Assembly (NCBI GenBank): GCA_035714085.1
Contig: DASTMP010000285.1
Coordinates: 3,659-67,658, forward strand
Reading direction: 5' to 3'
DNA length: 64,000 nucleotides
Source of the DNA: Blastocatellia bacterium
Lineage (GTDB): Bacteria; Acidobacteriota; Blastocatellia; RBC074
Shown here one piece after another: positions 1 through 64,000 of the stretch; positions within the stretch are counted from its first letter, which is position 1, and the number at the start of each line of letters is the position of its first letter. The notes under the pieces were generated by a model, which did no database searches, had not been told where the DNA came from, and saw only the letters and a program-made list of their open reading frames with translations. The translations under genes were made by a program, and so were the position numbers.

Positions 1-2375
1 GGCAAAATGGGATCACTTTCGGGCATAACGGAACGATCGATTCGGAGCCAGGGACCGGGTTGAACGTCGGCACATCCTTCTCGGTTCCAGCCTTCCAGCA
101 AATGCGCGCGGGCGCCCGAACACTTTCTGAACTCATCGCCTTCGCCCCGCGGGGAGAGCTAAATGTGAGTGTGGACGGGCAAGCGGAGATGGCTAGCGGG
201 CAACTGGTCTCGGGCAATTTTCATGCCGGGCTGGGCGTGCAGCCGGCGCTGGGACGAATGATCAACAGCGATGACGACCGGACTTCGGCCAATCCCGTCG
301 CGGTAATCAGTTTTCGCTACTGGCGACGCCGTTTCGGACTTGATCCGGCGGTCATGGGGAAAACGATCAACATCAACGGCGCGCCATTTACCATCGTCGG
401 CGTGACCCCGCCACCGTTTTACTCCGGGATGGAAGTCGGCGACTCGCCCGATCTCACGCTCCCGTTGTCGCTGGCCCCGCGCCTCGACCCAAGCGGGCAA
501 ACTCAGTCGGAGATGACTCAAACCTGGCGCTGGTGGGTGCGGATGATGGGGCGGATGAAGCCCGGGGTAAGCCTGGAACAGGTTCGCGCCGAACTCGAAG
601 GGATTTTTCAACAGAGCGCGCAGGCGGGCTGGGAGGCCATGCCTCGCCGCCCCCAAACCGTCGGATCGCGCGAATTGCCCCGTCTGCGCGCTCTGCCGGG
701 CGGCCAGGGGGAAATCTACCTGCGCCAATCTTACGAGCAGCCGCTGCGAGTCATGTTGATCGTGGTCGGGCTGACACTGCTCGTCGCCTGCGCCAACATC
801 GCCAACCTGCTGCTGGCGCGGGCCATCACGCGGCGGCAGGAGATGGCTGTGCGACTCGCGCTGGGGGCTGGACGCTTCCGACTTGTCCGGCAGTTATTGA
901 CTGAGAGCTTGCTGCTGGCCTTCGCGGGCAGCGCGCTCGGCTGGCTGCTGGCCTGGTTGTCGAAAGACCTGTTGCTGATGTGGAGTCCGGGAAGAGGCAG
1001 CCATCTCGACGCCGAGCTTCATATGGATTGGCGCGTCTTCGGCTTTACGGCGGCGATCGCTGTGTTGACGGGCCTGCTCTTCGGGCTGGCGCCGGCGCTG
1101 CGGGCGACGCGCGTTGATTTGAATTCGGCGCTCAAGGAAAACACGCGAGGCTCGAAAGGGTCGCTCTCGGTTCTCGGTAAATCGCTCGTGATCGCGCAGG
1201 TGGCTATGTCATTGGTATTGCTGATCGGCGCGGGACTGTTTATTCGCACTCTCCACAACCTGCAGAACGTTTCTCTTGGCTTCAATGAAGAGAACATGTT
1301 GCTCTTCCGCATTGACCCGCGCGCGAAAGGATACAGCGCCGAACAGATGGCTCCCCTTTACCAGCAGGTGTGCGAACATCTCGAAGCCATTCCCGGTGTG
1401 CGCTCGGCGACGGTTTCAGAGTTCGCGGCGCTGAGCGGCGCCGGCAGAAACGGCCCGGCGTACTTTGAAGGGCGCGCCACATTGCCGCGGAATGAAAACA
1501 ACGTCTTTCAGCAGCGGGTCAGGTGGAATTACCTTCAGACGATGGAGATCACGCTGCTCGCCGGGCGCGGCTTCGCTCCGCAGGATAACGAACGCGCCCC
1601 GAAAGTGGCTGTCATCAACCAGACGATGGCGCGCCGATTCTTCGGCGAAGAAAACCCGCTCGGCAAACGCTTCAGCTTCGACAGCGCCGAAAACAGCGAT
1701 CGGATCGAGATCGTCGGCGTGGCCAGGGACTCACGATACCTGAGACCGCGACGCGATATTCCGCCCATCGTCTATCTTCCTTTTCCGCAGGTCCCGCTCG
1801 GCATGACGACTTTCACGGTGCGAACCGCCGGCGACCCCACGCGGATGACAGCCGCCATCCGCGCCGCAGTGCGCGAGGTGGATAAAGATTTGCCGCTGTT
1901 CGAAATCAAAACCCAGACCGAACAGATGGATCAATCGCTGGCGCAGGAACGCTTCTTTCCAAAGCTGACCGGCTTCTTCGGGTTGCTGGCATTGCTGCTG
2001 GCGAGCATCGGGCTGTACGGCGTGATGTCATACGCGGTCGAGCAGCGCACGCGCGAGATCGGCATTCGGATGGCGTTGGGCGCGACTCGGGAAAATGTCC
2101 TCAGGCGAGTCATCGGACAGGGAATGTTACTGGCAGCTGTCGGAATTGTCATCGGCGCCGCGGCGGCGTTTGCGCTGACGCGCCTGATCACTTCCAACGC
2201 GACCTATAATCTGACGCGCTTCATATCGGGATTCCTGTATGGCGTCCGCCCGACCGATCCGTTGACGTTTGTGGCGGTCGCCTTGACGCTCGCGTCTGTG
2301 GCGCTGCTGGCTTGTTATCTGCCGGCGCGGCGGGCGACTAAGGTTGATCCGATGGTCGCGCTTCGGTGTGAATAA
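1..2375 (+). CDS. ADOP-type ABC transporter permease (MacB/FtsX-like), 5'-truncated by window edge
   Basis: The reading frame is open from nt 1, and the ORF-track start at nt 60 is a TTG. The protein aligns from about residue 70 of the full-length paralogs at 54514..56964 and 58821..61253. It has C-terminal FtsX TM bundles and the family-typical C-terminus ...[15 protein letters not shown]. Confidence 0.85.
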   Translation, partial: QNGITFGHNGTIDSEPGTGLNVGTSFSVPAFQQMRAGARTLSELIAFAPRGELNVSVDGQAEMASGQLVSGNFHAGLGVQPALGRMINSDDDRTSANPVAVISFRYWRRRFGLDPAVMGKTININGAPFTIVGVTPPPFYSGMEVGDSPDLTLPLSLAPRLDPSGQTQSEMTQTWRWWVRMMGRMKPGVSLEQVRAELEGIFQQSAQAGWEAMPRRPQTVGSRELPRLRALPGGQGEIYLRQSYEQPLRVMLIVVGLTLLVACANIANLLLARAITRRQEMAVRLALGAGRFRLVRQLLTESLLLAFAGSALGWLLAWLSKDLLLMWSPGRGSHLDAELHMDWRVFGFTAAIAVLTGLLFGLAPALRATRVDLNSALKENTRGSKGSLSVLGKSLVIAQVAMSLVLLIGAGLFIRTLHNLQNVSLGFNEENMLLFRIDPRAKGYSAEQMAPLYQQVCEHLEAIPGVRSATVSEFAALSGAGRNGPAYFEGRATLPRNENNVFQQRVRWNYLQTMEITLLAGRGFAPQDNERAPKVAVINQTMARRFFGEENPLGKRFSFDSAENSDRIEIVGVARDSRYLRPRRDIPPIVYLPFPQVPLGMTTFTVRTAGDPTRMTAAIRAAVREVDKDLPLFEIKTQTEQMDQSLAQERFFPKLTGFFGLLALLLASIGLYGVMSYAVEQRTREIGIRMALGATRENVLRRVIGQGMLLAAVGIVIGAAAAFALTRLITSNATYNLTRFISGFLYGVRPTDPLTFVAVALTLASVALLACYLPARRATKVDPMVALRCE

Positions 2376-2658
2376 GCGCCGCTTCGCGCAGCTACAGCTG
2401 AGTTCGTTATGATTTCGCCGCTACATTCAACCTTCAGCGCTGCGCCTCATACAATTGTCGCTACACGACTTGCGGATTTTCGCACACACCACACCAGCGT
2501 TAATGGTCCTTGAGTAAATAATGTAACAAGAGCGTAGGGGCGGGTTGTTTACCCAAATCCACGGCTAAGGATGTAGAGCAAAACGCCCCGGTAATGACAA
2601 GATTGAACAATCCATCAGCCCCCGTGAGGAGAATTCCGAACGACTCCTAAATATTTAG

Positions 2659-2689
2659 TTGACACCTGCCCCGCGCCGGCCTTATACTC
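2659..2689 (+). promoter_or_regulatory. Putative sigma70-type promoter of the blaI-blaR1-like operon
   Basis: TTGACA at 2659-2664, a 17-nt spacer, then TTATAC/TATACT at 2682-2689, about 25 nt upstream of an AGGAGG RBS and the ATG at 2712. Confidence 0.35.
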
Positions 2690-2711
2690 CTAAAAGCTTA
2701 GGAGGAAACTT

Positions 2712-3104
2712 ATGGCCCAACGCAAAACCGAGCGGCTGACGCCGCTGGAGCTCGAAATCATGCAGGTTCTGTGGGAGACCGGCGCCGCCAATGTGCAGAC
2801 CGTACAGCAGCGGCTCAAACGTGAATTGGCCTACACCACGGTACAGACCATGCTCAACATTCTGCACCGCAAAGGGAAGGTCAAACGCTCGCTGAAAGAA
2901 CGCGCTTATTTTTACAAGCCGGCCGTCAGCCGCAGACAGGTCGTCAGACAGACGGTCAACGACCTGGTTGAGCATCTCTTCGGAGGCTCGGTGGAAAATC
3001 TGGTCATGAGCCTGGTGGAGACCAAGCATCTCACCGCCGAGAAAATGACCCGGCTAAATGAGCTCTTGAAAGAGTCTGAGGAGGAGAGCGATGCGGACGA
3101 GTAG
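2712..3104 (+). CDS. BlaI/MecI/CopY-family transcriptional repressor
   Basis: 130-aa winged-helix protein with N-terminus MAQRKTERLTPLELEIMQVLW...TTVQTMLNILHRKG, typical of the penicillinase-repressor family. It has an AGGAGG RBS and overlaps the downstream M56 sensor gene by 14 nt. Confidence 0.85.
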   Translation: MAQRKTERLTPLELEIMQVLWETGAANVQTVQQRLKRELAYTTVQTMLNILHRKGKVKRSLKERAYFYKPAVSRRQVVRQTVNDLVEHLFGGSVENLVMSLVETKHLTAEKMTRLNELLKESEEESDADE

Positions 3105-4755
3105 CCAACTGCTGTTGACCTTTTTGTTGAACGCCTGCTGGCAGATCGCCCTGATCACGGCGGTCGCCGCCTTGTGCGCATGGTTGTTGCGTGGAACGAC
3201 GGCCCGCTATCGACACCTGCTCTGGGTGACCGCTTTAACGTTCTCCTTTGGCCTGCCGGTTCTGACCTGTTCACATCTCTTAGGCGGCGCCTTTTTCTCT
3301 GAACAGCCCAGGGCGTCAGTTCGACCGGACGGTGTGGCTTTTGCGCCGACGCCTCATCTAATCTCGGACATGCAAGCGTCATTGCCAACAGCGCCGCCAA
3401 CGGTTTTGAAGGAGGCCGCGCCGTTCATCCTCATCAATATGAATGTGGCCGCCGTCGTAGTCGCCCTTTACCTGCTCTTTCTGTGTTACCGAAGCGGCAA
3501 ATTATGCATGGCCTGGAGAAGGGCGAGAAGCCTGAAACGTAGCGCTCGCCTGACTGATCTTCCCGAACACGTCCGAACAATTGTCAGAGAATCTCAAACC
3601 GCTCTCGGGGCGTCACGTGTTCGGATTCTATGTTCGACCTCGGTCCCCGCGCCGATTGCGACCGGCGGTTTCAATCCGCTGATCATTCTGCCTGAGCAAT
3701 TGTTGCTGGAGACGGATCGAGGCGTCCTGACCGCAGCCATCGGACACGAACTCGCCCACGTCTTGCGGCGCGACTATCTGCTGAACTTGATCTACGAAAT
3801 CATTTCCTTGCCCCTCTCGTTTCATCCTGCCACGGCGCTGGTGAAACGCCGGATCAAGGAGACCCGGGAACTGAGCTGTGACGAGCTGGTCATCGAAAAA
3901 CTGCTGGACGCCACAGTCTATGCCCGTTCGCTCGTCCATCTGGCCGGTTCGGCGGTCAATTCGAACCGTCCCGGTACAACCATCACCGTAGGCATCGCCG
4001 ATGCCGACATTTTGGAGGAACGTGTCATGACCATACTTAGAAGACCAAAGATCAATACTCGCCGAAGGAACTTATTGCTGATCGCAGCCACACTCTTTTT
4101 TCTCGTACTGTGCGTGGCCGCCACGCCATTCGCGTTGCGCGTAGGCGTCAACCCACAGGCCGCCGCCCTGGCGCCGGAGGGCGCCGTCGGGATACCGGAG
4201 GCCTCTGTCGTGACGGCTCAACAGGGAGACAAGCAGGAAGCCAAACAGGATGAGCGGGCGCGCGAAGAGCTGAAGCTTCGCTTAGATGCGTTGAAGCGCA
4301 AGGCGGCGGAGTTGGAAGCGGCGCGGCGACAGGAGCGGCAATTACAGGACGCTTCCTCAACACAAGAATTGCAAGAAAAGAAGGAAGCGCAGGAGCGGGA
4401 AGAAAAAGAGCGAGCAGAGCGGGAAGCGAAGGAACGGGATCCGGAATTTATGGCGCGCCGCAAACTGGAGCAAGAAATGGAGTCGATAAAACGTGAAATC
4501 ATGTCCAGACGACAAGCCGAACTGGCTAAAAAAGCGAACATCACCATGCAGCAAGCGATTCAGATCGCCATGAGTCAACAGTCCGGAACGGTGATGGAGT
4601 GTCGTTTGATCGGCGAACGGCCAGAGGGCGAGAAAGATCAGGTCTTTTACATCCTCACAATTGTTTCCCGTGATGAACCGGAGAGCGCCTCTACCCATAT
4701 GCTGATCAGCGCAGCAGATGGCCGGGTCGCCAAGACCTGGAAGGATGAGCGTTGA
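3091..4755 (+). CDS. BlaR1/MecR1-like M56 peptidase-family membrane sensor with a non-canonical C-terminus (coiled coil plus PepSY-like domain)
   Basis: N-terminal TM helices and the M56 zinc motif HELAHVLRRDY. The start is translationally coupled to the blaI-like gene. After the protease domain comes a long E/K/R-rich coiled coil and a C-terminal segment (...QQAIQIAMSQQSGTV...ISAADGRVAKTW) that resembles PepSY rather than a penicillin-binding domain. Confidence 0.8.
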   Translation: MRTSSQLLLTFLLNACWQIALITAVAALCAWLLRGTTARYRHLLWVTALTFSFGLPVLTCSHLLGGAFFSEQPRASVRPDGVAFAPTPHLISDMQASLPTAPPTVLKEAAPFILINMNVAAVVVALYLLFLCYRSGKLCMAWRRARSLKRSARLTDLPEHVRTIVRESQTALGASRVRILCSTSVPAPIATGGFNPLIILPEQLLLETDRGVLTAAIGHELAHVLRRDYLLNLIYEIISLPLSFHPATALVKRRIKETRELSCDELVIEKLLDATVYARSLVHLAGSAVNSNRPGTTITVGIADADILEERVMTILRRPKINTRRRNLLLIAATLFFLVLCVAATPFALRVGVNPQAAALAPEGAVGIPEASVVTAQQGDKQEAKQDERAREELKLRLDALKRKAAELEAARRQERQLQDASSTQELQEKKEAQEREEKERAEREAKERDPEFMARRKLEQEMESIKREIMSRRQAELAKKANITMQQAIQIAMSQQSGTVMECRLIGERPEGEKDQVFYILTIVSRDEPESASTHMLISAADGRVAKTWKDER

Positions 4756-4939
4756 TGAGCGCATTTCTTTGCAACTGCTGGAAGTCATAGGAGCGAGGCG
4801 CCTCGCTCCTATGACTTCGCCAGGGCCTAGCGCCAGCCCCATCCGCACACTTCATTCTCCATAGCTTCCAGCTTCATTCTTCATATTATTTGTTTACGAC
4901 AGCCGGCGACTGATTTTCTGCCAGTCCCTCTCAAACTTC

Positions 4940-5176
4940 CTACCGGCAAAATGGAGCGAGCTGAAATAGGCGAGGGCCGTCAGCGATCGGCGTGAGCAGG
5001 CCGGTCAGCAGCTTGACGGTGGTTGATTTGCCCGAGCCGTTCGGCCCCAGAAAGCCGAAGATCGTCCCGCGAGGCACGCGGAGATTCAGATTGCGCACCG
5101 CGGTGAATGAGCCGAATGTTTTGGTCAAACCACGCGCCTCAATCTCCCAGGCTTCCATCGTTGATCCCTCTTGCAT
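4940..5176 (-). pseudogene. ABC transporter ATP-binding protein, N-terminal fragment only (about 70 aa)
   Basis: [48 protein letters not shown] is a Walker-A/P-loop N-terminus of an ABC ATPase. The ORF stops after about 75 codons, with no Q-loop, signature motif or Walker B. Confidence 0.55.
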
Positions 5177-5619
5177 TTAGTGGTCATTGCTTCGACGCTT
5201 GCAATGCGCGACGAATGATAACAAACCAGCCCTACATTTTTTGTCCGGTAGCCGAACGATGATCAACGCCCGCAAAATTTCTGCGTCATGTTTTTGCCGG
5301 TTTCCGCCACTCCTCCATAGAACCCCCTTGCAATAAGTCCGTCACGGTTTATGCGGCCCTGCCGTGGGTAATCCGGGTAGGGCCAGGTAGTGGCCGAAAC
5401 GATGATCGCAGACGCAAAGTCTTGCGCCTCATTTCGACTTCTACCGCAACAACACTCATATGCGGTATGCTGGAATTGCAAGTTCGCGCGCCGGGATCAA
5501 AGCGCCCAGCGCCTCACCCCCTTATCTTTCCCCCCCTTATCTTTTCTCTTTCTTGCTCTATGAACAATGACGAAGCGCTGCCTGCGAGATCGCTCGCGGG
5601 AAAAATGTCGTGTCGACAA

Positions 5620-5718
5620 GAGGACACGATGAAGGGCATCCATCGCTACAAGGAGGACACGATGAAAAGTACCAATCGCTATAAACGGAACACGATGAAG
5701 AGTTTCAATCGCTACGCC
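5620..5718 (+). repeat. In-frame 3x33-bp tandem repeat spanning the start region of the BNR-repeat gene
   Basis: Three copies of (g/a)aggacacgATGaa(g/a)...(c/t)atcgcta(c/t)aa(g/a), each carrying an ATG (5629, 5662, 5695) behind a GAGGA/GGAA SD-like element. They translate as EDTMKGIHRYK / EDTMKSTNRYK / RNTMKSFNRY. Confidence 0.6.
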
Positions 5719-7677
5719 GCATTCTCGCTGAGAGCGGTAATGGCCATCACTGTTGTAATGTTTGGGATCATCCGATCAAACGATTATGTGAGCCTGGCGG
5801 CGTCGGCCGCCTTCGCCGCCGAACAACCGGCGCCAGGCGCATTACGGTGGCGGCAAACGTCTGGCCCCGAAGGCGCCGCCATCATCTCTCTGCTCAGCAA
5901 TGGCTCAAACCTCTTTGCAGGGACAATCACCAGCGGCGTATTTCGATCGACTGATCAAGGAGAGAGCTGGACAGCGATCAATGCGGGCTTACCCAGGTCA
6001 AGTATCAATTCGCTCGCCGCTGTTGGGACTAACATTTTCGCGGGGACTACCGGCGGCGGCGTCTTCCGCCTGATTAATCGGGAGGAAAGGTGGGTTGCAG
6101 TCAATACCGGCTTAACCAACCTGGGTATTAATGCGTTCGCCGTAAGCGGGACCTATATCGTCGCGGGAACACGTGGCGGCGTCTTTCGATCGCTAGACCA
6201 GGGTGCGAGTTGGACTCCGGTTAACACGGGCTTGCCGCCGAATGCGCTCATTGCCTTCCTCGCCGCTTCCGGGACGAACATTTTTGCGGTAACGGCTTCC
6301 CCCTCTGGCGGCATCTTTCGATCGGACGACCAGGGAAAGAGCTGGATTGCCCTCGATACGGGCTTCTCCATAGGGATTAGTCAATTAGCCGCCCTTGGGA
6401 CGGACATCTTTGCCGTGCTGGCGGACGGCAGGGTCATTCGATCGAGCAGTCAGGGAGAGAAATGGACATTGGTCAATACAGGGCTGCCACTGGGCGCGCG
6501 TGTTACTTCATTCGCCATGATCGGCGCAGACATTTATGCAGGGACATCTAGTCCCTTTATTAACAGTGGCGGGGTCAATGGCGGGATCATCCGCTCGAGC
6601 GATCAGGGAGAGAGCTGGACTGCCGTCGGTACAGGCTTGCCCCTGAGAGTGCAAGTCCTCGCCTCCGTTAGGAGAAAGCTATTTGCGGGGACGGCGGGCG
6701 GCGTCTTTCGCTCGACTAACCAGGGGGAGAATTGGACCTCAGCCAACGCAGGTATGATCGGCCAAACTGTTGAGTCGCTCGCCGTTGTTGGGTCGAATAT
6801 TTTTGCGGGTTCATCTGTCCTATCCAATGGCGGCGCCTTTCGTTCGGATAATAGCGGAGAGAGTTGGACGGCGATCAATACTGGCTTGCCGCCGAGTCAG
6901 GCGGTTTCTTCATTGGCCGTTGTCGGAACGAACATCTTTGCCGCCACAGGCGGGTTGTTAAGCGGAGTCTTTCGTTCGACAAACCAGGGAGAGAGTTGGA
7001 CTCCCGTCAATGCGGGTTTGCCGGCTAATGCTCCTGTTACCGCCTTAGCCGTGAGTGGGGCGAATCTCTTTGCGGGAATAGCCATTTCTCATCTTTCTGG
7101 CGCCGTTGGCGCCGTCTATCGTTCGACAGACCAGGGAGAGAGTTGGACGGCGGTCAATACGGGCCTGCCTGCGAATGCGAGCGTTACTGAACTCGCCGCC
7201 GTTGGGCCGAATCTCTTTGCGGCGCTATCCGTGAATATGTCAATTTTCAGCGCCGTCTTTCGCTCAAGCGATCAGGGGGAGAGTTGGACGGCGGTCGGCG
7301 CCGGCTTGCCGGCGACTGCTGTTGTTTCTTCATTCGCCGCTGTGGGGACGAACCTCTTTGCGGGAATAGCCAGCTCCACCATTTCTGGTGATGGCGATGG
7401 CGTCTATCGTTCGACCGATCAAGGGGAGACCTGGACGGCGGTTAATACCGGCTTGCCGCAGTTTGCCCTTATCGGTTCACTCGGCGCCGTTGGGACAAAC
7501 CTCTTTGCGGCGGTAGCTAATAACGGCGTTTTTCTTTCAACCAATCAAGGCGAGAGCTGGATGGCGGTCAATGAAGGCTTAACCGATCTGAGAGTTCAAA
7601 CGTTCGCCGCCGTCGGGGGGAAACTCTTTGCCGGGATGTTCGGCAGCGGAGTGTTCGTCGCTGACGTTACGAAGTGA
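5695..7677 (+). CDS. Secreted BNR/Asp-box repeat protein (Ycf48-like multi-blade beta-propeller, about 17 repeats)
   Basis: About 17 tandem units of about 43 aa, each with the S-x-D-x-G-x-(S/T)-W Asp-box motif (FRSTDQGESWTAVNTGLP...). A signal-peptide-like N-terminus follows the ATG at 5695. In-frame alternative starts exist upstream (5422, 5629, 5662). Confidence 0.75.
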   Translation: MKSFNRYAAFSLRAVMAITVVMFGIIRSNDYVSLAASAAFAAEQPAPGALRWRQTSGPEGAAIISLLSNGSNLFAGTITSGVFRSTDQGESWTAINAGLPRSSINSLAAVGTNIFAGTTGGGVFRLINREERWVAVNTGLTNLGINAFAVSGTYIVAGTRGGVFRSLDQGASWTPVNTGLPPNALIAFLAASGTNIFAVTASPSGGIFRSDDQGKSWIALDTGFSIGISQLAALGTDIFAVLADGRVIRSSSQGEKWTLVNTGLPLGARVTSFAMIGADIYAGTSSPFINSGGVNGGIIRSSDQGESWTAVGTGLPLRVQVLASVRRKLFAGTAGGVFRSTNQGENWTSANAGMIGQTVESLAVVGSNIFAGSSVLSNGGAFRSDNSGESWTAINTGLPPSQAVSSLAVVGTNIFAATGGLLSGVFRSTNQGESWTPVNAGLPANAPVTALAVSGANLFAGIAISHLSGAVGAVYRSTDQGESWTAVNTGLPANASVTELAAVGPNLFAALSVNMSIFSAVFRSSDQGESWTAVGAGLPATAVVSSFAAVGTNLFAGIASSTISGDGDGVYRSTDQGETWTAVNTGLPQFALIGSLGAVGTNLFAAVANNGVFLSTNQGESWMAVNEGLTDLRVQTFAAVGGKLFAGMFGSGVFVADVTK

Positions 7678-7740
7678 GAGTCTCGATAATAAACTGACGA
7701 AGAAACGCCGGACGGAAAAATAAAGATCTTGTAGGCTACG

Positions 7741-8160
7741 TTCTTATTTTCCTTCCGGCATTTTTCCGTCTGGCTTTCTTGCTGGTCAGCGGCGCGGAAA
7801 CGCGATACAGATCAGACAGAAAATGGAGGACAGAAAAATCGAAAAGTTCCTGCTACCTTCCCCGGCTCTTCGTCACTCACCCAGTGTGACGGGCCTCTCG
7901 TCATTCACCGCTTAAGCAAATGTACAACGCTGAGGAAACGATCTCCGTTTTTTGATTCGCGATCAAATTCCGGCTCGAAATACGAAGCGCTATAGCCGCA
8001 TCAGTGGCTTTTCTTCGAACGTTCTCCTCACGGTCAAAGTAAATATGGTTAGCGGCGCGAATTGGCCGAACAGATTTGTGATTGCGACTTCTAGGGCCTC
8101 GCTCACATTCGCGCTCCCCATACAATTAACGGCGCAGCGCGCGTAAGCGAGCGGCGCATC
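7741..8160 (+). repeat. About 420-bp conserved upstream/leader region, copy A (paralogous to 15187..15610)
   Basis: About 80% nucleotide identity to 15187..15610 by eye, including the blocks gatcagacagaaaatgga(g/a)gacagaaaaat, gatctccgttttttgattcgc and cgcgtaagcgagcggcgcatc. Both copies sit immediately 5' of paralogous TPR lipoprotein genes. Confidence 0.6.
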
Positions 8161-8218
8161 CATGCGACCGGCGATTGCTTGCCCGCGCCGTAGCGCGCCA
8201 TTCCGAGGACATCTGGGT

Positions 8219-9157
8219 ATGAAGTTTCATCTTATCGCGAAGACCACGCTCGCTCTGAGTCTTCTCGCGTCGCCTTGTCTGGCTCAGGCGCCGCTCGCCG
8301 CGCGCGATCATTTCAACCGCGGCGATTCGCTCTATCAAAAAGGCGATTTCGAGGGCGCCATCGCCGATTTCACCAAAGCCATCGAGGTCAGCTCGCGTCT
8401 GGACAACCGCAGCGGCGCCGATGATTGGCGCCGCAAGACCGGCGCGGCGTCAAATTTTGACAAAGTCAGAGCGCTCGATCCGCTGACGGCGGCGGCATAC
8501 GCCAACCGCGGGCTGGCGCGTTATCGACTCCGCGATTACGAGGGCGCTATCGCCGACTGCGACCGCGCTATCGCGATCTATCCGCGTCTCCCCGACGCCT
8601 ACAACAATCGCGGCATGGCGCGCCGCGCCATGGGGGATTTCGACCGCGCTATCGCCGATTTCGACCGCGCTATCTCGATCTATCCGAGCGCCGCCGCCTA
8701 CAACAATCGCGGCAACGCATATGTGGATAAGAAAGAGCTTGATCGGGCCCTCGCCGATTTTGACCGCGCCCTCGCGCTCGATCCGCGCCTCGCGTCGGTC
8801 TATTTCAATCGCGGCTTTGCGCGGCGCGATAAAGGGGACAACGATGGCGCAATGAAAGATTTCGACAAGATTATTGCGCTCGATCCGCGTTCCGCCTCGG
8901 GTTACTACGGCCGCGCTGTGGCGCTGTGCGACAAGAATGAATTGGACCGCGCGGTCAATGACTTCAATCGCGCCATCGAACTCGATCCGCGCTATGCTCT
9001 GGCTTACGGGAACCGCGGGCTGGCTTTGCTGCGGCAAGGCAAGGGCGCCGACGCCGAAAAGGATTTCGAGCGCGCCGTCGCGCTTAGGCCGGGATTAAAA
9101 ACGGAACTGGAGTCGGACATCGAGCAAACCAAGAAATGGAGGCGAACGAACCGGTAG
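8219..9157 (+). CDS. TPR-repeat lipoprotein (paralog A)
   Basis: Signal peptide plus lipobox (MKFHLIAKTTLALSLLASPCLAQA), then about 8 TPR units (AYNNRG.A....DYD.AIADFDRAI.LDPR). About 80% aa identity to the 15746..16687 product. Confidence 0.8.
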   Translation: MKFHLIAKTTLALSLLASPCLAQAPLAARDHFNRGDSLYQKGDFEGAIADFTKAIEVSSRLDNRSGADDWRRKTGAASNFDKVRALDPLTAAAYANRGLARYRLRDYEGAIADCDRAIAIYPRLPDAYNNRGMARRAMGDFDRAIADFDRAISIYPSAAAYNNRGNAYVDKKELDRALADFDRALALDPRLASVYFNRGFARRDKGDNDGAMKDFDKIIALDPRSASGYYGRAVALCDKNELDRAVNDFNRAIELDPRYALAYGNRGLALLRQGKGADAEKDFERAVALRPGLKTELESDIEQTKKWRRTNR

Positions 9158-9350
9158 CTACAAACGCGCAAACCTGGATCAAACGACCACAGGAAGATAC
9201 ATCTCTCGCTCTGTTTTTTCTGTCCGGCGTTTTTCCGTCTGGTTCTCTTGCTTTCTGCGGCGCCGTCGGCAAAGATCAGCGGCGCAAAAAGACGGTAAAG
9301 ATCGACATTCGTCAGTTCTGGAGGGGGAGGCGAGGCCATGGCATTGAACT

Positions 9351-10109
9351 ATGTCGGCCTCTACTTCAAACCAAAAATCAGTTCAGGCGGCGGCCGGCTG
9401 CTTCACATCGACGCAGTGGAGCCTGGTGTTGGCCGCGGGACAGCGTTCGACGCCCGAAGCCGAGCAGGCATTGGCAAAATTGTGCGGCGCCTACTGGCCG
9501 CCGATTTACGCCTATCTGCGGCGGAGAGGATACTCGGCGCCGGAGGCTGAAGACCTGGCGCAGAGCTTCTTCGTCCGACTCTTGGAGAAGAACTATCTGC
9601 GGGACGCCAATCCTGAGCGCGGCAAATTTCGATCATTCCTGCTGGCCTCACTCAAACATTTTCTCGCCAACGAATGGGATCGCGCACAGGCTCGGAAACG
9701 CGGCGGCCAATTTCAGTTCATCGGCCTGGAAGAGATCGCCGCGCAAGAGAACGAACGCCGCCTTGATCCGTATACCCTGACCCCGGAAGAACAATATGAA
9801 CGGCAATGGGCGCTGACGGCGCTCAATCGGGTGATTGCGCGGTTGGGAGAGGAATATAAGGCCGCGGGCAAAGCGCGTCTTTTCGACCACCTGAAGGACT
9901 TTCTGATCGGAACCGACGGCCTGCCTTACCAACAAGTGGCCGTCTCTCTGGAGATGAGCGAGGGGGCCGTTAAAACGGCTGTTCACCGCTTACGCGGCCG
10001 CTTTCGCAAACTGCTGCGCGCGGAGATCGCGGAAACTCTCCCGCATCCCGATAACCAGGATGAGGTCGATGGAGAGATTCGCTACCTTCTCAAGACGCTC
10101 AGTTCATAA
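9351..10109 (+). CDS. ECF-type RNA polymerase sigma factor (sigma-70 regions 2 and 4; kinase-associated ECF group)
   Basis: 252 aa. The region-2-like segment is ...YWPPIYAYLRRRGYSAPEAEDLAQSFFVRLLE... and the region-4 HTH is ...LPYQQVAVSLEMSEGAVKTAVHRLRGRF.... A Ser/Thr kinase gene follows directly. Confidence 0.8.
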   Translation: MSASTSNQKSVQAAAGCFTSTQWSLVLAAGQRSTPEAEQALAKLCGAYWPPIYAYLRRRGYSAPEAEDLAQSFFVRLLEKNYLRDANPERGKFRSFLLASLKHFLANEWDRAQARKRGGQFQFIGLEEIAAQENERRLDPYTLTPEEQYERQWALTALNRVIARLGEEYKAAGKARLFDHLKDFLIGTDGLPYQQVAVSLEMSEGAVKTAVHRLRGRFRKLLRAEIAETLPHPDNQDEVDGEIRYLLKTLSS

Positions 10110-10291
10110 AATTTTCTCTCCTCGAACTGTAACCTTTAACGCAGTTTGCTTCAGTAAGAAGTGTAATCGTCTTCCATATTCCGTTTTCCATTTTCCGTTT
10201 GTCATGTGTTATTGCGCGTCCTTTTGGTTCCGGCAATGACAAATGTCAAGCGCAAAGTGGAAAACGGAAAATGAAAAAGGAGGGCCATTCG

Positions 10292-11782
10292 ATGACTAAA
10301 TCTGGTCTCTGTCCACGCTGTCAAGGCGCATTAACCGAGGATGCCCCAGCCGGTTTGTGTCCGAAATGTCTGATGGGAATGGCGCTCGAACTCTCGTCCG
10401 AGCCTTCTGAAAGCCTATCAGCCGCGGGGCCAGTCGGCGCGCGCGCCGCGGACGCGACGATCGCTGAGAGCGACCGATCTTTCGGCGATTACGAGTTATT
10501 GGGACGGATCGCGCGCGGCGGGATGGGTGTGATCTACAAGGCGCGGCAGGTCTGTCTAAATCGCGTTGTCGCAGTCAAGATGATGTTGCCCGGACTGCTC
10601 GTCTCCGAAGCCGAAGCGAGTCGATTCCAGAACGAGGCCGAAGTCATCGCCAACCTGCGCCATCCCAATATTGTGGCTGTTCACGAGGTGGGCGCGCACG
10701 ACGGCCAGCGCTATTTCTCGATGGACTACGTCGAGGGGCAAAGCCTGGCCGCGGTCGTCAGAGAACATCCGCTTCCGGCGCGGACCGCGGCCCGCTATGT
10801 CAAGGTGATCGCCGAAGCCATTCATTACGCGCACCAGCAGGGCATTCTGCACCGCGATTTGAAGCCGTCGAACGTGCTGCTGGACAAAGCCGGGAATCCG
10901 CGCATCACCGACTTCGGTCTGGCCAAGCGATTGTCGAGCGATTCGCGGCTGACCGCCACGGGGACGGTGCTGGGCACGCCGAGCTATATGCCTCCGGAAC
11001 AGGCCGACGGCAAAAGCAGACGCACGGGGGCGGCCAGCGACGTCTATTCGATCGGCGCGATCCTTTACGAACTGCTGACAGGTCGCCCGCCGTTTCAAGC
11101 GGCGACACCGCTCGACACCATCCTTCTCGTCATCAACACGGAACCGATCGCGCCGCGAATGCTCAATCCGAAGCTCTCCCGCGATCTGGAGACGATCTGT
11201 TTGAAATGTCTGGAGAAGGACCCGCGCTGGCGATATCAATCGGCGCAGGAGTTGGCTGACGATCTCGACCGCTACCTGAAGCGTGAGCCAATCAAGGCGC
11301 GGCCCATCAGCCTCTTAAACCGCGGCTGGCGCTGGTGCCGGCGTAATCCGTGGCAGACCACGGCCGCCGTCGCTCTGGTCCTGGCGACTTTGATGGCGTC
11401 GCTCTGGGCCATCGCGTCTCAGCGGATAGCGATTATTTCCAGGCAGATTCCCTGGCAATCGTTGTTTGAGCAGGTCCAATCAGGGCGGGTCGCGGGCGAT
11501 CACACGGAGTCGCTCAAGGCGCCGGCCGAGGCTACCCCTGTCAAAAGCCCTGACGGTCGGCTGCTCGCTTCGAGCGGCCAGGATCATCGCACAATTCGAC
11601 TGCTGGAAACCTCGACCGGACGTGAATTGGCCCAATGGGAGGCCCACCGGGTCGGAATTACCGCGTTGGCCTTCAGCCCGGATGGCCGCACACTTGCCTC
11701 CGGAGGCGCGGACGGAACGATGAAGTTGTGGGACCTCTCTTCCATCCGCCGCGAGTTGGGCGGCAAAGAATTTGATCGGTAG
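10292..11782 (+). CDS. Ser/Thr protein kinase with N-terminal zinc-ribbon and C-terminal WD40 repeats
   Basis: AGGAGG RBS 8 nt before the ATG at 10292. The N-terminus is CPRCQGAL...CPKCLMG. Hanks kinase motifs are present: VAVKMM, HRDLKPSNVLL, DFGLAK, SYMPPE. A TM segment follows, then WD40 units (SPDGRLLASSGQDHRTIRL..., SPDGRTLASGGADGTMKLWD). Confidence 0.85.
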   Translation: MTKSGLCPRCQGALTEDAPAGLCPKCLMGMALELSSEPSESLSAAGPVGARAADATIAESDRSFGDYELLGRIARGGMGVIYKARQVCLNRVVAVKMMLPGLLVSEAEASRFQNEAEVIANLRHPNIVAVHEVGAHDGQRYFSMDYVEGQSLAAVVREHPLPARTAARYVKVIAEAIHYAHQQGILHRDLKPSNVLLDKAGNPRITDFGLAKRLSSDSRLTATGTVLGTPSYMPPEQADGKSRRTGAASDVYSIGAILYELLTGRPPFQAATPLDTILLVINTEPIAPRMLNPKLSRDLETICLKCLEKDPRWRYQSAQELADDLDRYLKREPIKARPISLLNRGWRWCRRNPWQTTAAVALVLATLMASLWAIASQRIAIISRQIPWQSLFEQVQSGRVAGDHTESLKAPAEATPVKSPDGRLLASSGQDHRTIRLLETSTGRELAQWEAHRVGITALAFSPDGRTLASGGADGTMKLWDLSSIRRELGGKEFDR

Positions 11783-12497
11783 TTGATTTAAATCGGAACA
11801 ACTTAGCGTCGCCGACCGACAAGAGCGCTCAATCTTTGTCACGCCGTGACGCCGATTGAGAACTGCTATCGTAGCGTTCCTGCTTCATAGACCACCCATC
11901 GGCGGTCTCCACAGGCGTTCAAGGGGGTCGGGCCCGCTCGGCCCTACCTCTCAAAAGAGACTATGAATTGTTTCTCTACTTTAGCGTTCAAACTTTTACC
12001 CCACAGACTTCCTGTGGGAACCGCCAAATTTGAGTTTCAAAGAGCCGCAACGGTGGCTCACGCGGTACTTGCAACCTTCGTGACAGGGCCGTTCGTGTTG
12101 CGGTGATTGTACCATGATTCATAGCCGGAACGCTCACGGTCGACGAGAAAAATTTACAGCTTTCGGTCACTCCACTTCGCTGCCGTGACCGGAGGGTCAT
12201 TCACCGTCCCGCTGGGACAGAATTATGGTTTTTGAGAAATAGACTTGACAACGCTTCTTCCGCTGCGGCGACCCGGAAAATAGTTGTCATATTTATTTTT
12301 CAACAAGCAGTAGTGTGTCCGCAGGGTGAATTGGGGGCGGACAGACTAAAGCCTGCCTCACTCCTGGTTGAGGAGGAACATATGCAACGATGGATCTGGA
12401 CAATAATTTTATGGACAGGTCCGCTCATGCCCTCGGCCTGCGCATCGGCCTGGCTTTTCGCTGATTCTACTTATTCAATTTAACCAAAGGAACAACT

Positions 12498-13565
12498 ATG
12501 AAAGCGCGAAGTCGGATTTTCCTATTGACAGTTCTCTTGATCGTATTTTTGTGGCCTAACCAGAAACTAACAGCCTCCACTAGCCAGGCCGAAGCTCAGT
12601 TATCCGCGCCAGTCCGCATTAGCGACGATAACGGCTTCGACGAAGATCCATCGGTATTGCTCGCCCGGGATGGCCGGTTTTACGTGGCTTGGTCGTCGAA
12701 GCGGCAAAGCGGAGTCAATATTTACATCAAGAGTTCAGCGGATGGACAGAACTGGTCCACCGAGGAGCGGGTGACCGGCGGTCCCGGCGAAGACTACTAT
12801 CCCTCCCTTGCGCAGACCAGGGATGGTACGTTTCACATCGCATGGCACCGGCTCGAACGAGCGCAGGCAGACATTGACATTTGGTATTCGCGCTCGCAGG
12901 ATGCGCGAACCTGGTCAGTCCCGGTACAAATCACCACTAGTCCGAAAGTGGAATGGGCGCCCAGCATCCTCGCGGATTCGAGCGACGCTCTACACATCGT
13001 CTGGTCTTCAGGTAAGACTGGCAATCGGGAGCTGTACGAATCCCGGTCTGATGATGGCGGCCTCTGGTGGGCTCCCGAGAGGCAGATCACGCATAGCGCT
13101 GAGGAGGACGATTTCCCTCAGATGATCGAAACACGCCAAGGGGAAAAGATTCTGGCGTGGACGCGGTACCGGCAAGGATCGCTTCTGTGCGACTACATCA
13201 GCGACACCTCGGCTGAGATTGTGATCTCGCGATCGTGGGACGGGTTGAATTGGTCCGTTCCTGAAGTGTCCTCACCGAAGGATGAAAAGTGGCGCCAGAT
13301 GGACTTCCTGCCATTTGTCTTCGAAGACGCCGGCAGCCGACAGTTGTATCTCAGTTGGACATCCTCGCGATCCAATAGCTTGGGCAACATTCTTCTGCGC
13401 AACCTGGCGGCGGAACAGTCAGTTTACAGCCTTCTCACCATCGAGCGGACGAGGGACTACGACGCGAAGATCGCGCCGACTAAAACCCCAGGTCAATATC
13501 TTATGGTATGGGTCTCGGACCGTGAGGGAGCAATAGAGATCTATTCCCGGACTTTTCAACTATAA
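12498..13565 (+). CDS. Secreted BNR-repeat (sialidase-like beta-propeller) protein
   Basis: Signal peptide followed by repeated S-x-D-x-G-x-x-W motifs (SADGQNWS, SQDARTWS, SDDGGLWW, SWDGLNWS). The repeats are spaced as in 6-bladed sialidase/BNR propellers. Confidence 0.65.
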   Translation: MKARSRIFLLTVLLIVFLWPNQKLTASTSQAEAQLSAPVRISDDNGFDEDPSVLLARDGRFYVAWSSKRQSGVNIYIKSSADGQNWSTEERVTGGPGEDYYPSLAQTRDGTFHIAWHRLERAQADIDIWYSRSQDARTWSVPVQITTSPKVEWAPSILADSSDALHIVWSSGKTGNRELYESRSDDGGLWWAPERQITHSAEEDDFPQMIETRQGEKILAWTRYRQGSLLCDYISDTSAEIVISRSWDGLNWSVPEVSSPKDEKWRQMDFLPFVFEDAGSRQLYLSWTSSRSNSLGNILLRNLAAEQSVYSLLTIERTRDYDAKIAPTKTPGQYLMVWVSDREGAIEIYSRTFQL

Positions 13566-13638
13566 GTAGCGCCCGATGCGTTTTGGCGCATTCAGTATAA
13601 CTGAATACTATCCCTGCCCCCCAAAACTGGAGGAACAC

Positions 13639-15186
13639 ATGCAAGACACCCGACGCTTTGCAAAACTCAGTCGCGCTCTCGGTTTGAGAGCGAACACCTG
13701 CCGCTTTTTGATCGGCGCCCTCGTCTTCACTCTGCTGATACCGCTCACGGATTGCAATGTCAAAAAGACTGTTCGATTGGATCCGTCGGAAGTGAAGGAA
13801 CCAGGAAAAGAGAGGATTGTCGGGATCACCACCACCGACGGCCAGGACGTTCGTTTCGATTCGAGCGGGGCTACTGTGAGGGGCGATACGCTCCAGGCAT
13901 CCGTCAACGGAGCGCCGTATCAGATCACTACTAACCGGGTGCAGCGGTTATGGATTGAACGAAAAGAACTGTCGAAGGCGCGCACTATCGGCCTCATCGC
14001 TGGCGTGGCCGCTGGCGTCCTTATCGCGGGTGTGGCCATCGCGCTGGCTACCAAGCAATCCTGTCCCTTCATCTACTCCTGGGATGGCTCGGAGTATGTC
14101 TTCGACGGCGAGCCATACGGCGGCGCGGTTACGCGAGGTCTTGAGCGGGACGATTATTCCGAACTCGAACACCTTCGCGCGGAGAATGGCCTTTATCGTT
14201 TGATGGTCACAAACGAAGTGCCGGAGACGCAGTACACCAACCTGATGGAGCTGCAGGTGGTCGACCATCCGGCGGCGACGCGTGTGGTGGCCGACGAGTG
14301 GGGCGGGTTCCACGTCCTTGCCGAGCCCCAACGCCTGACCTCAGCCAGAGACAATCAGGGACGCGACCTGCTTCCCTGGTTGGTGACGACTGATCGGGTC
14401 ATCTGGGAAGCTCCGCCGGTTCTCGACGCCAACGGCGGCGTGCGACAGGAGATCGTCCTGACTTTTCCGAAGCCGAAGAGAGCGACGCGCGCCAGACTGG
14501 TGGCGAATGTGGCTACCGGGTTGTGGGGATCCGGAATGATCAAAGAGATGCTCAAGTTACGCGGACGTGACCTGGAGTCCTGGTACGCTTCGATGGACAG
14601 CGATCGAACGCAATCCGCCGCCCTCTTCGCATGGATACTCAGAGAAGAGCTGTTTGCGCTCAAGCTCGAAGTCGAAGAACCCGACGGATGGAAACATCGG
14701 GGAACCCTGCCCGGCGGAGGTCCGTTCATCGCCGAAGATCGGGTCGTCGCTCTCGACGTGAGCCGGGCGACGGGTGATCAACTGCGCATCCGAATACGCC
14801 CGCCGGTCGGTTTCTGGGCGCTCAACTCTTTCGCAGTTGATTATGGAGCTGACCAATCGCCGATCGTGGAGAAGGTTCATCCGATAAAGGCCTGGAATGA
14901 CGGAGATCGGGATCTACTGGCCGAACTGTCGAAGACGGATGACGCTTATTACGACATGCCAAACGTAGGCGACCGGGCCTGGGTTAACTTTCCAGCCCCG
15001 CCGCCGCGTCCGGGAATGGAGCGGACCGTCTTCCTGCACAGTAGAGGTTATTATCGGCTTCATCTGACCGGCAGCGGTAACCCAGACCTCGCCACCTTAG
15101 AGCAAATCGGCAATACTCCGGACGCCGCGGCGCGCTTCGCCGTCAAACGATACGGCGAGCGGCGAGTGGCGCAGGCGTCGAAGTGA
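13639..15186 (+). CDS. Hypothetical lipoprotein / membrane-anchored protein
   Basis: GGAGG RBS before the ATG at 13639. Lipobox-like LLIPLTDC, plus an internal TM segment (IGLIAGVAAGVLIAGVAIALA). No recognisable catalytic motif. An in-frame upstream TTG/ATG extends the ORF to 13576. Confidence 0.5.
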   Translation: MQDTRRFAKLSRALGLRANTCRFLIGALVFTLLIPLTDCNVKKTVRLDPSEVKEPGKERIVGITTTDGQDVRFDSSGATVRGDTLQASVNGAPYQITTNRVQRLWIERKELSKARTIGLIAGVAAGVLIAGVAIALATKQSCPFIYSWDGSEYVFDGEPYGGAVTRGLERDDYSELEHLRAENGLYRLMVTNEVPETQYTNLMELQVVDHPAATRVVADEWGGFHVLAEPQRLTSARDNQGRDLLPWLVTTDRVIWEAPPVLDANGGVRQEIVLTFPKPKRATRARLVANVATGLWGSGMIKEMLKLRGRDLESWYASMDSDRTQSAALFAWILREELFALKLEVEEPDGWKHRGTLPGGGPFIAEDRVVALDVSRATGDQLRIRIRPPVGFWALNSFAVDYGADQSPIVEKVHPIKAWNDGDRDLLAELSKTDDAYYDMPNVGDRAWVNFPAPPPRPGMERTVFLHSRGYYRLHLTGSGNPDLATLEQIGNTPDAAARFAVKRYGERRVAQASK

Positions 15187-15610
15187 TTGATGGTCTCATT
15201 TTCCTGTCTGATCTCGTTTCTTTATCAGCCAATCGAATAGATCAGACAGGAAAATGGAAGACAGAAAAATTGAAAAATTCCCGCTATCTTCCCGGCCTCT
15301 TCGCCAAGCGCCCTTTGTGACTGACCTCTTCGCCGTTCACTCATTGAGCTAATGTCCAGCGCCGAGTAAATGATCTCCGTTTTTTGATTCGCTATCACAT
15401 TCTCGCCTGAAATACACAATGAACAGGTCGCATCAGCAGCTTTTCTCCGAACGTTTTCCTCGCCGGCGGAGTAAATATTTTTAGCGGCGCGGATTGGCTG
15501 AACAGACTTGCGATTGCGGCTTGCGGCGGCCTCACTCACATTCGCGCTACCAAAACAATCAACCCACCGGCTCGCGTAAGCGAGCGGCGCATCACGCGAC
15601 CAATGCCCGC
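15187..15610 (+). repeat. About 420-bp conserved upstream/leader region, copy B (paralogous to 7741..8160)
   Basis: See copy A. Copy B has an extra about 110 bp before the start codon, which contains a perfect-stem hairpin at 15680..15729. Confidence 0.6.
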
Positions 15611-15745
15611 TTACCCAGGCCGTAGTGCGCCATTACGTGGAGTCGTTCATTCTGCGGTGAGCGACGCCATAAAAGAATGAAACCTCGCCAAGTAGGCGCC
15701 GAATAATTTCGGCGTCTACTTGGCGAGGTTTCGGAGGAGCTGGGT

Positions 15746-16687
15746 ATGAAACTTCACCTTATCGCGAAGGCTGCGATAGCTCTGAGTCTTCTTGCGTCGC
15801 CTTGTCTGGCTCAGGCTCCGCCCGTCGCGCATGATCATTTCGCCCGCGCGGGGTCGCGTTACCAGAAAGGCGATTTCGAGGGCGCGATCGCCGACTTCAC
15901 CAAAGCCATCGAGATCAGCTCGCGTCTGGACAACCGCCAACGCGGCGATGATTGGCGCCACGAGACCGGCGCGGCGTCGAATTTTGACAAGGTCAGAGTA
16001 CTCGATCCGCTGGCGGCGGCGGCATACGCAAATCGCGGGCTGGCGCGTTATCAACTCCGCGATTACGAGGGCGCTATCGCCGACTGCGACCGCGCGATCG
16101 CGATCAATCCGCGTCTCAGCGTCGCCTACAACAATCGCGGCATCGCGCGCTACGCCTTGGAAGATTACGACCACGCGATCGCCGATTTCGACCGCGCGAT
16201 CGCGATCGATCCGCGTGACGCTGAGACCTATAACAATCGCGGCAACGTATATGTGGATAAGAAAGAGCTTGATCGGGCCCTCGCCGATTTCGACCGCGCC
16301 CTCGCGCTCGATCCGCGCCTCACGTCGGTCTATTTCAATCGCGGCTTTGCGCGGCGCGAGAAAGGGAACGACGATGGCGCGTTGAAGGATTTCGACAAGG
16401 CTATCGCGATCGATCCGCGCTTCGCTTCGGGATACTACGGCCGCGCGGTGGCTCTGTGCGACAGGAATGAATTGGACCGCGCGATCAATGACTTCAATCG
16501 CGCCATCGAACTCGATCCGCGCTATGCTCTGGCTTACGGGAACCGCGGGCTGGCTTTGCTGCGACAGGGCAAGGACGCCGAAGCCGAAAAGGATTTCGAG
16601 CGCGCCGTCGCGCTCAGGCCGGAATTGAAGGCGGAACTGGAGTTGAACGTCGAGAGAGCCAAGAAATGGAGGCAAACGAATCGCTGA
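15746..16687 (+). CDS. TPR-repeat lipoprotein (paralog B)
   Basis: MKLHLIAKAAIALSLLASPCLAQA signal/lipobox. Same TPR architecture as 8219..9157, with near-identical N- and C-terminal thirds. Confidence 0.8.
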   Translation: MKLHLIAKAAIALSLLASPCLAQAPPVAHDHFARAGSRYQKGDFEGAIADFTKAIEISSRLDNRQRGDDWRHETGAASNFDKVRVLDPLAAAAYANRGLARYQLRDYEGAIADCDRAIAINPRLSVAYNNRGIARYALEDYDHAIADFDRAIAIDPRDAETYNNRGNVYVDKKELDRALADFDRALALDPRLTSVYFNRGFARREKGNDDGALKDFDKAIAIDPRFASGYYGRAVALCDRNELDRAINDFNRAIELDPRYALAYGNRGLALLRQGKDAEAEKDFERAVALRPELKAELELNVERAKKWRQTNR

Positions 16688-16901
16688 ATCGATCATTCGC
16701 CGCGCTTGCTTCGAAATAGTTGAGAGACTATATTACGCCACGTCATTGACCTCTTGAGGCAATGACACTGAACACGTTCCCATCAGAAAGCGCCCCTCAC
16801 CGGAACACGATCCCCCTACCAGAACTTGACACCCGCAGATAACCTGATTATCTGTCAGATGACATCAGCCTGTCGCAGTTGACATAAAGGAGGACTGCCC
16901 T

Positions 16902-18194
16902 GTGAGAACTCGAATTCTGATCATAATTATTGCGCTGGCCGCCCTTCTCCCAGGTTGTGGGGGGAAGTTTCAAATCGGGCCGCTGCCGTCTCCGCCGCAG
17001 CTGCCACCGGTCATCAAGGACGAATTAGTGACGAACGTCGGCGCGCCTACCGCTATCGCCTTTACGCCCGACGGGAGGTTATTGATCACGACCCAGAGCG
17101 GGCAATTACGCGTCTACCAGAACGGAAATCTGCTGGGCGCGCCGGCGCTCGACTTGAGCAGCCGAGTTTGCGCCAACAGCGAACGCGGGCTGCTTGGCGT
17201 CGCTATAGATCCGGATTTTGCGAACAATAATTTCATCTACCTCTACTACACCTTCAATAAGTTCGCGACTTGTCCGACCGGACAACCGACCAATGCGCTT
17301 AACCCGGTCAACCGGGTCTCCCGATTCATCTTCGGCGGCGACAACCTCGTCATCCCGGGGAGCGAGATCGTACTCATTGATAATATTCTCTCGCCCAACG
17401 GCAACCACAATGGAGGAGACCTGCAATTCGGCAAGGACGGATTCCTTTACGTCAGCGTCGGCGACGGCGGCGCTGACTACGCGGGCGACAGCGGTGGAGG
17501 CGGGGCGAATGACGCGGCGCGCGACAGGAATGTGTTACTCGGCAAGATCCTGCGCATCACGCGTGACGGTCTCATCCCGCCGACCAATCCTTTCCAGGGG
17601 GCGAATAGCGCGCGATGCAACACGACCGGCATGACGATGGCGGGTAATTCGTGCCAGGAGACTTTCGCCTGGGGCTTGCGCAATCCGTTTCGCCTCGCTT
17701 TCGATCCGAACGCCGCCGTAACCAGGTTCTTCATCAACGACGTCGGCCAAAGCGCCTGGGAAGAGATTGATGAGGGAATTTCGGGCGCCGATTACGGATG
17801 GAACATTCGCGAAGGGCCTTGCGCCAACGGCTCAACGACTAACTGCGGCCCGCAGCCCTCCGGGTTGACCAACCCGATCTTCGCCTACCAACATACCAGC
17901 GACTGCGGCGCAACCGGAGTCGCTGGCAATTCGATCACCGGCGGCGCGTTCGTGCCGAGGGGCGTATGGCCGGCCCAATATGAAGGCGCCTACCTGTTTG
18001 GCGAGTTCATTTGCGGAAAGATATTTCAACTGTCGCCGAACGGCGCCGGCGACTTTACGGCGAGCGAATTCAGGACGGGGCTGGGCTCCAGCAGCGCCGT
18101 GACTATGATCTTTGGTCCACACCAGAACACGCAGGCGCTTTACTACACGACCTTTGCGGGCGGCGGTCAGGTGCGCCGCATAAGCATTAATTGA
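16902..18194 (+). CDS. PQQ-dependent soluble sugar (glucose/sorbosone) dehydrogenase-family beta-propeller lipoprotein
   Basis: Lipoprotein signal (LLPGCGG). Family motifs GLLGVAIDPDF, NHNGGDLQFGKDGFLYVSVGDGG, GLRNPFRLAFDP, GADYGWN. Confidence 0.8.
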   Translation: MRTRILIIIIALAALLPGCGGKFQIGPLPSPPQLPPVIKDELVTNVGAPTAIAFTPDGRLLITTQSGQLRVYQNGNLLGAPALDLSSRVCANSERGLLGVAIDPDFANNNFIYLYYTFNKFATCPTGQPTNALNPVNRVSRFIFGGDNLVIPGSEIVLIDNILSPNGNHNGGDLQFGKDGFLYVSVGDGGADYAGDSGGGGANDAARDRNVLLGKILRITRDGLIPPTNPFQGANSARCNTTGMTMAGNSCQETFAWGLRNPFRLAFDPNAAVTRFFINDVGQSAWEEIDEGISGADYGWNIREGPCANGSTTNCGPQPSGLTNPIFAYQHTSDCGATGVAGNSITGGAFVPRGVWPAQYEGAYLFGEFICGKIFQLSPNGAGDFTASEFRTGLGSSSAVTMIFGPHQNTQALYYTTFAGGGQVRRISIN

Positions 18195-18419
18195 CCGGTT
18201 ATGCGGGCTTTCATATGTATGAAGACTATTAGGCGCCGCAGGACACCGCAGAGCAATGAAGGAATTCTCCGTGTTCTGCGGCGCCTATTCGTCCAGATGA
18301 AAACCGCTGTAGATTTTCGCGATGCCCCACGATTTGGTGAGAGGTGTTTGTGCGTTCATCGCTGTATCTGGCATTCATTGGAGTGAGTGTGCCCAGAGAG
18401 GCCATGAGCGACCCGCCAC

Positions 18420-19900
18420 CCCTGATGGCATAGCGGAGTCCTCGGAGCGGAGCCGGTGTGGGCGAGCGCAATACTATTACTCGCGTTCGCAGCGCCTTCT
18501 CTTCCGAATTTTTCTGTTTTATCGACTGGCCGATTGTGGTATAAGTGAAACGACCTGATGAAAGGCACCAGCCCCTCATCAAGTCTCACCAACGAGCACA
18601 ATGATTGAGGCATTGCACACGATGGCTCATTCTGAAGATACCACAATCAAGACTTTCGAGTTCAAGCTTCGCATCAACAAAGCCTTTGTCGAAACCATCG
18701 AGCGCGAGCTTGAACATTCCCGCCAAATCTACAACGCCGCTCTTGCCGAGCGGATCTCTTGTTACCGGATCACGGGCGCATCCCTCGGTTACAGTGAGCA
18801 ATCGCGCCACCTGACTGAAGCTCGCGACTTGCCAGAAGTAAAGAATCATTTGCGGGCAATCCAGCAAGACGCCCTTGAACGTCTCGACGAAGCTTTCGAG
18901 GGCTTCTTTCGGCGCGTTCGGAATGGAGAGAAGCCGGGATTCCCCAGATTCAAGGGCAAAGACCGCTATCACACCTTCTCGCAAAAATATGAGAAGGTTC
19001 GACCCTGCCCGATCAAAGGCGACAAACTTACGGTTCCGGGCGTTGGCACATGTCGCGTCCGGCTCTCCCGCCCGATTGAAGGACAATGCAAACAGCTTCG
19101 GATCACACGCCGTGTTGACGGCTGGTATGCTTTGATTGTTTGCGAGGCGCACAAACCTGATCCATTGCCGCCGACCGGACAGACCGTCGGAGTAGATGTC
19201 GGCATTAGCAGTTTCGCCACGCTCTCGAACGGCGAAGAGATTGAGAATCCGCGCCATCTCAAGAGCGCGCTGGAGAACCTGCAAAGACAGCAGCGGCGAC
19301 TTTCGCGCAGACAGAAGGGATCGAAGCGGCGCGCGAAGCAGAGAATCAAAGTGGCCAAGGCGCATTTGAAAGTCTCGCGCTGTCGCAAGGATTTTCACCA
19401 CAAGGTATCTCGCGATCTGGTCAGGCGTTTTGACGCAATCACGGTCGAGGATTTGAACATCCGCGGGATGGTCAAGAATCGCCGTCTCGCCCGAGCAATC
19501 AGCGACGTAGCCTGGGGGCGCTTTTTCACGATGACGAAAGGCAAAGCTGAGAACGCTGGCCGGACGTTTGAAAGAGTGGACCCAAGATACACTAGCCAGA
19601 TTTGCAGCAACTGCGGCCACCGACAAAAGATGCCGCTAGCCGTTCGTGTATACGAATGCGGCAAGTGTGGATTTGTAATAGGCCGTGATCATAACTCTGC
19701 AATCACGATCGATAGGGCTGGGCAAGCCCGAATCAACGCCCGTGGAGAGCGACAGCGTTCAATGAAGCGGGAACACGTTAGCAGAACTCAGTTGGAACCC
19801 CGGCAGGGTGGGAACTGAGCGCTATTTCTGCGAACGCGACGCCAACTTTCTATTCAATCAGCCGGTGATCGACGCGCGCAAGCCGCTGAAATCAATGTCC
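18420..19900 (+). mobile_element. IS200/IS605-family tnpB-only insertion sequence (IS1341-like); ends not resolved
   Basis: A full-length TnpB gene with no tnpA (Y1 transposase) gene nearby. The flanking 200-400 bp non-coding segments are placed as the LE/RE and the omegaRNA region. The boundaries are estimates. Confidence 0.35.
18601..19818 (+). CDS. tnpB: TnpB (OrfB) RNA-guided endonuclease of an IS200/IS605-family element
   Basis: RuvC-I (VGVDVGISSF), RuvC-II (ITVEDLNIRGM), a zinc finger (CSNCGH...CGKCGF) and RuvC-III (IGRDHNSAITI). Length about 400 aa, typical of TnpB. Confidence 0.85.
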   Translation: MIEALHTMAHSEDTTIKTFEFKLRINKAFVETIERELEHSRQIYNAALAERISCYRITGASLGYSEQSRHLTEARDLPEVKNHLRAIQQDALERLDEAFEGFFRRVRNGEKPGFPRFKGKDRYHTFSQKYEKVRPCPIKGDKLTVPGVGTCRVRLSRPIEGQCKQLRITRRVDGWYALIVCEAHKPDPLPPTGQTVGVDVGISSFATLSNGEEIENPRHLKSALENLQRQQRRLSRRQKGSKRRAKQRIKVAKAHLKVSRCRKDFHHKVSRDLVRRFDAITVEDLNIRGMVKNRRLARAISDVAWGRFFTMTKGKAENAGRTFERVDPRYTSQICSNCGHRQKMPLAVRVYECGKCGFVIGRDHNSAITIDRAGQARINARGERQRSMKREHVSRTQLEPRQGGN

Positions 19901-20037
19901 ACCTTCTGGCGCAACGCCAATGCTTGACCATTAAGCCACGGTTGATCGATGATTCGCCCGGCTCGAATCGGCAAGCAGCCGTCAACGTCCGATTCGTTCC
20001 TGTTTTAAACCGGTAAACGCGATTCGGATTTAACGCC

Positions 20038-20706
20038 ATGCCTTTAGCCAAAAAAACACAAACCTGGATCAAGCGACCGCAGGAAGATAAGTTCCTCGAT
20101 CTGATGGTACAGAGCGAGATGCGCGTCTGGTCAATAAGCGGGCCGGGCGGAGCCGGAAAATCCAGCCTACTTCAGAAGTTTCTGGAGCATTGCAAAGCGC
20201 AGGAGGTTCCCGCATTGCTGCTAGATCCGTCGAAAGAAACGACCGATCATGCGACAACCGTTCTGAGCAATCTGCATTCGGTCTCAGCCGCAAATTTCAA
20301 GACCACGCAGGAAAAACTCAGCGAGATGTATCGCAGCGCAACCGCCATCGCCGGAGAATACGCTCCGCAGGCCGAAAACGCCTGGGCGTTGCTGCAACAG
20401 GCCGAAGAGGACAAAAACCTTGGCCTGGTTCTTTCGACTGTCAAAGGGTTGGCCAAGCTCGGCTATCAGGCGTACAAATCCGAAGAGATGCAGCGGCTCA
20501 AGAAGCTTGCGCAATCGCCCGAAGAGTCGCTCTGGCGCGCCTTCAAAGAAGACGTTGAGAACAAAAAGCATGGCGTGATCCTGATCGACACTTACGAAAA
20601 GTCGGTTTCGGCGCAATGGCGCAGCCGGTTGCGATTCGCCCAGGATGGGGATTTCAGCACGCCGCAGGGGAAATATGAGGATCGGCCTTATCAATTCAGA
20701 GAGTAG
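20038..20706 (+). CDS. STAND/AAA-type P-loop NTPase, N-terminal portion, ending at an in-frame TAG
   Basis: Walker A (ISGPGGAGKSSLLQKF) and Walker B (HGVILIDTYEK). The TAG at 20704-20706 is in the same frame as the 1035-aa TPR ORF starting 36 nt downstream. Confidence 0.6.
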   Translation: MPLAKKTQTWIKRPQEDKFLDLMVQSEMRVWSISGPGGAGKSSLLQKFLEHCKAQEVPALLLDPSKETTDHATTVLSNLHSVSAANFKTTQEKLSEMYRSATAIAGEYAPQAENAWALLQQAEEDKNLGLVLSTVKGLAKLGYQAYKSEEMQRLKKLAQSPEESLWRAFKEDVENKKHGVILIDTYEKSVSAQWRSRLRFAQDGDFSTPQGKYEDRPYQFRE

Positions 20707-20742
20707 ATCGGGGGGATAGCCAACTTCTTCAATGACGCGCCC

Positions 20743-23700
20743 GTGTTGATGGTCTTTGCCGGACGAGTGCCGAAGGTTCAGGAGTTGGGTATGATCGAGC
20801 CGAAATTCTTTCTCAAGCCAGCGCAGGCCGTTCCGTTCGACGACGCCGAAATCAGTGAATTCTTCCGCCAATACCTGCTTGATGAATTCACGCAGCCTGG
20901 CGCGGATGTCGTCGCCAATGTCCAACAGGTGACGCACGGCAACCCGTTTTTGGTCGAGCGTCTGGCTCGGTTGATCGCGCTCGAAAGGCAGGAAGACCCT
21001 TCGTGGGACTGGTCGCGGTGGGAAGCCACTTGCGGCCATTTCCAGAGCGATGATCGCTATGGGTTGCTGTTGTACGTCACCGAAAGGCTGGCTACGCACA
21101 TACAGCCCGGCGACGAAGATTACTGGAGACTAGCGCTACCCCGTTTGCTTCACCGCGACATGGCCGAGATTCTCTTCCCGCGACAAGAGGGCAAACCGCT
21201 CTTCGGTACCTGCTTGATCGAAGCCTACGAACAGGCCGGGATAATCTACCGGCGCGCCGCGGGCGCTCCCGACGAGTACCTGTTGCCGGACGAAACCCGC
21301 AGTGCGCTCACGGCAAAAGCCCGTCGCGAAGGGTTATTACAGAGCGAGGTTGCAAGCGATCTTCATTCACGGCTTGCGCAATATTTCGACACCAATTACA
21401 GAATCGAGAATGAGTCCTTAATCAAGTCCGAAGTGGAGGGGCGGTCGCTGAACAAAGATCACCCCGCGCTCATTGAGTCCGCCTACCACATTGTTATGAG
21501 CTATGTTCCCAGCCGCCAGGAGAAGAACAGAATTGATCCGGAGCGATTCTGGCGATCAATGGCAGGCTCGATCTCGCTGAATAATTTGGACAAGAAGGTT
21601 AACGCCGCCAGGTTGAGCGGTATGTCTCAATCCGATCTCGAACAACTTTTGAAAGGCTTTGACGAAGAGGCCGAACGCCTCGATAAACAGATATCATTCC
21701 AGGTCGGCGAGGAACTACGTGAGTTGGGGCGCGCAGGACGGTTGGTTACAGGATGGGCAAACAGCCCCAATTTTTTTCAGGAAAGGATCAAAGAATCCAA
21801 TCACAAAGCCTTCTGGTTAGGTCAATACGCGGCATTCCTCACAATCCCTAAGCGTGACAATGACGAAGCCGAGCGATACTACAAGCTCGCCATCGAGGCC
21901 GATCCGAACCACGCAAACAACCTGGGCAACTACGCGGCGTTCCTTATGAACCATCGGCGCGACAATGGCAGGGCCGAGCACTTCTTCAAGCTGGCCGTTG
22001 AGGCTGACCCGAACGATGCGAATCACCTCGGCAACTACGCATGGTCTCTTGTAAAGAATCGGCGTGACAATGACGAAGCCGAGCGATACTACAAGCTCGC
22101 CATCGAGGCCGACCCGAACCACGCAAACAACCTGGGCAACTATGCGGCGTTCCTTATGAACCACCGGAGCAACTATGACAGGGCCGAGCGATATTACAAG
22201 CTCGCCGTCGAGGCTGACCCGGACCACGCAAACAACCTCGGCAACTACGCGGTGTTTCTTGAGAAGAATCGGCATGACAATGGCGAAGCCGAGCGATTCC
22301 ACAAGCTCGCCATCGAGACTGATCCGAGCCACGCAAACAACCTCTGCAACTACGCGACGTTCATTGTGAAGAATCGGCGTGACAATGACGAGGCCGAGCG
22401 CTTCTTCAAACTCGCCGTCGAGGCTGATCCCTATAATGTAAACAGCCTCCGCAACTACGCGCTTTTCTTTGAGAAGAATCGGCGTGACTACAACGAGGCC
22501 GAGCGATACTATAAGCTTGCCATCAAGGCTGACCCGAAGGACGCCCGCAACCTCGGCGACTACGCAGCGTTCCTTATGAACCATCGGTGTGACAATGACG
22601 AAGCCGAGCGATACTACAAGCTCGCCGTCGAGGCCGACCCGAACCACGCAAAAATCCTCTGTAACTACGCGCTGTTCTTTGAGAACAATCGCCGTGACTA
22701 TGACGAGGCCGAGCGATACTACAAGCTCGCCGTCGAGGCCGATCCGAACTATGCAAAAATCCTCGGTACCTATGCGGCATTCCTTATGATCCATCGGCAT
22801 GACAATGGCGAAGCCGAGCGGTTCTACAAGCTCTCCGTCGAGGCTGACCCGAACGACGCGAACAGCCTCGGCAACTACGCGGTGTTCCTTGAGAAGTATC
22901 GGCATGGCTACGACGAGGCCGAGCGATACTACAAGCTCGCCATCAATGCCGACCCGAACCACGCGAACAATCTCGGCAACTACGCGGTGTTCTTTGAGAA
23001 GAATCGGCGTGACTACAACGAGGCCGAGCGATACTATAAGCTCGCCGTCGAGGCCGACCCGAACCACGCCCGTAATCTCGGCAACTATGCAGCGTTCCTT
23101 ATGATCCATCGGCGCGACAATGACGAGGCCGAGCACCTCTTCGAGCGCGCCATCGAGGCCGACCCGAACAGCGCGAACAACCTCGGCAACTACGCGGTGT
23201 TCCTTGAGAACAATCGCCGCGATAATGGAGAGGCCGAGCGATACTACAAGCTCGCCATCAAAGCTGCACCGAACGACGCACACTGGCTCGGTGCCTATGC
23301 GTTGTTCCTTAAGAAGAATAGACGTGACGATAAGGAAGCCGAGCGATACCACAAGCTAGCCGTCGAGGCTGACCCGAACGATGCCCTCTGGCTCAGCGGG
23401 TATGCGGTTTTTCTACAAGCTCAACGTGGAAACTATGACGAAGCCGAACGATTCTACCGCCAGGCTATAGCTTTGAACCCGGCTGACGCGAATTCGCGTG
23501 GTAACTTTGCTCAGATTTTGTTGGCGCAAGGGCGGAAGGAAGAGGGCAGAGAAATGATCGCCGCCTCGTTTGACGCGTTAGCCGACAACATCTCGCCCGG
23601 ATTGTTGCCGGAGCTTTGGTTCTATCGTTACGCCCATTTTGGGAGCGGGTGGCCGGCGGCTCTATCGGAATTGAAGAAGGTTTTGCTTGCCGGGGATCGT

Positions 23701-23850
23701 TCGCCAGGTTGGAGTCTGCAACCGAACATAGAGCGGGCCGAAGTCGATAGGCATCCGAACGTCGCGTTGCTGAAGACGCTCGCCCGCGTAATCAACGAAG
23801 AGGCTGGGATAGAGGAGTTGGAGGTTGACCCTGAATGGCGCGCGGCATGA
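20743..23850 (+). CDS. C-terminal portion of the same STAND NTPase (sensor/arm region) followed by a long TPR array
   Basis: Begins ...NFFNDAPVLMVFAGRVP. This is the continuation expected after a Walker B, and it is in frame with 20038..20706. About 20 near-identical TPR-like 40-aa units follow (AERYYKLAVEADPNHANNLGNYAVFLEKNRRDYDE). Confidence 0.6.
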   Translation: MLMVFAGRVPKVQELGMIEPKFFLKPAQAVPFDDAEISEFFRQYLLDEFTQPGADVVANVQQVTHGNPFLVERLARLIALERQEDPSWDWSRWEATCGHFQSDDRYGLLLYVTERLATHIQPGDEDYWRLALPRLLHRDMAEILFPRQEGKPLFGTCLIEAYEQAGIIYRRAAGAPDEYLLPDETRSALTAKARREGLLQSEVASDLHSRLAQYFDTNYRIENESLIKSEVEGRSLNKDHPALIESAYHIVMSYVPSRQEKNRIDPERFWRSMAGSISLNNLDKKVNAARLSGMSQSDLEQLLKGFDEEAERLDKQISFQVGEELRELGRAGRLVTGWANSPNFFQERIKESNHKAFWLGQYAAFLTIPKRDNDEAERYYKLAIEADPNHANNLGNYAAFLMNHRRDNGRAEHFFKLAVEADPNDANHLGNYAWSLVKNRRDNDEAERYYKLAIEADPNHANNLGNYAAFLMNHRSNYDRAERYYKLAVEADPDHANNLGNYAVFLEKNRHDNGEAERFHKLAIETDPSHANNLCNYATFIVKNRRDNDEAERFFKLAVEADPYNVNSLRNYALFFEKNRRDYNEAERYYKLAIKADPKDARNLGDYAAFLMNHRCDNDEAERYYKLAVEADPNHAKILCNYALFFENNRRDYDEAERYYKLAVEADPNYAKILGTYAAFLMIHRHDNGEAERFYKLSVEADPNDANSLGNYAVFLEKYRHGYDEAERYYKLAINADPNHANNLGNYAVFFEKNRRDYNEAERYYKLAVEADPNHARNLGNYAAFLMIHRRDNDEAEHLFERAIEADPNSANNLGNYAVFLENNRRDNGEAERYYKLAIKAAPNDAHWLGAYALFLKKNRRDDKEAERYHKLAVEADPNDALWLSGYAVFLQAQRGNYDEAERFYRQAIALNPADANSRGNFAQILLAQGRKEEGREMIAASFDALADNISPGLLPELWFYRYAHFGSGWPAALSELKKVLLAGDRSPGWSLQPNIERAEVDRHPNVALLKTLARVINEEAGIEELEVDPEWRAA
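21817..23400 (+). repeat. About 13 tandem, highly similar 120-bp coding repeats (TPR units)
   Basis: The unit gacaatgacgaagccgagcgatactacaagctcgccatcgaggccgacccgaaccacgcaaacaacctcggcaactacgcg... recurs every 120 bp with few substitutions. The antisense 511-aa ORF at 21817..23352 is an artefact of this array. Confidence 0.7.
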
Positions 23851-24104
23851 CAAATTCGGGGCGAATAGTTGAGAACGTGTGCCAAGTTTTTGCGGTGCAG
23901 TGGAAATAATCCAGGGTACGCATTGCTTCCAGCGTGCTTTTGCCAAAAGACCAACTTCTTTTCAATCAGCCTCTTTCCGAGAGCACGCTAGAAGCGATGC
24001 GTACCCAGGGCAGGCGCAAAACTATGACGCGCCCCCAGTTGTTGAAGACGGGCCGGATCATTACACTATGCCGACATTTTCGGCCCCCCCGAAAGGATTT
24101 GTGG

Positions 24105-25997
24105 ATGTTGTTAAAGGTTTCGATTCTCTGTCTCCGGGTGGCAAAAAAATCTCTCTTCTTTGCTTCCCTTCTTTTCCTTCTCTTCATCTTGCCGGCGACG
24201 AACGCAGTCGCGCCTCCTTCATCGCCGTGGTCTGCGAAATTCGATGGCAAAGTCTATTTTCACCAGACAACCGAGCTTGGCGCGTTGATCGTCGGAACTG
24301 AAAAATCGCTCTACGCCGTGGACGGCGAAACGGGCGAAGTGTTGTGGCGTCGCAAGGACGTTCGGTTGGACGAATCGGACGTCGCGCCAGTCGTCGGCAC
24401 CGACCTGCTTCTGCTCAGCTACGAGAAAGGCGGGAAAACCCGCGTAGAGGCAGTAGATCTGATGGCGGGCAATACGTTGTGGCGCAGCGATAAGATCAAA
24501 GGCGGCGTGATGCAGATGGCTGTCGATCCGGAGAACGATCTGGCCGCTGTCGTTTTCGTTCGTGACGCTAAGGCCGGGCCGAGAGAGGGCTTCAAACGAC
24601 GCCCGTCGATCCATCTGCTGAACCTGGCCACGGGCGACGAGTTGTGGAAGCGCGATCTGGAGAGCGAGGTCGAGATGACGCCTGCCCGGTGGAACGGAGA
24701 CGGCGACGAGACCTTCTACACGCTCGACAATTACCGCGCGCCGTTTTTCCTGGACGGCCGGTTGTGGCTCTTTTACGAAGGCGTGACCTCGCTGGACGCT
24801 CGTACGGGCAAAGAGGGAATCAGAGAGAAGTTTCGCGTCAATGAAGAAGGATTGGCGTTGACCGAAGCCGATCCGGTCATTGACGCGCGGAATATTTATG
24901 TGTCGGGGCGCGGGCAGGTTCGAGCGATCTCTCGCGCGACCGGGCGCGAGGCCTGGGAAGCGAAAGACCTTGGGTTAACGCCGGAGATGATTCTGGCGAG
25001 CGGTCTGCTTTTTGTCCGAACCGGCGGCCGGTTCACGCGATTGAAAGACGGCGAGGTCGTAGAACGCGGGCCTTACGGCGTCAGCGCGATTGATCCGTCG
25101 AACGGAAAAATCCTCTGGCGTTATCGCGGCGCAGACAAAGGCATCTCCAACATCGCGCTGGCCGACGCTTCAACAGCGCTCGTCGCCGACCACGACGAGT
25201 TGATCGCGATCGACAAGTCGAGCGGCAAGGTCGTCAAACGTCTGAAACACCGCATCGACCGCGCCGCCTTCGTCCTGATCAACGAAGAGAGGCAGGCCGT
25301 TGTCGGCGGGCGCAATGAGATCGCGGGGTTCGACGTCGCTCGCGGCGAGGCTGTCTGGCGCGTCCGTCACGACCCGCCGGGGCGCGGGGTTCTGCGAACT
25401 GTCGGGTCGATCACGGCTCGCGCCGCCTCGATTTATTTTCGCTACGGCGGGGTCGCGACGACCGCCTTTCGCGGCGTTCAACTCGCGCGCGGCGTGAGCG
25501 CGCTCCGGTGGTCGGGAGTGGCTTCGCGCGCGGTTATGCCGAACCTGACCGATTACGCCGCCGGCGCCGCGCGGGAATATGTTACGTCACAAATAAAAGG
25601 CTACGGCGTCATCTCGCGCGCCGACCTCGCGCGCCGGGCGGTCGGCGCGGCGCAGTCGCAGACGATCTCGGCGCAAATTTCAGTCAACGTCGACGTCGAT
25701 GTCGAGGATAGGTTGATGGATCGGCTCGATCCCTCACGCCAACTCGACAAACTGTCGCGCTTTCTGTGGCGGCGACAACAACTGGCCGCCCTGCGCGGCC
25801 AGTTTATGTATTTTTACACCGAGTTGAAGCCAGAAGGCGGGCGAGGATTGGCAGGCGTCAATCTGAACACGGGCCAGACGGAGCGGGCAGTCGCGTTGGA
25901 TGACCTCGATTACCGGTTCTCAAATGACGAGATCGCCGAGCTGATTTACGTCGCGAAAGATAATCGTTTGACGGCCCACAAGATCATCTCGCGTTGA
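24105..25997 (+). CDS. Secreted PQQ-like (BamB-type) beta-propeller repeat protein
   Basis: Signal peptide from the ATG at 24105. The motif G-(E/N/D)-x-LW(R/K) recurs about every 40-60 aa (GEVLWRR, GNTLWRS, GDELWKR, GREAWEA, GKILWRY, GEAVWRV). In-frame upstream extension to 23934 is possible. Confidence 0.7.
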   Translation: MLLKVSILCLRVAKKSLFFASLLFLLFILPATNAVAPPSSPWSAKFDGKVYFHQTTELGALIVGTEKSLYAVDGETGEVLWRRKDVRLDESDVAPVVGTDLLLLSYEKGGKTRVEAVDLMAGNTLWRSDKIKGGVMQMAVDPENDLAAVVFVRDAKAGPREGFKRRPSIHLLNLATGDELWKRDLESEVEMTPARWNGDGDETFYTLDNYRAPFFLDGRLWLFYEGVTSLDARTGKEGIREKFRVNEEGLALTEADPVIDARNIYVSGRGQVRAISRATGREAWEAKDLGLTPEMILASGLLFVRTGGRFTRLKDGEVVERGPYGVSAIDPSNGKILWRYRGADKGISNIALADASTALVADHDELIAIDKSSGKVVKRLKHRIDRAAFVLINEERQAVVGGRNEIAGFDVARGEAVWRVRHDPPGRGVLRTVGSITARAASIYFRYGGVATTAFRGVQLARGVSALRWSGVASRAVMPNLTDYAAGAAREYVTSQIKGYGVISRADLARRAVGAAQSQTISAQISVNVDVDVEDRLMDRLDPSRQLDKLSRFLWRRQQLAALRGQFMYFYTELKPEGGRGLAGVNLNTGQTERAVALDDLDYRFSNDEIAELIYVAKDNRLTAHKIISR

Positions 25998-26997
25998 CCT
26001 TTCCGACTTTCTTCTCCAGTTTCTTTACGGCGTTCTGCGCCACAGAGGCGTAATGGCCAGACGTGCATTGGCGGTAAGCTTCGAGCGCCTGCTGCAGTTG
26101 GTTCATTCTCTGGTAGGTCTGACCGATTAGATAGTAAATGTTCTTGTTATCCGGATCGAGTTTCTTGACTTGCTCGAATTCCTGCAGCGCCTCCTGGTGG
26201 CGGCCGGCGTTCATGTACGTGATTCCCTGCTCCAGACTATGTTCGGCGCTGGTTCCGTCGGCGGCCGGCTTTTCATGCGGAGTCGCTGGCGTGGGCTTTG
26301 CGACAGCTTGCCGCTGAGGATTTGAGCCGGCCTCGGCGTTATGAACCGCGGGTGATCTGACTTCGCTGATAGAGGGACCGGGTTGTGGCCCGGTTTGCAG
26401 TTGAGCTTGATTGTTCGCGCCGGCGCCGGATTGCTGATTGGATTGCTGATTAGATTGCTGGGCGATGGGCTGCGCCGACGTTGATGGTTTGGCGTTGTCG
26501 GCTGTCCGCATCCCGGCTTGAGCTTCAGGCGCCCTGCGCGAGTGGATAAAGAAGAATGTCCCTGCCGCCAGCGCCACTAAGGCCACTCCGCCAAGCGCCG
26601 CGGCCGACGCCAATTTCTTCCGCCCTCCCGATAGCCTTCCCGCCGGCCCTCCTGATGGTTGGACCGACGGCTGGTTTGCAGGCGCCGGTTCAACGCGTTT
26701 TGGTCGCGACTGTGTGACAAAAGCGTCTGCGATAACCTCCGTCGCCCTCTCTTCAGCCCGCGAAGTTGTCGCCGTTATCGGCATTTCTTCCGTTGCGTAG
26801 GAAGACGCCTTTGACTCCGGAAGTACTTCTGTAGCGTAAACTGTCTGATCAGTCTGTTCGCCGGGTAAGGGCCTGGTCTCTTGCGCGGTTACGTCAACGG
26901 GCTCCACGACGCCCACAGTCGCGCCACAAGTCGTGCAAAACTTCGCCCCTGCTTTGGTCAAGGCGTTCCCACATTGTTTGCAAAACTTCTTTGTCAT
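25984..26997 (-). CDS. Zinc-ribbon / single-TM / C-terminal TPR protein (hypothetical)
   Basis: N-terminus CKQCGN...CTTCG is a zinc ribbon. A low-complexity linker and a TM helix (AAALGGVALVALAAGTFFFI) follow, then a Q/N-rich segment and 2-3 TPR units. Confidence 0.5.
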   Translation of the reverse strand: MTKKFCKQCGNALTKAGAKFCTTCGATVGVVEPVDVTAQETRPLPGEQTDQTVYATEVLPESKASSYATEEMPITATTSRAEERATEVIADAFVTQSRPKRVEPAPANQPSVQPSGGPAGRLSGGRKKLASAAALGGVALVALAAGTFFFIHSRRAPEAQAGMRTADNAKPSTSAQPIAQQSNQQSNQQSGAGANNQAQLQTGPQPGPSISEVRSPAVHNAEAGSNPQRQAVAKPTPATPHEKPAADGTSAEHSLEQGITYMNAGRHQEALQEFEQVKKLDPDNKNIYYLIGQTYQRMNQLQQALEAYRQCTSGHYASVAQNAVKKLEKKVGKVNAR

Positions 26998-27149
26998 GGC
27001 TCGTCCTTTCCGAGTATCTGTGGCGTCTCAAATTATTTTCAGCCTTCAGACGCCCCGCTGCTTCTAACAGTATTAGGTGGAATTAGCCCGTATTAGGCAA
27101 CGATACATCATTCAATCAGACAGTAAAACATCAACATTATTGGAGAGGA

Positions 27150-27578
27150 ATGCAAATGAAAAGATTTTTGATCTTCGCAGCCTGTGTCTTAGCTTATCTG
27201 ACCTCGATCTCGGTATTAGCGCAAGAACCGCAGGGCCAGCCAAACCCCCGCAAGCACGGCGGCCCAAACGGAGAAAAGAGGATGAAGCGCATGGACATCA
27301 ATAACGACGGCGTGATTTCGCGCGATGAATGGAAAGGCAAACCGGAAGCCTTCGACAAGATCGACAAGAACGGCGACGGCAAACTCACACGCGAAGAGTT
27401 AGGCGAGGCTGCGCGCCGACAGGCCGGACGTTTCGATGAAATGGACACGAACAACGACGGTAAGATTTCCCGCGACGAATGGAAGGGTCCTCCGAAACGA
27501 TTCGATCGCCTCGACGCCAATGGCGACGGGGTGATCACGAAAGAAGAGCTCCGCAGCGCCCGTCAAAACCGCCATTAA
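27150..27578 (+). CDS. Secreted EF-hand calcium-binding protein (4 EF loops)
   Basis: Signal peptide, then four canonical 12-residue loops (DINNDGVISRDE, DKNGDGKLTREE, DTNNDGKISRDE, DANGDGVITKEE). Confidence 0.8.
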   Translation: MQMKRFLIFAACVLAYLTSISVLAQEPQGQPNPRKHGGPNGEKRMKRMDINNDGVISRDEWKGKPEAFDKIDKNGDGKLTREELGEAARRQAGRFDEMDTNNDGKISRDEWKGPPKRFDRLDANGDGVITKEELRSARQNRH

Positions 27579-27581
27579 AGA

Positions 27582-27710
27582 CAGAGAGCGGGAGAGCGGG
27601 AGAGCGAGAGAAGAGGAGGCAGGTTGAGGGGAAGAAAACTGTCGATCTCCTTGTCTCTCCATCCCTCGCTCTCCCGCTCTCCCGCTCTCCCACTCTCTCG
27701 CTCGCTGTAC
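27582..27710. terminator. Long GA/CT-rich palindrome between convergent genes (bidirectional terminator candidate)
   Basis: gagagcgggagagcgggagagcgagaga ... tctccatccctcgctctcccgctctcccgctctcc form an about 30-bp stem around an about 40-nt loop. It lies between the stop codons of the EF-hand gene (+) and the transaldolase gene (-). Confidence 0.5.
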
Positions 27711-27717
27711 CAGCGCG

Positions 27718-28374
27718 TCACTGTTTGATCTTCTCCCAATCTTTCAGGAAATTGGCCAAGCCGATGTCAGTCAGCGGGTGTTTAAGCAACTGCTCAAGCA
27801 CCTTGAACGGCATGGTCGCGATGTCCGCGCCGAGTCGGGCCGATTCGATCACGTGCAGCGTATGGCGGATGCTGGCCGCCAGAATCTGGGTGTTGAATCC
27901 GTAGTTGTCGTAAATCTCCCGAATCTCTCCGATCAATCCCATGCCTTCGTGGCCGATGTCGTCGAGACGACCGATGAACGGGCTAACGAAAGTCGAGCCT
28001 GCTTTCGCCGACATCAGCGCCTGCGTGGCGTTGAAGATCAGCGTCTGATTGATGCGGATGCCCTCTTTTGACAGCGTGTGCGTGGCCTGCAATCCGGCTT
28101 TGGTCATCGGCAGTTTGACGTAAACGTTCGGATGGATTTTCGCCAGTTCGCGGCCTTCAGCGATCATGCCGTCGTATTCGGTGGCGACGACCTCGGCGCT
28201 GACCGATGCGCCCTCCCAATTGAGGATTTCGCAGATTCTCAGAATGTGCTCCTTAAAATCCACGTTGCCCTCTTTGGCGATGAGCGACGGATTGGTCGTC
28301 ACGCCGTCGAGTATTCCCAGACTCGCCGCTTCACGAATCTCTTTCAGATTTGCGGTATCGACAAAGAACTTCAT
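27718..28374 (-). CDS. Transaldolase / fructose-6-phosphate aldolase (short TalC/FSA-type)
   Basis: 218 aa. The sequence [10 protein letters not shown]...GVTTNPSLI...VKLP.T..G......L...GI..N.TLIF.....L.....GA..VSPF.GR is the TalC/FSA subfamily signature. Confidence 0.85.
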
Positions 28375-28463
28375 TTTTTACTCCTCCAAAAATCACTGGG
28401 AGCGTCATGGACAGGACTTATTAGACTCTTAAGACCTATAAGTCCCAGTATCGGGAGCGCGCA

Positions 28464-30443
28464 CTACCAGGATTGCTTTGCCTTGCGCCCCAGACGGTTA
28501 ATTAGCCAAAAGATGATCACCGTAACCAATGTTATCCCGGCGATGACCATCAGCGCCAGACTCAATTGTCCGCGCGAGGGGTCGGGTTGAACTTCAAAAG
28601 ACAGAAAATCGGCGCGTTCGATCTGTAAGCCGTCGGGCGTCGAGCCTTGCGCGACGACATCTACGCCGTAGATGCCTGATTCTTTCGGAACCCACATGGC
28701 GCGTTTTTCATCGCCGCCGCCTGTAAAACCGACTTCTTCGGTTCCGCCGTCGGGGCGGCGGATGAGAGCCCGGATGGTCGCTCCGGCGAGCCGGCGTCCT
28801 GCGAGTTCCAGCGAACTCGAGATCGTGACCGGTTGATCGGGCATCGTGACCATTCGATCTGCCCGCGCATGCAGCGTCACGCCGCCGACGACTTTGGCCG
28901 CGAGCGCGTAATCGGCGCCTCTGCCCGGCGTCTGCTGGGTGGCTTTCAAGTTGACCTTCCATGTTCCCGGCTTTGGATTATCGAATCCGCAGCCGAGCGT
29001 GAAGAGCGCCGCAGGATCCTTAACCTCGACAAGGCCGTTTGCGCCTGGAGTCAAGTTGATGACATTGCCATCCGCGCCGCGAACCGTGAGGTCCAGCGAG
29101 CGGGTCGTGTCGTAAAGCGCGAAACTGGCCACTGACAATTTATCGAGGTTGATGACGATTTCGCGACCGCCGCCGGCGTTTACGTGACCGGTAAAGACTT
29201 TCGTGAACTGCTCCGGCGCCGCGCTCGAAGCGGCCACGCTCGAAGCAAGAGGCTGGGGATCGGCCTCGGCGGGAAATTCTCCGGACTGTCTCAGCAGGCG
29301 CGGCGCGACGAAATCTTTGAAGATTCGCTCCGATCCGGTCATATCGGTGTGTAGCAGCGGCGCCTCGGAAATCGGCGCCGTGACGGCGGCGACACTCGGG
29401 CGGCTCACGACCAGATCGCTCGGCGTCGCCGTGCAGGGCGCTTTGAATGAATCGATGATAGGATTACCGGCCAGCAGATGGAAAGGAACGCCGTGGCGGC
29501 GCGTAATCTGGCGGTTGAAGACTTCGGCCAGATACGCCGGGCGGAGTTCCAACGTCGCCGGCAGATAAAATCCAAGCGACGCGGGCAAACTTGCGCAACT
29601 CGTCCCGCCGTGCGGCGAACCCAGCATAATCAATTGCGCCACATCGCGGTCTCCCATCAAGCGGTCAATGTAATAACGCGAGACCAATCCGCCCATGCCG
29701 TGCGCGACCAAATCTACACTCTGCGCGCCGGTCGCGCGTTTGACTCCGGCGACGTAGCGGGCAAGCTCTTCGGCGTTCTGCGCGATCGTCTTCGTCTGTT
29801 TGAGCGGCTGCGTAGGGTCGCCCATGAACATCTCTCCTCCAGCCTGCCCGTCGCCGACCGCGAATCCTCGCAAGCCTACCGCCGCCAGATAGCCGCCCGG
29901 CTTCGTGTATTCGGCCCATGTAGCGGCTTTCGACGCCAGACCATGAACCAGCACGACCGGGCGCGCGGAGACGCGCAGCTTAGCTGTCCCTGAAAAATTC
30001 ACCATGCTCGGATCGCCCGATTCGACGCGAATCTCGCGATCGGGAACTCCCTTGCCGTCTTTGCCCCAATACCAGCCAAGCGCGGGCGCGACCTTTGTTT
30101 CACAACTTTGGGCGCCGGCCGCGATGATGCATGCGTTGATCCGGCTCTCCTTGCGCTCGTCATCGGCAAACTTGAACTTAGCGACGTGAGCCAGATCGGT
30201 GGGTCTATCCAAAGTCACTTTCAGCTTCACCGCGTCTCCGTCGGCGAGCGATTCTACTTTCGCTGATCGCCCGTTCAATACTTCGAGCGTCGCCGAATAG
30301 GACACGACGGTTTTCGCGTTTTTTTTCTGGGGCTCGTCTCGCGGCATCTCAAACTGAACCCCCTGTTGAGCGCCGCTTTGCGGCGTCAGTATCGAGGCGG
30401 CAAGCAATAATCCGAAAAACAGGGACAAGGAGCCCCGGTTCAT
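28464..30443 (-). CDS. Secreted alpha/beta-hydrolase (lipase-like) with a C-terminal TM anchor
   Basis: Signal peptide. A lipase-type nucleophile elbow (VDLVAHGMGGLVSRYY) after VVLVHGLAS. A C-terminal hydrophobic helix (LALMVIAGITLVTVIIFWLI). Confidence 0.6.
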   Translation of the reverse strand: MNRGSLSLFFGLLLAASILTPQSGAQQGVQFEMPRDEPQKKNAKTVVSYSATLEVLNGRSAKVESLADGDAVKLKVTLDRPTDLAHVAKFKFADDERKESRINACIIAAGAQSCETKVAPALGWYWGKDGKGVPDREIRVESGDPSMVNFSGTAKLRVSARPVVLVHGLASKAATWAEYTKPGGYLAAVGLRGFAVGDGQAGGEMFMGDPTQPLKQTKTIAQNAEELARYVAGVKRATGAQSVDLVAHGMGGLVSRYYIDRLMGDRDVAQLIMLGSPHGGTSCASLPASLGFYLPATLELRPAYLAEVFNRQITRRHGVPFHLLAGNPIIDSFKAPCTATPSDLVVSRPSVAAVTAPISEAPLLHTDMTGSERIFKDFVAPRLLRQSGEFPAEADPQPLASSVAASSAAPEQFTKVFTGHVNAGGGREIVINLDKLSVASFALYDTTRSLDLTVRGADGNVINLTPGANGLVEVKDPAALFTLGCGFDNPKPGTWKVNLKATQQTPGRGADYALAAKVVGGVTLHARADRMVTMPDQPVTISSSLELAGRRLAGATIRALIRRPDGGTEEVGFTGGGDEKRAMWVPKESGIYGVDVVAQGSTPDGLQIERADFLSFEVQPDPSRGQLSLALMVIAGITLVTVIIFWLINRLGRKAKQSW

Positions 30444-30544
30444 AAGCGTATCTCCTCTTAGATATTAATCAGGCGGGGGACGAATCGGCGCCGAATATAA
30501 CATGAATCGGCGATTCTCTTGCCTCGCCGAAAGAATCAATGTAG

Positions 30545-30760
30545 AAAAAACATCCACGAAGCCACACGAAGCGGCGCGAAGATTTTCTTTTTTCTTTCGT
30601 GTTTATTCGTGCGGCTTCGTGGATGTTTTTCCGAGGAGTTCAACATGTCGCGTTGCGACGCCCGGAAAAGAATGAAAATCAACCACGAAGAAACGAAGAG
30701 CGCGAAGACTTTCTTCTGTTCTTTCTTCGTTTTCTTCGTTTCTTCGTGGTTATTTTCCGC
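30545..30760. promoter_or_regulatory. Two tandem about 88-nt hairpins in a divergent intergenic region
   Basis: Hairpin 1: aaaaacatccacgaagcc(a)cacgaag ... cttcgtgcggcttcgtggatgttttt (30545..30632). Hairpin 2: aaaatcaaccacgaagaaacgaaga ... tcttcgtttcttcgtggttatttt (30674..30760). Both arms share ccacgaag/cttcgtgg cores. Confidence 0.4.
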
Positions 30761-30775
30761 AGGAGACTGAAACGA

Positions 30776-31342
30776 ATGCCGACACGTGAAGAAGCCTGGA
30801 ACCTGCTCTGCGAGTGGACCGAGAGCGACAGCCTGCGCAAACACGCGCGCGCCGTCGAACACGCCATGCGGACTTACGCCCGAAAATACGGCGAGGACGA
30901 AGCGAAGTGGGGGATCGTGGGAATGCTCCACGATTTCGATTACGAGCGTTACCCGGATCAGCGACACCCGCAACTCGGCTCCGAAGTCCTTCGCGAACGC
31001 GGGTACCCCGAAGACGTGATCCGCGCCATCCTCTCGCACGCTGATTACACCGGCGTCAAACGCGAGAGCCTCATTGAACATGCCTTATTCGCCACCGACG
31101 AGTTGTGCGGGTTCTTGACGGCCTGCGCGCTAGTCCGCCCCGACAAGAGCTTCGATACGCTCGAAGTCTCGTCGGTCAAGAAGCGGATCAAGGACAAAGC
31201 CTTCGCCCGCACTGTCAACCGCAACGACCTGTGGGGCGGCGCCGAAGAGTTGGGGCTGAGCTTCGATGAGCATTGCGCGTTCGTGATCGCCGCGCTGCGC
31301 GAGATTCAGGAAGAGCTTGGAATGAAAGGCGCGGTTGCTTGA
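30776..31342 (+). CDS. HD-domain phosphohydrolase
   Basis: AGGAG RBS 10 nt before the ATG at 30776. H...HD motif (HA...VGMLHDFDYERY) plus downstream His/Asp (ILSHADY) of the HD superfamily. The six-frame ORF extends upstream through the hairpins, but that extension is a low-complexity F/R-rich translation. Confidence 0.7.
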   Translation: MPTREEAWNLLCEWTESDSLRKHARAVEHAMRTYARKYGEDEAKWGIVGMLHDFDYERYPDQRHPQLGSEVLRERGYPEDVIRAILSHADYTGVKRESLIEHALFATDELCGFLTACALVRPDKSFDTLEVSSVKKRIKDKAFARTVNRNDLWGGAEELGLSFDEHCAFVIAALREIQEELGMKGAVA

Positions 31343-31367
31343 CAGCCTCAACCGCGCTCAGTAGTAT
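31339..31367 (+). promoter_or_regulatory. Sigma70-type promoter for tRNA-Leu
   Basis: TTGACA (31339-31344), 17-nt spacer, TAGTAT (31362-31367), 13 nt before the first tRNA nucleotide. Confidence 0.4.
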
Positions 31368-31380
31368 GCCCACTTCTAGC

Positions 31381-31467
<87 letters not shown>

Positions 31468-31472
31468 AATTC

Positions 31473-31502
31473 AAAGGGGCGACCATATCGGTCGCCCTTT
31501 TC
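31473..31502 (+). terminator. Rho-independent terminator after tRNA-Leu
   Basis: aaggggcgacc-atat-cggtcgcccc followed by tttt. Confidence 0.5.
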
Positions 31503-31657
31503 ACTGAACAGATGCGCCATATTCATTCTCCACCTTTTGGCGCCGCCCCGCCATCTATCGAATTGACGAATTTCGGAGTAGAGCCGTAACAACTTCTGTT
31601 AGCACAGGACTCATAAAACATTCGCGTCCGCGCATTCGACTCTAGCGGCGAGTAAAG

Positions 31658-34600
31658 CTAGAGTAAAGCTAGAATGAATCCTCGCTCTAATAATAACTCA
31701 ATGATCGCCGCGGCAATTTCATAAAGCCCAACGCTGGCCGCAGTGAGGGTTACGGCTCCCCGCAGCGACACTGCATTCACTTTTTGGGACTTGCGGCCTC
31801 GAGCCTGGTCTCGGGCATCAATTTCCACTTGAGATGCTTGAAATACTTGGTAGACGATTAAGCCTGGGGCTGGAGACTCAAAGACCGCCCACCCGTTCGG
31901 AGCGGGCACCACACCTTGAGTTCCACTAATCCGTTGAGGCCCGGGCACGGCGCCCACGCCTGCTTCATGAAGCGCCGCACAATCCACAGCAACTTTGGCA
32001 AGTCCAATCTCCCCCCATGCCCAAGGTTTGATCTCGTAGGCGAACATCGGTGGAAGGTGTTCTGTCGAATATTCGAAAATATCGGGTTTTCTCTCTCCGA
32101 GAGCTCGAGCGATTTTGTCCGGAGTGGAACCGAAATCGCTGGCAATCTTATCGGCGATAGTTTGCACGTTAATCGTATTTGTAAATACCAGGTGCGATGG
32201 CGACGGGTGCCTTCCTTTGTAGTAGTTCGCGATCGCCTCATGGACTGCATTTCCAACGTAGAAATGTATATCCTGATTGCCGGGCGGATCCCAATCTCCA
32301 AAATCAAACGGCGCCGCCGCCATCGCCAAGGCGTTTGGTAGCTGTACGAGGCCTGCGGCTACTGCCGCAGCGTAAATGCTGGCAATTGCGCCCTCCGCAG
32401 CTTCGTCGCGAAATCCGAGCCGCTCCAAGATGCGGATTTGATCAACAGCCTTCAGCCTAAGCATTAGTTGGCCGAGTGATCCGGCCCCTTCGACATCGTC
32501 CGCAGTGCTAATCGTTCGCCCCCCATGAGCTATGAGTATAGCCTTGGTAGCCGCCAGCACACGATCATCGACGATCATGTCCTTTGTCCGCTCATTGAAA
32601 AGCTCAAGCCAAGTCATTCCGTCAAGGCTCGGTCCCTTGGAAGCCAATTGCTCAAGAACCCCTGATAGATCGCTCCATTCAAGCTGCTTCAGCTTATCGA
32701 CAACGACATAGAAGTCGTCACCGCTAGGCGAAGACGGCTTACCCAAAAGTTCGACTACGGCCTGGTAAGCCTGTTCGCTGGCTGAACTCCCAAATCCTTG
32801 CGATGTCACGCTATCAGCCAATGCAGAATTCTTAACTGTAACCGACTCAATAAAGCCACTAGGGTCTGCCGTTGTGGCGGTCACGTCTGTGCCACCACGA
32901 TTTATCGCGTCCACGCCAGCTTTCGCAACAGATGGTATTGCCTGGCGTTTCTCCTTTTCTAACTCCGCCTTCTTCGTCTCCCCCCCATCGATTTGCTGTT
33001 GCAAATGGTCCTTGACGAGCTGACCTGCCTCCTGCTTAGTGATGTCCCCGGAATTCTTCGCGGCGGTGATCGAGTCCATGATACTGCCGCTGTTCTGTGT
33101 ATTGTGTTGCTGCATGGCCATCTCCTTGGCCATCTCCCCAAACGCTTTGGCGTTTTCCTGATTCGACAGATAGGTGCGCAAGACGTTTTGCTGGTTTGCG
33201 TCCAGCCCGGTAATGTCTTTGAAGACGCCGCTCTTGCCAAGCAGTTCGGACAATCCGGCTAAGCCGGCGCCAGGCGCGGGAGAGGCCGGCGCGTTTTGGA
33301 TATTGACGATCGGCGTCGCGAAATCCTTGAAGGCGGCCTGCCAGTCCGTGACGACGGGTGTCGGCGGCGTCACCGGCGAAATGGCTGTAGGCTCATCGGT
33401 GTTGGGGAACCTGGTCCAGTCTTGCAGACGATCCGTCTCGATTTTCTCACAGGCGTTGCAGACGCCCTGCACGGCTTCCGCGAACACACCTTTGGTGGGA
33501 ACACTAATACGATAGGGCTCGATCGGTGTCAGTGGTTGATAGTGGTCGAGCAGCGAAACTATCTCGGCGCCATCTCCGATTTGTTCCACGATGTACGACT
33601 GGCTTACCTTGTAGCCGGCCGCGACCGGAAATACCAGAGAATTGCCGGTGATGGTAATCAGTTCGTTCTTGACCACGGAGGCGAGGCTTCGCGATCCGAT
33701 CGGCAAGCCGAAATCGTTGAAGTTCTGAATATTGAAACCGTCCAGCAGCATAAAGCGCCGGTCAGGATCCAGGTTGTACCAAAGCGCCTTGTTGTAATAC
33801 TCGATACTGCTATTCAAGTGCTCGAGCAACTTATAAACCAGATAGGCGTCCTCTTTTCGAGGGCTCCGTTTTTCTTCGGCGTTTTCCGGAATGAAGAGGG
33901 CGGCGCCGGTGTCGTCAAACAAATCGTCGTTGACGTTGCCGCTGTATAGCACACCGTTGTAGTGGGCGGTGGAATAGGAGATCGTCAGATTCTCGACGTT
34001 GAAGGTAATGTAGTTCTTCAGGTCCCTGAACTTCTGGTCCCTCACAGTCAGATTTAGTTGCTGCGGGAGCTGATTTCTTTTTTTGGAAGTCGAGCCGGTC
34101 AGGTTCAACCGGATCACTCTCTCCCCGCCTTTGTACTTTGTTTCGCTGGAGAAGTCGGTCGAAAATTCCGAGAGAGTGATGTCGGATACTATCTTTTCAA
34201 AGATGAGCGGGGCGATGTCGTTATAAAAGATTGCGTCCCATTCGGAGATCAAGTTTCCCTTGAAGTATGCATTGAGCATTGTCAATACATCGGTGTAGCC
34301 CAACAGGTTCGCATAAATCGTCCATTGCTTCTTATCATCATCGTTATCAGCGAAGAAGTCTAATATAGAAAAAGTGGGACTTATAGATCCTAGGGGACCA
34401 ATTGAAATCGTCGCCGGAGGTTTGAAGTTTACGACCCGAATACATTCTGCCGGAGGGACGCTTTGATAGTTTGCATCCAAACTCATGAAAGCATCAAATA
34501 TGGCTTGTCTAACTAGCACTTCGTGTTGGGTGGTGGTGTATTGAAGCCCTGGTGGATGTGGTGGAGGATCAACTATGAGGGATAATCCGAATGTCAAAGG

Positions 34601-37600
34601 GGCTATCGCAGCCTGCTTTGCAGAGTACTCAGCCATTCTTCGCGCGAAGTCGAGGTTGGCGGCAGCCGTCGCTTCAGGGTCGATTTCCTTAGTGGTGAAG
34701 GTTTGAGTGGTAATGGGGAGCGACATGATCCTGTCGAATCGCGTCCGTGGCCTTGGCAATTCCACTCTGATGCGCATGTTTCCCCTGATGAACTGTATTC
34801 GTTCGTCGTCATATGCCCCCTCAGGGTAGTCAACGTTGGCGTAATTGGTCTTGATCCTCTCATTGGCGTCAAACGCTTTCAGTAACGGATGCTGGCTGCC
34901 AGACACGGACATAGAGTTGAAAGATTGCAGATAGGTTTCCGCGGGCATCGGTAGCAGGAATTTCGCGAGCACGTCCCGCCATTTATAAATATTTTGCGCC
35001 GTGAAATTGGTCATCAAGAGCGGCACGAACACGCACTCCTCCACCGACGACAATTTCTGAAATATCGCGTAATGACGCAGCACCTCGAAATACATCATGG
35101 TCAATGCGTGGCAATGATTGTGATTGGCGACGACTTCGCTGGTTACACCATACTGCTGCCCTTCTTGGACCGTAGTGACGACCGAGGCATTGAGTTGCCG
35201 ATAAGAGTCCGCATTCTGCATGATAGATTGACGCAACTTTTCCTGAAAGAACTGGGAAATGTTGCGTGAACTGTCTTGTGAAGCGTTAGAATTAGCGTTA
35301 GCCACGCCCCCTGCTATTCCCAATACGGCGCTTCCGGAACCGCCGTAACCAGTCCCGCCCCCATAACCAGAACCACCAGTGCCGAATCCCGCGCTGATGC
35401 CGCTGGTATTTGCCGAACTGCTGCCTCGCAATGATTCCGTGATGCTTCCACCAAGTTGGTTGACGATTTCACGCTCATCTACAATTCCCGCCGTTAGGCG
35501 CTCACCTTGAGAGAGCGCTTGAGATTCTGCGCCCACTAGGCGGTGGGAAGAATCGAACACGACGATTTGCTTTTTCTGGCCGGGCGCCAATGGCAGTGAA
35601 TAAATCAGCTCGCCCAGGGAATATCCGTCGGCTTTAATTTCGGATTTGTAGTGGAGAATATGTCCAGTCGCGACAGTGACGGCCTGATATAAAGAGAGGT
35701 GTTGGTCATCATCCTGCCATGCCACAGGGTTATCCAAATCGACACGCTTACGTTCCCGTTTCTCCGCGCCTCCAACCAGCTCATAATGGGTTTCCGTCCG
35801 GGGGACCAAGGCCGCCTGCAGGTGAGCCTTCAACTCCCTGGCGTTATCTTGAACAGCTTTAAAAGCAGCATAATTCTCGATTTCGCTTTCGGGAACGATG
35901 ACATTGAACAGATAGATGATCGCATCAACGCTGTTTAGCGCAGTGGTTATATCAGCGCTCGAAGCGTTGGCAGAGATACTGCGCATGGCATCAATTTTTG
36001 CATACGCGTCGCGAAGTTTCTGTGAGTCATACCACTTTCCGAATATGGGATTTCTTACAGCTGAATCCAACGCGGAAACAGAGCGCGAGATTTCCGAAAG
36101 AAGCACAAGGGCGATGCCCGGTTGCGCGACATCAACCTTTTTCAAAGTGTAGTTCGCTACATCGGGATCCGAGGTGCGAACGATGGCCTGGTAGTTGAAC
36201 TCGCTGAGAGTCCGGTTGGGCGTCGAGAGATTAACGCAGGATCCGCCGATGTCCTGGGAATATTCGTCCGATCCGATCAAGTCCGCCTGATCGGGAAGAC
36301 GAGAAACTTTTTTCTTCGTCTGACAATCACAGTCTTCTTTGGTATCGACATGCGGGCACTCGAGATCGTTGATCAACAAGTAAAGGAAATCGTCGGCAAT
36401 CGTCTGGTCACCGTTCCTGACGGCAGTCACATTCATCGCGGCGGGGCTGTTGGGAGTCACGGAAACCAGCGCCTGGGCCTCGGTAAACACGCCAAACGGA
36501 TAGGGCATGGAAAAATTGCCCACGCAGTCTGTCGTGCCGGCTCCGACAATTCTCCAGAGCGTATCCCCCGGCGCTTTGGCCTGGATCACCACCGTCAGGT
36601 CTTTGAGCGCGCATTCCTTGCCGAACTCAAGGACCTGGCCCCTCAGTTTCTTTGCCTTGTCATGAATGAGGCGCTTATCCGCGGAAACCAGTATGACCGG
36701 TTTCTGTAAAGGGACTTTTATTTCAAGATATGCAAGACGTTGATCGTTGGCCTGGTATTCCCTAGACCAGAGCAGTGAACCGTCAAAGGATTTGACCTTG
36801 ACCCAAACCGGACTCACTACGTTGTCGTACAGGCTGAGTTGACTGTCGGGGAACGAGAATAATACTGTTGAGTTATCCTGAATTTGGATATCGTCCGTGA
36901 ATGGATAGTGAAGTATTTGCACATCCTCCATTCGCGATTCGGAGAATTCCACTGACAGATCGTAAAACAGGAAATCCTGCTTTGAAACTATTTGGGATAT
37001 GTCGTTAGTGACAATCGTGAACTTCCCGGCAATCATCGACAACGGCAATTTCTGGTCGCTCGGCAAATGAGAAGGCATGGTTTTGTCGACGGCTACTTGT
37101 GATTTCGCTGCGAGAGTTTCGAGCCTGTTGAATTGGGCGACCTCGGTCGAGACTGAGAGGGCTGATTTTGCATCGGATTTATCAGACTGCAGCAGGGTGG
37201 TAGGCTGCTGCAGGCCGGGCGCGCGTTCCATCATTTGAGTGTTGAATAAGACCCTACTCAGTTCTTTCGAATCACCGGGCGAACTCAAAGAAATTACGTC
37301 CGGGCGCGGGTCGGCGGCAGTAGCTGTTATCGGCGGCATTTCTGCGCGCGCAAGAGCTGGGTTTTGTTCAACATCCGCCTTAATAACGCGGAAGGATGAA
37401 ATGAACTCGATCGGCTCTTTCAGGCATGGGACCTGTCGGCCCACGCAGTTGCATACGGGAGTGTATTCTACGCTGTCACCGGGACTGAAGGCTGGGAATT
37501 GCGCCTCGAAATACTGGGCCTGGTTGGTGAGGTCATTGCGCAGCCAGGCGGCGGGAATGGACTCCACCGGCCCCTGGTTCAGACGATAACGCAGCTCGAT

Positions 37601-37735
37601 GCGGTAGCTTGCATCGGGCGGCTGGATTCCAATGATCACAGATTGGGACGCGCCCTCCGCGACGGTGTCCGCCGGGGCGGGGGCATCTTCTGTCCCATAC
37701 CACAAGACCATTCCATCATGCTCAAACCTCGCCAT
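31658..37735 (-). CDS. Giant uncharacterised cytoplasmic protein (about 2,025 aa) in an operon with an encapsulin shell gene
   Basis: Perfect AAGGAGG RBS 6 nt before the ATG at 37735. The ORF track's earlier start at 37804 lacks an RBS. No signal peptide or TM segment at the N-terminus. One Gly-rich segment (GFGTGGSGYGGGTGYGGSGS). No catalytic motif I recognise. GC is about 50% against about 62% for the flanking genes. Confidence 0.7.
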   Translation of the reverse strand: MARFEHDGMVLWYGTEDAPAPADTVAEGASQSVIIGIQPPDASYRIELRYRLNQGPVESIPAAWLRNDLTNQAQYFEAQFPAFSPGDSVEYTPVCNCVGRQVPCLKEPIEFISSFRVIKADVEQNPALARAEMPPITATAADPRPDVISLSSPGDSKELSRVLFNTQMMERAPGLQQPTTLLQSDKSDAKSALSVSTEVAQFNRLETLAAKSQVAVDKTMPSHLPSDQKLPLSMIAGKFTIVTNDISQIVSKQDFLFYDLSVEFSESRMEDVQILHYPFTDDIQIQDNSTVLFSFPDSQLSLYDNVVSPVWVKVKSFDGSLLWSREYQANDQRLAYLEIKVPLQKPVILVSADKRLIHDKAKKLRGQVLEFGKECALKDLTVVIQAKAPGDTLWRIVGAGTTDCVGNFSMPYPFGVFTEAQALVSVTPNSPAAMNVTAVRNGDQTIADDFLYLLINDLECPHVDTKEDCDCQTKKKVSRLPDQADLIGSDEYSQDIGGSCVNLSTPNRTLSEFNYQAIVRTSDPDVANYTLKKVDVAQPGIALVLLSEISRSVSALDSAVRNPIFGKWYDSQKLRDAYAKIDAMRSISANASSADITTALNSVDAIIYLFNVIVPESEIENYAAFKAVQDNARELKAHLQAALVPRTETHYELVGGAEKRERKRVDLDNPVAWQDDDQHLSLYQAVTVATGHILHYKSEIKADGYSLGELIYSLPLAPGQKKQIVVFDSSHRLVGAESQALSQGERLTAGIVDEREIVNQLGGSITESLRGSSSANTSGISAGFGTGGSGYGGGTGYGGSGSAVLGIAGGVANANSNASQDSSRNISQFFQEKLRQSIMQNADSYRQLNASVVTTVQEGQQYGVTSEVVANHNHCHALTMMYFEVLRHYAIFQKLSSVEECVFVPLLMTNFTAQNIYKWRDVLAKFLLPMPAETYLQSFNSMSVSGSQHPLLKAFDANERIKTNYANVDYPEGAYDDERIQFIRGNMRIRVELPRPRTRFDRIMSLPITTQTFTTKEIDPEATAAANLDFARRMAEYSAKQAAIAPLTFGLSLIVDPPPHPPGLQYTTTQHEVLVRQAIFDAFMSLDANYQSVPPAECIRVVNFKPPATISIGPLGSISPTFSILDFFADNDDDKKQWTIYANLLGYTDVLTMLNAYFKGNLISEWDAIFYNDIAPLIFEKIVSDITLSEFSTDFSSETKYKGGERVIRLNLTGSTSKKRNQLPQQLNLTVRDQKFRDLKNYITFNVENLTISYSTAHYNGVLYSGNVNDDLFDDTGAALFIPENAEEKRSPRKEDAYLVYKLLEHLNSSIEYYNKALWYNLDPDRRFMLLDGFNIQNFNDFGLPIGSRSLASVVKNELITITGNSLVFPVAAGYKVSQSYIVEQIGDGAEIVSLLDHYQPLTPIEPYRISVPTKGVFAEAVQGVCNACEKIETDRLQDWTRFPNTDEPTAISPVTPPTPVVTDWQAAFKDFATPIVNIQNAPASPAPGAGLAGLSELLGKSGVFKDITGLDANQQNVLRTYLSNQENAKAFGEMAKEMAMQQHNTQNSGSIMDSITAAKNSGDITKQEAGQLVKDHLQQQIDGGETKKAELEKEKRQAIPSVAKAGVDAINRGGTDVTATTADPSGFIESVTVKNSALADSVTSQGFGSSASEQAYQAVVELLGKPSSPSGDDFYVVVDKLKQLEWSDLSGVLEQLASKGPSLDGMTWLELFNERTKDMIVDDRVLAATKAILIAHGGRTISTADDVEGAGSLGQLMLRLKAVDQIRILERLGFRDEAAEGAIASIYAAAVAAGLVQLPNALAMAAAPFDFGDWDPPGNQDIHFYVGNAVHEAIANYYKGRHPSPSHLVFTNTINVQTIADKIASDFGSTPDKIARALGERKPDIFEYSTEHLPPMFAYEIKPWAWGEIGLAKVAVDCAALHEAGVGAVPGPQRISGTQGVVPAPNGWAVFESPAPGLIVYQVFQASQVEIDARDQARGRKSQKVNAVSLRGAVTLTAASVGLYEIAAAIIELLLERGFILALL

Positions 37736-37859
37736 ATTCACCTCCTTGTTCAGGATGGCATAGGTGCGCCATTCAATATCCCTTCGACAGGCCGAGAGCG
37801 CCACTCACTCCCTGGCCGTCTCCATTCTGGCTCTTCTCCAGGCTCGGATTCCCGACCCT

Positions 37860-47404: not shown

Positions 47405-49660
47405 TCAATTCCACCGCCATCGGATAACTTTTATCAGGCTGGCATAGTTGTCTGTCCATACAGCGCTACGGTTGTCAGAGGTGATTCTTTCCCATCTCAG
47501 CAAATGCGCCAGGCTCTCCAGGGAGTTAGCTCGCGGCGCCAGCACGACCCATTCTGACGCGTCCTTACCCCGTGCGGGAGAGTCTTCCGTGTCCCGCCGC
47601 CATAGACATTCTGCGTCCGCCGCGCCCGCCGCCGCGGCCAGCACCGGTCGTAGATCAACGCTGCGATTAGATACCTGGAAAGCCAGGAGCCCGTTAGCGC
47701 TCAACTTCGATAGATATAACCCGATCGCCTCCGTCGTCAGCAGGTGAGTGGGAATGGCGTCGGAGTTGAAGGCGTCCAATACTATCAGGCCAAAGCTCTT
47801 ATCGGGCGCCTCATGCAGATTGAGTCTGGCGTCGCCGGGTACGATCCTGACCTCCTGCCTGGCGCAGTCACTGAGATAGGTAAAGTAGTCTTTATTTCTT
47901 GCTATTTTTATGACTTCCGGGTTGAGTTCGTAGAACGTCCAATTCTGGCCGGGTCGCCCGTAGCCGGCCATTGCCCCGACTCCGAGGCCTATTACAGCTA
48001 CTGTTTTTGGCGTCGGGCTGGCCTCGAACGCCTTAACTACATCGCCGAACGGCCCATCAGGGTGGAAATAGGAAATGGGGATGCACTTGCGAGCCGCGTC
48101 TGTGAACTGTTTGCCATGAATGGTATTGCCATGAATCAAACTGTTCATACTAAAGTCCGGCGTCGAAGTAACCCGCAATGCGCCGAAGAAATCACGACTA
48201 GAATACAGGGTCCTATTCAGCGCCTCCGAAGAAAGCGCGCCGGCTACAGCGATGGCGCTTATGGCAAGCGCGAACCTCAGTGGGCGGTTTTTGAAAAGGT
48301 GATTAGCAAGGACGAAAGGCAGCCCGAAAGCCAGCGCCACTCTGGGCGCCTCGTCCACACGGAGAAAGCCGGCGAATCGAGCGAGCAGCAACGCCATCAC
48401 GCCTATGAGCAGCGCATAAATACCATCCCGTAGCGCGCTCCGAAGTGTTGGTTTAGTGACATTACTCTGCTGGCAGGCTAAGCAGGCGACGACGATCATC
48501 AGCGGGTACTCCCAGTATCTGTCGAACATGTGAGGCGCCAGGAACGTGTTAAACGCTCCGCCCAGCCAGCCGCCGACCGCAATCATCAAATAGTATTCCG
48601 ATAACCTGTTTACTGGGGGCTTAGCGGAAGCCAACTGATAAGTGGCGCCGGCGGTAAGTATGAAAAAGGCCGCCAGGTGAAGCAACGCAAGCGCCCATGC
48701 GGGCTCTGTGGCCTCGGCCACGATAGTCAGCATTGATAGAATAGCCGCTCCCTGCACAAACAGTCCCGGCTTAAATTTCAACCGGCAAGAACGGGCAGTG
48801 AAGGCTAATATAAAAGCTAGCAGGTATAAGGTTAATGGCATGAGCCAGAGTAAGGGCGTCGCCGTGATATTTGACGTCACGTAATTTGTCACACTTAACA
48901 ATAAGCTTGTGGGAACGGCGCTCAGCAATAACCATCTCCATCTCCTGACGCCTGGCGATCGAACTTCATCACTAAGCCCGTCTGACGAAGGCAATGCGCC
49001 ACTATCTTGGGGCATTGCCGCCCTGCCCAGTCGCCAAACTAACCAGGAGCAAGCTAAAACCGCCAGGATATATACCAAGTACATGCCGGTCCACACTCCG
49101 GTTTGCCGATTCAGGGACAGCGTAGGCTCTACCAGGAAAGAGTACCCAAGTGTTGCGATTAAGCTCCCGGCATTACTGACAGCGTATAACGAATAGACAG
49201 ACTGACCGATGCCGGGATTAATTTGGGCGGCCCATGTCTGTAAGAGCGGGCTTGAGGTCGCAAGCGCAAAAGCCGACGGGCCTAATGTAACTGCTAACAC
49301 AGCCAGCGCCGACAGAATGGGTGAATGATTGTATAGCCAATCGGATCGCCTCACTCCCAAGTTCAGGGGAAGAGAGAGAGACGCCGTCAGGGCCAACAAA
49401 GCGACATGAATGATGACTTGTCGTCTGAGGTCAAAGAGCTTGTCTAAGATGATCACGTACCCGTAGGCCATCACTATTACCGACTGAAAGAATATTACGC
49501 ATCCTCCCCATACCTCGGGTACCCCACCGTAAGCAGGCAGAAGCGCTTTGGCGATGAGCGGCTGTACCCAAAACAACAAAATCGCGCCGGTAAATAGCGA
49601 GATGGCGCATAAGCCAGAGATTGTGCGCGGTCGCTCTCCGAATGTCATTATTTTGCTCAT
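47405..49660 (-). CDS. Membrane-fused spermidine/spermine-synthase-like (aminopropyltransferase-fold) protein
   Basis: An N-terminal domain of about 14 TM helices, then a C-terminal SpeE-like Rossmann domain (VAVIGLGVGAMAGY...YELNP.V...D.RLNL......FGLIVLDAFNSDAIPTHL). Start chosen at MSKIMTFG (49660). The ORF-track start at 50119 would overlap the divergent peptidase gene. Confidence 0.65.
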   Translation of the reverse strand: MSKIMTFGERPRTISGLCAISLFTGAILLFWVQPLIAKALLPAYGGVPEVWGGCVIFFQSVIVMAYGYVIILDKLFDLRRQVIIHVALLALTASLSLPLNLGVRRSDWLYNHSPILSALAVLAVTLGPSAFALATSSPLLQTWAAQINPGIGQSVYSLYAVSNAGSLIATLGYSFLVEPTLSLNRQTGVWTGMYLVYILAVLACSWLVWRLGRAAMPQDSGALPSSDGLSDEVRSPGVRRWRWLLLSAVPTSLLLSVTNYVTSNITATPLLWLMPLTLYLLAFILAFTARSCRLKFKPGLFVQGAAILSMLTIVAEATEPAWALALLHLAAFFILTAGATYQLASAKPPVNRLSEYYLMIAVGGWLGGAFNTFLAPHMFDRYWEYPLMIVVACLACQQSNVTKPTLRSALRDGIYALLIGVMALLLARFAGFLRVDEAPRVALAFGLPFVLANHLFKNRPLRFALAISAIAVAGALSSEALNRTLYSSRDFFGALRVTSTPDFSMNSLIHGNTIHGKQFTDAARKCIPISYFHPDGPFGDVVKAFEASPTPKTVAVIGLGVGAMAGYGRPGQNWTFYELNPEVIKIARNKDYFTYLSDCARQEVRIVPGDARLNLHEAPDKSFGLIVLDAFNSDAIPTHLLTTEAIGLYLSKLSANGLLAFQVSNRSVDLRPVLAAAAGAADAECLWRRDTEDSPARGKDASEWVVLAPRANSLESLAHLLRWERITSDNRSAVWTDNYASLIKVIRWRWN

Positions 49661-50009
49661 GCCGTAAATTTTGGTGGTCTGAAAAACCAGGGTTGAAGTA
49701 AGAAGATCGGACGCCGACTGATTGTCGCTGGCGTATGCGACTGCGGTCGTCGTCTGCCTGGTTTTGAAATCTTTGATCGCCCGGATCAGCTTGCGATCCT
49801 CAGCCAGGACGAAATATTGCCAAGCGCGGATGAATGAAACCACAAGCGCGACTCTTTTTCCAATTTTTCCAAGCGGTGAATCATAGAACCTGAAAACGTT
49901 TGATCCCATGAGCGGATCTCTCGCCGCGTACTGCCATTCCCGAAACTTCATGCTAAGCTCACGCCTTGTCGCCAACCACATAATCATATCGAGCGATAAG
50001 GAGCCATCA

Positions 50010-52184
50010 ATGAATCTCCATTCATCCGCACGAATAATTTTCGTGGCCGCTGCGATTGAGGCGTTGCTCTCATTGAGCGCTGTCGTCCCGGCCAGAAAAA
50101 CATCCGCACAGAACAACACTACGATGAATAAAACCTTCGTTTATCCAACCGCAAAGAAAGTCGATCAGATTGACGATTATCACGGCGTGAAGGTCGCCGA
50201 CCCTTACCGCTGGCTGGAAAACCCGGATTCGGCTGATTCGCGCGCGTGGATCGAAGCGGAGAACAAGCTCACTTTCGGCTTTCTTAACGAGATTCCCGAA
50301 CGCGCGAAGATAAAGGAGCGATTGACCAGGCTCTGGAATTACGAGAAGTACACTCCACCGTTTAAAGAGGGTGGCCGCTACTTCTATTTCAAGAACGACG
50401 GCCTGCAGAACCAGAACGTGCTCTACACTTTAAAATCGCTCGACGGCGAACCGCGCGTCTTGCTCGACCCGAACAAACTTTCAACTGACGGCACAGTGGC
50501 TTTGTCGGGCTATGCGGTCAGCGAGGACGGCAAATATCTCGCCTACGGGCTTTCGACCTCCGGCTCCGATTGGCAGGAATGGAAGGTGCGCGAAATCGAG
50601 ACGGGCAATGATTTGCACGATCAGCTCAAATGGGTGAAGTTCTCCGGCGCGTCGTGGACGACGGACGGCAAAGGATTCTTCTATAGTCGCTACGACGAGC
50701 CGAACGAGAAAACTAAGCTCGAAGACGCCAACTATTATCAGAAGCTTTTCTATCACCGCCTCGGCTCGCCGCAATCCGAGGACGTAATGGTCTATGAACG
50801 CAATGATCAGAAGGAATGGGGATTCGACGGCCAAGTCACCGAAGACGGGCGTTATCTGATCGTCAGCGTCTGGCAAGGAACCGACCCGCGAAACAGAGTA
50901 TTTTTCAAAGACCTTCAATCGCCTGACGCAAAGGTCGTCGAACTGATCCCCGAACTCGAAGCCGCGTACAACTTCATTGACAACGACGGTCCCGTCTTCT
51001 GGTTCCGCACCGACTTAAACTCGCCGCGAGGCCGAATCATCGCGATTGATACGCGCAATTCCGGTCGGGCGAACTGGAAAGAGCTTGTGGCGCAGGCGCC
51101 GGAAACGCTCGAAGGCGTGATCCTGGTCGGAGACCATTTCATCGCCTCGTATCTGAAAGACGCGCGCTCGCAAGTCAAGCTCTTCGATTTGAACGGAAAG
51201 TTCGTTCGCGAAGTCGATCTGCCCGGCATCGGCACGGCCGCCAATTTCAGCGGGAAGCGCAAAGACACCGAGTCGTTTTACGCCTTCACAAGTTTCACTT
51301 CGCCGACGACCATCTATCGCTATGACGTGAAGACCGGCAAGAGCGAGGTTTACCGCAAGCCTAAAGTCGATTTCGACACCAGCCTCTACGAAACCAAACA
51401 GGTCTTTTACAACAGCAAAGATGGAACGCGCGTACCGATGTTCATCACGCGCAAGAAGGGCTTGAAGCTCGACGGACAGAATCCGACGTTGCTTTACGGC
51501 TATGGCGGCTTCAGCGTTTCGCTGACGCCAGCGTTTTCAATTTCGAATCTGGTCTGGATGGAGATGGGCGGAATTTACGCGCAGCCCAACCTGCGGGGCG
51601 GCGCCGAATACGGCGAGGAGTGGCACCTGGCCGGGACGAAGGCGAAGAAGCAGAACGTGTTTGACGATTTCATCGCCGCCGCCGAATGGCTGATCGCCAA
51701 TAATTACACATCGACGCCGAAGCTGGCCATCAGCGGCGGCAGCAATGGCGGATTGCTCGTTGGCGCTTGCCTCACGCAGCGCCCCGATCTGTTCGGCGCC
51801 GCGCTGCCGGCCGTTGGCGTAATGGACATGCTGCGCTTTCACAAATTCACCATCGGCTGGGCCTGGACTTCCGATTATGGTTCGCCCGACGACGCCGAGG
51901 ATTTCAAATCGCTCTACGCCTATTCGCCGCTGCAGAACATTAAACCGGGCGTGAAATATCCTCCGACCTTGATCACGACCGCCGATCATGACGACCGCGT
52001 AGTTCCCGCGCACAGCTTCAAATTCGCCGCGACGCTTCAGGCCGCGCAGGCAGGCCCCGCGCCGACGCTGATCCGCATCGAGACCAAAGCCGGACACGGC
52101 GCGGGTAAACCCACATCGAAGATCATTGAAGAGATTTCTGACAGTTGGGGATTCCTTGTGCGGGTCTTGGATGTGAAGCAATAA
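50010..52184 (+). CDS. Prolyl oligopeptidase (S9A family), secreted
   Basis: AAGGAG RBS 6 nt before the ATG at 50010, then a signal peptide. An N-terminal beta-propeller and a C-terminal catalytic domain with the nucleophile motif GGSNGGLLVGA, plus Asp and His regions (ADHDDRV, GHGAG). Confidence 0.85.
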   Translation: MNLHSSARIIFVAAAIEALLSLSAVVPARKTSAQNNTTMNKTFVYPTAKKVDQIDDYHGVKVADPYRWLENPDSADSRAWIEAENKLTFGFLNEIPERAKIKERLTRLWNYEKYTPPFKEGGRYFYFKNDGLQNQNVLYTLKSLDGEPRVLLDPNKLSTDGTVALSGYAVSEDGKYLAYGLSTSGSDWQEWKVREIETGNDLHDQLKWVKFSGASWTTDGKGFFYSRYDEPNEKTKLEDANYYQKLFYHRLGSPQSEDVMVYERNDQKEWGFDGQVTEDGRYLIVSVWQGTDPRNRVFFKDLQSPDAKVVELIPELEAAYNFIDNDGPVFWFRTDLNSPRGRIIAIDTRNSGRANWKELVAQAPETLEGVILVGDHFIASYLKDARSQVKLFDLNGKFVREVDLPGIGTAANFSGKRKDTESFYAFTSFTSPTTIYRYDVKTGKSEVYRKPKVDFDTSLYETKQVFYNSKDGTRVPMFITRKKGLKLDGQNPTLLYGYGGFSVSLTPAFSISNLVWMEMGGIYAQPNLRGGAEYGEEWHLAGTKAKKQNVFDDFIAAAEWLIANNYTSTPKLAISGGSNGGLLVGACLTQRPDLFGAALPAVGVMDMLRFHKFTIGWAWTSDYGSPDDAEDFKSLYAYSPLQNIKPGVKYPPTLITTADHDDRVVPAHSFKFAATLQAAQAGPAPTLIRIETKAGHGAGKPTSKIIEEISDSWGFLVRVLDVKQ

Positions 52185-52190
52185 ACAGCC

Positions 52191-52270
52191 AGTAGGGAAT
52201 AGGGAGTGGGGAGTGGGGAGTGGAAGGACAAAAGTTCCCCCACTCCCCATTCCCTATTCCCTATTCCCCT
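52191..52270. terminator. G-rich/C-rich palindromic element between convergent stop codons (bidirectional terminator candidate)
   Basis: agtagggaatagggagtggggagtggggagtgg - loop - cccactccccattccctattccctattcccc. It lies between the stops of 50010..52184 (+) and 52280..53713 (-). Confidence 0.5.
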
Positions 52271-52279
52271 CCTGGCGGT

Positions 52280-53713
<1,434 letters not shown>

Positions 53714-53736
53714 GGTCGTCCTCAGAAATAAAATTA

Positions 53737-54067
53737 TGCAGTGACAAATTATGGTCTTTGAAAAAATAGCGCAACCAGATTTCGCTGGCCATTTCCTTAG
53801 TCGCCGCAGCGACAGTTGATCCTAGCCCGGCTTTTCAAAGCCGGGTGGATGGTCGGACAGTGGTTTCAGTCGCGGCAGCGACGGTTGACACTGATCGGCA
53901 ACATCAATCGTCGCTGCCGCGACTAGGGACTGATGCGCTCATTGTCCCGGCTTTGAAAAGCCGGGCTAAGCTCACATGGTCGCTGCCGCGACCGGGGAAA
54001 ATGTGGTTGCGCTATTTTTTCAAAGACCATTATTCGTCACTGCGCGGTGACGAATAAATTCGTCACT
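53737..54067. repeat. MITE-like nested palindrome (about 330 bp)
   Basis: Outer 40-bp inverted repeats: tgcagtgacaaattatggtctttgaaaaaatagcgcaacca (53737-) against tggttgcgctattttttcaaagaccattattcgtcactgc (-54043). Inner IRs: gccgcagcgacagttga...agcccggcttttcaaagccggg against cccggctttgaaaagccgggct...gtcgctgccgcgac. A terminal hairpin gtgacgaataaattcgtcac at 54046-54065. Confidence 0.55.
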
Positions 54068-54125
54068 ACATAGGGCATTTTCATTGTTTCAGGGCGTCGC
54101 AACTCGACATGTTTAAATCCTCCGA

Positions 54126-54434
54126 TTATTCCTGGCGCAAAGCCACCATCGGATCGACTTTTGTCGCGCGCCGCGCCGGAATGTAACAGGCTGTCAGCGC
54201 CACCATTGCAAGCAACAGAGCTATGCCGATCAATGTGCCCGGGTCGGCTGCTTTGACGCCGAAGATGAATTTCGTCAGCAATTGGGCGCCGGCAAACACG
54301 CCGAAGATTATCACGCTGGTTCGTGACTGCGCAGACAGAGTTGAAGCGCGCTCTTCCATCGTCTTCACGTCGGCGATTGGCAGGTCTTTGTCTTCCTGCG
54401 CGACCGCCTGCCGGATGGCGGCCGACAGTTTCAT
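54126..54434 (-). pseudogene. C-terminal fragment (last about 100 aa) of an ADOP/FtsX permease
   Basis: Ends ...[20 protein letters not shown] like the full-length ADOPs, but only the last two TM helices are present. No upstream N-terminal or periplasmic domain. Confidence 0.6.
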
Positions 54435-54435
54435 C

Positions 54436-54472
54436 GGGTTTCAGGTTTCAGGCGTCAGGTTTCAGGTTTCAG
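54436..54472. repeat. 5x tandem heptamer (ggtttca; one ggcgtca variant) at the truncation junction of the ADOP fragment
   Basis: ggtttcaggtttcaggcgtcaggtttcaggtttcag, immediately 5' (on the - strand) of the fragment's first codon. Confidence 0.5.
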
Positions 54473-54513
54473 ATGAAAAATGTCGCCACTGATCCCTACC
54501 TGGCGCCTGGCGC

Positions 54514-56964
54514 CTATTCGTGCCTGAGAGCGATCAGGGGATCCACCTTCGTCGCCCGCCGCGCCGGCAGATAGCCGGCCAGCGCGCCGACGCCAACCAA
54601 CAACAAAGAGGCGATTACGAATGTAACCGGGTCGGCCGCGGTGATCCTGAAGAGCAAACTCCCGATAAGGCGCGTGACGGCGAAAGCGGCGATCAGTCCC
54701 AAAGCGACTCCGCCCATTACGAGCGCCATCCCCTGCCTGACGACCAGCGAGAGCACATTTTGCGAGCGCGCTCCAAGCGCCATGCGAATGCCGATCTCGC
54801 GCGTGCGTTGGGCGACGGAATAGGCCATTACGCCATATATCCCGATTGACGACAGGAGCAGCGCCAGCAGGCCGAAGAAGGCCAGGAGACGGGTTTGCGA
54901 CCGCTGCCCGTTGAGCGATTGATCAATGCGGTCGCTGAGCGTCTGGACGTTGAGCAGCGGGAGATTCGGGGCCAGCTCTTTAGCCACGCCGCGCACGGCG
55001 GCGGATATCTGCGCGGCGTCGCCCGTCGCGCGAACGTGCAGAGCGCCGGCGTCGGAGTAATTCTGGAGCAGCGGCACGTAGATGAAAGGAGTGTTCGCTT
55101 CGGTCAGGCTGTTGTATTTAGTGTCGCGGGCCACGCCGACGACTTCACGATAGAACTCATCGCCGAAGAATTTGAACCGCTTGCCGATGGCGCCCTGATT
55201 GGGCCAGAAGCGCCTGGCCATGGTCTCGTTGATGATCACGACCTGCGGAGCGCCCTCTCCGTCCTGCTCGCTGAAATCGCGGCCTTGCAGCAGTGGAATG
55301 CCCAGCGTCTCGAAGAACCGCAATCCCACGTTGTTGAGTTGTACAAGCACGCCTCGGCCATTAGGCGTGGGCGCCTGACCTTCAAGAAAGACGCTTCGCA
55401 TAATGCCGCCGCCGAAGGGGCGACCGCTCGCAATTGTCACAGCCTGCGCGCCGGGCAACGCGGCAGTGCGCTCAACCAATTGCCGCTGGAAATTGACGCC
55501 TTGCGGCTTGGCCATTCCTTCGCGCCCCAAATTGAAGCCGGCAAGCAAAATGTTATCGGTGATGAAGCCCGGATTGATGGCCTGAGCATTGCGCAAGCTC
55601 CGCACAAACAGCCCGGCGCTGATGAGCGAGACGAGCGAGAGCGCGACCTGAATCACCACCAGAGCCTTGCGCAGGTTGAAACCGAAAGCGCGGCGAGCCG
55701 CCGCGGAGGTTTCGCCTTTCAGCGTCAACACCAGATCGGGTTTGGAGGCTTGCAGCGCGGGCGCCAGGCCGAAGATGACCCCGCTCAAGAGCGAGATCAG
55801 CAAGGTGAAGCCGAGCACTCGGAAATTCAACGCCGCTACCGGCGGAGCGTTCGGCCCACCGCCGACCGGATCGAAAGAGCGCAACAAGTCTCTCGCCCAA
55901 AACGCCACCAGAAATCCGACCACGCCGCCTATCAGAGAAAGGACCAGGCTTTCGGTCAGAAGTTGTCTGATCAACCTCCTCCGTCCGGCGCCTAACGCCA
56001 GTCGGACCGCGATCTCCTTGCGACGAGCGGAAGCGCGCGCCAGCAACAGATTGGCGATGTTGGCGCAGGCGATCAGCAAGACCAGAGCGACGACCGCCAT
56101 CATCATTCCCGAAGCGAGCATCAGCTGGCCTGAGCCGTCAGGGTCAATTCTTGCCTGAAGCAGAGGAACGATTTTCGCGCTGCGCCCCTCATTGTCTCTG
56201 GGATAGTCTTGCGCCAACTGACCTGCGAAAATTTTGAGTGAGGACTGCGCCTGCTCTACGCTCACGCCCGGCTTGAGACGTCCGATCAGATTGAGAAAGA
56301 GGCCGCGCCGCTCATTGTACCAATCGAACCCCGGCTGGACTTGATCGTGCATCATCATCGGAACCCAGAGGTCGGGGCCAGGCCCAAGATTGGTTCCGGT
56401 GAAACCTTCGGGGACGATTCCAACGACGGTGAAATCGTGGCGATTCAGCGAAATCGTTTTACCGACCAGATTCGTATCGCCGCCGAAGCTGCGCTGCCAC
56501 AGGCCGTGGCTGAGCGCGACGACCGGATGCGCTCCCGGAGTCTGGTCCTCGTCCGGCATAAACGTGCGCCCCAGCGCGGCCTTCACCCCCAGCACGTCGA
56601 AGTAATTGCCAGAAACTGCGAGGCCGAAGACCGGCTCGGTCGTCTCCTCTTTGGTCAAGCTCAGTTGCGCGAAGGTATAGGCCAGAAGGCCGGAGAAGAC
56701 CTGGTTCTGATCACGGTAATCCACATAGTTCAGATGCGAAGTCGAAAGGTTCCCCGGATTCTTGACGTCCGTCGTGAAGACCGACACCAAACGCCCAGGC
56801 TCTTCGACCGGCAATGGTTTCAGCAGCGAATCGTTGATGATGCTGAAGACGGCGGTGTTGGCCCCGATACCGAGCGCCAGAGAGAGCGCCGCGACTAGGG
56901 TAAAAGCAGGACTCTTGAACAAGATCCTGAATCCGAAGCGAACGTCTTGCCATAAAGTTTCCAT
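54514..56964 (-). CDS. ADOP-type ABC transporter permease (MacB/FtsX-like), full length
   Basis: 816 aa. N-terminus METLWQDVRFGFRIL...LALGIGANTAVFS, two FtsX TM bundles, C-terminus ...[15 protein letters not shown]. Confidence 0.85.
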   Translation of the reverse strand: METLWQDVRFGFRILFKSPAFTLVAALSLALGIGANTAVFSIINDSLLKPLPVEEPGRLVSVFTTDVKNPGNLSTSHLNYVDYRDQNQVFSGLLAYTFAQLSLTKEETTEPVFGLAVSGNYFDVLGVKAALGRTFMPDEDQTPGAHPVVALSHGLWQRSFGGDTNLVGKTISLNRHDFTVVGIVPEGFTGTNLGPGPDLWVPMMMHDQVQPGFDWYNERRGLFLNLIGRLKPGVSVEQAQSSLKIFAGQLAQDYPRDNEGRSAKIVPLLQARIDPDGSGQLMLASGMMMAVVALVLLIACANIANLLLARASARRKEIAVRLALGAGRRRLIRQLLTESLVLSLIGGVVGFLVAFWARDLLRSFDPVGGGPNAPPVAALNFRVLGFTLLISLLSGVIFGLAPALQASKPDLVLTLKGETSAAARRAFGFNLRKALVVIQVALSLVSLISAGLFVRSLRNAQAINPGFITDNILLAGFNLGREGMAKPQGVNFQRQLVERTAALPGAQAVTIASGRPFGGGIMRSVFLEGQAPTPNGRGVLVQLNNVGLRFFETLGIPLLQGRDFSEQDGEGAPQVVIINETMARRFWPNQGAIGKRFKFFGDEFYREVVGVARDTKYNSLTEANTPFIYVPLLQNYSDAGALHVRATGDAAQISAAVRGVAKELAPNLPLLNVQTLSDRIDQSLNGQRSQTRLLAFFGLLALLLSSIGIYGVMAYSVAQRTREIGIRMALGARSQNVLSLVVRQGMALVMGGVALGLIAAFAVTRLIGSLLFRITAADPVTFVIASLLLVGVGALAGYLPARRATKVDPLIALRHE

Positions 56965-56987
56965 CGACTCATCTCCTCTGAAGAATT

Positions 56988-58748
56988 TTAGTTGAGGGCA
57001 TAGACTCGGAACGGAAAGGCTCGATATAGGAGCATATTGAACCCGTCTTTCTCGCCGTAGAACTCGTATAACTTTTTCCTGGTGTAAAACAATGCTTTGC
57101 TTGGCGTGTCGCCGGCCTTTAACCGCTCGAAAAAGAAGGCGATGGTTTTTGTTGAAGAGTTGCCCGCCTCGTTACTGAGGATAGGGGCGACATAAAACTG
57201 TGTTCCGCGATCTCGAAAACTCTGAATGAATTGAGCGCTTACTCCCAGTTGGCAAGAATCGAGATAAACCAGCCCGGGAGATAAATGAGAAAGGCGCTCT
57301 GGCTGCAGGCGCTCCTTTCCCATTGCCATGAAATCTTTATTGGCAAATTGAACCCACCCGTGGGCGCTGATTAAGAGAACATCCGCAGCCCGGAGCGATG
57401 AGAGCTTGGCGAGGTTCATTTCTTCCATATCGTAATAGCCCGACGAGGGCAATGCGTCTTTTAGAACCTGGCAACACCTCTCCGGATTGATTGCCCTGTC
57501 CTCGATAATCAATGCGGTTTGTCGAGGCGAAAGTGGAAACTCCCTGGGCCCAATTTTTTCAAAACTGTATGTCACCGGCTTCTGAAGAAATAGTGGGCGG
57601 CCTTTAAAGTGGAGCAGGTCTAACGGGAATCTCAGGAATCGCCCAGGGATAACGAATTGGATTTCTGTTGACGAATCCACCAGATCAGCGATCGGCGTAA
57701 AGATGAGCGCGCCAAACTCCTCGAGCACGGGGTTTATATCGGCTTTGTCGCCTTCAAACTCATTAATACTCGAATAAACCATCTGCAATCGGCTCACTAT
57801 CTCTTCCGCTCCTTTTGCGAGAGTGAAGGTTTTATTCTTTTCATCGAGTTCAGCCCGGATCGATACCTGATTGCCGGTTGATTGGAGAGAGAGGTACAAC
57901 ACGCCTCTTCTGGTTGTCGGATGGCCGGATCTGTTCACTCTACTGATAGAGAGTTCATCAAACGCAGCCCCCGGACTCTTGAACTTTGCATCTTCGATCG
58001 GGGTGTTGTGTTTGACTTCAGAGACCTTGTAAATGTATTTGTCCGCCGGCTGGCGGATGGTGAAGGGCAATTTGACGCCGTCCACTTCTCGATAGTCCTC
58101 GAAGTAGGTTTCAACCGGAACCTTGTCCCTGCTTATACTCTCGGAGATAGAATCTGTTCGGACGAGCAGCCCCGTTTGAGCATCGAAGAACCATTTTTCG
58201 GCGCTACCTTCGGAAGGCGTTGCCTCTATGCAATATGTCGTATGGTAGCCGACCTTCGCCTGGCCTATGAAGGCCATCTTTGGATAAAGCTCCTTGAGCT
58301 TGATATCCCGGTAAAACTCGTGGTTGCGTTTTTCCGCAGCCAGTTCAGTTCCGCTCAGTTCACGAAACCCGCCATCAGTCGGATTAAGCGACCAACCTAC
58401 CGACCCATTGAACCCACGCGAGATTTCAAATTCGATGCCATTACCCAATATTATCTGGCCGATTCCAACGCCTTTGTTCGGAGCCTGCTCATCTATCTCA
58501 AAACTGGCATTGGCATCGTTGCCTTCAATTACAAGCGTCATCTTCGTGACGCGGCTCGTCAACTTACTATAAGCCGCCGCGCCACCGATCGCCTGAACAT
58601 ACCTGTCGAGGATTTGATCCACGGTTGGCATTGATTGAGGCGCTTTCTCTGACTGCGGCTCAGTCCCTGACTTTTGTTGAGCGCCCTGCGCCACCGCTGG
58701 GACAAATGTAACCATGCTCAATAGTAGGATTGTGAGACTTCGCTTCAT
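56988..58748 (-). CDS. Secreted protein with C-terminal CHAT-like (caspase-fold) domain
   Basis: Signal peptide MKRSLTILLLSMVTFVPAVAQGA. The C-terminal region has a His/Cys dyad context (VLLISAHGWV ... LVYLDSCQLGVS) and a CHAT-type tail (YVAPILSNEAGNSSTKTIAFFFERLKAGDTPSKALFYTRKKL). Confidence 0.5.
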   Translation of the reverse strand: MKRSLTILLLSMVTFVPAVAQGAQQKSGTEPQSEKAPQSMPTVDQILDRYVQAIGGAAAYSKLTSRVTKMTLVIEGNDANASFEIDEQAPNKGVGIGQIILGNGIEFEISRGFNGSVGWSLNPTDGGFRELSGTELAAEKRNHEFYRDIKLKELYPKMAFIGQAKVGYHTTYCIEATPSEGSAEKWFFDAQTGLLVRTDSISESISRDKVPVETYFEDYREVDGVKLPFTIRQPADKYIYKVSEVKHNTPIEDAKFKSPGAAFDELSISRVNRSGHPTTRRGVLYLSLQSTGNQVSIRAELDEKNKTFTLAKGAEEIVSRLQMVYSSINEFEGDKADINPVLEEFGALIFTPIADLVDSSTEIQFVIPGRFLRFPLDLLHFKGRPLFLQKPVTYSFEKIGPREFPLSPRQTALIIEDRAINPERCCQVLKDALPSSGYYDMEEMNLAKLSSLRAADVLLISAHGWVQFANKDFMAMGKERLQPERLSHLSPGLVYLDSCQLGVSAQFIQSFRDRGTQFYVAPILSNEAGNSSTKTIAFFFERLKAGDTPSKALFYTRKKLYEFYGEKDGFNMLLYRAFPFRVYALN

Positions 58749-58820
58749 CGCTTCATCCCCCTCTACGGTTCACATAGCCAATAACCTGTGACGCGCCCCT
58801 GGCATACGGCATATCGCAAA

Positions 58821-61253
58821 TTATTCATGTCGCAGAGCCACCATTGGATCAACTTTCGTCGCGCGCCGCGCGGGCGCGTAACAGGCGCAGAGCGCAATCA
58901 TGATCAATAGTCCGGCGGCCATCCCGAATGTCGCCGGATCAGTAACGCTCACCTCATACAACCACTCGCGCATCAACCTCGTCAGAGCAAATGCGCCGCC
59001 GAGGCCCGCAGCCACGCCGAGCGCCGCCAGGATCATTCCTTGTCTGACGACCATCCGCAGCACGTCGCTGTCTTGCGCTCCCAATGCGCGGCGAACGCCG
59101 ATCTCATGCGTGCGCTGGCTGACCGTGTGCGAGAGCGTTCCGTAAATACCCGCGGCCGCCAGCAACAATGCCAGCGCCGAAAGGCTGCCGAACAGAGATA
59201 GATAGAAGCGCGGCCTGACCGTGTAATTGCTCCAAACCTCATCCATCGTGGTGAGATGGGAGATCGGCTGATTCTTGTCGAGCGAGGAGACGATGTTGCG
59301 CATCGCTCCGAAATACCCCGCCGGATCGGTCGTTGTTCTCACCGCTAGATTCATCGAGGGGGCCGGAAACTGCTCCATCGAGATGTAGAGGCCGGGTCCG
59401 GCTCGCTTATCGAGTTGCACGCGCGAATCTGCAACGACGCCGACTACCGTAGCCGCCTTCTCGTCCTTCGTTCCACGATCGACGATGAGCGTTTTCCCGA
59501 CGGCTTCCTGTCCAGGAAAATAGCCGCGCGCCAGACTCTCATTGACGATAACCACGGGCGGCGATCCCGCATTGTCTCCGTCGGTGAAATAGCGCCCCTG
59601 CCTGAGTCCGACGCCCAGCAAACGGAAATAATCGTGGCTGACTGTGTTGTAACCGACAGGGATCGCCTGGTCAGGATTGGCGGCTGCGCCGGCGGGAAAA
59701 CCCACATTCATGAGGAACATTGAGTAGTTCAACGGCAAGGGTTGGACCAGCGCTACCCCCTGCGCTCCGGGAAGATTGCGCGCTCGCTCGGCGAGCGAAT
59801 TCCAGAAGATGTTCCATTGTTGCGGGACTTCGCCTTTAGCGCGCGGAAGGCCGATTGACATGGAAAGCAGGTTCCGCGTGTCCAGCCCCGGGTCGGTTCG
59901 GTAGAGCCGAATTAGGCTGTTGGTCAATAAACCTGCGCCAACCAGCAAGACCGTGGTCAGAGCCACCTGCCAGACGACCAATGAACCGCGCCACAAGCGA
60001 CTGCGGCGGCTGGCGGACGCGCTACGCGACGCGTCCTTAAGCGCCTCCGACAGGTTGACTTTGGTCGTTTGCAAAGCCGGCGCCAATCCGCACAGCAGGC
60101 TCGACAGCATCGCGACCGCCAGCGTAAAGAGGATCGCGCGATGATCGAGCGCGATTTCGTTTGTTCTGGGAACGTCGCGCGGGATCAGGGGAACGACGCC
60201 GGCCAGCATCCACATGGCCAGCAGTAAGCCGAACGCGCCGCCCAGCAGCGCCAATAACCCGCTCTCGGTCAGCAACTGGCGCACGATGCGCCATCGCCCG
60301 GCGCCGATGGCGGCGCGAACGGCGATCTCTCTGGAGCGGTCGACGCCGCGGGCCAGAAGCAGGCTGGCGACGTTGGCGCAGGCGATCAGGAGCACGAGGC
60401 CAACGGCAGCCAGCAGCGTCAAGAGCGTTTGCCGCGATCCTCCCGTGACTTCTTCGTGTAAAGGATAGACCGCCGCGCCGATGCCCTTGTTTGAGGCCGG
60501 ATAGGCTTGCGCCATACGTTCGGAGATCGTCGCCATCTCGGCGCGCGCCTGCTCTATCCGAACGCCGGTTTTGAGCCTCGCCAACGCCACATACCCGCCG
60601 GGGCCGCGCCGCGACATCTCCTTGACTGTCAGCGTCGCCGGCGTCCAGATCTGCGCGCGTCCGGGAATGCCCGAGAACGTCTCGCGGAAATCCTCCCGCA
60701 ACACGCCCACAATGACATGCGGCTTGTCGTTGAGCGTGATCTTTTGCCCGATCACGTTCGGCGCCGAACCGAAACGCGTGGTCCAGTATTGATGGCTCAA
60801 GACCGCCACCGGCTCGGCGTCCGGCTTTTCATCCTCAGGCAGGAACACGCGACCCATTGCGGCCTGCGAGCCCAAAAACGAGAAGAAGTTGGCCGAGACC
60901 CAATTGCCTTCAATTTCTTCCGGGGCAGACACGCCGGTGACACGATGGAGGGTGTTTAGCATCACGGCCATTTCGTCGAAACTGCCGCTCTGATTTTTCC
61001 ATTCGTAAAAATCACCGAGCGTGATCCTCCCACGATCCATTCTGCGTTTCGGGTCGACTTCGAACACTTTGACCAGACGCTCCGCGTCCCGATAAGGGAG
61101 CGGGCGTAAGAGCACAGCGTCAACGACGCTGAAAAGCGCCGTGACGGCGCCGATGCCCAGGCTGAGAGTCAAAATCGCTACGATTGTGAACCTCGGGGAT
61201 CTCAACAACATTCGCGCGCCATAACGCAAATCTTGAAACATCTCGTCCTCCAA
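58821..61253 (-). CDS. ADOP-type ABC transporter permease (MacB/FtsX-like), full length
   Basis: 810 aa. N-terminus [38 protein letters not shown], two FtsX bundles, C-terminus ...[15 protein letters not shown]. Confidence 0.85.
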
Positions 61254-61284
61254 ATATTTTCGTCAGATTTGTCGGCAATTTCTA

Positions 61285-61370
61285 TCGGGCTAAAATCAGC
61301 CGTCGCTCAAGCGGCGAAAAATGGTGTTTCTCCAGAAAGCAAAAGCGCCCTAACTTCATTTCCGGAAACA
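61285..61370. repeat. Partial copy of the 47255..47340 repeat
   Basis: cgggctaaaatcagccgtcgctcaagcggcgaaaaatggtgtttctccagaaagcaaaagcgccctaacttcat against ctgggctaaagtcagccgccgctcacgcggcgaagaatggcgcttctccaaaaagcataagtgtcctgacttcat. Confidence 0.5.
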
Positions 61371-61374
61371 GGCT

Positions 61375-61746
61375 TCACCTGTAAGGCAATAGCTCGCGCA
61401 GCGGCAGCGCCCAGTCGCCGCCGAGAACCACCAAAGCCTCTCTGTTGGCCGGATCGAGTTGCCACATCATTTCACGACAGCGGCCACAGGGCGGCAGCAC
61501 CTCACCGCGGTCATTGACCGCCACGACCATTGAGATTTTGGATTCGCGGCGCTTCAACATCTCGGCGACGGCGGCGTGTTCGGCGCAGAACCCTATTCCA
61601 CACTCGAAATCCACGCACACGCCGGTATAGGTGTTGCCTAAACCGGAGATGATGACGGACGCGACGCTGGCCGCCGAGCACTCTTCGCTGGGCGCGATCG
61701 GGCGAGCCAGTTTGGTCGCCTCGGAAATGATGTCTGCAAATCTCAT
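61375..61746 (-). CDS. cdd: Cytidine deaminase (small homotetrameric Cdd type)
   Basis: 123 aa. Zinc-binding motifs C-A-E (FCAEHAAVAEM) and P-C-G-x-C-R (PPCGRCREMM). Confidence 0.7.
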   Translation of the reverse strand: MRFADIISEATKLARPIAPSEECSAASVASVIISGLGNTYTGVCVDFECGIGFCAEHAAVAEMLKRRESKISMVVAVNDRGEVLPPCGRCREMMWQLDPANREALVVLGGDWALPLRELLPYR

Positions 61747-61788
61747 TTAACCTCTTGGACATTTTGCCGCGTTAGCGGCGCATTGAAT

Positions 61789-62940
61789 TTATACCTGGGT
61801 ACGGAAAGCAGGATAGTACGGCATCGCATCGGCCTCTGTTGGCCATTGAGCGCGAAGCTTATTCGCAATAATCTGCATTGTCGCCCCGGTTGACTTAAGG
61901 TGGCCGTAATTTTCGGTCATCTTCCAGAAAATATCGAACCGAAGCAACGCCCGCTGCCGCGTAGTTGAGATCCCCCAGCGGTGGTCTTCAAGGAGCGTCA
62001 GGGCGTTATGACTGTTGATGACGCAAGCTGCGCAGGCTTCGACTATCGCTCGATAAAATCGCTCATCATCCACTGCCTCGGGGCAGCCTTTGATCAATTC
62101 CGCCCGGTAAGCGGCCTCCATTTTGGGTGGAACATGCTCGGGCAGCCGGTTGACGCACCAGCACGTGGGGAAATGGATGCGCCCGTAAATGCCATCCCCA
62201 AGCGCATGCCCGTAACCGCCAAACTCAAAATCAATCAGCTTCAATCCGTCGTCAGTGATCAAACAATTATCGGGACACGGATCGTGATGAAGATATGCAA
62301 GGAATGGGCCTGGTTCGGCCAGATGTCCGGCAACGCCTCTCAGTTCCTCATCAATTCCCAAAACCGGCTCAACTCCGGCAACCTGCGCCATGTTGCGGAG
62401 CAATGTGGCGAGCCGTTTGCCTCCGTCGTCAGGCGCATTGCTTCTGCGCGGCCCCAGGCCGCCGCGAATCCGTTCGAACTCGGCCTGTTTGCCTATTGTG
62501 AGCGCGTGAATTCGGCCCAACGTCGCCGCGAACGCGACCAGCATGGCCTCGGCATAAGCCGGATCGGCGCCGAGTAAAGCATGGTCGAGACCTTTGCTCG
62601 CGCCCAGGTCTTCGAGCGCGATTAACCCATGGTCGCGATCCCCGGCGTAAAATCGCGGAGTGGGCGATGCGCCGTCGGAAGTCTCGGTCAGGAACCGCAA
62701 CCCGGCCCACTCGTTGAACAGCCTCCAGGCGGGACCGTCCGGCAGGTCGGGGTTGTAGACCTCGCGTCCGACCGCGACAGCCTGTTTGACGATGACGCTT
62801 TTCGGCGCGCATTGCGGGCCTTCGAGAACGTGATAACGGCTGACCTTCGAGCGGCCGCCGCTGCGTATCTCCTCGGCGGCGTCAAGGCGTACTTCACCTT
62901 CAAACCGTTCAGATAACAATTTCTCGACAACAGTAATCAT
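61789..62940 (-). CDS. APH/choline-kinase-family phosphotransferase (kinase-like fold)
   Basis: Catalytic loop HHDPCPDN (the Brenner H-x-D-x-x-x-x-N motif) and an IDFEFGGYG (DFG-equivalent) segment. 383 aa. Confidence 0.6.
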   Translation of the reverse strand: MITVVEKLLSERFEGEVRLDAAEEIRSGGRSKVSRYHVLEGPQCAPKSVIVKQAVAVGREVYNPDLPDGPAWRLFNEWAGLRFLTETSDGASPTPRFYAGDRDHGLIALEDLGASKGLDHALLGADPAYAEAMLVAFAATLGRIHALTIGKQAEFERIRGGLGPRRSNAPDDGGKRLATLLRNMAQVAGVEPVLGIDEELRGVAGHLAEPGPFLAYLHHDPCPDNCLITDDGLKLIDFEFGGYGHALGDGIYGRIHFPTCWCVNRLPEHVPPKMEAAYRAELIKGCPEAVDDERFYRAIVEACAACVINSHNALTLLEDHRWGISTTRQRALLRFDIFWKMTENYGHLKSTGATMQIIANKLRAQWPTEADAMPYYPAFRTQV

Positions 62941-63923
62941 CTCACTGGTTCCCGGTTAAGGTTCAAGACACTGATGTCCGCCTGGTAGATGTCCCCGAAA
63001 CCGTTGCGTGGGCCGCGAATCCGCTTCGCGAATTGAGCATAGGTCAGCCGAGCTTGCAAGGGTTGATCAGCGAAGCCTCGTTCACTGGTGAAGAAAAAAT
63101 ACTTCCCATCCGGAGAGACGATGGGACAGAAATCGAGGGCGCTGGAATTGATCTTCGGCCCGAGATTGACAGCTTTCGTCCACGCTCCGTCACGCCGGAA
63201 GCTGATATAAAGATCGCCGTCACCGTAGCCTTCGGGGCGGCCATAAGAAACAAAGACGAGGTAACTTTCATCCGGCGCGATGTAGGGATCGCCTTCTGGG
63301 TATTGTGAATTGATCGCATCGCCCAGGTTTTCCGGCTCCGCGTATTTCCCATCGACCAATCGCGAGCGGTAGATGTCGCCCCGCCCTTTTCCCCCTTCGC
63401 GACTGGAACTGAAATATAGCGTCCCATTGGAGGCGACCGAAGGGTAATACTCTTGCGCTTTGGTGTTGACTGGCTCAGCCAAAGGCTGCGGGGCGCCCCA
63501 ACCAGTTCCCTTCTTCTCCACAACCCAGATGTCGAAATCCGTCTTGGGCTGCCCGGTCGTCGGACGGCTTGAGCAAAAGTAGAGTTTGGATCCATCCGGG
63601 GAGATGAAGGGATCGAAATCGTTGTACTGCCCGGAGAATTCGGCCATCTCCGGCTCGCTCCACCTGCCTCGCTGAAAATGAGAGACGACGATGGCCCAGA
63701 ACTGAAACTTCGGAGTCCGCTTCGTGAAATAGAGCGTATGGCTGTCCGGCGTGAAGGCGGCGTTCAAATCCATATCACCAGTCGATATGGTTCCTTCGCC
63801 GAAGACGATCGGCTCCGGCAAGGGGCGAGTAGAGCCGTAGGGCGATGACGCGCGCTGTTGAAGGCCAAACGCGGGGATCAAAAACAACAGGCTCAAGCCC
63901 ATGATCTTCTGATGAGTATTCAT
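62937..63923 (-). CDS. Secreted TolB-like PD40/WD40-like beta-propeller repeat protein
   Basis: Signal peptide. Repeated PD40-type units (FTPDSHTLYF, ISPDGSKLYFCSSR, VASNGTLYFSSSR, IAPDESYLVFVS, VSPDGKYFFFTSER). The stop overlaps the upstream gene by 4 nt. Confidence 0.65.
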   Translation of the reverse strand: MNTHQKIMGLSLLFLIPAFGLQQRASSPYGSTRPLPEPIVFGEGTISTGDMDLNAAFTPDSHTLYFTKRTPKFQFWAIVVSHFQRGRWSEPEMAEFSGQYNDFDPFISPDGSKLYFCSSRPTTGQPKTDFDIWVVEKKGTGWGAPQPLAEPVNTKAQEYYPSVASNGTLYFSSSREGGKGRGDIYRSRLVDGKYAEPENLGDAINSQYPEGDPYIAPDESYLVFVSYGRPEGYGDGDLYISFRRDGAWTKAVNLGPKINSSALDFCPIVSPDGKYFFFTSERGFADQPLQARLTYAQFAKRIRGPRNGFGDIYQADISVLNLNREPVR

Positions 63924-64000
63924 CGTGCTCAGGTCCTCCGTTACTGTAATGGCATTAATGTATCGGTCATTGGCAATTGAAGATTGTCTGTTTGCGACCA

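Follow-up and report, generated by a model that had tools for sequence, protein, structure and literature searches.

The gene for a BNR propeller protein in the 64,000-nucleotide stretch of Blastocatellia DNA analysed here (hereafter the window) begins within three head-to-tail, in-frame copies of a 33-bp unit, each of which comprises a Shine-Dalgarno (SD) element, a spacer, an ATG and seven codons (MKxxNRY) of the n-region of an export signal. Comparing this array with those of related loci, we propose with moderate confidence that it is an old, inherited triplication of the initiation module, in which the start moved to the middle copy and the two other copies have been decaying in different ways. 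It is an ordinary tandem duplication in an unusual place, the ribosome-binding site and the start codon, with an unusually legible comparative record, and it reveals no new mechanism.

The repeat array in the window

The array occupies positions 5617-5715 (Table 1). The initial annotation had described a start region triplicated in frame at 5620-5718, which is the same array in a register shifted by 3, and reading the window sequence bears out both the triplication and the three in-frame ATGs: those at 5629, 5662 and 5695 are in frame with the ORF whose stop is at 7677. Tandem Repeats Finder reported a period of 33, 3.1 copies, 78% matches and a score of 119. The array is far above chance level, since 50 of 66 positions match at period 33, against a mean best value of 31.5 and a maximum of 36 over 200 window shuffles. 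A repeat search put the identity of the two other window copies to copy 1 at 79% and 70%, and alignment of all three leaves two invariant cores, ACACGATGAA and ATCGCTA. The encoded peptide reads QEDTMKGIHRY-KEDTMKSTNRY-KRNTMKSFNRY and is followed by a hydrophobic segment. Both the unit and its leader occur only once in the 64 kb, with no paralog inside the window, and on this ground a dispersed repeat or cassette shared with other genes was rejected.

Table 1. Features of the window around the repeated start region.
Feature	Position	Strand	Description and basis
BlaI-type repressor gene	2712-3104		
M56/BlaR1-like gene	3091-4755		
ABC ATPase remnant	4940-5176	-	78 codons (N-terminal)
Leader, read as non-coding (5' UTR and/or promoter region)	5454-5616	+	conserved; aligned in 19 loci (alignment A3)
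CT-rich 15-nt direct repeat	5514-5543	+	TCACCCCCTTATCTT x2; repeat search; block length varies in A3
Inverted repeat/hairpin	5581-5600	+	CCTGCGAG-ATCG-CTCGCGGG; predicted in MFE and centroid structures
Local hairpin	5607-5630	+	predicted, 8 pairs, -12.3 kcal/mol; 3' arm is GACACGAU of copy 1
Repeat copy 1	5617-5649	+	CAAGAGGACACGATGAAGGGCATCCATCGCTAC; weak SD (AGAGGA), ATG 5629, codons MKGIHRY
Repeat copy 2	5650-5682	+	AAGGAGGACACGATGAAAAGTACCAATCGCTAT; SD AAGGAGGA at 5650-5657, 5-nt spacer, ATG 5662, codons MKSTNRY
Repeat copy 3	5683-5715	+	AAACGGAACACGATGAAGAGTTTCAATCGCTAC; eroded SD AAACGGAA, ATG 5695, codons MKSFNRY
Rest of export signal	5716-5817	+	AAFSLR, hydrophobic core AVMAITVVMFGII, RSNDYVSLAASAAFA ending A-x-A before AEQ; translation
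Mature BNR propeller protein, including stop codon	5818-7677	+	Pfam matches, homologs

Gene product and export signal

The product belongs to the BNR/Asp-box, Sortilin-Vps10-like family of beta-propeller repeat proteins, with Pfam profile matches above threshold for Sortilin-Vps10 (1.2e-24, 87.3 bits, cut-off 33) and BNR (4.2e-21, 71.8 bits, cut-off 27) and a match to PSII_BNR (9.3e-09, 35.4 bits). Nearly all of the 6355 homologs found at E<=1e-3 present a signal peptide of 20-30 residues which is directly followed by a Q-W-x-Q-T-x-G-P-x-G-G strand. In the window protein the equivalent strand is RWRQTSGPEG, and before it come the repeat peptides, the hydrophobic core and a conserved AFA/AEQ motif. 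The position of the strand in the homologs, together with the core placed after the repeats, indicates that the repeats lie in the n-region of an export signal, which may be either a cleaved, Sec-type signal peptide or an N-terminal anchor. The remainder of this signal (5716-5817) is strongly conserved among relatives, as is its A-F-A/AEQ site, located 15 residues past the h-region. Whichever of the three ATGs is used, the n-region is basic, and its net charge, read from the sequence, is +2 for 7 residues, +6 for 18 and about +7 for 29. It had been suggested that the last ATG alone yields a functional signal. This finds no support, because the hydrophobic core is common to all three N-termini and the longer forms simply add basic residues, so that no version would be signal-less.

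Related loci and copy number

Relatives were collected through one scan of a genome collection and one of metagenomes, which gave 22 related loci with the same N-terminus and leader: L001, from a Blastocatellia metagenome-assembled genome, and L063-L083, from soil and rhizosphere metagenomes. This sample is small, phylogenetically non-independent and includes paralogs (L068 and L072 are on one contig). The BNR repeats dominated a search with the full-length protein, whose best match had 50% identity and which missed the orthologs; these were found by searches with the N-terminal region, and the related protein clusters have 1-2 members each. Where the flank suffices, synteny extends over the end of the M56 gene, minus-strand ABC genes and the BNR gene, and over the 420 nt past the repeats the identity of the 22 loci to the window is 74-91%. 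L002, a Blastocatellia homolog that is further removed (47% identity at the amino acid level), has an ordinary single start and a short n-region.

The initial annotation had called for a comparison with orthologs in search of copy-number variation, and such variation exists: the 22 loci have one, two or three units, plus 14-nt sub-repeats. Counted in register with the anchor GCCGCATTCTCGCTG, there is one unit in L076-L081; two in L063, L064, L065 (where both are identical), L067 and L074; two with an extra 14 nt and the first copy out of frame in L072 and L075; and three in the window, L070, L069, L001, L066, L068, L071, L083 and L073. In L072 and L075 the upstream out-of-frame copy forms a 16-codon uORF whose TGA overlaps the main ATG (ATGA). 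L073 has between its copies 1 and 2 a perfect array of 5.8 repeats of 14 nt (ATCGCTATAAGCCA, at 1264-1344 of that locus), which derives from the AATCGCTAYAAG end of the unit, and its copy 2 begins with TTG. In L001, a palindromic MITE-like element of 136 nt (481-620; fold of -68 kcal/mol) with 9-bp terminal inverted repeats (GCGGTTTGC/GCAAACCGC) sits inside copy 1, and relatives of this element are found elsewhere in sister loci (L069 320-440 and L064 901-954).

The neighbour-joining tree places the single-copy loci as the outgroup, with several changes of copy number inside the ingroup. L063, the nearest relative of the window (about 90%), has two units. The pairs at 97.6% and 96.0% identity have equal copy numbers, and differences appear only at 93% or below. 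Position by position, the window copies have their counterparts in other loci: copy 2 agrees at 32/33 positions with copy 2 of L073 and L068, copy 3 agrees at 18/18 positions of its post-ATG part with the last copies of many loci and corresponds to the single unit of outgroup loci L076-L081, and the best matches of copy 1 are the first copies of other loci. Similarity among the three window copies is no more than 70-79%, below their identity to positional counterparts elsewhere (up to 32/33), which argues that the triplication is older than these lineages and was inherited. The array would thus be an old tandem duplication with no recent slip. The earlier proposal of slipped-strand variation stands insofar as copy number varies among relatives, but recent or active slippage here does not agree with the divergence of the copies or with the equal numbers in pairs at 96% identity or more. 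Two-copy loci with near-identical "F-type" units look like the outcome of a collapse followed by a fresh duplication, or of gene conversion. Judged from these alignments, the region behaves as a recurrent hot spot of duplication and deletion on species-level time scales, but not demonstrably as an active slippage tract in this genome.

Initiation signals of the three copies

The energies of the SD duplexes were computed with an assumed anti-SD, ACCUCCUUU, as the host 16S rRNA lies outside the window, and amount to -5.8 (5629), -11.2 (5662) and -3.5 kcal/mol (5695). Values of this kind are matched by 13.6% of the 1627 ATGs of the window for copy 1 (-5.8), by 0.6% for copy 2 (-11) and by 33% for copy 3 (-3.5), so the recognisable SD of copy 3 is gone. 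The real genes of the window have strong SDs (AAGGAGG-type at 3091, 10292, 16902, 37735 and 38744), and copy 2 is the sole copy here with a predicted canonical one. The statement in the initial annotation that each copy has its own SD-like element thus applies to copy 2, where it is strong, and to copy 1, where it is weak, but fails for copy 3, which is at background level. The local hairpin predicted at 5607-5630 would place the SD of copy 1 in its loop and pair the first two bases of ATG 5629; its GTGTC/GACAC arms are conserved in most loci. Partition-function estimates of SD-AUG accessibility did not separate the three starts (0.47, 0.39 and 0.44). A scan of 4700-5900 for sigma-70 promoters returned no match; if transcription started downstream of 5662, 5695 alone would be usable.

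Starts further upstream were considered and rejected. The ATGs at 5560 and 5605 have SD energies of +2.2 and -4.3 kcal/mol, and in L001, L064, L065, L066, L070, L074 and others the leader contains stops or lies out of frame. The three copies are therefore not the ordinary coding sequence of a longer N-terminal domain, the arrangement that the initial annotation had set against its own reading: 5560 has no SD, and in many orthologs the leader is interrupted or out of frame.

Comparative evidence on the start

Across the loci, a strong SD accompanies the penultimate in-frame copy in 14/14 cases. For the last copy, SD erosion affects 7/14 loci that have an in-frame start upstream (the window and 6 others) versus 0/8 loci without one (Fisher p=0.022, with no correction for phylogeny), and the erosion follows five substitution patterns, AAACGGAA, AAAGAGAA, AATGAAGA, AAGGATGA and AAGCAGAA. 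Frame-breaking changes, namely a +1 nt shift, 14-nt insertions, the array of 5.8 repeats of 14 nt and the 136-nt palindromic insertion, are all located upstream of the start that we infer, and none was seen across the loci between the penultimate and the last copy. In copy 1, the ATG has become ATT in L001 and L069 and a His codon (CAY) in the translated fragment P0128; the copy is out of frame through a +1 frameshift in L066, L068, L071 and L083, and is also broken by the MITE-like insertion in L001 and by the 14-nt array in L073. Codon changes among orthologs, in tiny counts, comprise 4 synonymous and 3 nonsynonymous ones for copy 2, against 2 and 9, respectively, for copy 1, a contrast that is only suggestive. 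Independent gene calls on the related contigs begin the gene at the penultimate copy (MKSTNRYKENTMKNFNRY...). The view of the last ATG as the proper start is hard to reconcile with these data, namely the SD eroded here and in 6 other loci, the strong SD of the penultimate copy in all 14 and the choice of the callers. Strong SDs at the penultimate copy and also at the last one occur in 7 loci, so dual initiation is possible there.

On these grounds ATG 5662 is the best-supported translation start in the window, 5695 is most likely the ancestral start, now reduced to an internal Met or a minor secondary start, and 5629 is probably a decaying upstream relic or a minor start.

Alternative readings

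We consider it rather unlikely that 5695 alone is the true start, with an n-region of 7 residues, and that copies 1 and 2 are relics in the 5' UTR, serving perhaps as standby or enhancer elements or as short upstream initiation sites. Such a start would fit the last copy well: its start codon is kept in 21/21 loci with a located array (ATG in 20, GTG in L074), its ATG is the most conserved start codon of all and gives a textbook short n-region, like that of L002 and other distant homologs, and it is the sole unit in the outgroup loci. The uORFs of L072 and L075 also indicate that upstream copies can persist as uORF or otherwise non-coding elements. However, an exclusive start at 5695 would have to work with an SD at the level of a third of all ATGs when a canonical SD lies 33 nt upstream in frame, and it would leave aside both the confinement of last-copy SD erosion to loci with an in-frame upstream SD-ATG and the interval between the penultimate and last copies, which is never frame-broken. 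The use of two or all three ATGs, producing proteoforms with n-regions of 29, 18 and 7 residues which differ in export efficiency or membrane retention, seems to us decidedly unlikely. The three in-frame ATGs do exist, two adjacent strong SDs are found in L063, L064, L065, L070, L001 and L069, and Salmonella and E. coli offer precedents (PMC11005335), but only one of the three window sites has a real SD, copy 1 has been repeatedly disabled in relatives with no visible constraint, and all three N-termini share one hydrophobic core, so that none would be signal-less.

We give very little credence to a last alternative, in which the units are regulatory sites (direct repeats bound by a protein or an sRNA) or a phase-variable tract whose copy number tunes or switches expression. 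In its favour, first copies that are out of frame still preserve the cores ACACGATGAA and AATCGCTA, inverted repeats occur in a conserved leader, and the perfect 14-nt array of L073 and the identical 33-bp units of L065 could still slip. Yet the conservation of the units, about 80-90%, is no higher than that of the adjacent leader and coding sequence; the window copies are too diverged for efficient slippage, and a step of 33 bp keeps the frame; copy number is the same in all pairs of loci at 96% identity or more; the motif has no further occurrence in the 64 kb, and neither an Rfam family nor covariation was found; and the promoter of the BlaI-type repressor has different repeats (ACTCCTAAA).

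The reading that we prefer, an inherited triplication with a displaced start, would account for these observations through the following steps. The ancestral gene would have had one unit, a state retained by the single-copy relatives, and replication slippage or unequal recombination would have piled further SD-ATG modules upstream of it, in frame. Here the ribosome most likely initiates mostly at the middle copy, and the precursor would begin MKSTNRYKRNTMKSFNRY-AAFSLRAVMAITVVMFGII..., with an n-region of 18 residues and net charge +6 in its export signal; this extended n-region may still support export. The ATG of copy 3 would then encode an internal Met, its SD being free to erode, and copy 1, weakened and embedded in a hairpin, would give at most a minor longer isoform. 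A broader extension of this reading is a long shot: the stacked modules would form an evolvable "initiation cassette", in which the number of copies and the frame of the upstream ones tune translation or export of this surface or periplasmic propeller protein, and the near-perfect arrays and uORFs of L065, L073, L072 and L075 would act as hypermutable switches in Blastocatellia populations.

For annotation, any of the three ATGs could be picked, and the comparative pattern argues for 5662; with this start, the n-region would be basic and 18 residues long instead of the textbook 7. For evolution, the loci offer a natural series of a start site that moves upstream by duplication of its own initiation module, after which either the downstream SD erodes, for which at least five routes are seen, or the upstream copy is disabled by loss of its ATG, by frameshift or by insertion of a mobile element. 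Finally, for secretion biology they provide natural length variants of the n-region (7, 18 and 29 residues) of one signal peptide to compare.

The leader upstream of the array

The array is preceded by a leader of about 160 nt with long invariant blocks in alignment A3 (e.g., CTCTATGAACAATGAC), including a 27-nt stretch (5560-5586) that is identical in L001. This leader is not coding, since it has stops in several orthologs and stands in different frames to the gene from locus to locus. With L001 it shares about 87% identity, slightly more than the coding sequence does (about 75-85%), a difference that calls for no special function. The pairs of the outer arms (CTGCG-N8-CGCAG) of the hairpin predicted at 5581-5600 are kept in 19 loci, with no compensatory changes. 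A riboswitch- or thermometer-like structured leader found no support: the Rfam search of 4700-6200 gave no meaningful match, the z-scores of the leader fold (0.78 and 0.15) are not unusual, and in the 19 loci the covariation term was -0.47 kcal/mol with 1 of 14 predicted pairs compensatory (in one sequence), these sequences being too similar for a strong negative. Neither a curated family nor covariation thus marks the leader as a structured RNA. The CT-rich repeat at 5514-5543 is a second small length-variable repeat, whose copy number ranges from 1 to 3 in the orthologous leaders. Upstream of the leader, a segment of about 180 nt (5262-5440) is present in the window and in L063-type loci and missing from L001.

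An operator for the BlaI-type repressor and M56 sensor was also considered and found no support, the repressor promoter having other repeats and nothing like GACACGA or AATCGCTA. That promoter region (2641-2711) presents a textbook TTGACA-17-TTATAC(T) and candidate operators, namely repeated ACTCCTAAA boxes, a CTAAATATTTAG palindrome and a CTCCTAA/TTAGGAG inverted repeat over the SD, which are unrelated to the motifs of the BNR leader.

Comparison with known systems

In-frame alternative initiation generates N-terminal proteoforms with different localisation, as for PagC (L/S) and SseL in Salmonella and for mrcB, infB and clpB in E. coli (PMC11005335). As in those cases, several in-frame start codons lie close together at the 5' end of the gene studied here, and the choice among them would alter the N-terminal targeting region; unlike in those cases, the putative starts are tandem copies of one SD-ATG-n-region module, and the hydrophobic core is always kept. 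Variable-number tandem repeats, or minisatellites, occur in bacterial genes and contingency loci (reviewed in PMC3899988). The array resembles them by its head-to-tail units, whose number differs between related genomes, and by the near-perfect arrays of L065 and L073. It differs in that its 33-bp in-frame unit spans the ribosome-binding site and start codon and that the window copies are diverged, and it departs from contingency loci on each count that we compared. Near-identical units are found in some relatives only (L065 and L073) and not in the window; copy number is equal in the closest pairs and varies only between lineages at 93% identity or below; and there is no on/off frame switching of the main ORF, since a 33-bp unit is a multiple of 3 whose gain or loss keeps the frame and the 14-nt sub-repeats of relatives touch only the upstream copy.

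The units of mycobacterial MIRU-type intergenic minisatellites carry start and stop signals that overlap the flanking genes. The tandem units described here likewise bring translation signals, and the short ORF formed by the upstream unit in L072 and L075 terminates in an ATGA at the main start, a layout that is classical for coupling; unlike MIRUs, to which they have no sequence relation, they come from the gene's own start region and are restricted to a single locus instead of forming a dispersed element. Extended signal peptides with long n-regions are also known, for example the ESPR of autotransporters. The window protein shares with them a long basic N-terminal extension before an otherwise normal hydrophobic core, but there is no sequence similarity, and its extension is a repeat of the native n-region with a length that varies among close relatives.

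Genomic surroundings and other repeats

In the orthologous loci L069, L072 and L078, about 2.2 kb of minus-strand ABC-transporter genes separate the M56 gene from the BNR leader. The window keeps only the 78-codon remnant, suggesting that about 2 kb have been deleted from it. After the stop of the M56 gene there is a perfect palindrome of 38 nt (4781-4818). Elsewhere in the window, a 105-bp tandem repeat of 14.6 copies (21852-23379, 76% matches) lies in an ORF of 1035 aa (20743-23850) and would encode protein repeats of 35 residues. Long hairpins built from inverted short tandem units were found at 27584-27703, 40320-40396, 52191-52269 and 54437-54472, sites which include a (GGTTTCA)5 array; the energies were -85 kcal/mol for (GAGAGCGG)n/(CGCTCTCC)n, -61 for (GGGAATC)4/(TCCCCAY)n and -74.5 for (AGTGGGG)n/(CCCCATT)n. 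Such repeat-built stem-loops may be a genome-specific class. Finally, in the homologs P0028 and P0098 the BNR propeller is fused to M56/BlaR1 peptidase or ECF sigma-factor domains, a hint that the adjacency of the M56 sensor and BNR genes in the window may be functional.

Follow-up and report, generated by a model that had tools for sequence, protein, structure and literature searches.

A duplicated TPR gene and the block ahead of it

The window, by which we mean the whole 64-kb stretch of DNA analysed, carries two paralogous segments within one genome, on the same strand and 7.4 kb apart. Positions 7741-9157 and 15187-16687 fall into a single collinear alignment, which confirms the paralogy over coding and non-coding parts proposed in a preliminary description of this DNA. 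According to BLAST and global alignment, true homology starts at 7809 and 15239 rather than at 7741 and 15187, and it stops at the stop codons at 9157 and 16687. The duplicated unit measures 1.35-1.45 kb and consists of a non-coding block followed by a TPR gene. The features of the two modules and their surroundings are:

7809 to 9157, plus strand: copy A module (non-coding block and TPR gene), defined by collinear homology with 15239-16687
15239 to 16687, plus strand: copy B module, in the ancestral position judging from the gene order common to related contigs
7826 to 8212, plus strand: non-coding block A, 387 nt (nhmmer match 7827-8209, E = 6.7e-122)
15257 to 15644, plus strand: non-coding block B, 388 nt (nhmmer match 15258-15643, E = 1.3e-117)
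8219 to 9157, plus strand: TPR gene A, 312 aa, signal peptide and about seven TPR repeats (Pfam TPR_1, E = 5e-62)
15746 to 16687, plus strand: TPR gene B, 313 aa, signal peptide and about seven TPR repeats (Pfam TPR_1, E = 7e-61)
15645 to 15745, plus strand: variable spacer between block and ribosome-binding site in copy B, about 95 bases beyond copy A
15679 to 15732, plus strand: hairpin with 25-bp arms (inverted repeat I1) in the copy B spacer, arms 96% complementary
15197 to 15256, no strand assigned: perfect 18-bp inverted repeat I2 (TTTTCCTGTCTGATC motif), 100% complementary, 24-nt loop

The true starts of the two genes are ATG 8219 and ATG 15746, and this start is kept in all orthologues. 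An alternative start in copy A given by the ORF finder, ATG 8162, was rejected, as the extension upstream of the true start lacks conservation. The protein encoded by copy B is found unchanged on JGI soil-metagenome contigs with the same gene order, and it shares 73-81% identity with proteins of four Blastocatellia (Acidobacteriota) MAG species. Compared with orthologues, copy A has a pN of mostly 0.11-0.14, above that of copy B. The genes had been annotated as encoding lipoproteins, a label for which we find no support: the signal peptide ends in LLASPC-LAQAP, in which A-S-P precedes the cysteine and the lipobox [LVI][ASTVI][GAS]C is missing, and in the orthologue of L005 the cysteine is replaced by glycine (LSLPGLAQAP). 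What is conserved among orthologues is a signal peptidase I-type site, A/C-L-A↓Q. On these sequence features the product is more likely to be a secreted or periplasmic protein than a lipoprotein.

Searched against the whole window, the upstream parts retrieve each other as a reciprocal BLAST match (7809-8209 and 15239-15641, 77.7% identity). A global alignment of the intergenic core yields 306 matches, 86 mismatches and 11 gap positions, or about 78% identity, so that the earlier estimate of about 420 bp at about 80% was accurate. The count of two copies also stood within the 64-kb window, where neither BLAST nor an nhmmer profile detects a third, while the block proved to lie before TPR orthologues of other species as well. 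Block A, aligned with 19 other copies, gives a mean column identity of 86%, and block B is 77-83% identical to the copies of other species over its full length, with 1-4 gap positions.

In the three Blastocatellia MAG species with upstream sequence (L004, L005 and L006), the block stands directly before the TPR orthologue and in the same orientation. A metagenome search with a 31-nt degenerate pattern, taken from the most conserved stretch of the block, returned 20 soil-metagenome contigs bearing it, three of which are too short to show the gene behind. Among the 17 long enough to judge, 16 have a TPR orthologue behind the block in the same orientation. Fifteen of these orthologues are intact or run to the contig end, and that of L093 is disrupted by an internal deletion and an in-frame stop. 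The exception is L099, where a different gene follows. With 16 of 17 contigs and three of three MAG species, the block is tied to the TPR gene and is no dispersed repeat, which settles the refuting condition set in the preliminary description. Viral contigs yield no match to the pattern, and the block profile finds nothing further in about 1.1 Mb of related and other loci and nothing in 80 unrelated loci. It is also absent from the Acidobacteria loci L008, L011, L032, L079 and L104, whose TPR proteins are 34-48% identical. Across the sequences searched, the block appears to be confined to a narrow clade within the Blastocatellia. Upstream gaps of about 590 nt occur in two contigs whose TPR genes are 51-52% identical.

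At the left border of block B lies I2, immediately after the stop codon of the upstream gene. An I2-type motif pair sits at the same position in L085, L092, L093 and L097 and a single arm in L098, and a related inverted-repeat pair is found left of copy A at 7704-7777. On the right-hand side, the first ~45 nt of the spacer (GGAGTCGTTCAT...GAATGAAA) are common to many orthologues, and the palindromic inserts that follow this part differ between loci. Palindromic inserts of 95-250 nt part the block from the gene in most lineages, and the ATG lies 128 to 432 nt from the search pattern. In copy A, L097, L004 and L005 the spacer is missing and the block adjoins the ribosome-binding site directly. 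The remaining lineages have variable palindromic inserts flanked by direct repeats of CCATTYCCGAGGAG. Since most orthologues have the first part of the spacer, copy A has lost it; the spacer is not an insertion specific to copy B.

Insertion of copy A and later gene conversion

The genes around copy B are arranged in the order kinase, BNR355, 536-aa protein, block, TPR, GSDH. This order, whole or partial, is common to L087, L097, L085, L092, L095, L101, L006 and L004, which places copy B in the ancestral position. Copy A is located between the BNR-repeat gene BNR751 (stop at 7677) and an ECF sigma gene (start at 9351). In L084, 117 nt lie between the BNR751 stop and the ECF sigma start, and they contain no module. 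This empty site identifies copy A, about 1.56 kb in total, as an insertion, and it is flanked by direct repeats:

7747 to 7795, plus strand: 49-nt direct repeat, left of copy A
9216 to 9263, plus strand: 49-nt direct repeat, right of copy A (BLAST identity of the pair, 83.7% over 49 nt)

The right repeat copy (9216-9263) is continuous with the native intergenic sequence of L084, and at the right end of the insertion there are 59 nt that resemble the beginning of the gene at 20038. A third context is found in L098, in which 130 nt left over from the 3' end of the ECF sigma gene lie before the module, and DNA homologous to positions 25805-28440 of the window lies after it.

Three genomic contexts, TTTTCYGTC inverted repeats at the borders and palindromic inserts nearby are features that a dispersed repeat or a non-autonomous mobile element could share, and the 104-aa antisense ORF placed in copy B by the JGI gene callers could point to a small-protein gene. 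We nevertheless regard all of these identities as highly improbable. The window holds two copies, the unrelated loci and viral contigs none, and the 20 metagenome matches are nearly all before TPR genes, which argues against a repeat; a mobile element is difficult to reconcile with copy B, which is without a matching right-hand inverted repeat. The specific case of an element with terminal inverted repeats was rejected: TTTTCYGTC motifs stand on both sides of copy A alone, and the right-hand motif there is part of the duplicated target. Any likeness to REP or MITE palindromic repeats is confined to the borders of the block, where the left side has TTTTCYGTC hairpins and the right side nested palindromes that vary. 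Unlike such repeats, the 390-nt block itself is neither palindromic nor dispersed and occurs once per TPR gene.

The two parts of the module differ in their closest relatives. Informative sites in the block unite A with L098 in 50 cases versus 12 for A with B. The 3' half of the coding region instead unites A with B, and one stretch stands out:

8710 to 8809, plus strand: probable gene-conversion tract in the A and B coding regions (A-B difference 0.03, against 0.15-0.16 for A-L098 and B-L098)

Because the block groups A with L098, another organism, and not with B, the duplication predates the split from the L098 organism. The notion of a very recent duplication, one of the two explanations initially offered for the similar upstream regions, is therefore not borne out. 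Gene conversion has probably homogenised stretches of the coding regions later, and the duplication would be older than the coding sequences suggest.

Constraint, coding potential and RNA structure of the block

Between copies A and B, the block has diverged by p = 0.219, or 0.26 with Jukes-Cantor correction. Their coding regions share 89% nucleotide identity (11% differences) and 82% protein identity, with pS = 0.187, pN = 0.089 and differences at 13.3% of 135 4-fold sites. At 22%, block divergence is about twice that of the whole coding region (11%) and slightly above that of synonymous sites (19%). The preliminary description had taken coding and non-coding parts to be similarly diverged and had argued for constraint from a non-coding part evolving no faster than the gene. 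The first statement is wrong given a p of 0.219 against 11% and a pS of 0.187, and the second fails with the A-B block at or above the synonymous rate. The A-B comparison is moreover flawed as an argument, since gene conversion has inflated the coding similarity.

Orthologues tell a different story, and the suspicion of constraint turned out to be right on this other evidence. For 117 of 136 lineage pairs, divergence is lower in the block than at the synonymous sites of the TPR gene, the means being 0.200 for the block, 0.270 for pS and 0.111 for pN. Fifteen lineages together show a diversity of 0.163 for the block as against 0.232 for 4-fold sites, a ratio of 0.70, and neighbouring genes have a pS of 0.25-0.34 compared with 0.19-0.22 for the block. 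Invariant columns are strongly clustered (variance of counts in 20-nt windows 15.4 versus 4.7 when permuted, p < 0.0005), with a longest invariant run of 12 versus 7.2 expected. The pattern is patchy: near-invariant stretches of 10-40 nt alternate with others that vary nearly like synonymous sites. In copy A, two of the near-invariant parts are 7930-7965 and 8010-8070. The most conserved stretches are GAGGAAACGATCTTCGTTTTTTGATTCG; CCGAACGTTTTCCTC; AGTAAATAT..TTAGCGGCGCGGATTGGCCGA; and CTCACTCACATTCGCGC.

Length is conserved as well. The block aligns end to end between lineages (375-388 nt, 1-4 gap positions), whereas the sequence left of it and the spacer leading to the ribosome-binding site are completely different. 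Of the other intergenic regions in the cluster, the TPR-GSDH spacer can be aligned between lineages over two short parts only, and for the 715-nt kinase-BNR355 spacer no alignment is possible.

A rival account would deny the block any function. The upstream DNA would have hitchhiked in the duplication, and its conservation would mirror the close kinship of the organisms compared. The A-B divergence at or above pS agrees with this account, as do the neighbouring proteins, mostly 83-93% identical between the compared genomes, which mark close relatives. Invariant positions make up 46% of block columns versus 35% of 4-fold sites, an excess that is not significant with 66 such sites (Fisher p = 0.11). 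The low divergence relative to synonymous sites in most lineage pairs, the clustering of invariant columns and the near absence of indels next to rearranged or unalignable flanks and spacers speak against it, and we consider it improbable. The block is under purifying selection, which is moderate and uneven.

The block is non-coding. It has stops in all six frames and no open frame with a conserved start, it lacks three-base periodicity (column entropy by phase 0.48, 0.47 and 0.44), and its pN/pS is 0.6-1.0 in all six frames, so that no frame has the low ratio of a small protein. The long antisense frame is the ORF of copy B called in the JGI records; in most of the 20 sequences it is interrupted, with a stop just upstream and no start codon. 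An 11-codon plus-strand ORF (ATG TCC AGC ...) was discarded for its premature stop in copy B.

With respect to RNA, a search of the whole window against Rfam 15 at gathering thresholds gives a tRNA at 31381-31464 as sole match, and at E <= 10 the region 7650-8260 returns only chance matches of microRNA type. The RNAalifold consensus of the block has 75 pairs with a covariation term of just -0.56 kcal/mol. Its covariation score of 0.101 equals that of shuffled alignments (0.101; 245 of 500 shuffles reach it), a comparison whose power is limited by the ~86% identity. Four pairs show double changes where 2.1 are expected, a number reached by 47 of 500 shuffles. Block A shows no excess folding stability over dinucleotide shuffles, with z-scores of -0.19 (plus strand) and -0.78 (minus strand). 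The consensus energy is -55.8 on the plus and -61.2 on the minus strand versus -43.3 +/- 5.5 for column shuffles, that is, about 2-3 standard deviations on both strands. Locally, two plus-strand windows fold moderately more stably than the column shuffles (z = -3.4 and -2.6; structure conservation index 0.45-0.53), the best of 14 windows being columns 51-170 with z = -3.4 and an index of 0.45.

These results bear on the second explanation first given for the upstream similarity, a structured 5' leader or cis-regulatory RNA, according to which the block would act within the TPR mRNA as a riboswitch-like or ribosome-binding-site-sequestering switch. For instance, the invariant CGUUUUCCUCG would have two possible partners, the upstream CUGAGGAAACG and the GAGGAG ribosome-binding site. 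The position of the block on the strand of the gene, directly adjacent to it in four lineages, is compatible with a leader. So are the two local windows, a 14-pair long-range helix joining columns 116-131 with 205-220, two of the most conserved blocks, and a hairpin at columns 139-155 whose A-to-G changes leave plus-strand pairing intact as U-A or U-G. On the other hand, complementarity of 9-14 bp somewhere in 390 nt is expected by chance, the structure conservation index is 0.45-0.53 in the best windows, the minus-strand consensus energy is as good as or better than that of the plus strand, and large variable inserts separate block and ribosome-binding site. Together with the missing Rfam family, covariation at the level of the shuffled control and the lack of excess folding stability, this makes such a switch unlikely in our view. 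A structured regulatory RNA is unsupported by an alignment that is only about 14% variable and has accordingly low power.

Another reading is an independent small RNA gene that happens to lie next to the TPR gene. It would comprise the block, or else its left ~130 nt up to the conserved GAAACGAUCUUCGUUUUUU hairpin and U-run. The sharp left border, the variable distance to the gene and the different gene behind the block in L099 are consistent with this proposal, as is a conserved weak hairpin followed by a T-run in alignment columns 122-138, which is covered by the best local folding window. However, this hairpin consists of just 5-7 pairs, mostly A-U, and was not picked up by a terminator scan, no promoter was identified, and covariation is absent here too. 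The linkage to TPR genes in the same orientation in nearly every locus is also difficult to explain, as is the joint movement of block and gene into three genomic contexts (that of copy B and its relatives, that of copy A and that of L098). We judge an independent small RNA gene to be quite unlikely.

A putative control region

A search of both strands of blocks A and B for canonical sigma-70 promoters (at least 9 of 12 positions matching) found none, and a relaxed scan gave only weak matches, present in 6-7 of the 20 sequences. Weak promoter candidates are a -10-like TACAAT at alignment columns 308-313 and a TATNGT at columns 232-237. In L005, the most distant orthologue, conservation ends at an ACAAT/TACAAT -10-like hexamer about 45 nt before the ATG, which would fit a control region. 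Two other motifs were tried and rejected. In a sigma-54 promoter candidate, TGGCC-N9-TTGC, the GG and the GC lie 2 nt too far apart, and copy A does not conserve the GC. An FNR/CRP-type palindrome, TTGAT-N5-ATCAA, has the wrong spacing and a right half that is altered in half of the sequences. The sequence GAAC-N17-AGTAAAT is invariant and occurs in the window only at the two copies; it does not appear upstream of the ECF sigma gene, and to see in it an ECF-type promoter is speculation.

Patchy conservation and the movement of block and gene as a unit are best fitted by a promoter, regulator sites and a 5' leader. We therefore favour, as the probable though by no means certain course of events, an older duplication that carried the TPR gene together with its own control region, a putative promoter and leader. 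The window derives from an uncultured soil member of the Blastocatellia (Acidobacteriota), and in a narrow clade of this group a block of ~390 nt stands ahead of a fast-evolving TPR gene bearing a signal peptide. Block and gene were duplicated as one unit, with copy B staying between the gene for the 536-aa protein and the glucose/sorbosone dehydrogenase gene, and copy A being inserted secondarily between the BNR-repeat and ECF sigma genes, after which the coding parts were probably converted in part. The block would be the cis-acting region of the gene, with regulator-binding sites, core promoter and a 5' leader reaching to the ribosome-binding site, and a working gene copy would have had to bring it along. 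The regulatory role and the candidate promoters are inferred.

Some observations do not sit easily with a control region. About 390 nt is long for a bacterial promoter and leader, and overall constraint is modest, at 0.70 of the 4-fold rate. The palindromic inserts and the other gene in L099 would also fit a self-contained unit, for example a small RNA gene. Taken broadly, the possibility that the block is an undescribed, clade-restricted RNA element, either a long leader of the TPR mRNA acting on translation or stability or a stand-alone small RNA, deserves to be kept in mind as a minor one; the present alignment would then be too shallow to reveal its structure through covariation.

Set beside known systems, the locus resembles ordinary paralogues that carry a promoter and 5' UTR and are later converted in part. 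The collinear copies including the upstream region, the empty site of copy A in a relative, the flanking direct repeats and the conversion tract in the coding region are all alike. What differs from ordinary paralogues is the duplicated upstream region, which at ~390 nt is unusually long and is conserved across species. Long 5' regulatory regions are familiar in bacteria, among them riboswitch, T-box and attenuator leaders and the multi-input upstream regions of csgD and flhDC. The block is like these in lying immediately upstream of one specific gene on the same strand and in being patchily conserved and non-coding. It is unlike them in having no Rfam match, covariation, excess stability or recognisable terminator or anti-terminator.

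Among Acidobacteria, Weinberg et al. are said to have defined the candidate structured RNAs Acido-1 and Acido-Lenti-1 in 2010 from comparative genomics, by covariation. Both are presumably entries of Rfam 15 and, if so, remain unmatched in the window at gathering thresholds and in the block at E <= 10. The block shares with them intergenic non-coding conservation in Acidobacteria and differs from them in lacking covariation.

There is also a lesson in method. Comparison of paralogues within the genome was misleading on constraint, giving the wrong reason because gene conversion had lowered coding divergence, and it was the comparison of orthologues that answered the question. The feature is best read as an ordinary duplication in which a gene took its control region along; it demonstrates no new mechanism, and the element brought to light is real, uncharacterised, specific to a clade and probably regulatory. 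We found no paper on this element or on Blastocatellia promoters, and to our knowledge next to nothing is known of how genes are regulated in Blastocatellia or, more broadly, in Acidobacteria, which are abundant in soil and of which few have been cultured. In this group, one non-coding element now has clearly marked borders and a fixed partner gene, with 20 distinct copies aligned and several motifs that are nearly invariant.

Border motif and possible origin of the inserted segment

Both copies of the module, in which a conserved non-coding block precedes a TPR gene, are bordered on the left by the motif ATTTTTC(T/C)GTC and its complement, arranged as clustered inverted pairs that can form hairpins. 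The same arrangement recurs to the right of copy A, which is inserted between the BNR-repeat and ECF sigma genes.

Motif clusters in the window
7704-7839, left border of module A
9214-9241, right of copy A
15197-15270, left border of module B

The motif is about eight times commoner in Blastocatellia loci than in the other loci fetched, and stands mostly at the left border of the module. It might be a repeat that acts like a terminator or is bound by a protein, and the duplication may have used it as its recombination substrate.

In addition, the 59 nt that directly follow the stop of TPR copy A (9155-9213) are 80% identical to 20045-20103, with 31 nt at 94%. The matching sequence is the start of a 222-aa gene at 20038, and the resemblance suggests that the segment inserted with copy A was pieced together from parts of the B-side locus. 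Nearer to copy B, about 1.9 kb downstream of its TPR gene, lies a transposon-type reading frame whose region is called as fragments in JGI contigs, one of them carrying the Pfam domain Cas12f1-like_TNB.

Transposon-type reading frame
18601-19818, + strand, full-length TnpB-like ORF (IS605 OrfB type), 405 aa

The spacer and two exceptional loci

A hot spot for nested palindromic inserts of 95-250 nt separates the block from the ribosome-binding site; the inserts differ between loci and are flanked by CCATTYCCGAGGAG direct repeats. The initial portion of the spacer resembles the gene's 5' end in degraded form.

Palindromic insert site
15679-15732 in the window; equivalent site in one MAG species (L006) and in the soil-metagenome contigs L090, L091, L093, L096 and L099

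Two of these contigs depart from the usual arrangement 3' of the block. In L099 (73-1306), another ORF (MAIYTNCGISRARKF...) takes the place of the TPR gene after block and spacer; on visual inspection its product resembles a carboxymuconolactone-decarboxylase or AhpD-type protein. The TPR orthologue of L093 carries an internal deletion and is interrupted by an in-frame stop after 78 codons, so that it must be a pseudogene unless the assembly is at fault.

Unequal divergence of copies and neighbouring genes

The two copies have been asymmetric since the duplication. The protein of TPR copy A (8219-9157) evolves faster, with pN to most orthologues of 0.11-0.14 compared with 0.09-0.12 for copy B (15746-16687), whereas the upstream block is the slower-evolving one in copy A (0.17-0.19 versus 0.19-0.22 in B).

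Among the neighbouring genes, BNR355 (12498-13565) shows a pS of just 0.09 to the related loci L087 and L100, while adjacent genes of similar protein identity reach 0.26-0.30. The lineages may have exchanged this gene recently, or its synonymous sites may be unusually constrained.

Beside the module lies a pair of genes, one for an ECF sigma factor and one for a Ser/Thr kinase-WD40 protein (9351-11782). This sigma region is prone to rearrangement, as two related contigs show: the sigma gene of L084 breaks off at codon 84, where it is joined to the block-TPR-GSDH region, and that of L098 is reduced to its last 130 nt, immediately 5' of the module. The ECF sigma factor and the TPR gene might conceivably be linked in regulation.

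Follow-up and report, generated by a model that had tools for sequence, protein, structure and literature searches.

A probable young nonsense allele divides a STAND-like ATPase-TPR gene in a Blastocatellia bacterium

The closest described counterparts of the locus are nonsense pseudogenes and segregating loss-of-function alleles. As in these, a conserved sense codon has become a stop through one base change, the same population also contains an intact allele that is otherwise identical, the truncation takes away parts essential for catalysis and sensing, and relatives of the gene carry independent inactivating lesions. Unlike them, the nonsense allele here outnumbers the intact one in the available assemblies and shows no secondary decay yet, and a parallel Tyr-to-TAG change lies only 10 codons away in a related lineage. 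The intact product resembles STAND NTPases with TPR sensors (MalT/AfsR-type, NACHT/NB-ARC relatives) in a P-loop core that contains Walker A and Walker B (hhhhD), in a following 'hhhhxGRxP' strand that can be likened to the TSRP motif of NACHT or the TTR motif of NB-ARC proteins, and in the order of its domains, a GxP (here GNP) helical domain being followed by a long TPR array; MalT, Avs4, NLRP2, and plant NLRs are among its fold matches. It departs from them in matching no Pfam STAND or AAA model at gathering score, in a helical insertion of ~90 residues between Walker A and Walker B that is reminiscent of the HslU I-domain position, in lacking an N-terminal effector or DNA-binding domain, and in having a TPR unit of 35 rather than 34 residues and a private C-terminal domain.

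Avs and other defence NTPases share the P-loop ATPase head and TPR-like sensor, and costly defence genes typically undergo frequent inactivation. Unlike Avs-type antiviral STAND proteins, however, this protein has no N-terminal effector domain such as a nuclease, protease, or TIR, its P-loop starting at residue 35 and only NTPase and TPR domains being detected. PADLOC returned a partial match to mad8, a MADS component, for P0001 (E = 1.5e-8; residues 26 to 198; profile positions 25 to 174 of 314) and no match on P0009. Unlike the MADS system, no MADS cluster of a methyltransferase and its partners, nor any other defence gene, adjoins the gene in the window (the whole stretch of DNA analysed, 64 kb), where its neighbours are TnpB, GSDH, a TPR protein, and a PQQ propeller. 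Programmed readthrough and amber suppression likewise involve an in-frame UAG, here followed by an open frame that continues for 1,047 codons, but the stop is unconserved and has neither a stimulatory context nor a stimulatory structure, the window showed no suppressor tRNA, and TAG is an ordinary terminator in neighbouring genes.

We put at roughly 80% the probability that the window carries a young, segregating nonsense allele, or very young pseudogene, of one STAND-like ATPase-TPR gene of this soil bacterium. A check of the open reading frames bore out the layout given in the preliminary description, namely two ORFs in one frame parted by a single TAG and twelve sense codons, with Walker A and Walker B both upstream of the stop and a gene length of about 1,270 codons (222 + TAG codon + 12 + 1,035; Table 1). 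Combined, they amount to 1,270 sense-equivalent codons in a 3,813-nt gene. The 5' fragment encodes strand 1, Walker A, the helical insertion, Walker B, and a hairpin, and its 222-residue product is identical to NCBI protein HEU0177605.1 (MAG TPA, Blastocatellia bacterium). The twelve codons after the stop encode most of the core helix (residues 220 to 230) of the ATPase domain and are kept as coding sequence in all orthologues, while the 3' fragment carries the AGRxP strand, the GNP helical domain, the TPR array, and the C-terminal domain. Because homologues are collinear across the TAG, and because nowhere else in the 64-kb window does a TAG part two open stretches that share a frame and each run to 120 codons or more (here 229 and 1,047), the junction is more than a chance arrangement. 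The sigma-70-like site upstream was the sole such match near the gene and falls within a stretch of ~120 to 185 nt that is conserved at orthologous loci.

Table 1. Positions in the window of features of the divided ATPase-TPR gene
Feature	Position	Strand	Remarks
Sigma-70-like promoter match	19924..19953	+	Consensus match only; ~85 nt upstream of ATG
5' fragment ORF, 222 codons + premature TAG	20038..20706	+	Opens at ATG 20038
Walker A GPGGAGKS, residues 35-42	20140..20163	+	Fits GxxxxGK[ST]; G35, G38, G40, K41 invariant in family alignment
Walker B strand GVILIDTYE, residues 179-187	20572..20598	+	VILID (180-184) as hhhhD; L182, I183, D184, T185, E187 invariant
Premature amber codon, codon 223	20704..20706	+	TAC (Tyr) in intact allele and all close orthologues
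Twelve in-frame sense codons IGGIANFFNDAP	20707..20742	+	Between TAG and GTG
G6 run	20710-20715		Downstream of TAG 20704-20706
3' fragment ORF, 1,035 codons	20743..23850	+	GTG 20743 (also ATG 20749) to TGA 23848-23850
Core strand LMVFAGRVP, residues 237-245	20746..20772	+	M238, V239, A241, G242, R243, P245 invariant
THGNPFLVE, residues 299-307	20932..20958	+	T299, G301, N302, P303, L305, E307 invariant
TPR array, 16 units x exactly 35 residues, residues 603-1162	21844..23523	+	
Conserved non-repeat C-terminal domain + natural TGA stop	23524..23850	+	ELWFYRYAHF ... NIERAE.D.HPNVALL

The TPR array was shorter than the approximately 20 units first counted, numbering 16; TRF found a 105-nt period of 14.6 copies (21852 to 23379), and Pfam TPR_17 matched with E = 2e-55. 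No Pfam match was found for the C-terminal domain. The original assignment to STAND NTPases with TPRs is reasonable at the level of motifs, although no Pfam STAND model reached its threshold. Curated STAND and AAA models all scored below gathering, including NPHP3_N (24.7 vs. 24.8), AAA_16 (20.5 vs. 32.6), and nSTAND_NTPase5 (20.5 vs. 34). LMVFAGRVP forms a sensor-1-like 'hhhhxGRxP' motif, and THGNPFLVE we take to be the GxP-type motif found in the helical domain after a STAND NTPase core. Both LMVFAGRVP and GNP (301 to 303) are here presumed equivalent to the STAND motifs of published descriptions, those that include the GxP helical domain reportedly being due to Leipe, Koonin and Aravind in 2004. 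A PDB sequence search with the protein returned nothing significant. The best fold matches in Foldseek were AAA+/STAND ATPases (HslU, ORC/Cdc6, MalT, Avs4, NLRs), with probabilities of ~1.0 for MalT, Avs4, NLRP2, and NRC2 that were equally high for HslU, ORC, and RFC, at TM-scores of only 0.2 to 0.35.

In the AlphaFold model (pLDDT about 75 to 93 around the site, 62 overall), a single domain contains, in order, the Walker B strand (179 to 183), a hairpin (193 to 219), a helix (220 to 230) with Y223 inside it, and the strand VLMVFA (236 to 241). The stop thus falls after the Walker B strand and before the AGRxP strand, inside a single alpha/beta domain, and since it cuts that domain in two, neither fragment would be a working ATPase.

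Orthologues were compared, as the preliminary description had proposed. Tyrosine occupied the codon-223 column in every relative examined, down to 33% identity, and was invariant in the family alignment; ten of ten database homologues (34 to 100% identity) were continuous or had Tyr at the site. At the DNA level, codon 223 was TAC in L001, L021, L002 to L004, L008, L009, and L010. Metagenome contig L021 (P0014, JGI 3300036826) encodes a continuous protein of 1,270 residues and, among 7 differing bases in 10,131, differs from the window at one base within the 3,813-nt gene, position 20706, the third position of the codon, which is G in the window and C in L021. The other differences lie upstream of the gene and are all silent (2 synonymous and 5 intergenic). 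L001 gave the same picture, with TAC at the site of the window TAG. Judged from these alignments, the TAG is a mutated tyrosine codon with TAC as its ancestral state. A fresh nonsense mutation, or recent pseudogenization, had been one of three readings first offered, and it is the one that the orthologous tyrosines and the otherwise identical intact allele support. The base to be questioned is 20706 and not, as first suggested, 20704. Nor does the neighbouring homopolymer, initially suspected as an error-prone context, have any bearing on the change, which is a substitution and not an indel, since the G6 run is the same in the TAG and TAC alleles.

The exact 222-residue truncated product was called on at least nine contigs from ~8 samples or runs (JGI 3300036841, 3300036857, 3300036835, 3300041948, 3300056388, and 3300043331; SRR11613358 and SRR11615275) and is present in NCBI (as HEU0177605.1), JGI/IMG, and Logan. 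The intact allele was found in two samples, so that most of the available assemblies of the gene carry TAG (~9 contigs vs. 2).

A single C-to-G transversion at 20706 converted the invariant Tyr223 codon TAC to TAG in a gene for a STAND-like P-loop ATPase that is continued by 16 TPR-like repeats and ends in a small C-terminal domain. Under the favoured reading, ribosomes would stop at codon 223 and release a 222-residue product without the sensor-1-like strand and everything beyond it. The 3.1-kb remainder, with no ribosome-binding or promoter signal and a start only past the lost helix, would lack Walker A and Walker B, and at most trace amounts of full-length protein might arise through ordinary near-cognate misreading of UAG. 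Given the truncation and the signal-less remainder, the allele is most likely a loss of function, and the 3' part is probably not expressed independently. HEU0177605.1 (a hypothetical protein) and the JGI 'PilF' or 'TPR protein' are halves of one gene, and they call for a single annotation as a pseudogene or nonsense allele instead of one as two proteins or as a recoding event.

Relatives of the gene have been damaged independently. L002 to L004 carry a Tyr213 TAT-to-TAG change 10 codons upstream of codon 223, and in L002 the start codon ATG is additionally changed to AGG. L007 has +1 and -1 frame changes, L022 a frameshift and a missing Walker B segment, and L023 an internal deletion, all three sets of lesions falling in the ATPase head. 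Such lesions suggest a family prone to losing its ATPase head, in which inactivation is tolerated or favoured. No secondary decay (further stops or frameshifts) was detected in the window allele; among seven TAG sequences there was one nonsynonymous SNP (Ala to Ser at 23632, in L015), the downstream ORF being otherwise fully intact. With population diversity near 0.05%, secondary decay is not expected yet, and diversity is too low for sequence to tell a dead gene from one still in use. The dN/dS of the parallel TAG213 lineage was not elevated.

Selection for the amber allele, with the head switched off, or throttled through leaky UAG decoding that restores Tyr, and this state repeatedly favoured, is an unlikely but not negligible reading. 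Majority status is unusual for a deleterious mutation. Together with the parallel TAG 10 codons away, it would allow for selection or for a degree of leaky expression that is tolerated. Selection would explain why, over many soil samples and haplotypes, the nonsense allele is seen more often than the intact one, why a sister lineage has an independent Tyr-to-TAG change at a distance of 10 codons, and why lesions in distant relatives are specific to the head while the TPR part is still open. The odds of two Tyr-to-TAG changes this close are 1.6% gene-wide and 6 to 8% within the ATPase head alone. If selected, the allele would make for a natural polymorphism, on/off or high/low, that wild Acidobacteria populations maintain in a costly sensor of the STAND type; the inactivation would be of moderate interest only if selection is proved.

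Functional readthrough or suppression, in which UAG would be decoded at a useful rate, for instance by a suppressor or near-cognate tRNA that inserts Tyr, so that full-length protein persists, perhaps in reduced amounts that would be favoured because the sensor ATPase is costly, we regard as improbable. Misreading of UAG by near-cognate tRNAs, tRNA-Tyr among them, can occur at a low rate, the usual background being about 0.1 to 1%, and Tyr insertion would restore the wild-type protein. Consistent with readthrough, two independent Tyr-to-TAG alleles 10 codons apart are both common in assemblies of their two lineages, the 3' ORF is intact across all TAG contigs, and pairwise dN/dS in the Tyr213-TAG lineage (0.22 to 0.35) is indistinguishable from that of intact lineages. 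However, the stop is derived and not conserved, relatives carrying Tyr at the site and the second TAG lying at a different codon, and the 3' contexts of the two stops differ (TAG-A vs. TAG-G). TAG terminates 12 of the 61 long ORFs in the window, among them a Pfam-supported Ser/Thr kinase gene (10199..11782) beyond which the frame is non-coding, and the 64 kb hold no second in-frame TAG of the long-ORF/TAG/long-ORF type. The search for a suppressor tRNA with a CUA anticodon, suggested at the outset, was negative for the window, whose sole tRNA is Leu-CAG, and for 14 related loci, in which no tRNA was found; an Rfam search of the window likewise recovered tRNA-Leu only. The predicted folding of the RNA downstream of the stop is no more stable than that of shuffled sequence (MFE -27.7 vs. 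a shuffle mean of -31.4; z = +1.17). The start codon lost in sub-lineage L002 and the frameshifts and deletions that break other members fit decay, not regulation. The evidence does not support the proposed readthrough site.

A functional split gene is less probable still. The 222-residue N-fragment would have to form a two-chain ATPase-TPR protein with a C-fragment initiated separately, at GTG 20743 or ATG 20749, by ribosomes that reinitiate past the stop. Gene callers do annotate two ORFs in all TAG contigs, the start codons lie 12 to 14 codons past the stop, and in the TAG213 orthologous lineage the next start is at the same ATG (P0006 begins MVFAGR). Yet the break falls inside one alpha/beta domain, and residues 223 to 235 or 237, comprising most of core helix 220 to 230 with the invariant A228 and D233, would be missing from both chains. 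Neither a promoter-like site between the TAG and the 3' ORF nor a purine-rich Shine-Dalgarno sequence ahead of GTG 20743 or ATG 20749 was found; the GTG first called an annotated start is the first start codon after the stop and nothing more. The missing Shine-Dalgarno sequence is weak evidence in the source genome, since the gene's own ATG at 20038 is also without an obvious one. An intact allele coexists in the same population, and orthologues, far from being uniformly split with a real ribosome-binding site for the second part, are overwhelmingly single genes: among the 184 family representatives, nearly all that cover the split region are single chains.

A sequencing or assembly error, with C as the true base at 20706 (TAC) and the gene intact in the source genome, had also been proposed and is effectively refuted. 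The window does derive from a metagenome-assembled genome, an otherwise identical intact allele exists, and the G6 run begins 4 nt downstream. However, the identical 222-residue ORF was assembled in ~8 different samples or runs by at least three pipelines (NCBI TPA MAG, JGI, and Logan) and on at least three different flanking haplotypes, so the TAG contigs are not re-assemblies of one read set. Moreover, the difference is a substitution and the G6 run does not vary between the alleles, and the remaining differences between window and L021 are silent, as real polymorphism predicts. The TAG variant is a real allele and not a base-calling artefact. Public metagenome assemblies can thus replace missing read pile-ups, the same stop on several haplotypes ruling out error. 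Pyrrolysine or other programmed TAG recoding, for which the in-frame TAG speaks, is exceedingly improbable, as orthologues and the sister allele have Tyr and no conserved TAG, TAG is widely used as a stop, and the window holds no tRNA-Pyl or other CUA tRNA (Rfam finding tRNA-Leu only) and no structured element downstream.

The locus documents a small, uncharacterized STAND-like ATPase-TPR family (184 representatives among 1.84 billion) whose ATPase head appears to be repeatedly inactivated in nature. Intact copies are functional, pairwise dN/dS among orthologues being 0.22 to 0.36, and distant orthologues were located among glycogen-metabolism or other housekeeping genes. Elsewhere in the window, a 27-residue remnant of a second gene copy lies at 9151 to 9231.

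In the STAND-like ATPase-TPR gene (20038..23850, 1,270 codons), two ORFs of one frame are parted by a single in-frame TAG and 12 sense codons (IGGIANFFNDAP), as the preliminary description had stated and as the sequence confirms. In a six-frame scan of the 64-kb window for stops with an open stretch of 120 codons or more on both sides, this was the sole qualifying TAG, lying between stretches of 229 and 1,047 codons; the TGA and TAA cases were antisense or overlapping shadows.

Features of the split gene (window nucleotides) and elements predicted for its ATPase part (residues of the unbroken protein)
Feature	Position	Remark
5' ORF, 222 codons	ATG 20038 to TAG 20704-20706	sequence reading
Walker A, GPGGAGKS	20140-20163	5' of premature TAG
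Walker B, GVILIDTYE	20572-20598	5' of premature TAG
G6 run	20710-20715	just 3' of premature TAG
3' ORF, 1,035 codons	GTG 20743 to TGA 23848-23850	frame shared with 222-codon ORF
Strand (N-terminal side)	residues 29-34	AlphaFold model
Walker A and helix (N-terminal side)	residues 39-54	AlphaFold model
Strand (N-terminal side)	residues 59-62	AlphaFold model
Long helical insertion	residues 85-176	AlphaFold model
Walker B strand	residues 179-183	AlphaFold model
Hairpin	residues 193-219	AlphaFold model
Helix, opened by Tyr223	residues 220-230	AlphaFold model
Strand VLMVFA	residues 236-241	AlphaFold model; followed by invariant G242, R243, P245

With the fused N-terminal 593 residues as query, 10 relatives were recovered, and tyrosine was present at site 223 in all those covering it, within FREYIGG in close relatives and within LMDYCAG, LLDYCAG, or FTEYLAR at 34 to 37% identity. 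The Tyr223 column is invariant in the family alignment. By exact-sequence look-up, the window 222-aa ORF is NCBI HEU0177605.1 ('MAG TPA: hypothetical protein [Blastocatellia bacterium]'), whose cluster also contains an unbroken 1,270-aa protein, P0014. The contig encoding P0014 (L021) aligned without gaps to window 15038-25168 with seven mismatches, one of which, 20706, falls inside the 3,813-nt gene. A second intact contig, L001, which encodes P0001 (a 100%-identical protein), differs from the window at eight positions in ~12 kb, the repeat array excluded: two synonymous, five intergenic, and 20706, the only one inside the gene (C in L001, hence TAC; G in the window, hence TAG). Since each of the two contigs differs from the window inside the gene (array aside) only at 20706, the amber is, on this comparison, a single C-to-G transversion converting Tyr223 (TAC) to TAG. 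The recent nonsense mutation proposed earlier is thus supported by the orthologs and by an intact allele one base away in the gene, the differing base being 20706 and not 20704, which had been named as suspect.

Gene calls on at least nine contigs show the truncated 222-aa ORF with the 3' ORF after it. The TAG allele was found in JGI metagenomes 3300036841, 3300036857, 3300036835, 3300041948, 3300056388, and 3300043331, in Logan-assembled SRA runs SRR11613358 and SRR11615275, and in an NCBI MAG. It resides on at least three flanking backgrounds in the haplotype table (the window type, that shared by contigs L015 and L017, and that of contig L016), so repeated assembly of a single read set does not account for these contigs. 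The same recurrence rejects a sequencing error, for which the adjacent G6 homopolymer had been suggested as a source; the run is identical in all alleles and orthologs of the window lineage, with no indels, which also dismisses homopolymer slippage. JGI 3300036826 and 3300037153 carry the intact TAC allele. Across nine sequences of the gene without its array, the one other variable site was 23632 (Ala/Ser, in L015). Judged from these alignments, the TAG allele is real, common, and young, with no time yet for secondary decay. It is best read as a young pseudogene of an ordinary kind, or a loss-of-function allele, that segregates alongside its intact form in a wild Blastocatellia population. Literature on comparable metagenomic nonsense polymorphisms yielded nothing directly relevant.

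Residues 1-516 were modeled with AlphaFold (pLDDT 62 overall, 75-93 over residues 10-100 and 160-330). The top structural matches were AAA+/STAND ATPases, including HslU, ORC/Cdc6, MalT, Avs4, NLRP2, and plant NLRs, at low TM-scores of 0.2-0.35. Because Tyr223 opens its helix, the TAG is predicted to fall between two core strands of a single alpha/beta domain and so to sever it. The N-fragment would lack the sensor-1-like strand and all downstream parts, Walker A and B would be missing from a C-fragment initiated at the GTG or at ATG 20749, and the helix opened by Tyr223 would be in neither. No promoter-like site was found before the 3' ORF, nor a purine-rich Shine-Dalgarno-like sequence, the latter a weak argument because the gene's own ATG also has none. 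On these grounds, the TAG allele should be loss of function. Among intact orthologs dN/dS was 0.22-0.36, indicating that the complete gene is functional where intact.

A sister lineage carries a comparable change. Its protein P0006, which starts at MVFAGR, is encoded on three contigs (L002-L004) from three JGI samples, ~80% identical to the window gene, with an in-frame TAG at Tyr213 (TAT to TAG), which precedes the window stop by 10 codons, and with TAC kept at codon 223. L003 and L004 are identical in sequence and both retain the start ATG (3290-3292 in L003), while L002 (JGI 3300051096) is ~0.3% different overall and has AGG in place of this ATG at 2920-2922. No intact counterpart of this lineage was found, and in a relaxed-selection test of low power its dN/dS was no different from that of intact lineages. 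Among all 505 single-base stop-creating changes enumerated for the gene, Tyr codons form the largest class (134), and the chance of two independent hits at most 10 codons apart was 1.6% gene-wide and 6 to 8% within the ATPase head.

Lesions were also present in more distant members. The orthologue in MAG MFD00905.bin.3.287 (uncultured Gammaproteobacteria; L007 6001-7527, 42% identity) carries a +1 insertion where residue 237 would be encoded (ATT-AC-TGG instead of ATT-ATG-G) and, near residue 440, a -1 deletion; it could be a real pseudogene or a product of assembly indel errors. In L022:1-2961 (Logan SRR22388185) the N-terminal part is in another frame and the Walker B segment is missing, and L023:960-3550 (ENA ERZ23491050) retains profile positions 7-60 and 225-473, with an internal deletion of 61-224. 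A SMEK_N-domain ORF precedes the latter family member. Within the window itself, a 27-residue remnant resembling the ATPase-TPR N-terminus (VATNAQTWIKRPQEDTSLALF) lies at 9151-9231 (+). It follows a TPR protein at 8147..9157 (+), which shares 89% DNA identity with its paralogue, the TPR gene 15707..16687. By its sequence, 8147-9231 resembles a decayed duplicate of the pair in which a TPR gene precedes the ATPase-TPR gene, an order still present in a relative's contig (L010).

The family is read as one with an often-inactivated ATPase head, for which relaxed selection or cost could be responsible, in a survey biased towards cases with a surviving long TPR ORF. Truncations leaving an active head without the sensor would probably be harmful, so that surviving lesions would concentrate in the head. 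Only two features are mildly surprising, namely how common the nonsense allele is and that the sister lineage has a parallel Tyr-to-TAG change, and these give a small probability to selection; that inactivation or attenuation of the gene is selected seems improbable.

Stop-codon readthrough, also raised in the preliminary description, is not supported within the 64 kb and 14 related loci, and neither is pyrrolysine or general TAG reassignment, because TAG usage is ordinary, no corresponding tRNA or RNA structure was found, and the stop at codon 223 is derived rather than conserved among relatives. TAG ends 12 of the 61 long window ORFs and stop usage is normal, which, with a single qualifying TAG in the six-frame scan, rejects general reassignment. 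The sole window tRNA is Leu-CAG, beyond which an Rfam scan of the window found nothing, and the suppressor tRNA with a CUA anticodon that had been suggested as a check was absent from the window and the 14 related loci. Folding 3' of the TAG was no stronger than that of shuffled sequence (z = +1.17), giving no stimulatory RNA structure. TAG also closes a Pfam-supported Ser/Thr kinase gene (10199..11782), where a second in-frame TAG was rejected, as the frame beyond is broken, non-coding, and not WD40-like. This kinase gene stops (TAG 11780-11782) after just ~2 WD40 repeats, and ~700 nt without a convincing ORF separate it from a BNR/sialidase-like gene at 12498..13565; across 10199-12497, the propeller part of the kinase may be truncated or lost.

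DGR-type or other targeted mutagenesis behind the two nearby Tyr-to-TAG changes was rejected by inspection: on the coding strand these are C-to-G and T-to-G, a pattern that is not adenine-specific, and no reverse transcriptase was found among the gene's neighbors. An upstream TnpB insertion is carried by TAG and TAC alleles alike and is unrelated to the TAG. This full-length TnpB (405 aa; 18601-19818 (+), ~220 nt upstream of the ATPase-TPR gene) has OrfB_IS605 and Cas12f1-like TNB domains (NCBIfam guided_TnpB, E = 4e-89) and is overlooked by JGI gene calls, in which an antisense 346-aa ORF and an 80-aa fragment appear instead. It is missing at the orthologous position in three contigs of relatives (L008, L010, and L003), with GSDH directly preceding the gene in L008, and is accordingly an IS200/IS605-type insertion specific to the window lineage.

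The family is small, with 184 representatives at E <= 1e-3 and 40 at E <= 1e-30 among 1.84 billion, most covering the whole 511-position profile as a single chain. On the ATPase part, all Pfam matches fell below the gathering score and belonged to P-loop STAND/AAA families (AAA_22, AAA_16, NPHP3_N, and nSTAND5, with NACHT in one member); a PDB sequence search and NCBIfam gave no informative family except generic TPR matches. In agreement with the published pattern for STAND NTPases, the motif order is Walker A, hhhhD, hhhhxGRxP, GNP, then TPR. Membership of a defense system was not supported, with a partial PADLOC mad8 match only (E = 1.5e-8) and no cluster; the gene's neighbors encode a TPR protein, GSDH, TnpB, and a PQQ propeller. 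A scan of genome contigs placed distant orthologs in Thiothrix, Gallionella, and gammaproteobacterial MAGs, those of the latter two among glycogen-metabolism and other housekeeping genes. Given these motifs, matches, and neighborhoods, the protein is classed, from sequence, as a new, uncharacterized STAND-like ATPase-TPR member without an effector domain.

Canonical TPR units have 34 residues. Here the array, earlier put at about 20 units, comprises 16 units of exactly 35 residues (105 nt) over residues 603-1162, and the unit xDPxxAxxLGNYAxFL...RxDYDxAERxYKxA recurs in distant members, e.g., P0009 and P0057. The array is exactly 10 units (1,050 nt) shorter, a 6-unit form, in L001 (TAC) and in L015 and JGI 3300043331 (TAG), both lengths thus occurring with either allele. 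The short arrays of L001 and L015 share one junction, at a 22-nt exact repeat (CGCCATCGAGGCCGACCCGAAC; 22098-22119 = 23148-23169), and reflect recombination, recurrent deletion, or a short-read assembly shortcut.

Downstream, in the PQQ/BamB-like propeller gene (23934..25997), 30 SNPs fall within ~750 nt (25169-25916; ~4% divergence). This cluster is common to L001 (TAC) and L016 (TAG), is preceded by 1.8 kb of identical sequence, and has the look of a tract brought in by recombination from a diverged strain. In L009 (Ga0137375_10061609), a relative's contig, the first 445 codons of the orthologue occur twice, inverted and with equal scores (414-1748 (-) and 2271-3605 (+)), probably a palindromic (hairpin) assembly artifact.

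Follow-up and report, generated by a model that had tools for sequence, protein, structure and literature searches.

Encapsulins are known to compartmentalise peroxidases, ferritin-like proteins, desulfurases and biosynthetic enzymes, and they are described in the literature as 'falsely annotated as bacteriocin'. Toxins that ride in an HK97-fold particle are found among the MuF polymorphic toxins, which travel inside phage heads, and the original report of a 'linocin M18 bacteriocin' is said to have contained the idea of a toxin in such a particle; to our knowledge, nothing comparable to the MuF type of toxin carriage has been shown for encapsulins. MARTX and the large clostridial toxins are single giant polypeptides in which translocation regions are Gly-rich or hydrophobic and a cysteine protease precedes the effector(s). 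Six cargo types have been given for encapsulins, and toxins are never mentioned (Andreas and Giessen, 2021). Peptidase_C70 and encapsulin are both absent from the text of the work on polymorphic toxins by Zhang, Aravind et al. (2012). In the open-access literature no report of encapsulin or linocin operons with Tc, polymorphic or insecticidal toxins was found.

We analyzed a 64-kb stretch of DNA from a Blastocatellia bacterium (the window), in which a giant gene (31658..37735, minus strand) lies downstream of an encapsulin-like gene. We see an even chance that the two form a module in which the giant protein, a modular toxin from a polymorphic-toxin-like family not described before, would dock to an encapsulin-like shell or be packaged inside it.

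The longest uninterrupted frame of the giant gene spans 31658..37804 (minus strand, GTG start, 2048 aa). Translation most likely starts at ATG 37735, giving 2025 aa, because a strong Shine-Dalgarno sequence, AAGGAGGTG (37739..37747, minus strand; AAGGAGG at 37741-37747), lies 5 nt ahead of it and because the orthologues P0002 and L170 have MAK(F/I)EH.G as their N-terminal start. An earlier note on this DNA had quoted several motifs, which were all found in the giant protein: the N-terminus MARFEHDGMVLWYGTEDAPAPADTV, a Gly tract (aa 783), ANHNHCH (aa 870), DLECPHVD...DCDC (aa 457) and a hydrophobic tail (aa 1994-2025). The final 400 aa are rich in Ala and Gly as described there (A 14.0% vs 9.1%, G 8.8% vs 5.7% in the rest), and the GC content is indeed lower within the giant gene (0.50 at 34-36 kb vs ~0.57 for the 64-kb window). 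The frame was likewise correctly described as intact: the conserved blocks are all colinear with 119 homologues, revealing no frameshifts, and an identical protein is present on four metagenome contigs. Selection, and hence function, had been argued from the open frame; comparison with the L170 orthologue bears this out, since the gene is under purifying selection with a dN/dS of 0.13 in the core and 0.35-0.53 across the N-terminal parts. In the same comparison dS rises from 0.2-0.4 over the N-terminal third to 1.05 over the core, and identity drops to just 25% at the C-terminus, a pattern that shows the signature of recombination. A terminator-like hairpin, identified by consensus match only, is located ~160 bp past the stop codon (31477..31497, minus strand).

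Consistent with the view that the giant protein belongs to no curated family, the whole protein was unmatched in Pfam, NCBIfam, PHROGs, PADLOC and PDB sequence, and piecewise profile and sequence searches of its body in the same collections gave no significant match. Internal repeats, for which a check had been proposed earlier, were not detected by self-BLAST. The body of ~1600 aa contains none of the known trafficking modules (RHS, filamentous haemagglutinin, LXG/WXG, PAAR, TPS) of Pfam and NCBIfam, and no signal-peptide character was seen at the N-termini of the giant proteins. The protein can be divided as follows, all parts being encoded on the minus strand. An N-terminal domain termed N-ext (aa 1-125, 37361..37735) is followed by a low-complexity, Pro/Ser/Ala/Thr-rich linker (aa 126-235, 37031..37360) that is poorly conserved (52% identity, dN/dS 0.53 vs L170). 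Domain A (aa 236-535, ~300 aa, 36131..37030) is conserved family-wide and includes the Cys-rich DLECPHVD..DCDC stretch (36308..36367). A drop of coverage in the homologue alignment marks a variable linker (aa 536-650, 35786..36130), after which the core of ~985 aa begins (aa 651-1635, 32831..35785), which is 50-73% identical across phyla and matches no known family or fold. Within the core, the Gly-rich tract GFGTGGSGYGGGTGYGGSGS (aa 783-802, 35330..35389) has invariant flanking Gly residues and weakly matches the Gly-zipper families DUF726 and C19orf12; it was modelled by AF2 with low confidence as long strands and is possibly a glycine-zipper or membrane-insertion element. The NHNHCH motif (aa 871-876, 35108..35125) is invariant in 120 of 120 homologues and, together with VEEC and CNACEK (33443..33460), constitutes a candidate metal site. 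The AF2 model of the core (pLDDT 59.7) is usable over core residues ~250-740 only, leaving the most conserved first 250 residues unmodelled; its well-modelled part contains a PLAT/LH2-like beta-sandwich (about aa 1186-1281, 33893..34180). The remainder comprises a helical pre-toxin region (aa 1636-1814, 32294..32830) common to P0003 only, a putative warhead (about aa 1815-1990, 31766..32293) and the hydrophobic C-terminal tail (aa 1991-2025, 31661..31765).

More than 147 homologues of 1.7-2.6 kaa were identified, and the family occurs in 225 of 185,579 species genomes from many phyla, with hosts ranging from Chitinophaga and Pedobacter to Bacillus, Streptomyces and Corallococcus. Domain A and the ~1000-aa core are common to the family. 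The colinear conserved blocks stop at aa ~1635, and just three homologues match further on. At the C-termini of other members Peptidase_C70 is followed by Pesticin, Amidase_6, M15_4, DUF2272 or DUF4056; GH25, OmpA or Tectonin domains also occur. Close homologues thus combine a conserved N-terminal and central region with unrelated C-terminal toxin domains. Family-wide, the warheads are mostly Peptidase_C70 plus peptidoglycan hydrolases, and the window member, whose warhead is of another kind, is devoid of the cysteine protease that most relatives carry. Because the effectors of the relatives act on peptidoglycan, bacteria are the likely targets. Most members stand alone without any encapsulin, and many cultured isolates are available for the stand-alone toxin. 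The earlier note had named clear homology to a known family with standalone function as evidence against its reading of the protein; polymorphic-toxin-like homology and mostly standalone occurrence were found, but the uncharacterised family to which the protein belongs is distinct from both TcA and RHS.

The protein had also been said to show no catalytic signature, which has to be corrected. Its last folded domain contains GNAVHE, KPDIFEY (aa 1883) and YEIKPW (aa 1900), and the elements GNAVH-E, KPD and YEIKP fit the signature published for Tox-REase-9, a PD-(D/E)xK nuclease: 'GxxxH, E, D, ELKP' (Zhang, Aravind et al., 2012). Four of the five signature elements are present, and H, PD and ExKP are invariant across a four-sequence alignment of the warhead. 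The window domain itself has no Pfam match; the homologues P0002 and P0008 match Pfam Tox-REase-9 (E = 8.6e-4), and the window warhead matches P0008 by blastp (5e-10). The AF2 model of the C-terminal 390 aa, built with four sequences, had a quality (pLDDT 46) insufficient for a fold search. Judged by its motifs and this two-step homology chain, the warhead is likely a nuclease. No immunity gene was found downstream of or adjacent to the window toxin: the sole ORF between the stop codon of the giant gene and a convergent HD-domain gene is Arg-rich, unconserved and 125 codons long, and the P0003 locus lacks it.

The encapsulin-like gene (37860..38744, minus strand) is located 124 bp upstream of the giant gene on the same strand and encodes 294 aa from a second ATG that is preceded by a Shine-Dalgarno sequence. 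Its product matches Pfam Linocin_M18, an HK97-fold family, with 65.9 bits (4e-18; cut-off 24.3) and NCBIfam encap_f1 with 80.2 bits, under the equivalog cut-off of 100. The profile of its clade matches Myxococcus xanthus EncA over the full length (1e-19), and T=3 and T=4 shells are closest to the clade. By these profile matches the shell protein is a genuine encapsulin homologue of a divergent family-1-like clade. An HK97 fold would also fit a prophage remnant consisting of a major capsid protein and a giant internal-virion, tail or lysin protein, and relatives of the giant protein carry cell-wall hydrolase domains as virion-associated lysins do. The shell, however, resembles encapsulins and not phage capsids, and portal, terminase and tail genes are absent nearby. 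PHROGs gave no match and BFVD no fold match, and among 2.9 million viral contigs the core was found once and N-ext never. We therefore regard a prophage origin as extremely improbable.

In 41 of 42 metagenome loci the shell clade lies directly upstream of TcA-like genes, as also seen for the giant TcA-like proteins of L087, L088 and L171 and on the Nitrosospira plasmid pNRS527-1. Within Tc operons the shell gene sits between TcB/C and TcA. The plasmid, from Nitrosospira sp. NRS527, offers a cultured handle on the shell-in-Tc operon. That the shells of the giant family form one shared clade was unsupported: the window shell falls among those linked to Tc toxins, and the shells of L026, L084 and L086 are divergent. 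Homology between the giant proteins and TcA was suggested by a whole-alignment hhalign comparison (98% probability) and was rejected as an artefact because the match was gone once domains were compared separately; domain-wise hhalign of the giants against 20 TcA-like sequences gave probabilities below 2%. Pfam detected neither the TcA domains VRP1, ABC_toxin_N, Neuraminidase-like and TcA_TcB_BD nor RHS repeats or an RHS core in the giant protein. The shell clade partners two unrelated giant toxin families with either PG_binding_1 or N-ext at the N-terminus. This, together with its position inside Tc operons, would suit an accessory role of the shell-like protein, which would then form no closed cargo shell but serve giant toxins as chaperone, assembly platform, five-fold cap or release factor, with N-ext as a general N-terminal toxin module, for instance for receptor or carbohydrate binding, that simply accompanies the shell gene; an HK97-type pentamer could fit a pentameric toxin such as TcA. 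Against such a role, shell-forming encapsulins can be aligned to the clade profile along its entire length, the N-terminal helix region included.

Relatives of N-ext ('LWYGTxDAPAP...YRxNQG...GRQVP') were found by a full HMMER search, a word-indexed search with N-ext alone giving two fragments. N-ext is present in 440 representative clusters, nearly always from residue 1 of giant proteins, and the C-termini of 12 relatives are mutually unrelated. Within the family, an encapsulin-like gene is located directly upstream in all seven independent N-ext loci (the window, L170, L175, L026, L084/85, L086 and the P0026 contig), and neither N-ext nor a shell gene occurs in the other ~66 family loci with sufficient upstream sequence. 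Members of 2.5 kaa correspond to a complete standard protein with added N-ext and linker. Pairwise identity of the shell gene correlates with that of N-ext with r = 0.94, compared with 0.47 for Domain A and 0.66 for the core; L175 and L086, for example, are 82% identical in the core, 33% in the shell and 24% in N-ext. N-ext co-diverges with the shell gene and not with the toxin body. This perfect co-occurrence, and a co-divergence exceeding that of the adjacent toxin domains, speak against a merely accessory shell protein. N-ext is also found at the head of TcA-like proteins, replacing the N-terminal PG_binding_1 domain, and around one such gene in Streptomyces chartreusis the 14 kb upstream and the 7 kb downstream contain no encapsulin-like gene. 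Since, in addition, the TcA-like partners of the shell clade in the loci examined are without N-ext, the domain is neither necessary nor sufficient for pairing across families. The S. chartreusis case favours the accessory role, as do weak, sub-threshold matches of N-ext to the beta-sandwich N-domains of GH31 enzymes and the absence of a loading peptide. The last point agrees with part of the claim that the protein has no targeting peptide: a family-1 C-terminal loading peptide is indeed missing, but the ~125-aa N-ext is a candidate targeting element and a candidate encapsulin-docking module. A 'LETRI' motif in the linker was considered as a hidden loading peptide and rejected, as it is restricted to one subclade (7 of 109). 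Altogether, we consider an accessory role rather unlikely.

Divergently oriented to the module are genes for an ECF sigma factor (38998..39570) and a Ser/Thr kinase-TPR protein (39586..42372), both on the plus strand, as possible regulators. L170 and L086 have this pair beside the module as well; of the earlier suggestion of ECF-sigma control, the association recurs and the control itself is plausible. Other neighbours raise the possibility of intracellular anti-phage defence or abortive infection, in which a capsid-like sensor or decoy would act with a giant suicide effector (a nuclease here, lysis of the cell wall in relatives). The L084/L085 module adjoins a pAgo (Piwi) with a PD-(D/E)xK nuclease, TIR/SEFIR, integrases and Tn3, the L087 module adjoins TniQ and a transposase, and signal peptides are absent. 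Most family loci, however, lie outside defence islands, and PADLOC gave no match. The Pesticin, amidase, GH25 and M15 warheads are typical for secreted antibacterial toxins, and the shell clade is chiefly tied to Tc toxins, which are extracellular translocases. A defence function is thus improbable.

If the toxin is carried by the shell, N-ext on its flexible linker would dock it to the shell protein, and a large HK97-fold particle, T=3 or T=4-like, would enclose the toxin or present it on its outside. Packaging could sequester and stabilise a nuclease dangerous to the cytoplasm until release, which would probably occur through lysis, since a signal peptide is absent. The core, which contains the Gly-rich segment and a PLAT-like lipid-binding domain, might then bind the target envelope and translocate the warhead, which would cut nucleic acid. 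The divergently encoded ECF sigma factor and Ser/Thr kinase would probably control expression. Counting against this reading are the shell-less majority of the family, the order of the two genes, the missing C-terminal loading peptide, the TcA-like partners without N-ext, the S. chartreusis gene, the absence of a recognised immunity gene and the poor model of the warhead. More tentatively, and with considerable doubt, the whole encapsulin-like clade may package, protect and perhaps deliver Tc toxins and toxins with the NHNHCH core, recruiting them via folded N-terminal docking domains instead of loading peptides.

If true, a toxin-dedicated encapsulin clade would add a new functional class beyond metabolism and storage, a docking domain on a long tether would be a new loading principle, and some 'linocin' particles would really be bacteriocin-like weapons. 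Such a clade would likewise bear on the safe storage and release of Tc-type and other giant toxins without signal peptides. The giant protein also defines a widespread, antibacterial-looking toxin family with ~1600 aa that have no known fold or family.

Compared with known systems, the layout of MARTX and large clostridial toxins resembles that of most members of the giant family, with a protease before the effector; homology of the giant protein to these toxins was not detected. MuF toxins differ in that the giant protein has no MuF domain and the locus no phage. Tc toxin A subunits share the giant size, the clade of the encapsulin-like upstream neighbour and the N-ext module, and nuclease warheads occur in linked TcB/C proteins; the giant protein, however, bears its own warhead, whereas Tc toxins use a separate BC cocoon. 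Polymorphic toxins (Zhang, Aravind et al., 2012) likewise have a conserved body with swappable C-terminal warheads and the REase-9 motif set, and a papain-like peptidase precedes the warhead in most family members; the family differs in a body without a known trafficking module and in having no recognised adjacent immunity gene. With family 1 encapsulins (M. xanthus EncA with EncB/C/D; the T=4 shell of Quasibacillus thermotolerans) the locus shares a Linocin_M18/HK97-fold shell aligning over the full length and a two-gene operon with a presumptive partner. Classically their cargo is a small enzyme whose gene precedes the shell gene, whereas here a 223-kDa toxin is encoded downstream; the giant gene follows the shell gene in 7 of 7 loci, and TcA-like genes are downstream too. 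Classical cargo carries a C-terminal loading peptide with the consensus SDGSLGIGSLKRS; the giant protein ends in a hydrophobic tail instead, and the candidate for docking is its folded N-terminal domain, tethered by a long linker. Gene order and the missing C-terminal loading peptide set the pair apart from every characterised family-1 system.

The giant gene lies in a single uninterrupted ORF on the minus strand (31658..37804). Its real start is almost certainly the ATG at 37735, giving a gene of 31658..37735 and a protein of 2025 aa, since AAGGAGGTG precedes this codon at the right distance and the orthologues begin at the equivalent methionine. All motifs quoted in the earlier note were found in the protein, the Ala/Gly-rich C-terminal region described there was seen as an enrichment in the last 400 aa, and the lower GC corresponds to a 0.50 dip inside the gene. 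Internal repeats were not found in the giant protein, and searches of the whole protein against Pfam, NCBIfam, PHROGs, PADLOC and PDB sequences gave no matches.

A homologue search yielded more than 147 homologues of 1.7-2.6 kaa (E = 0 for the top 120), and mapping of the BLAST segments allowed us to derive the domain layout. The N-terminal part (aa 1-235) is common to only about 10 homologues; it is followed by domain A (aa 236-535), common to all homologues, a variable region (aa 536-650), the core (aa 651-1635), which shows 50-73% identity across phyla, and a C-terminal region (aa 1636-2025) common to three proteins only. Within the core, an NHNHCH motif is invariant in 120/120 sequences; the glycines around the Gly tract are also invariant, VEEC and CxACEK motifs are conserved, and the Gly-rich/NHNHCH region has a proposed role in membrane insertion. 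Of the 185,579 species-representative genomes covered by a pattern scan, 225 contain the core; they belong to Bacteroidota, Pseudomonadota, Myxococcota, Actinomycetota, Bacillota, Acidobacteriota, Chloroflexota and Verrucomicrobiota, and one is a Methanoperedens MAG. On contig L059 of a Candidatus Methanoperedens MAG the giant core shows 51% identity; as this bin is archaeal, the gene was either acquired horizontally or binned wrongly. In most relatives the core is followed by Peptidase_C70 and then by Pesticin, Amidase_6, Peptidase_M15_4, DUF2272 or DUF4056, in others by GH25, OmpA, a beta-lactamase-like domain or Tectonin. Judged from these domain matches, the family keeps its body constant and exchanges its enzymatic tips, most of them directed against peptidoglycan, as polymorphic antibacterial toxins do. 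No signal peptide was found in any family member, and most members are encoded by stand-alone genes, for example in Chitinophaga and Pedobacter.

Comparison of the window gene with its closest orthologue (locus L170, 11000..16618) gave a dN/dS of 0.13 for the core and 0.35-0.53 elsewhere. Four metagenome contigs carry the identical giant protein, and the identical shell protein at NCBI is assigned to a Blastocatellia (Acidobacteriota) MAG. The intact ORF, the identical copies on contigs and the low dN/dS therefore show that the giant gene is functional, as the earlier note had argued from the open frame. Between the same two genes, dS is 0.2-0.4 from the N-terminus to aa 650 and 1.05 over the core, and their C-termini are unrelated, which points to recombination breakpoints within the giant gene.

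The last ~200 aa of the window protein show 50% identity to the homologous protein P0003 and 25% identity to P0002 and P0008 (blastp 5e-10 and 9e-8), with H, PD, YEIKP and PG..I.Y positions invariant in the alignment. The corresponding domains of P0002 and P0008 match Pfam Tox-REase-9 (E = 8.6e-4), for which the family-defining paper gives the signature 'GxxxH, E, D, ELKP, YxxE'; the window protein has the motifs GNAVH-E, KPD and YEIKP. A low-confidence model predicts the succession helix, strand, strands with D and ExK, helix, strands, in agreement with a PD-(D/E)xK fold. This exchangeable toxin domain at aa ~1815-1990, which is followed by a hydrophobic tail at the C-terminal end, is thus probably a nuclease, with D1885, E1901 and K1903 as candidate active-site residues.

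Directly upstream of the giant gene, at a distance of 124 bp, lies the encapsulin-like shell gene (37860..38744, minus strand) with a Linocin_M18 match. Its ORF (37860..38762) contains two in-frame ATGs, with a Shine-Dalgarno sequence before the second (38744), and a start at the latter agrees with the 294-aa database protein. Against the NCBIfam equivalog model, the score of the shell protein does not reach the cut-off. A profile of its clade can be aligned over the full length to M. xanthus EncA and to T=4 shells (1e-19 to 1e-17).

Among the 83 giant-family loci first collected, a shell-type gene was present only in the window copies and in locus L026, the giant protein of which has the same unusual N-terminus. 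In targeted look-ups after this collection, each giant protein with the window-type N-terminus (P0027, P0010, P0026, L170, P0002) proved to have a Linocin_M18 gene as its immediate upstream neighbour. HMM scans of all loci showed that the co-occurrence is exact: 7/7 loci with this N-terminus have a shell gene, compared to 0 of the ~66 other giant-family loci with enough upstream sequence. Since the complete standard protein begins only at residue ~400-460 in the 2.5-kaa members, the ~125-aa domain, named N-ext, is an N-terminal add-on together with its low-complexity linker; in the window protein the two span aa 1-235. Across six paired loci, shell identity correlates with N-ext identity at r = 0.94, compared to 0.47 for domain A and 0.66 for the core. 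The cores of loci L175 and L086 are 82% identical, but their shells only 33% and their N-ext 24%; between the window and L175, shells are 90% and N-ext 87% identical, but domain A only 60%. This correlation and these contrasts show that shell and N-ext move and diverge as one unit, apart from the toxin body.

In the best-supported reading, the shell gene and the giant toxin belong together as one functional module in which N-ext serves for docking. The toxin would be packaged in or displayed on a large HK97-type particle, which would account for how the cell tolerates and stores a toxin that lacks a signal peptide, whose nuclease would act in the cytoplasm and for which no immunity gene is visible. 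In the main competing reading shell and toxin are still partners, but the capsid-like protein acts as a chaperone, a cap or a release factor instead of a container. Interpretations of the shell-toxin pair as a defence system or as a prophage remnant are weakly supported. For the packaged or displayed toxin, release through lysis and envelope crossing mediated by the core are speculative steps.

Divergent from the module, an ECF sigma factor (PF07638) and a Ser/Thr kinase are encoded in the window (38998..42372, plus strand), in L170 (5387..8766) and in L086 (772..4251), where the kinase carries beta-propellers in place of the TPR repeats of the window; this pair may serve the module as a dedicated regulator. 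In the window (30623..31342, plus strand) and in L175, the P0002 locus (8602..9168), the giant gene faces a convergent HD-domain gene at its 3' end; the arrangement may reflect no more than synteny among related loci, or the HD-domain gene may have an accessory or immunity function. Beyond it, on the strand of the giant gene, lies a gene for a 659-aa alpha/beta-hydrolase (lipase/PGAP1-like) with a PPC domain (28464..30443, minus strand), which is not conserved across related loci. No immunity gene for the window toxin is visible. In loci L084 (1207..5487) and L085 (1158..7874), the shell gene is directly preceded by a pAgo (Piwi) gene with a PD-(D/E)xK nuclease, and TIR/SEFIR, integrase and Tn3 genes are found nearby; this setting looks like a mobile or defence island.

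Shell homologues with 38-51% identity were taken from metagenomes, 42 of them with downstream sequence. In these loci a giant ORF starts 7-450 bp past the shell gene; 41 of the 42 encoded proteins cluster with TcA-like proteins bearing ABC_toxin_N, Neuraminidase-like and TcA_TcB_BD domains, and the remaining one is TcB-like. TcB/C fusions are encoded upstream in several of these loci, and one of the fusions has an RHS region and a Tox-HNH-HHH tip. A cultured case is plasmid pNRS527-1 of Nitrosospira sp. NRS527, on which SpvB/TcaC and a hypothetical gene are followed by the 'encapsulin' WP_213539893.1 and then by the neuraminidase-like TcA WP_213539894.1. The environmental Tc loci L097 (2533..9828), L174 (NZ_AP024516.1, 55510..75730) and L171 have the shell gene between TcB/C and TcA, a Tox-HNH-HHH nuclease tip on TcB/C and PG_binding_1 at the start of the TcA-like protein; these toxins look antibacterial rather than insecticidal. 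In L171 and L174 alike, TcA is followed by a small nucleotidyltransferase gene. N-ext was also the query of a full HMMER search, which gave 440 representative clusters; N-ext sits at residue 1 in nearly all of them. The long proteins are mostly TcA-like, and a few have the NHNHCH core. In the TcA-like ones N-ext occupies the place of the PG_binding_1 found in shell-linked TcA-like proteins, and the shell-linked TcA-like proteins of the loci collected here have no N-ext. The key counter-example to the pairing is Streptomyces chartreusis NBC_00851 (L173, NZ_CP108841.1, 64015..71331): around the gene for its 2439-aa N-ext-TcA-like protein, the 14 kb upstream and the 7 kb downstream contain no shell gene. 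A GH18 chitinase gene is located upstream.

The window ORF falls outside the classical cargo types, TcA and RHS. In classical family-1 encapsulin systems the cargo is a small enzyme whose gene lies upstream, and it carries a C-terminal peptide. A large survey of encapsulin operons nowhere mentions toxins, encapsulin, linocin and capsid are absent from the text of a genome-wide survey of Tc loci, and in the literature searched we found no report linking encapsulins with such toxins. As these surveys are silent and the giant body belongs to no curated family and no known fold, we assign the ORF to a new polymorphic-toxin-like family, in a new variant of the encapsulin system.
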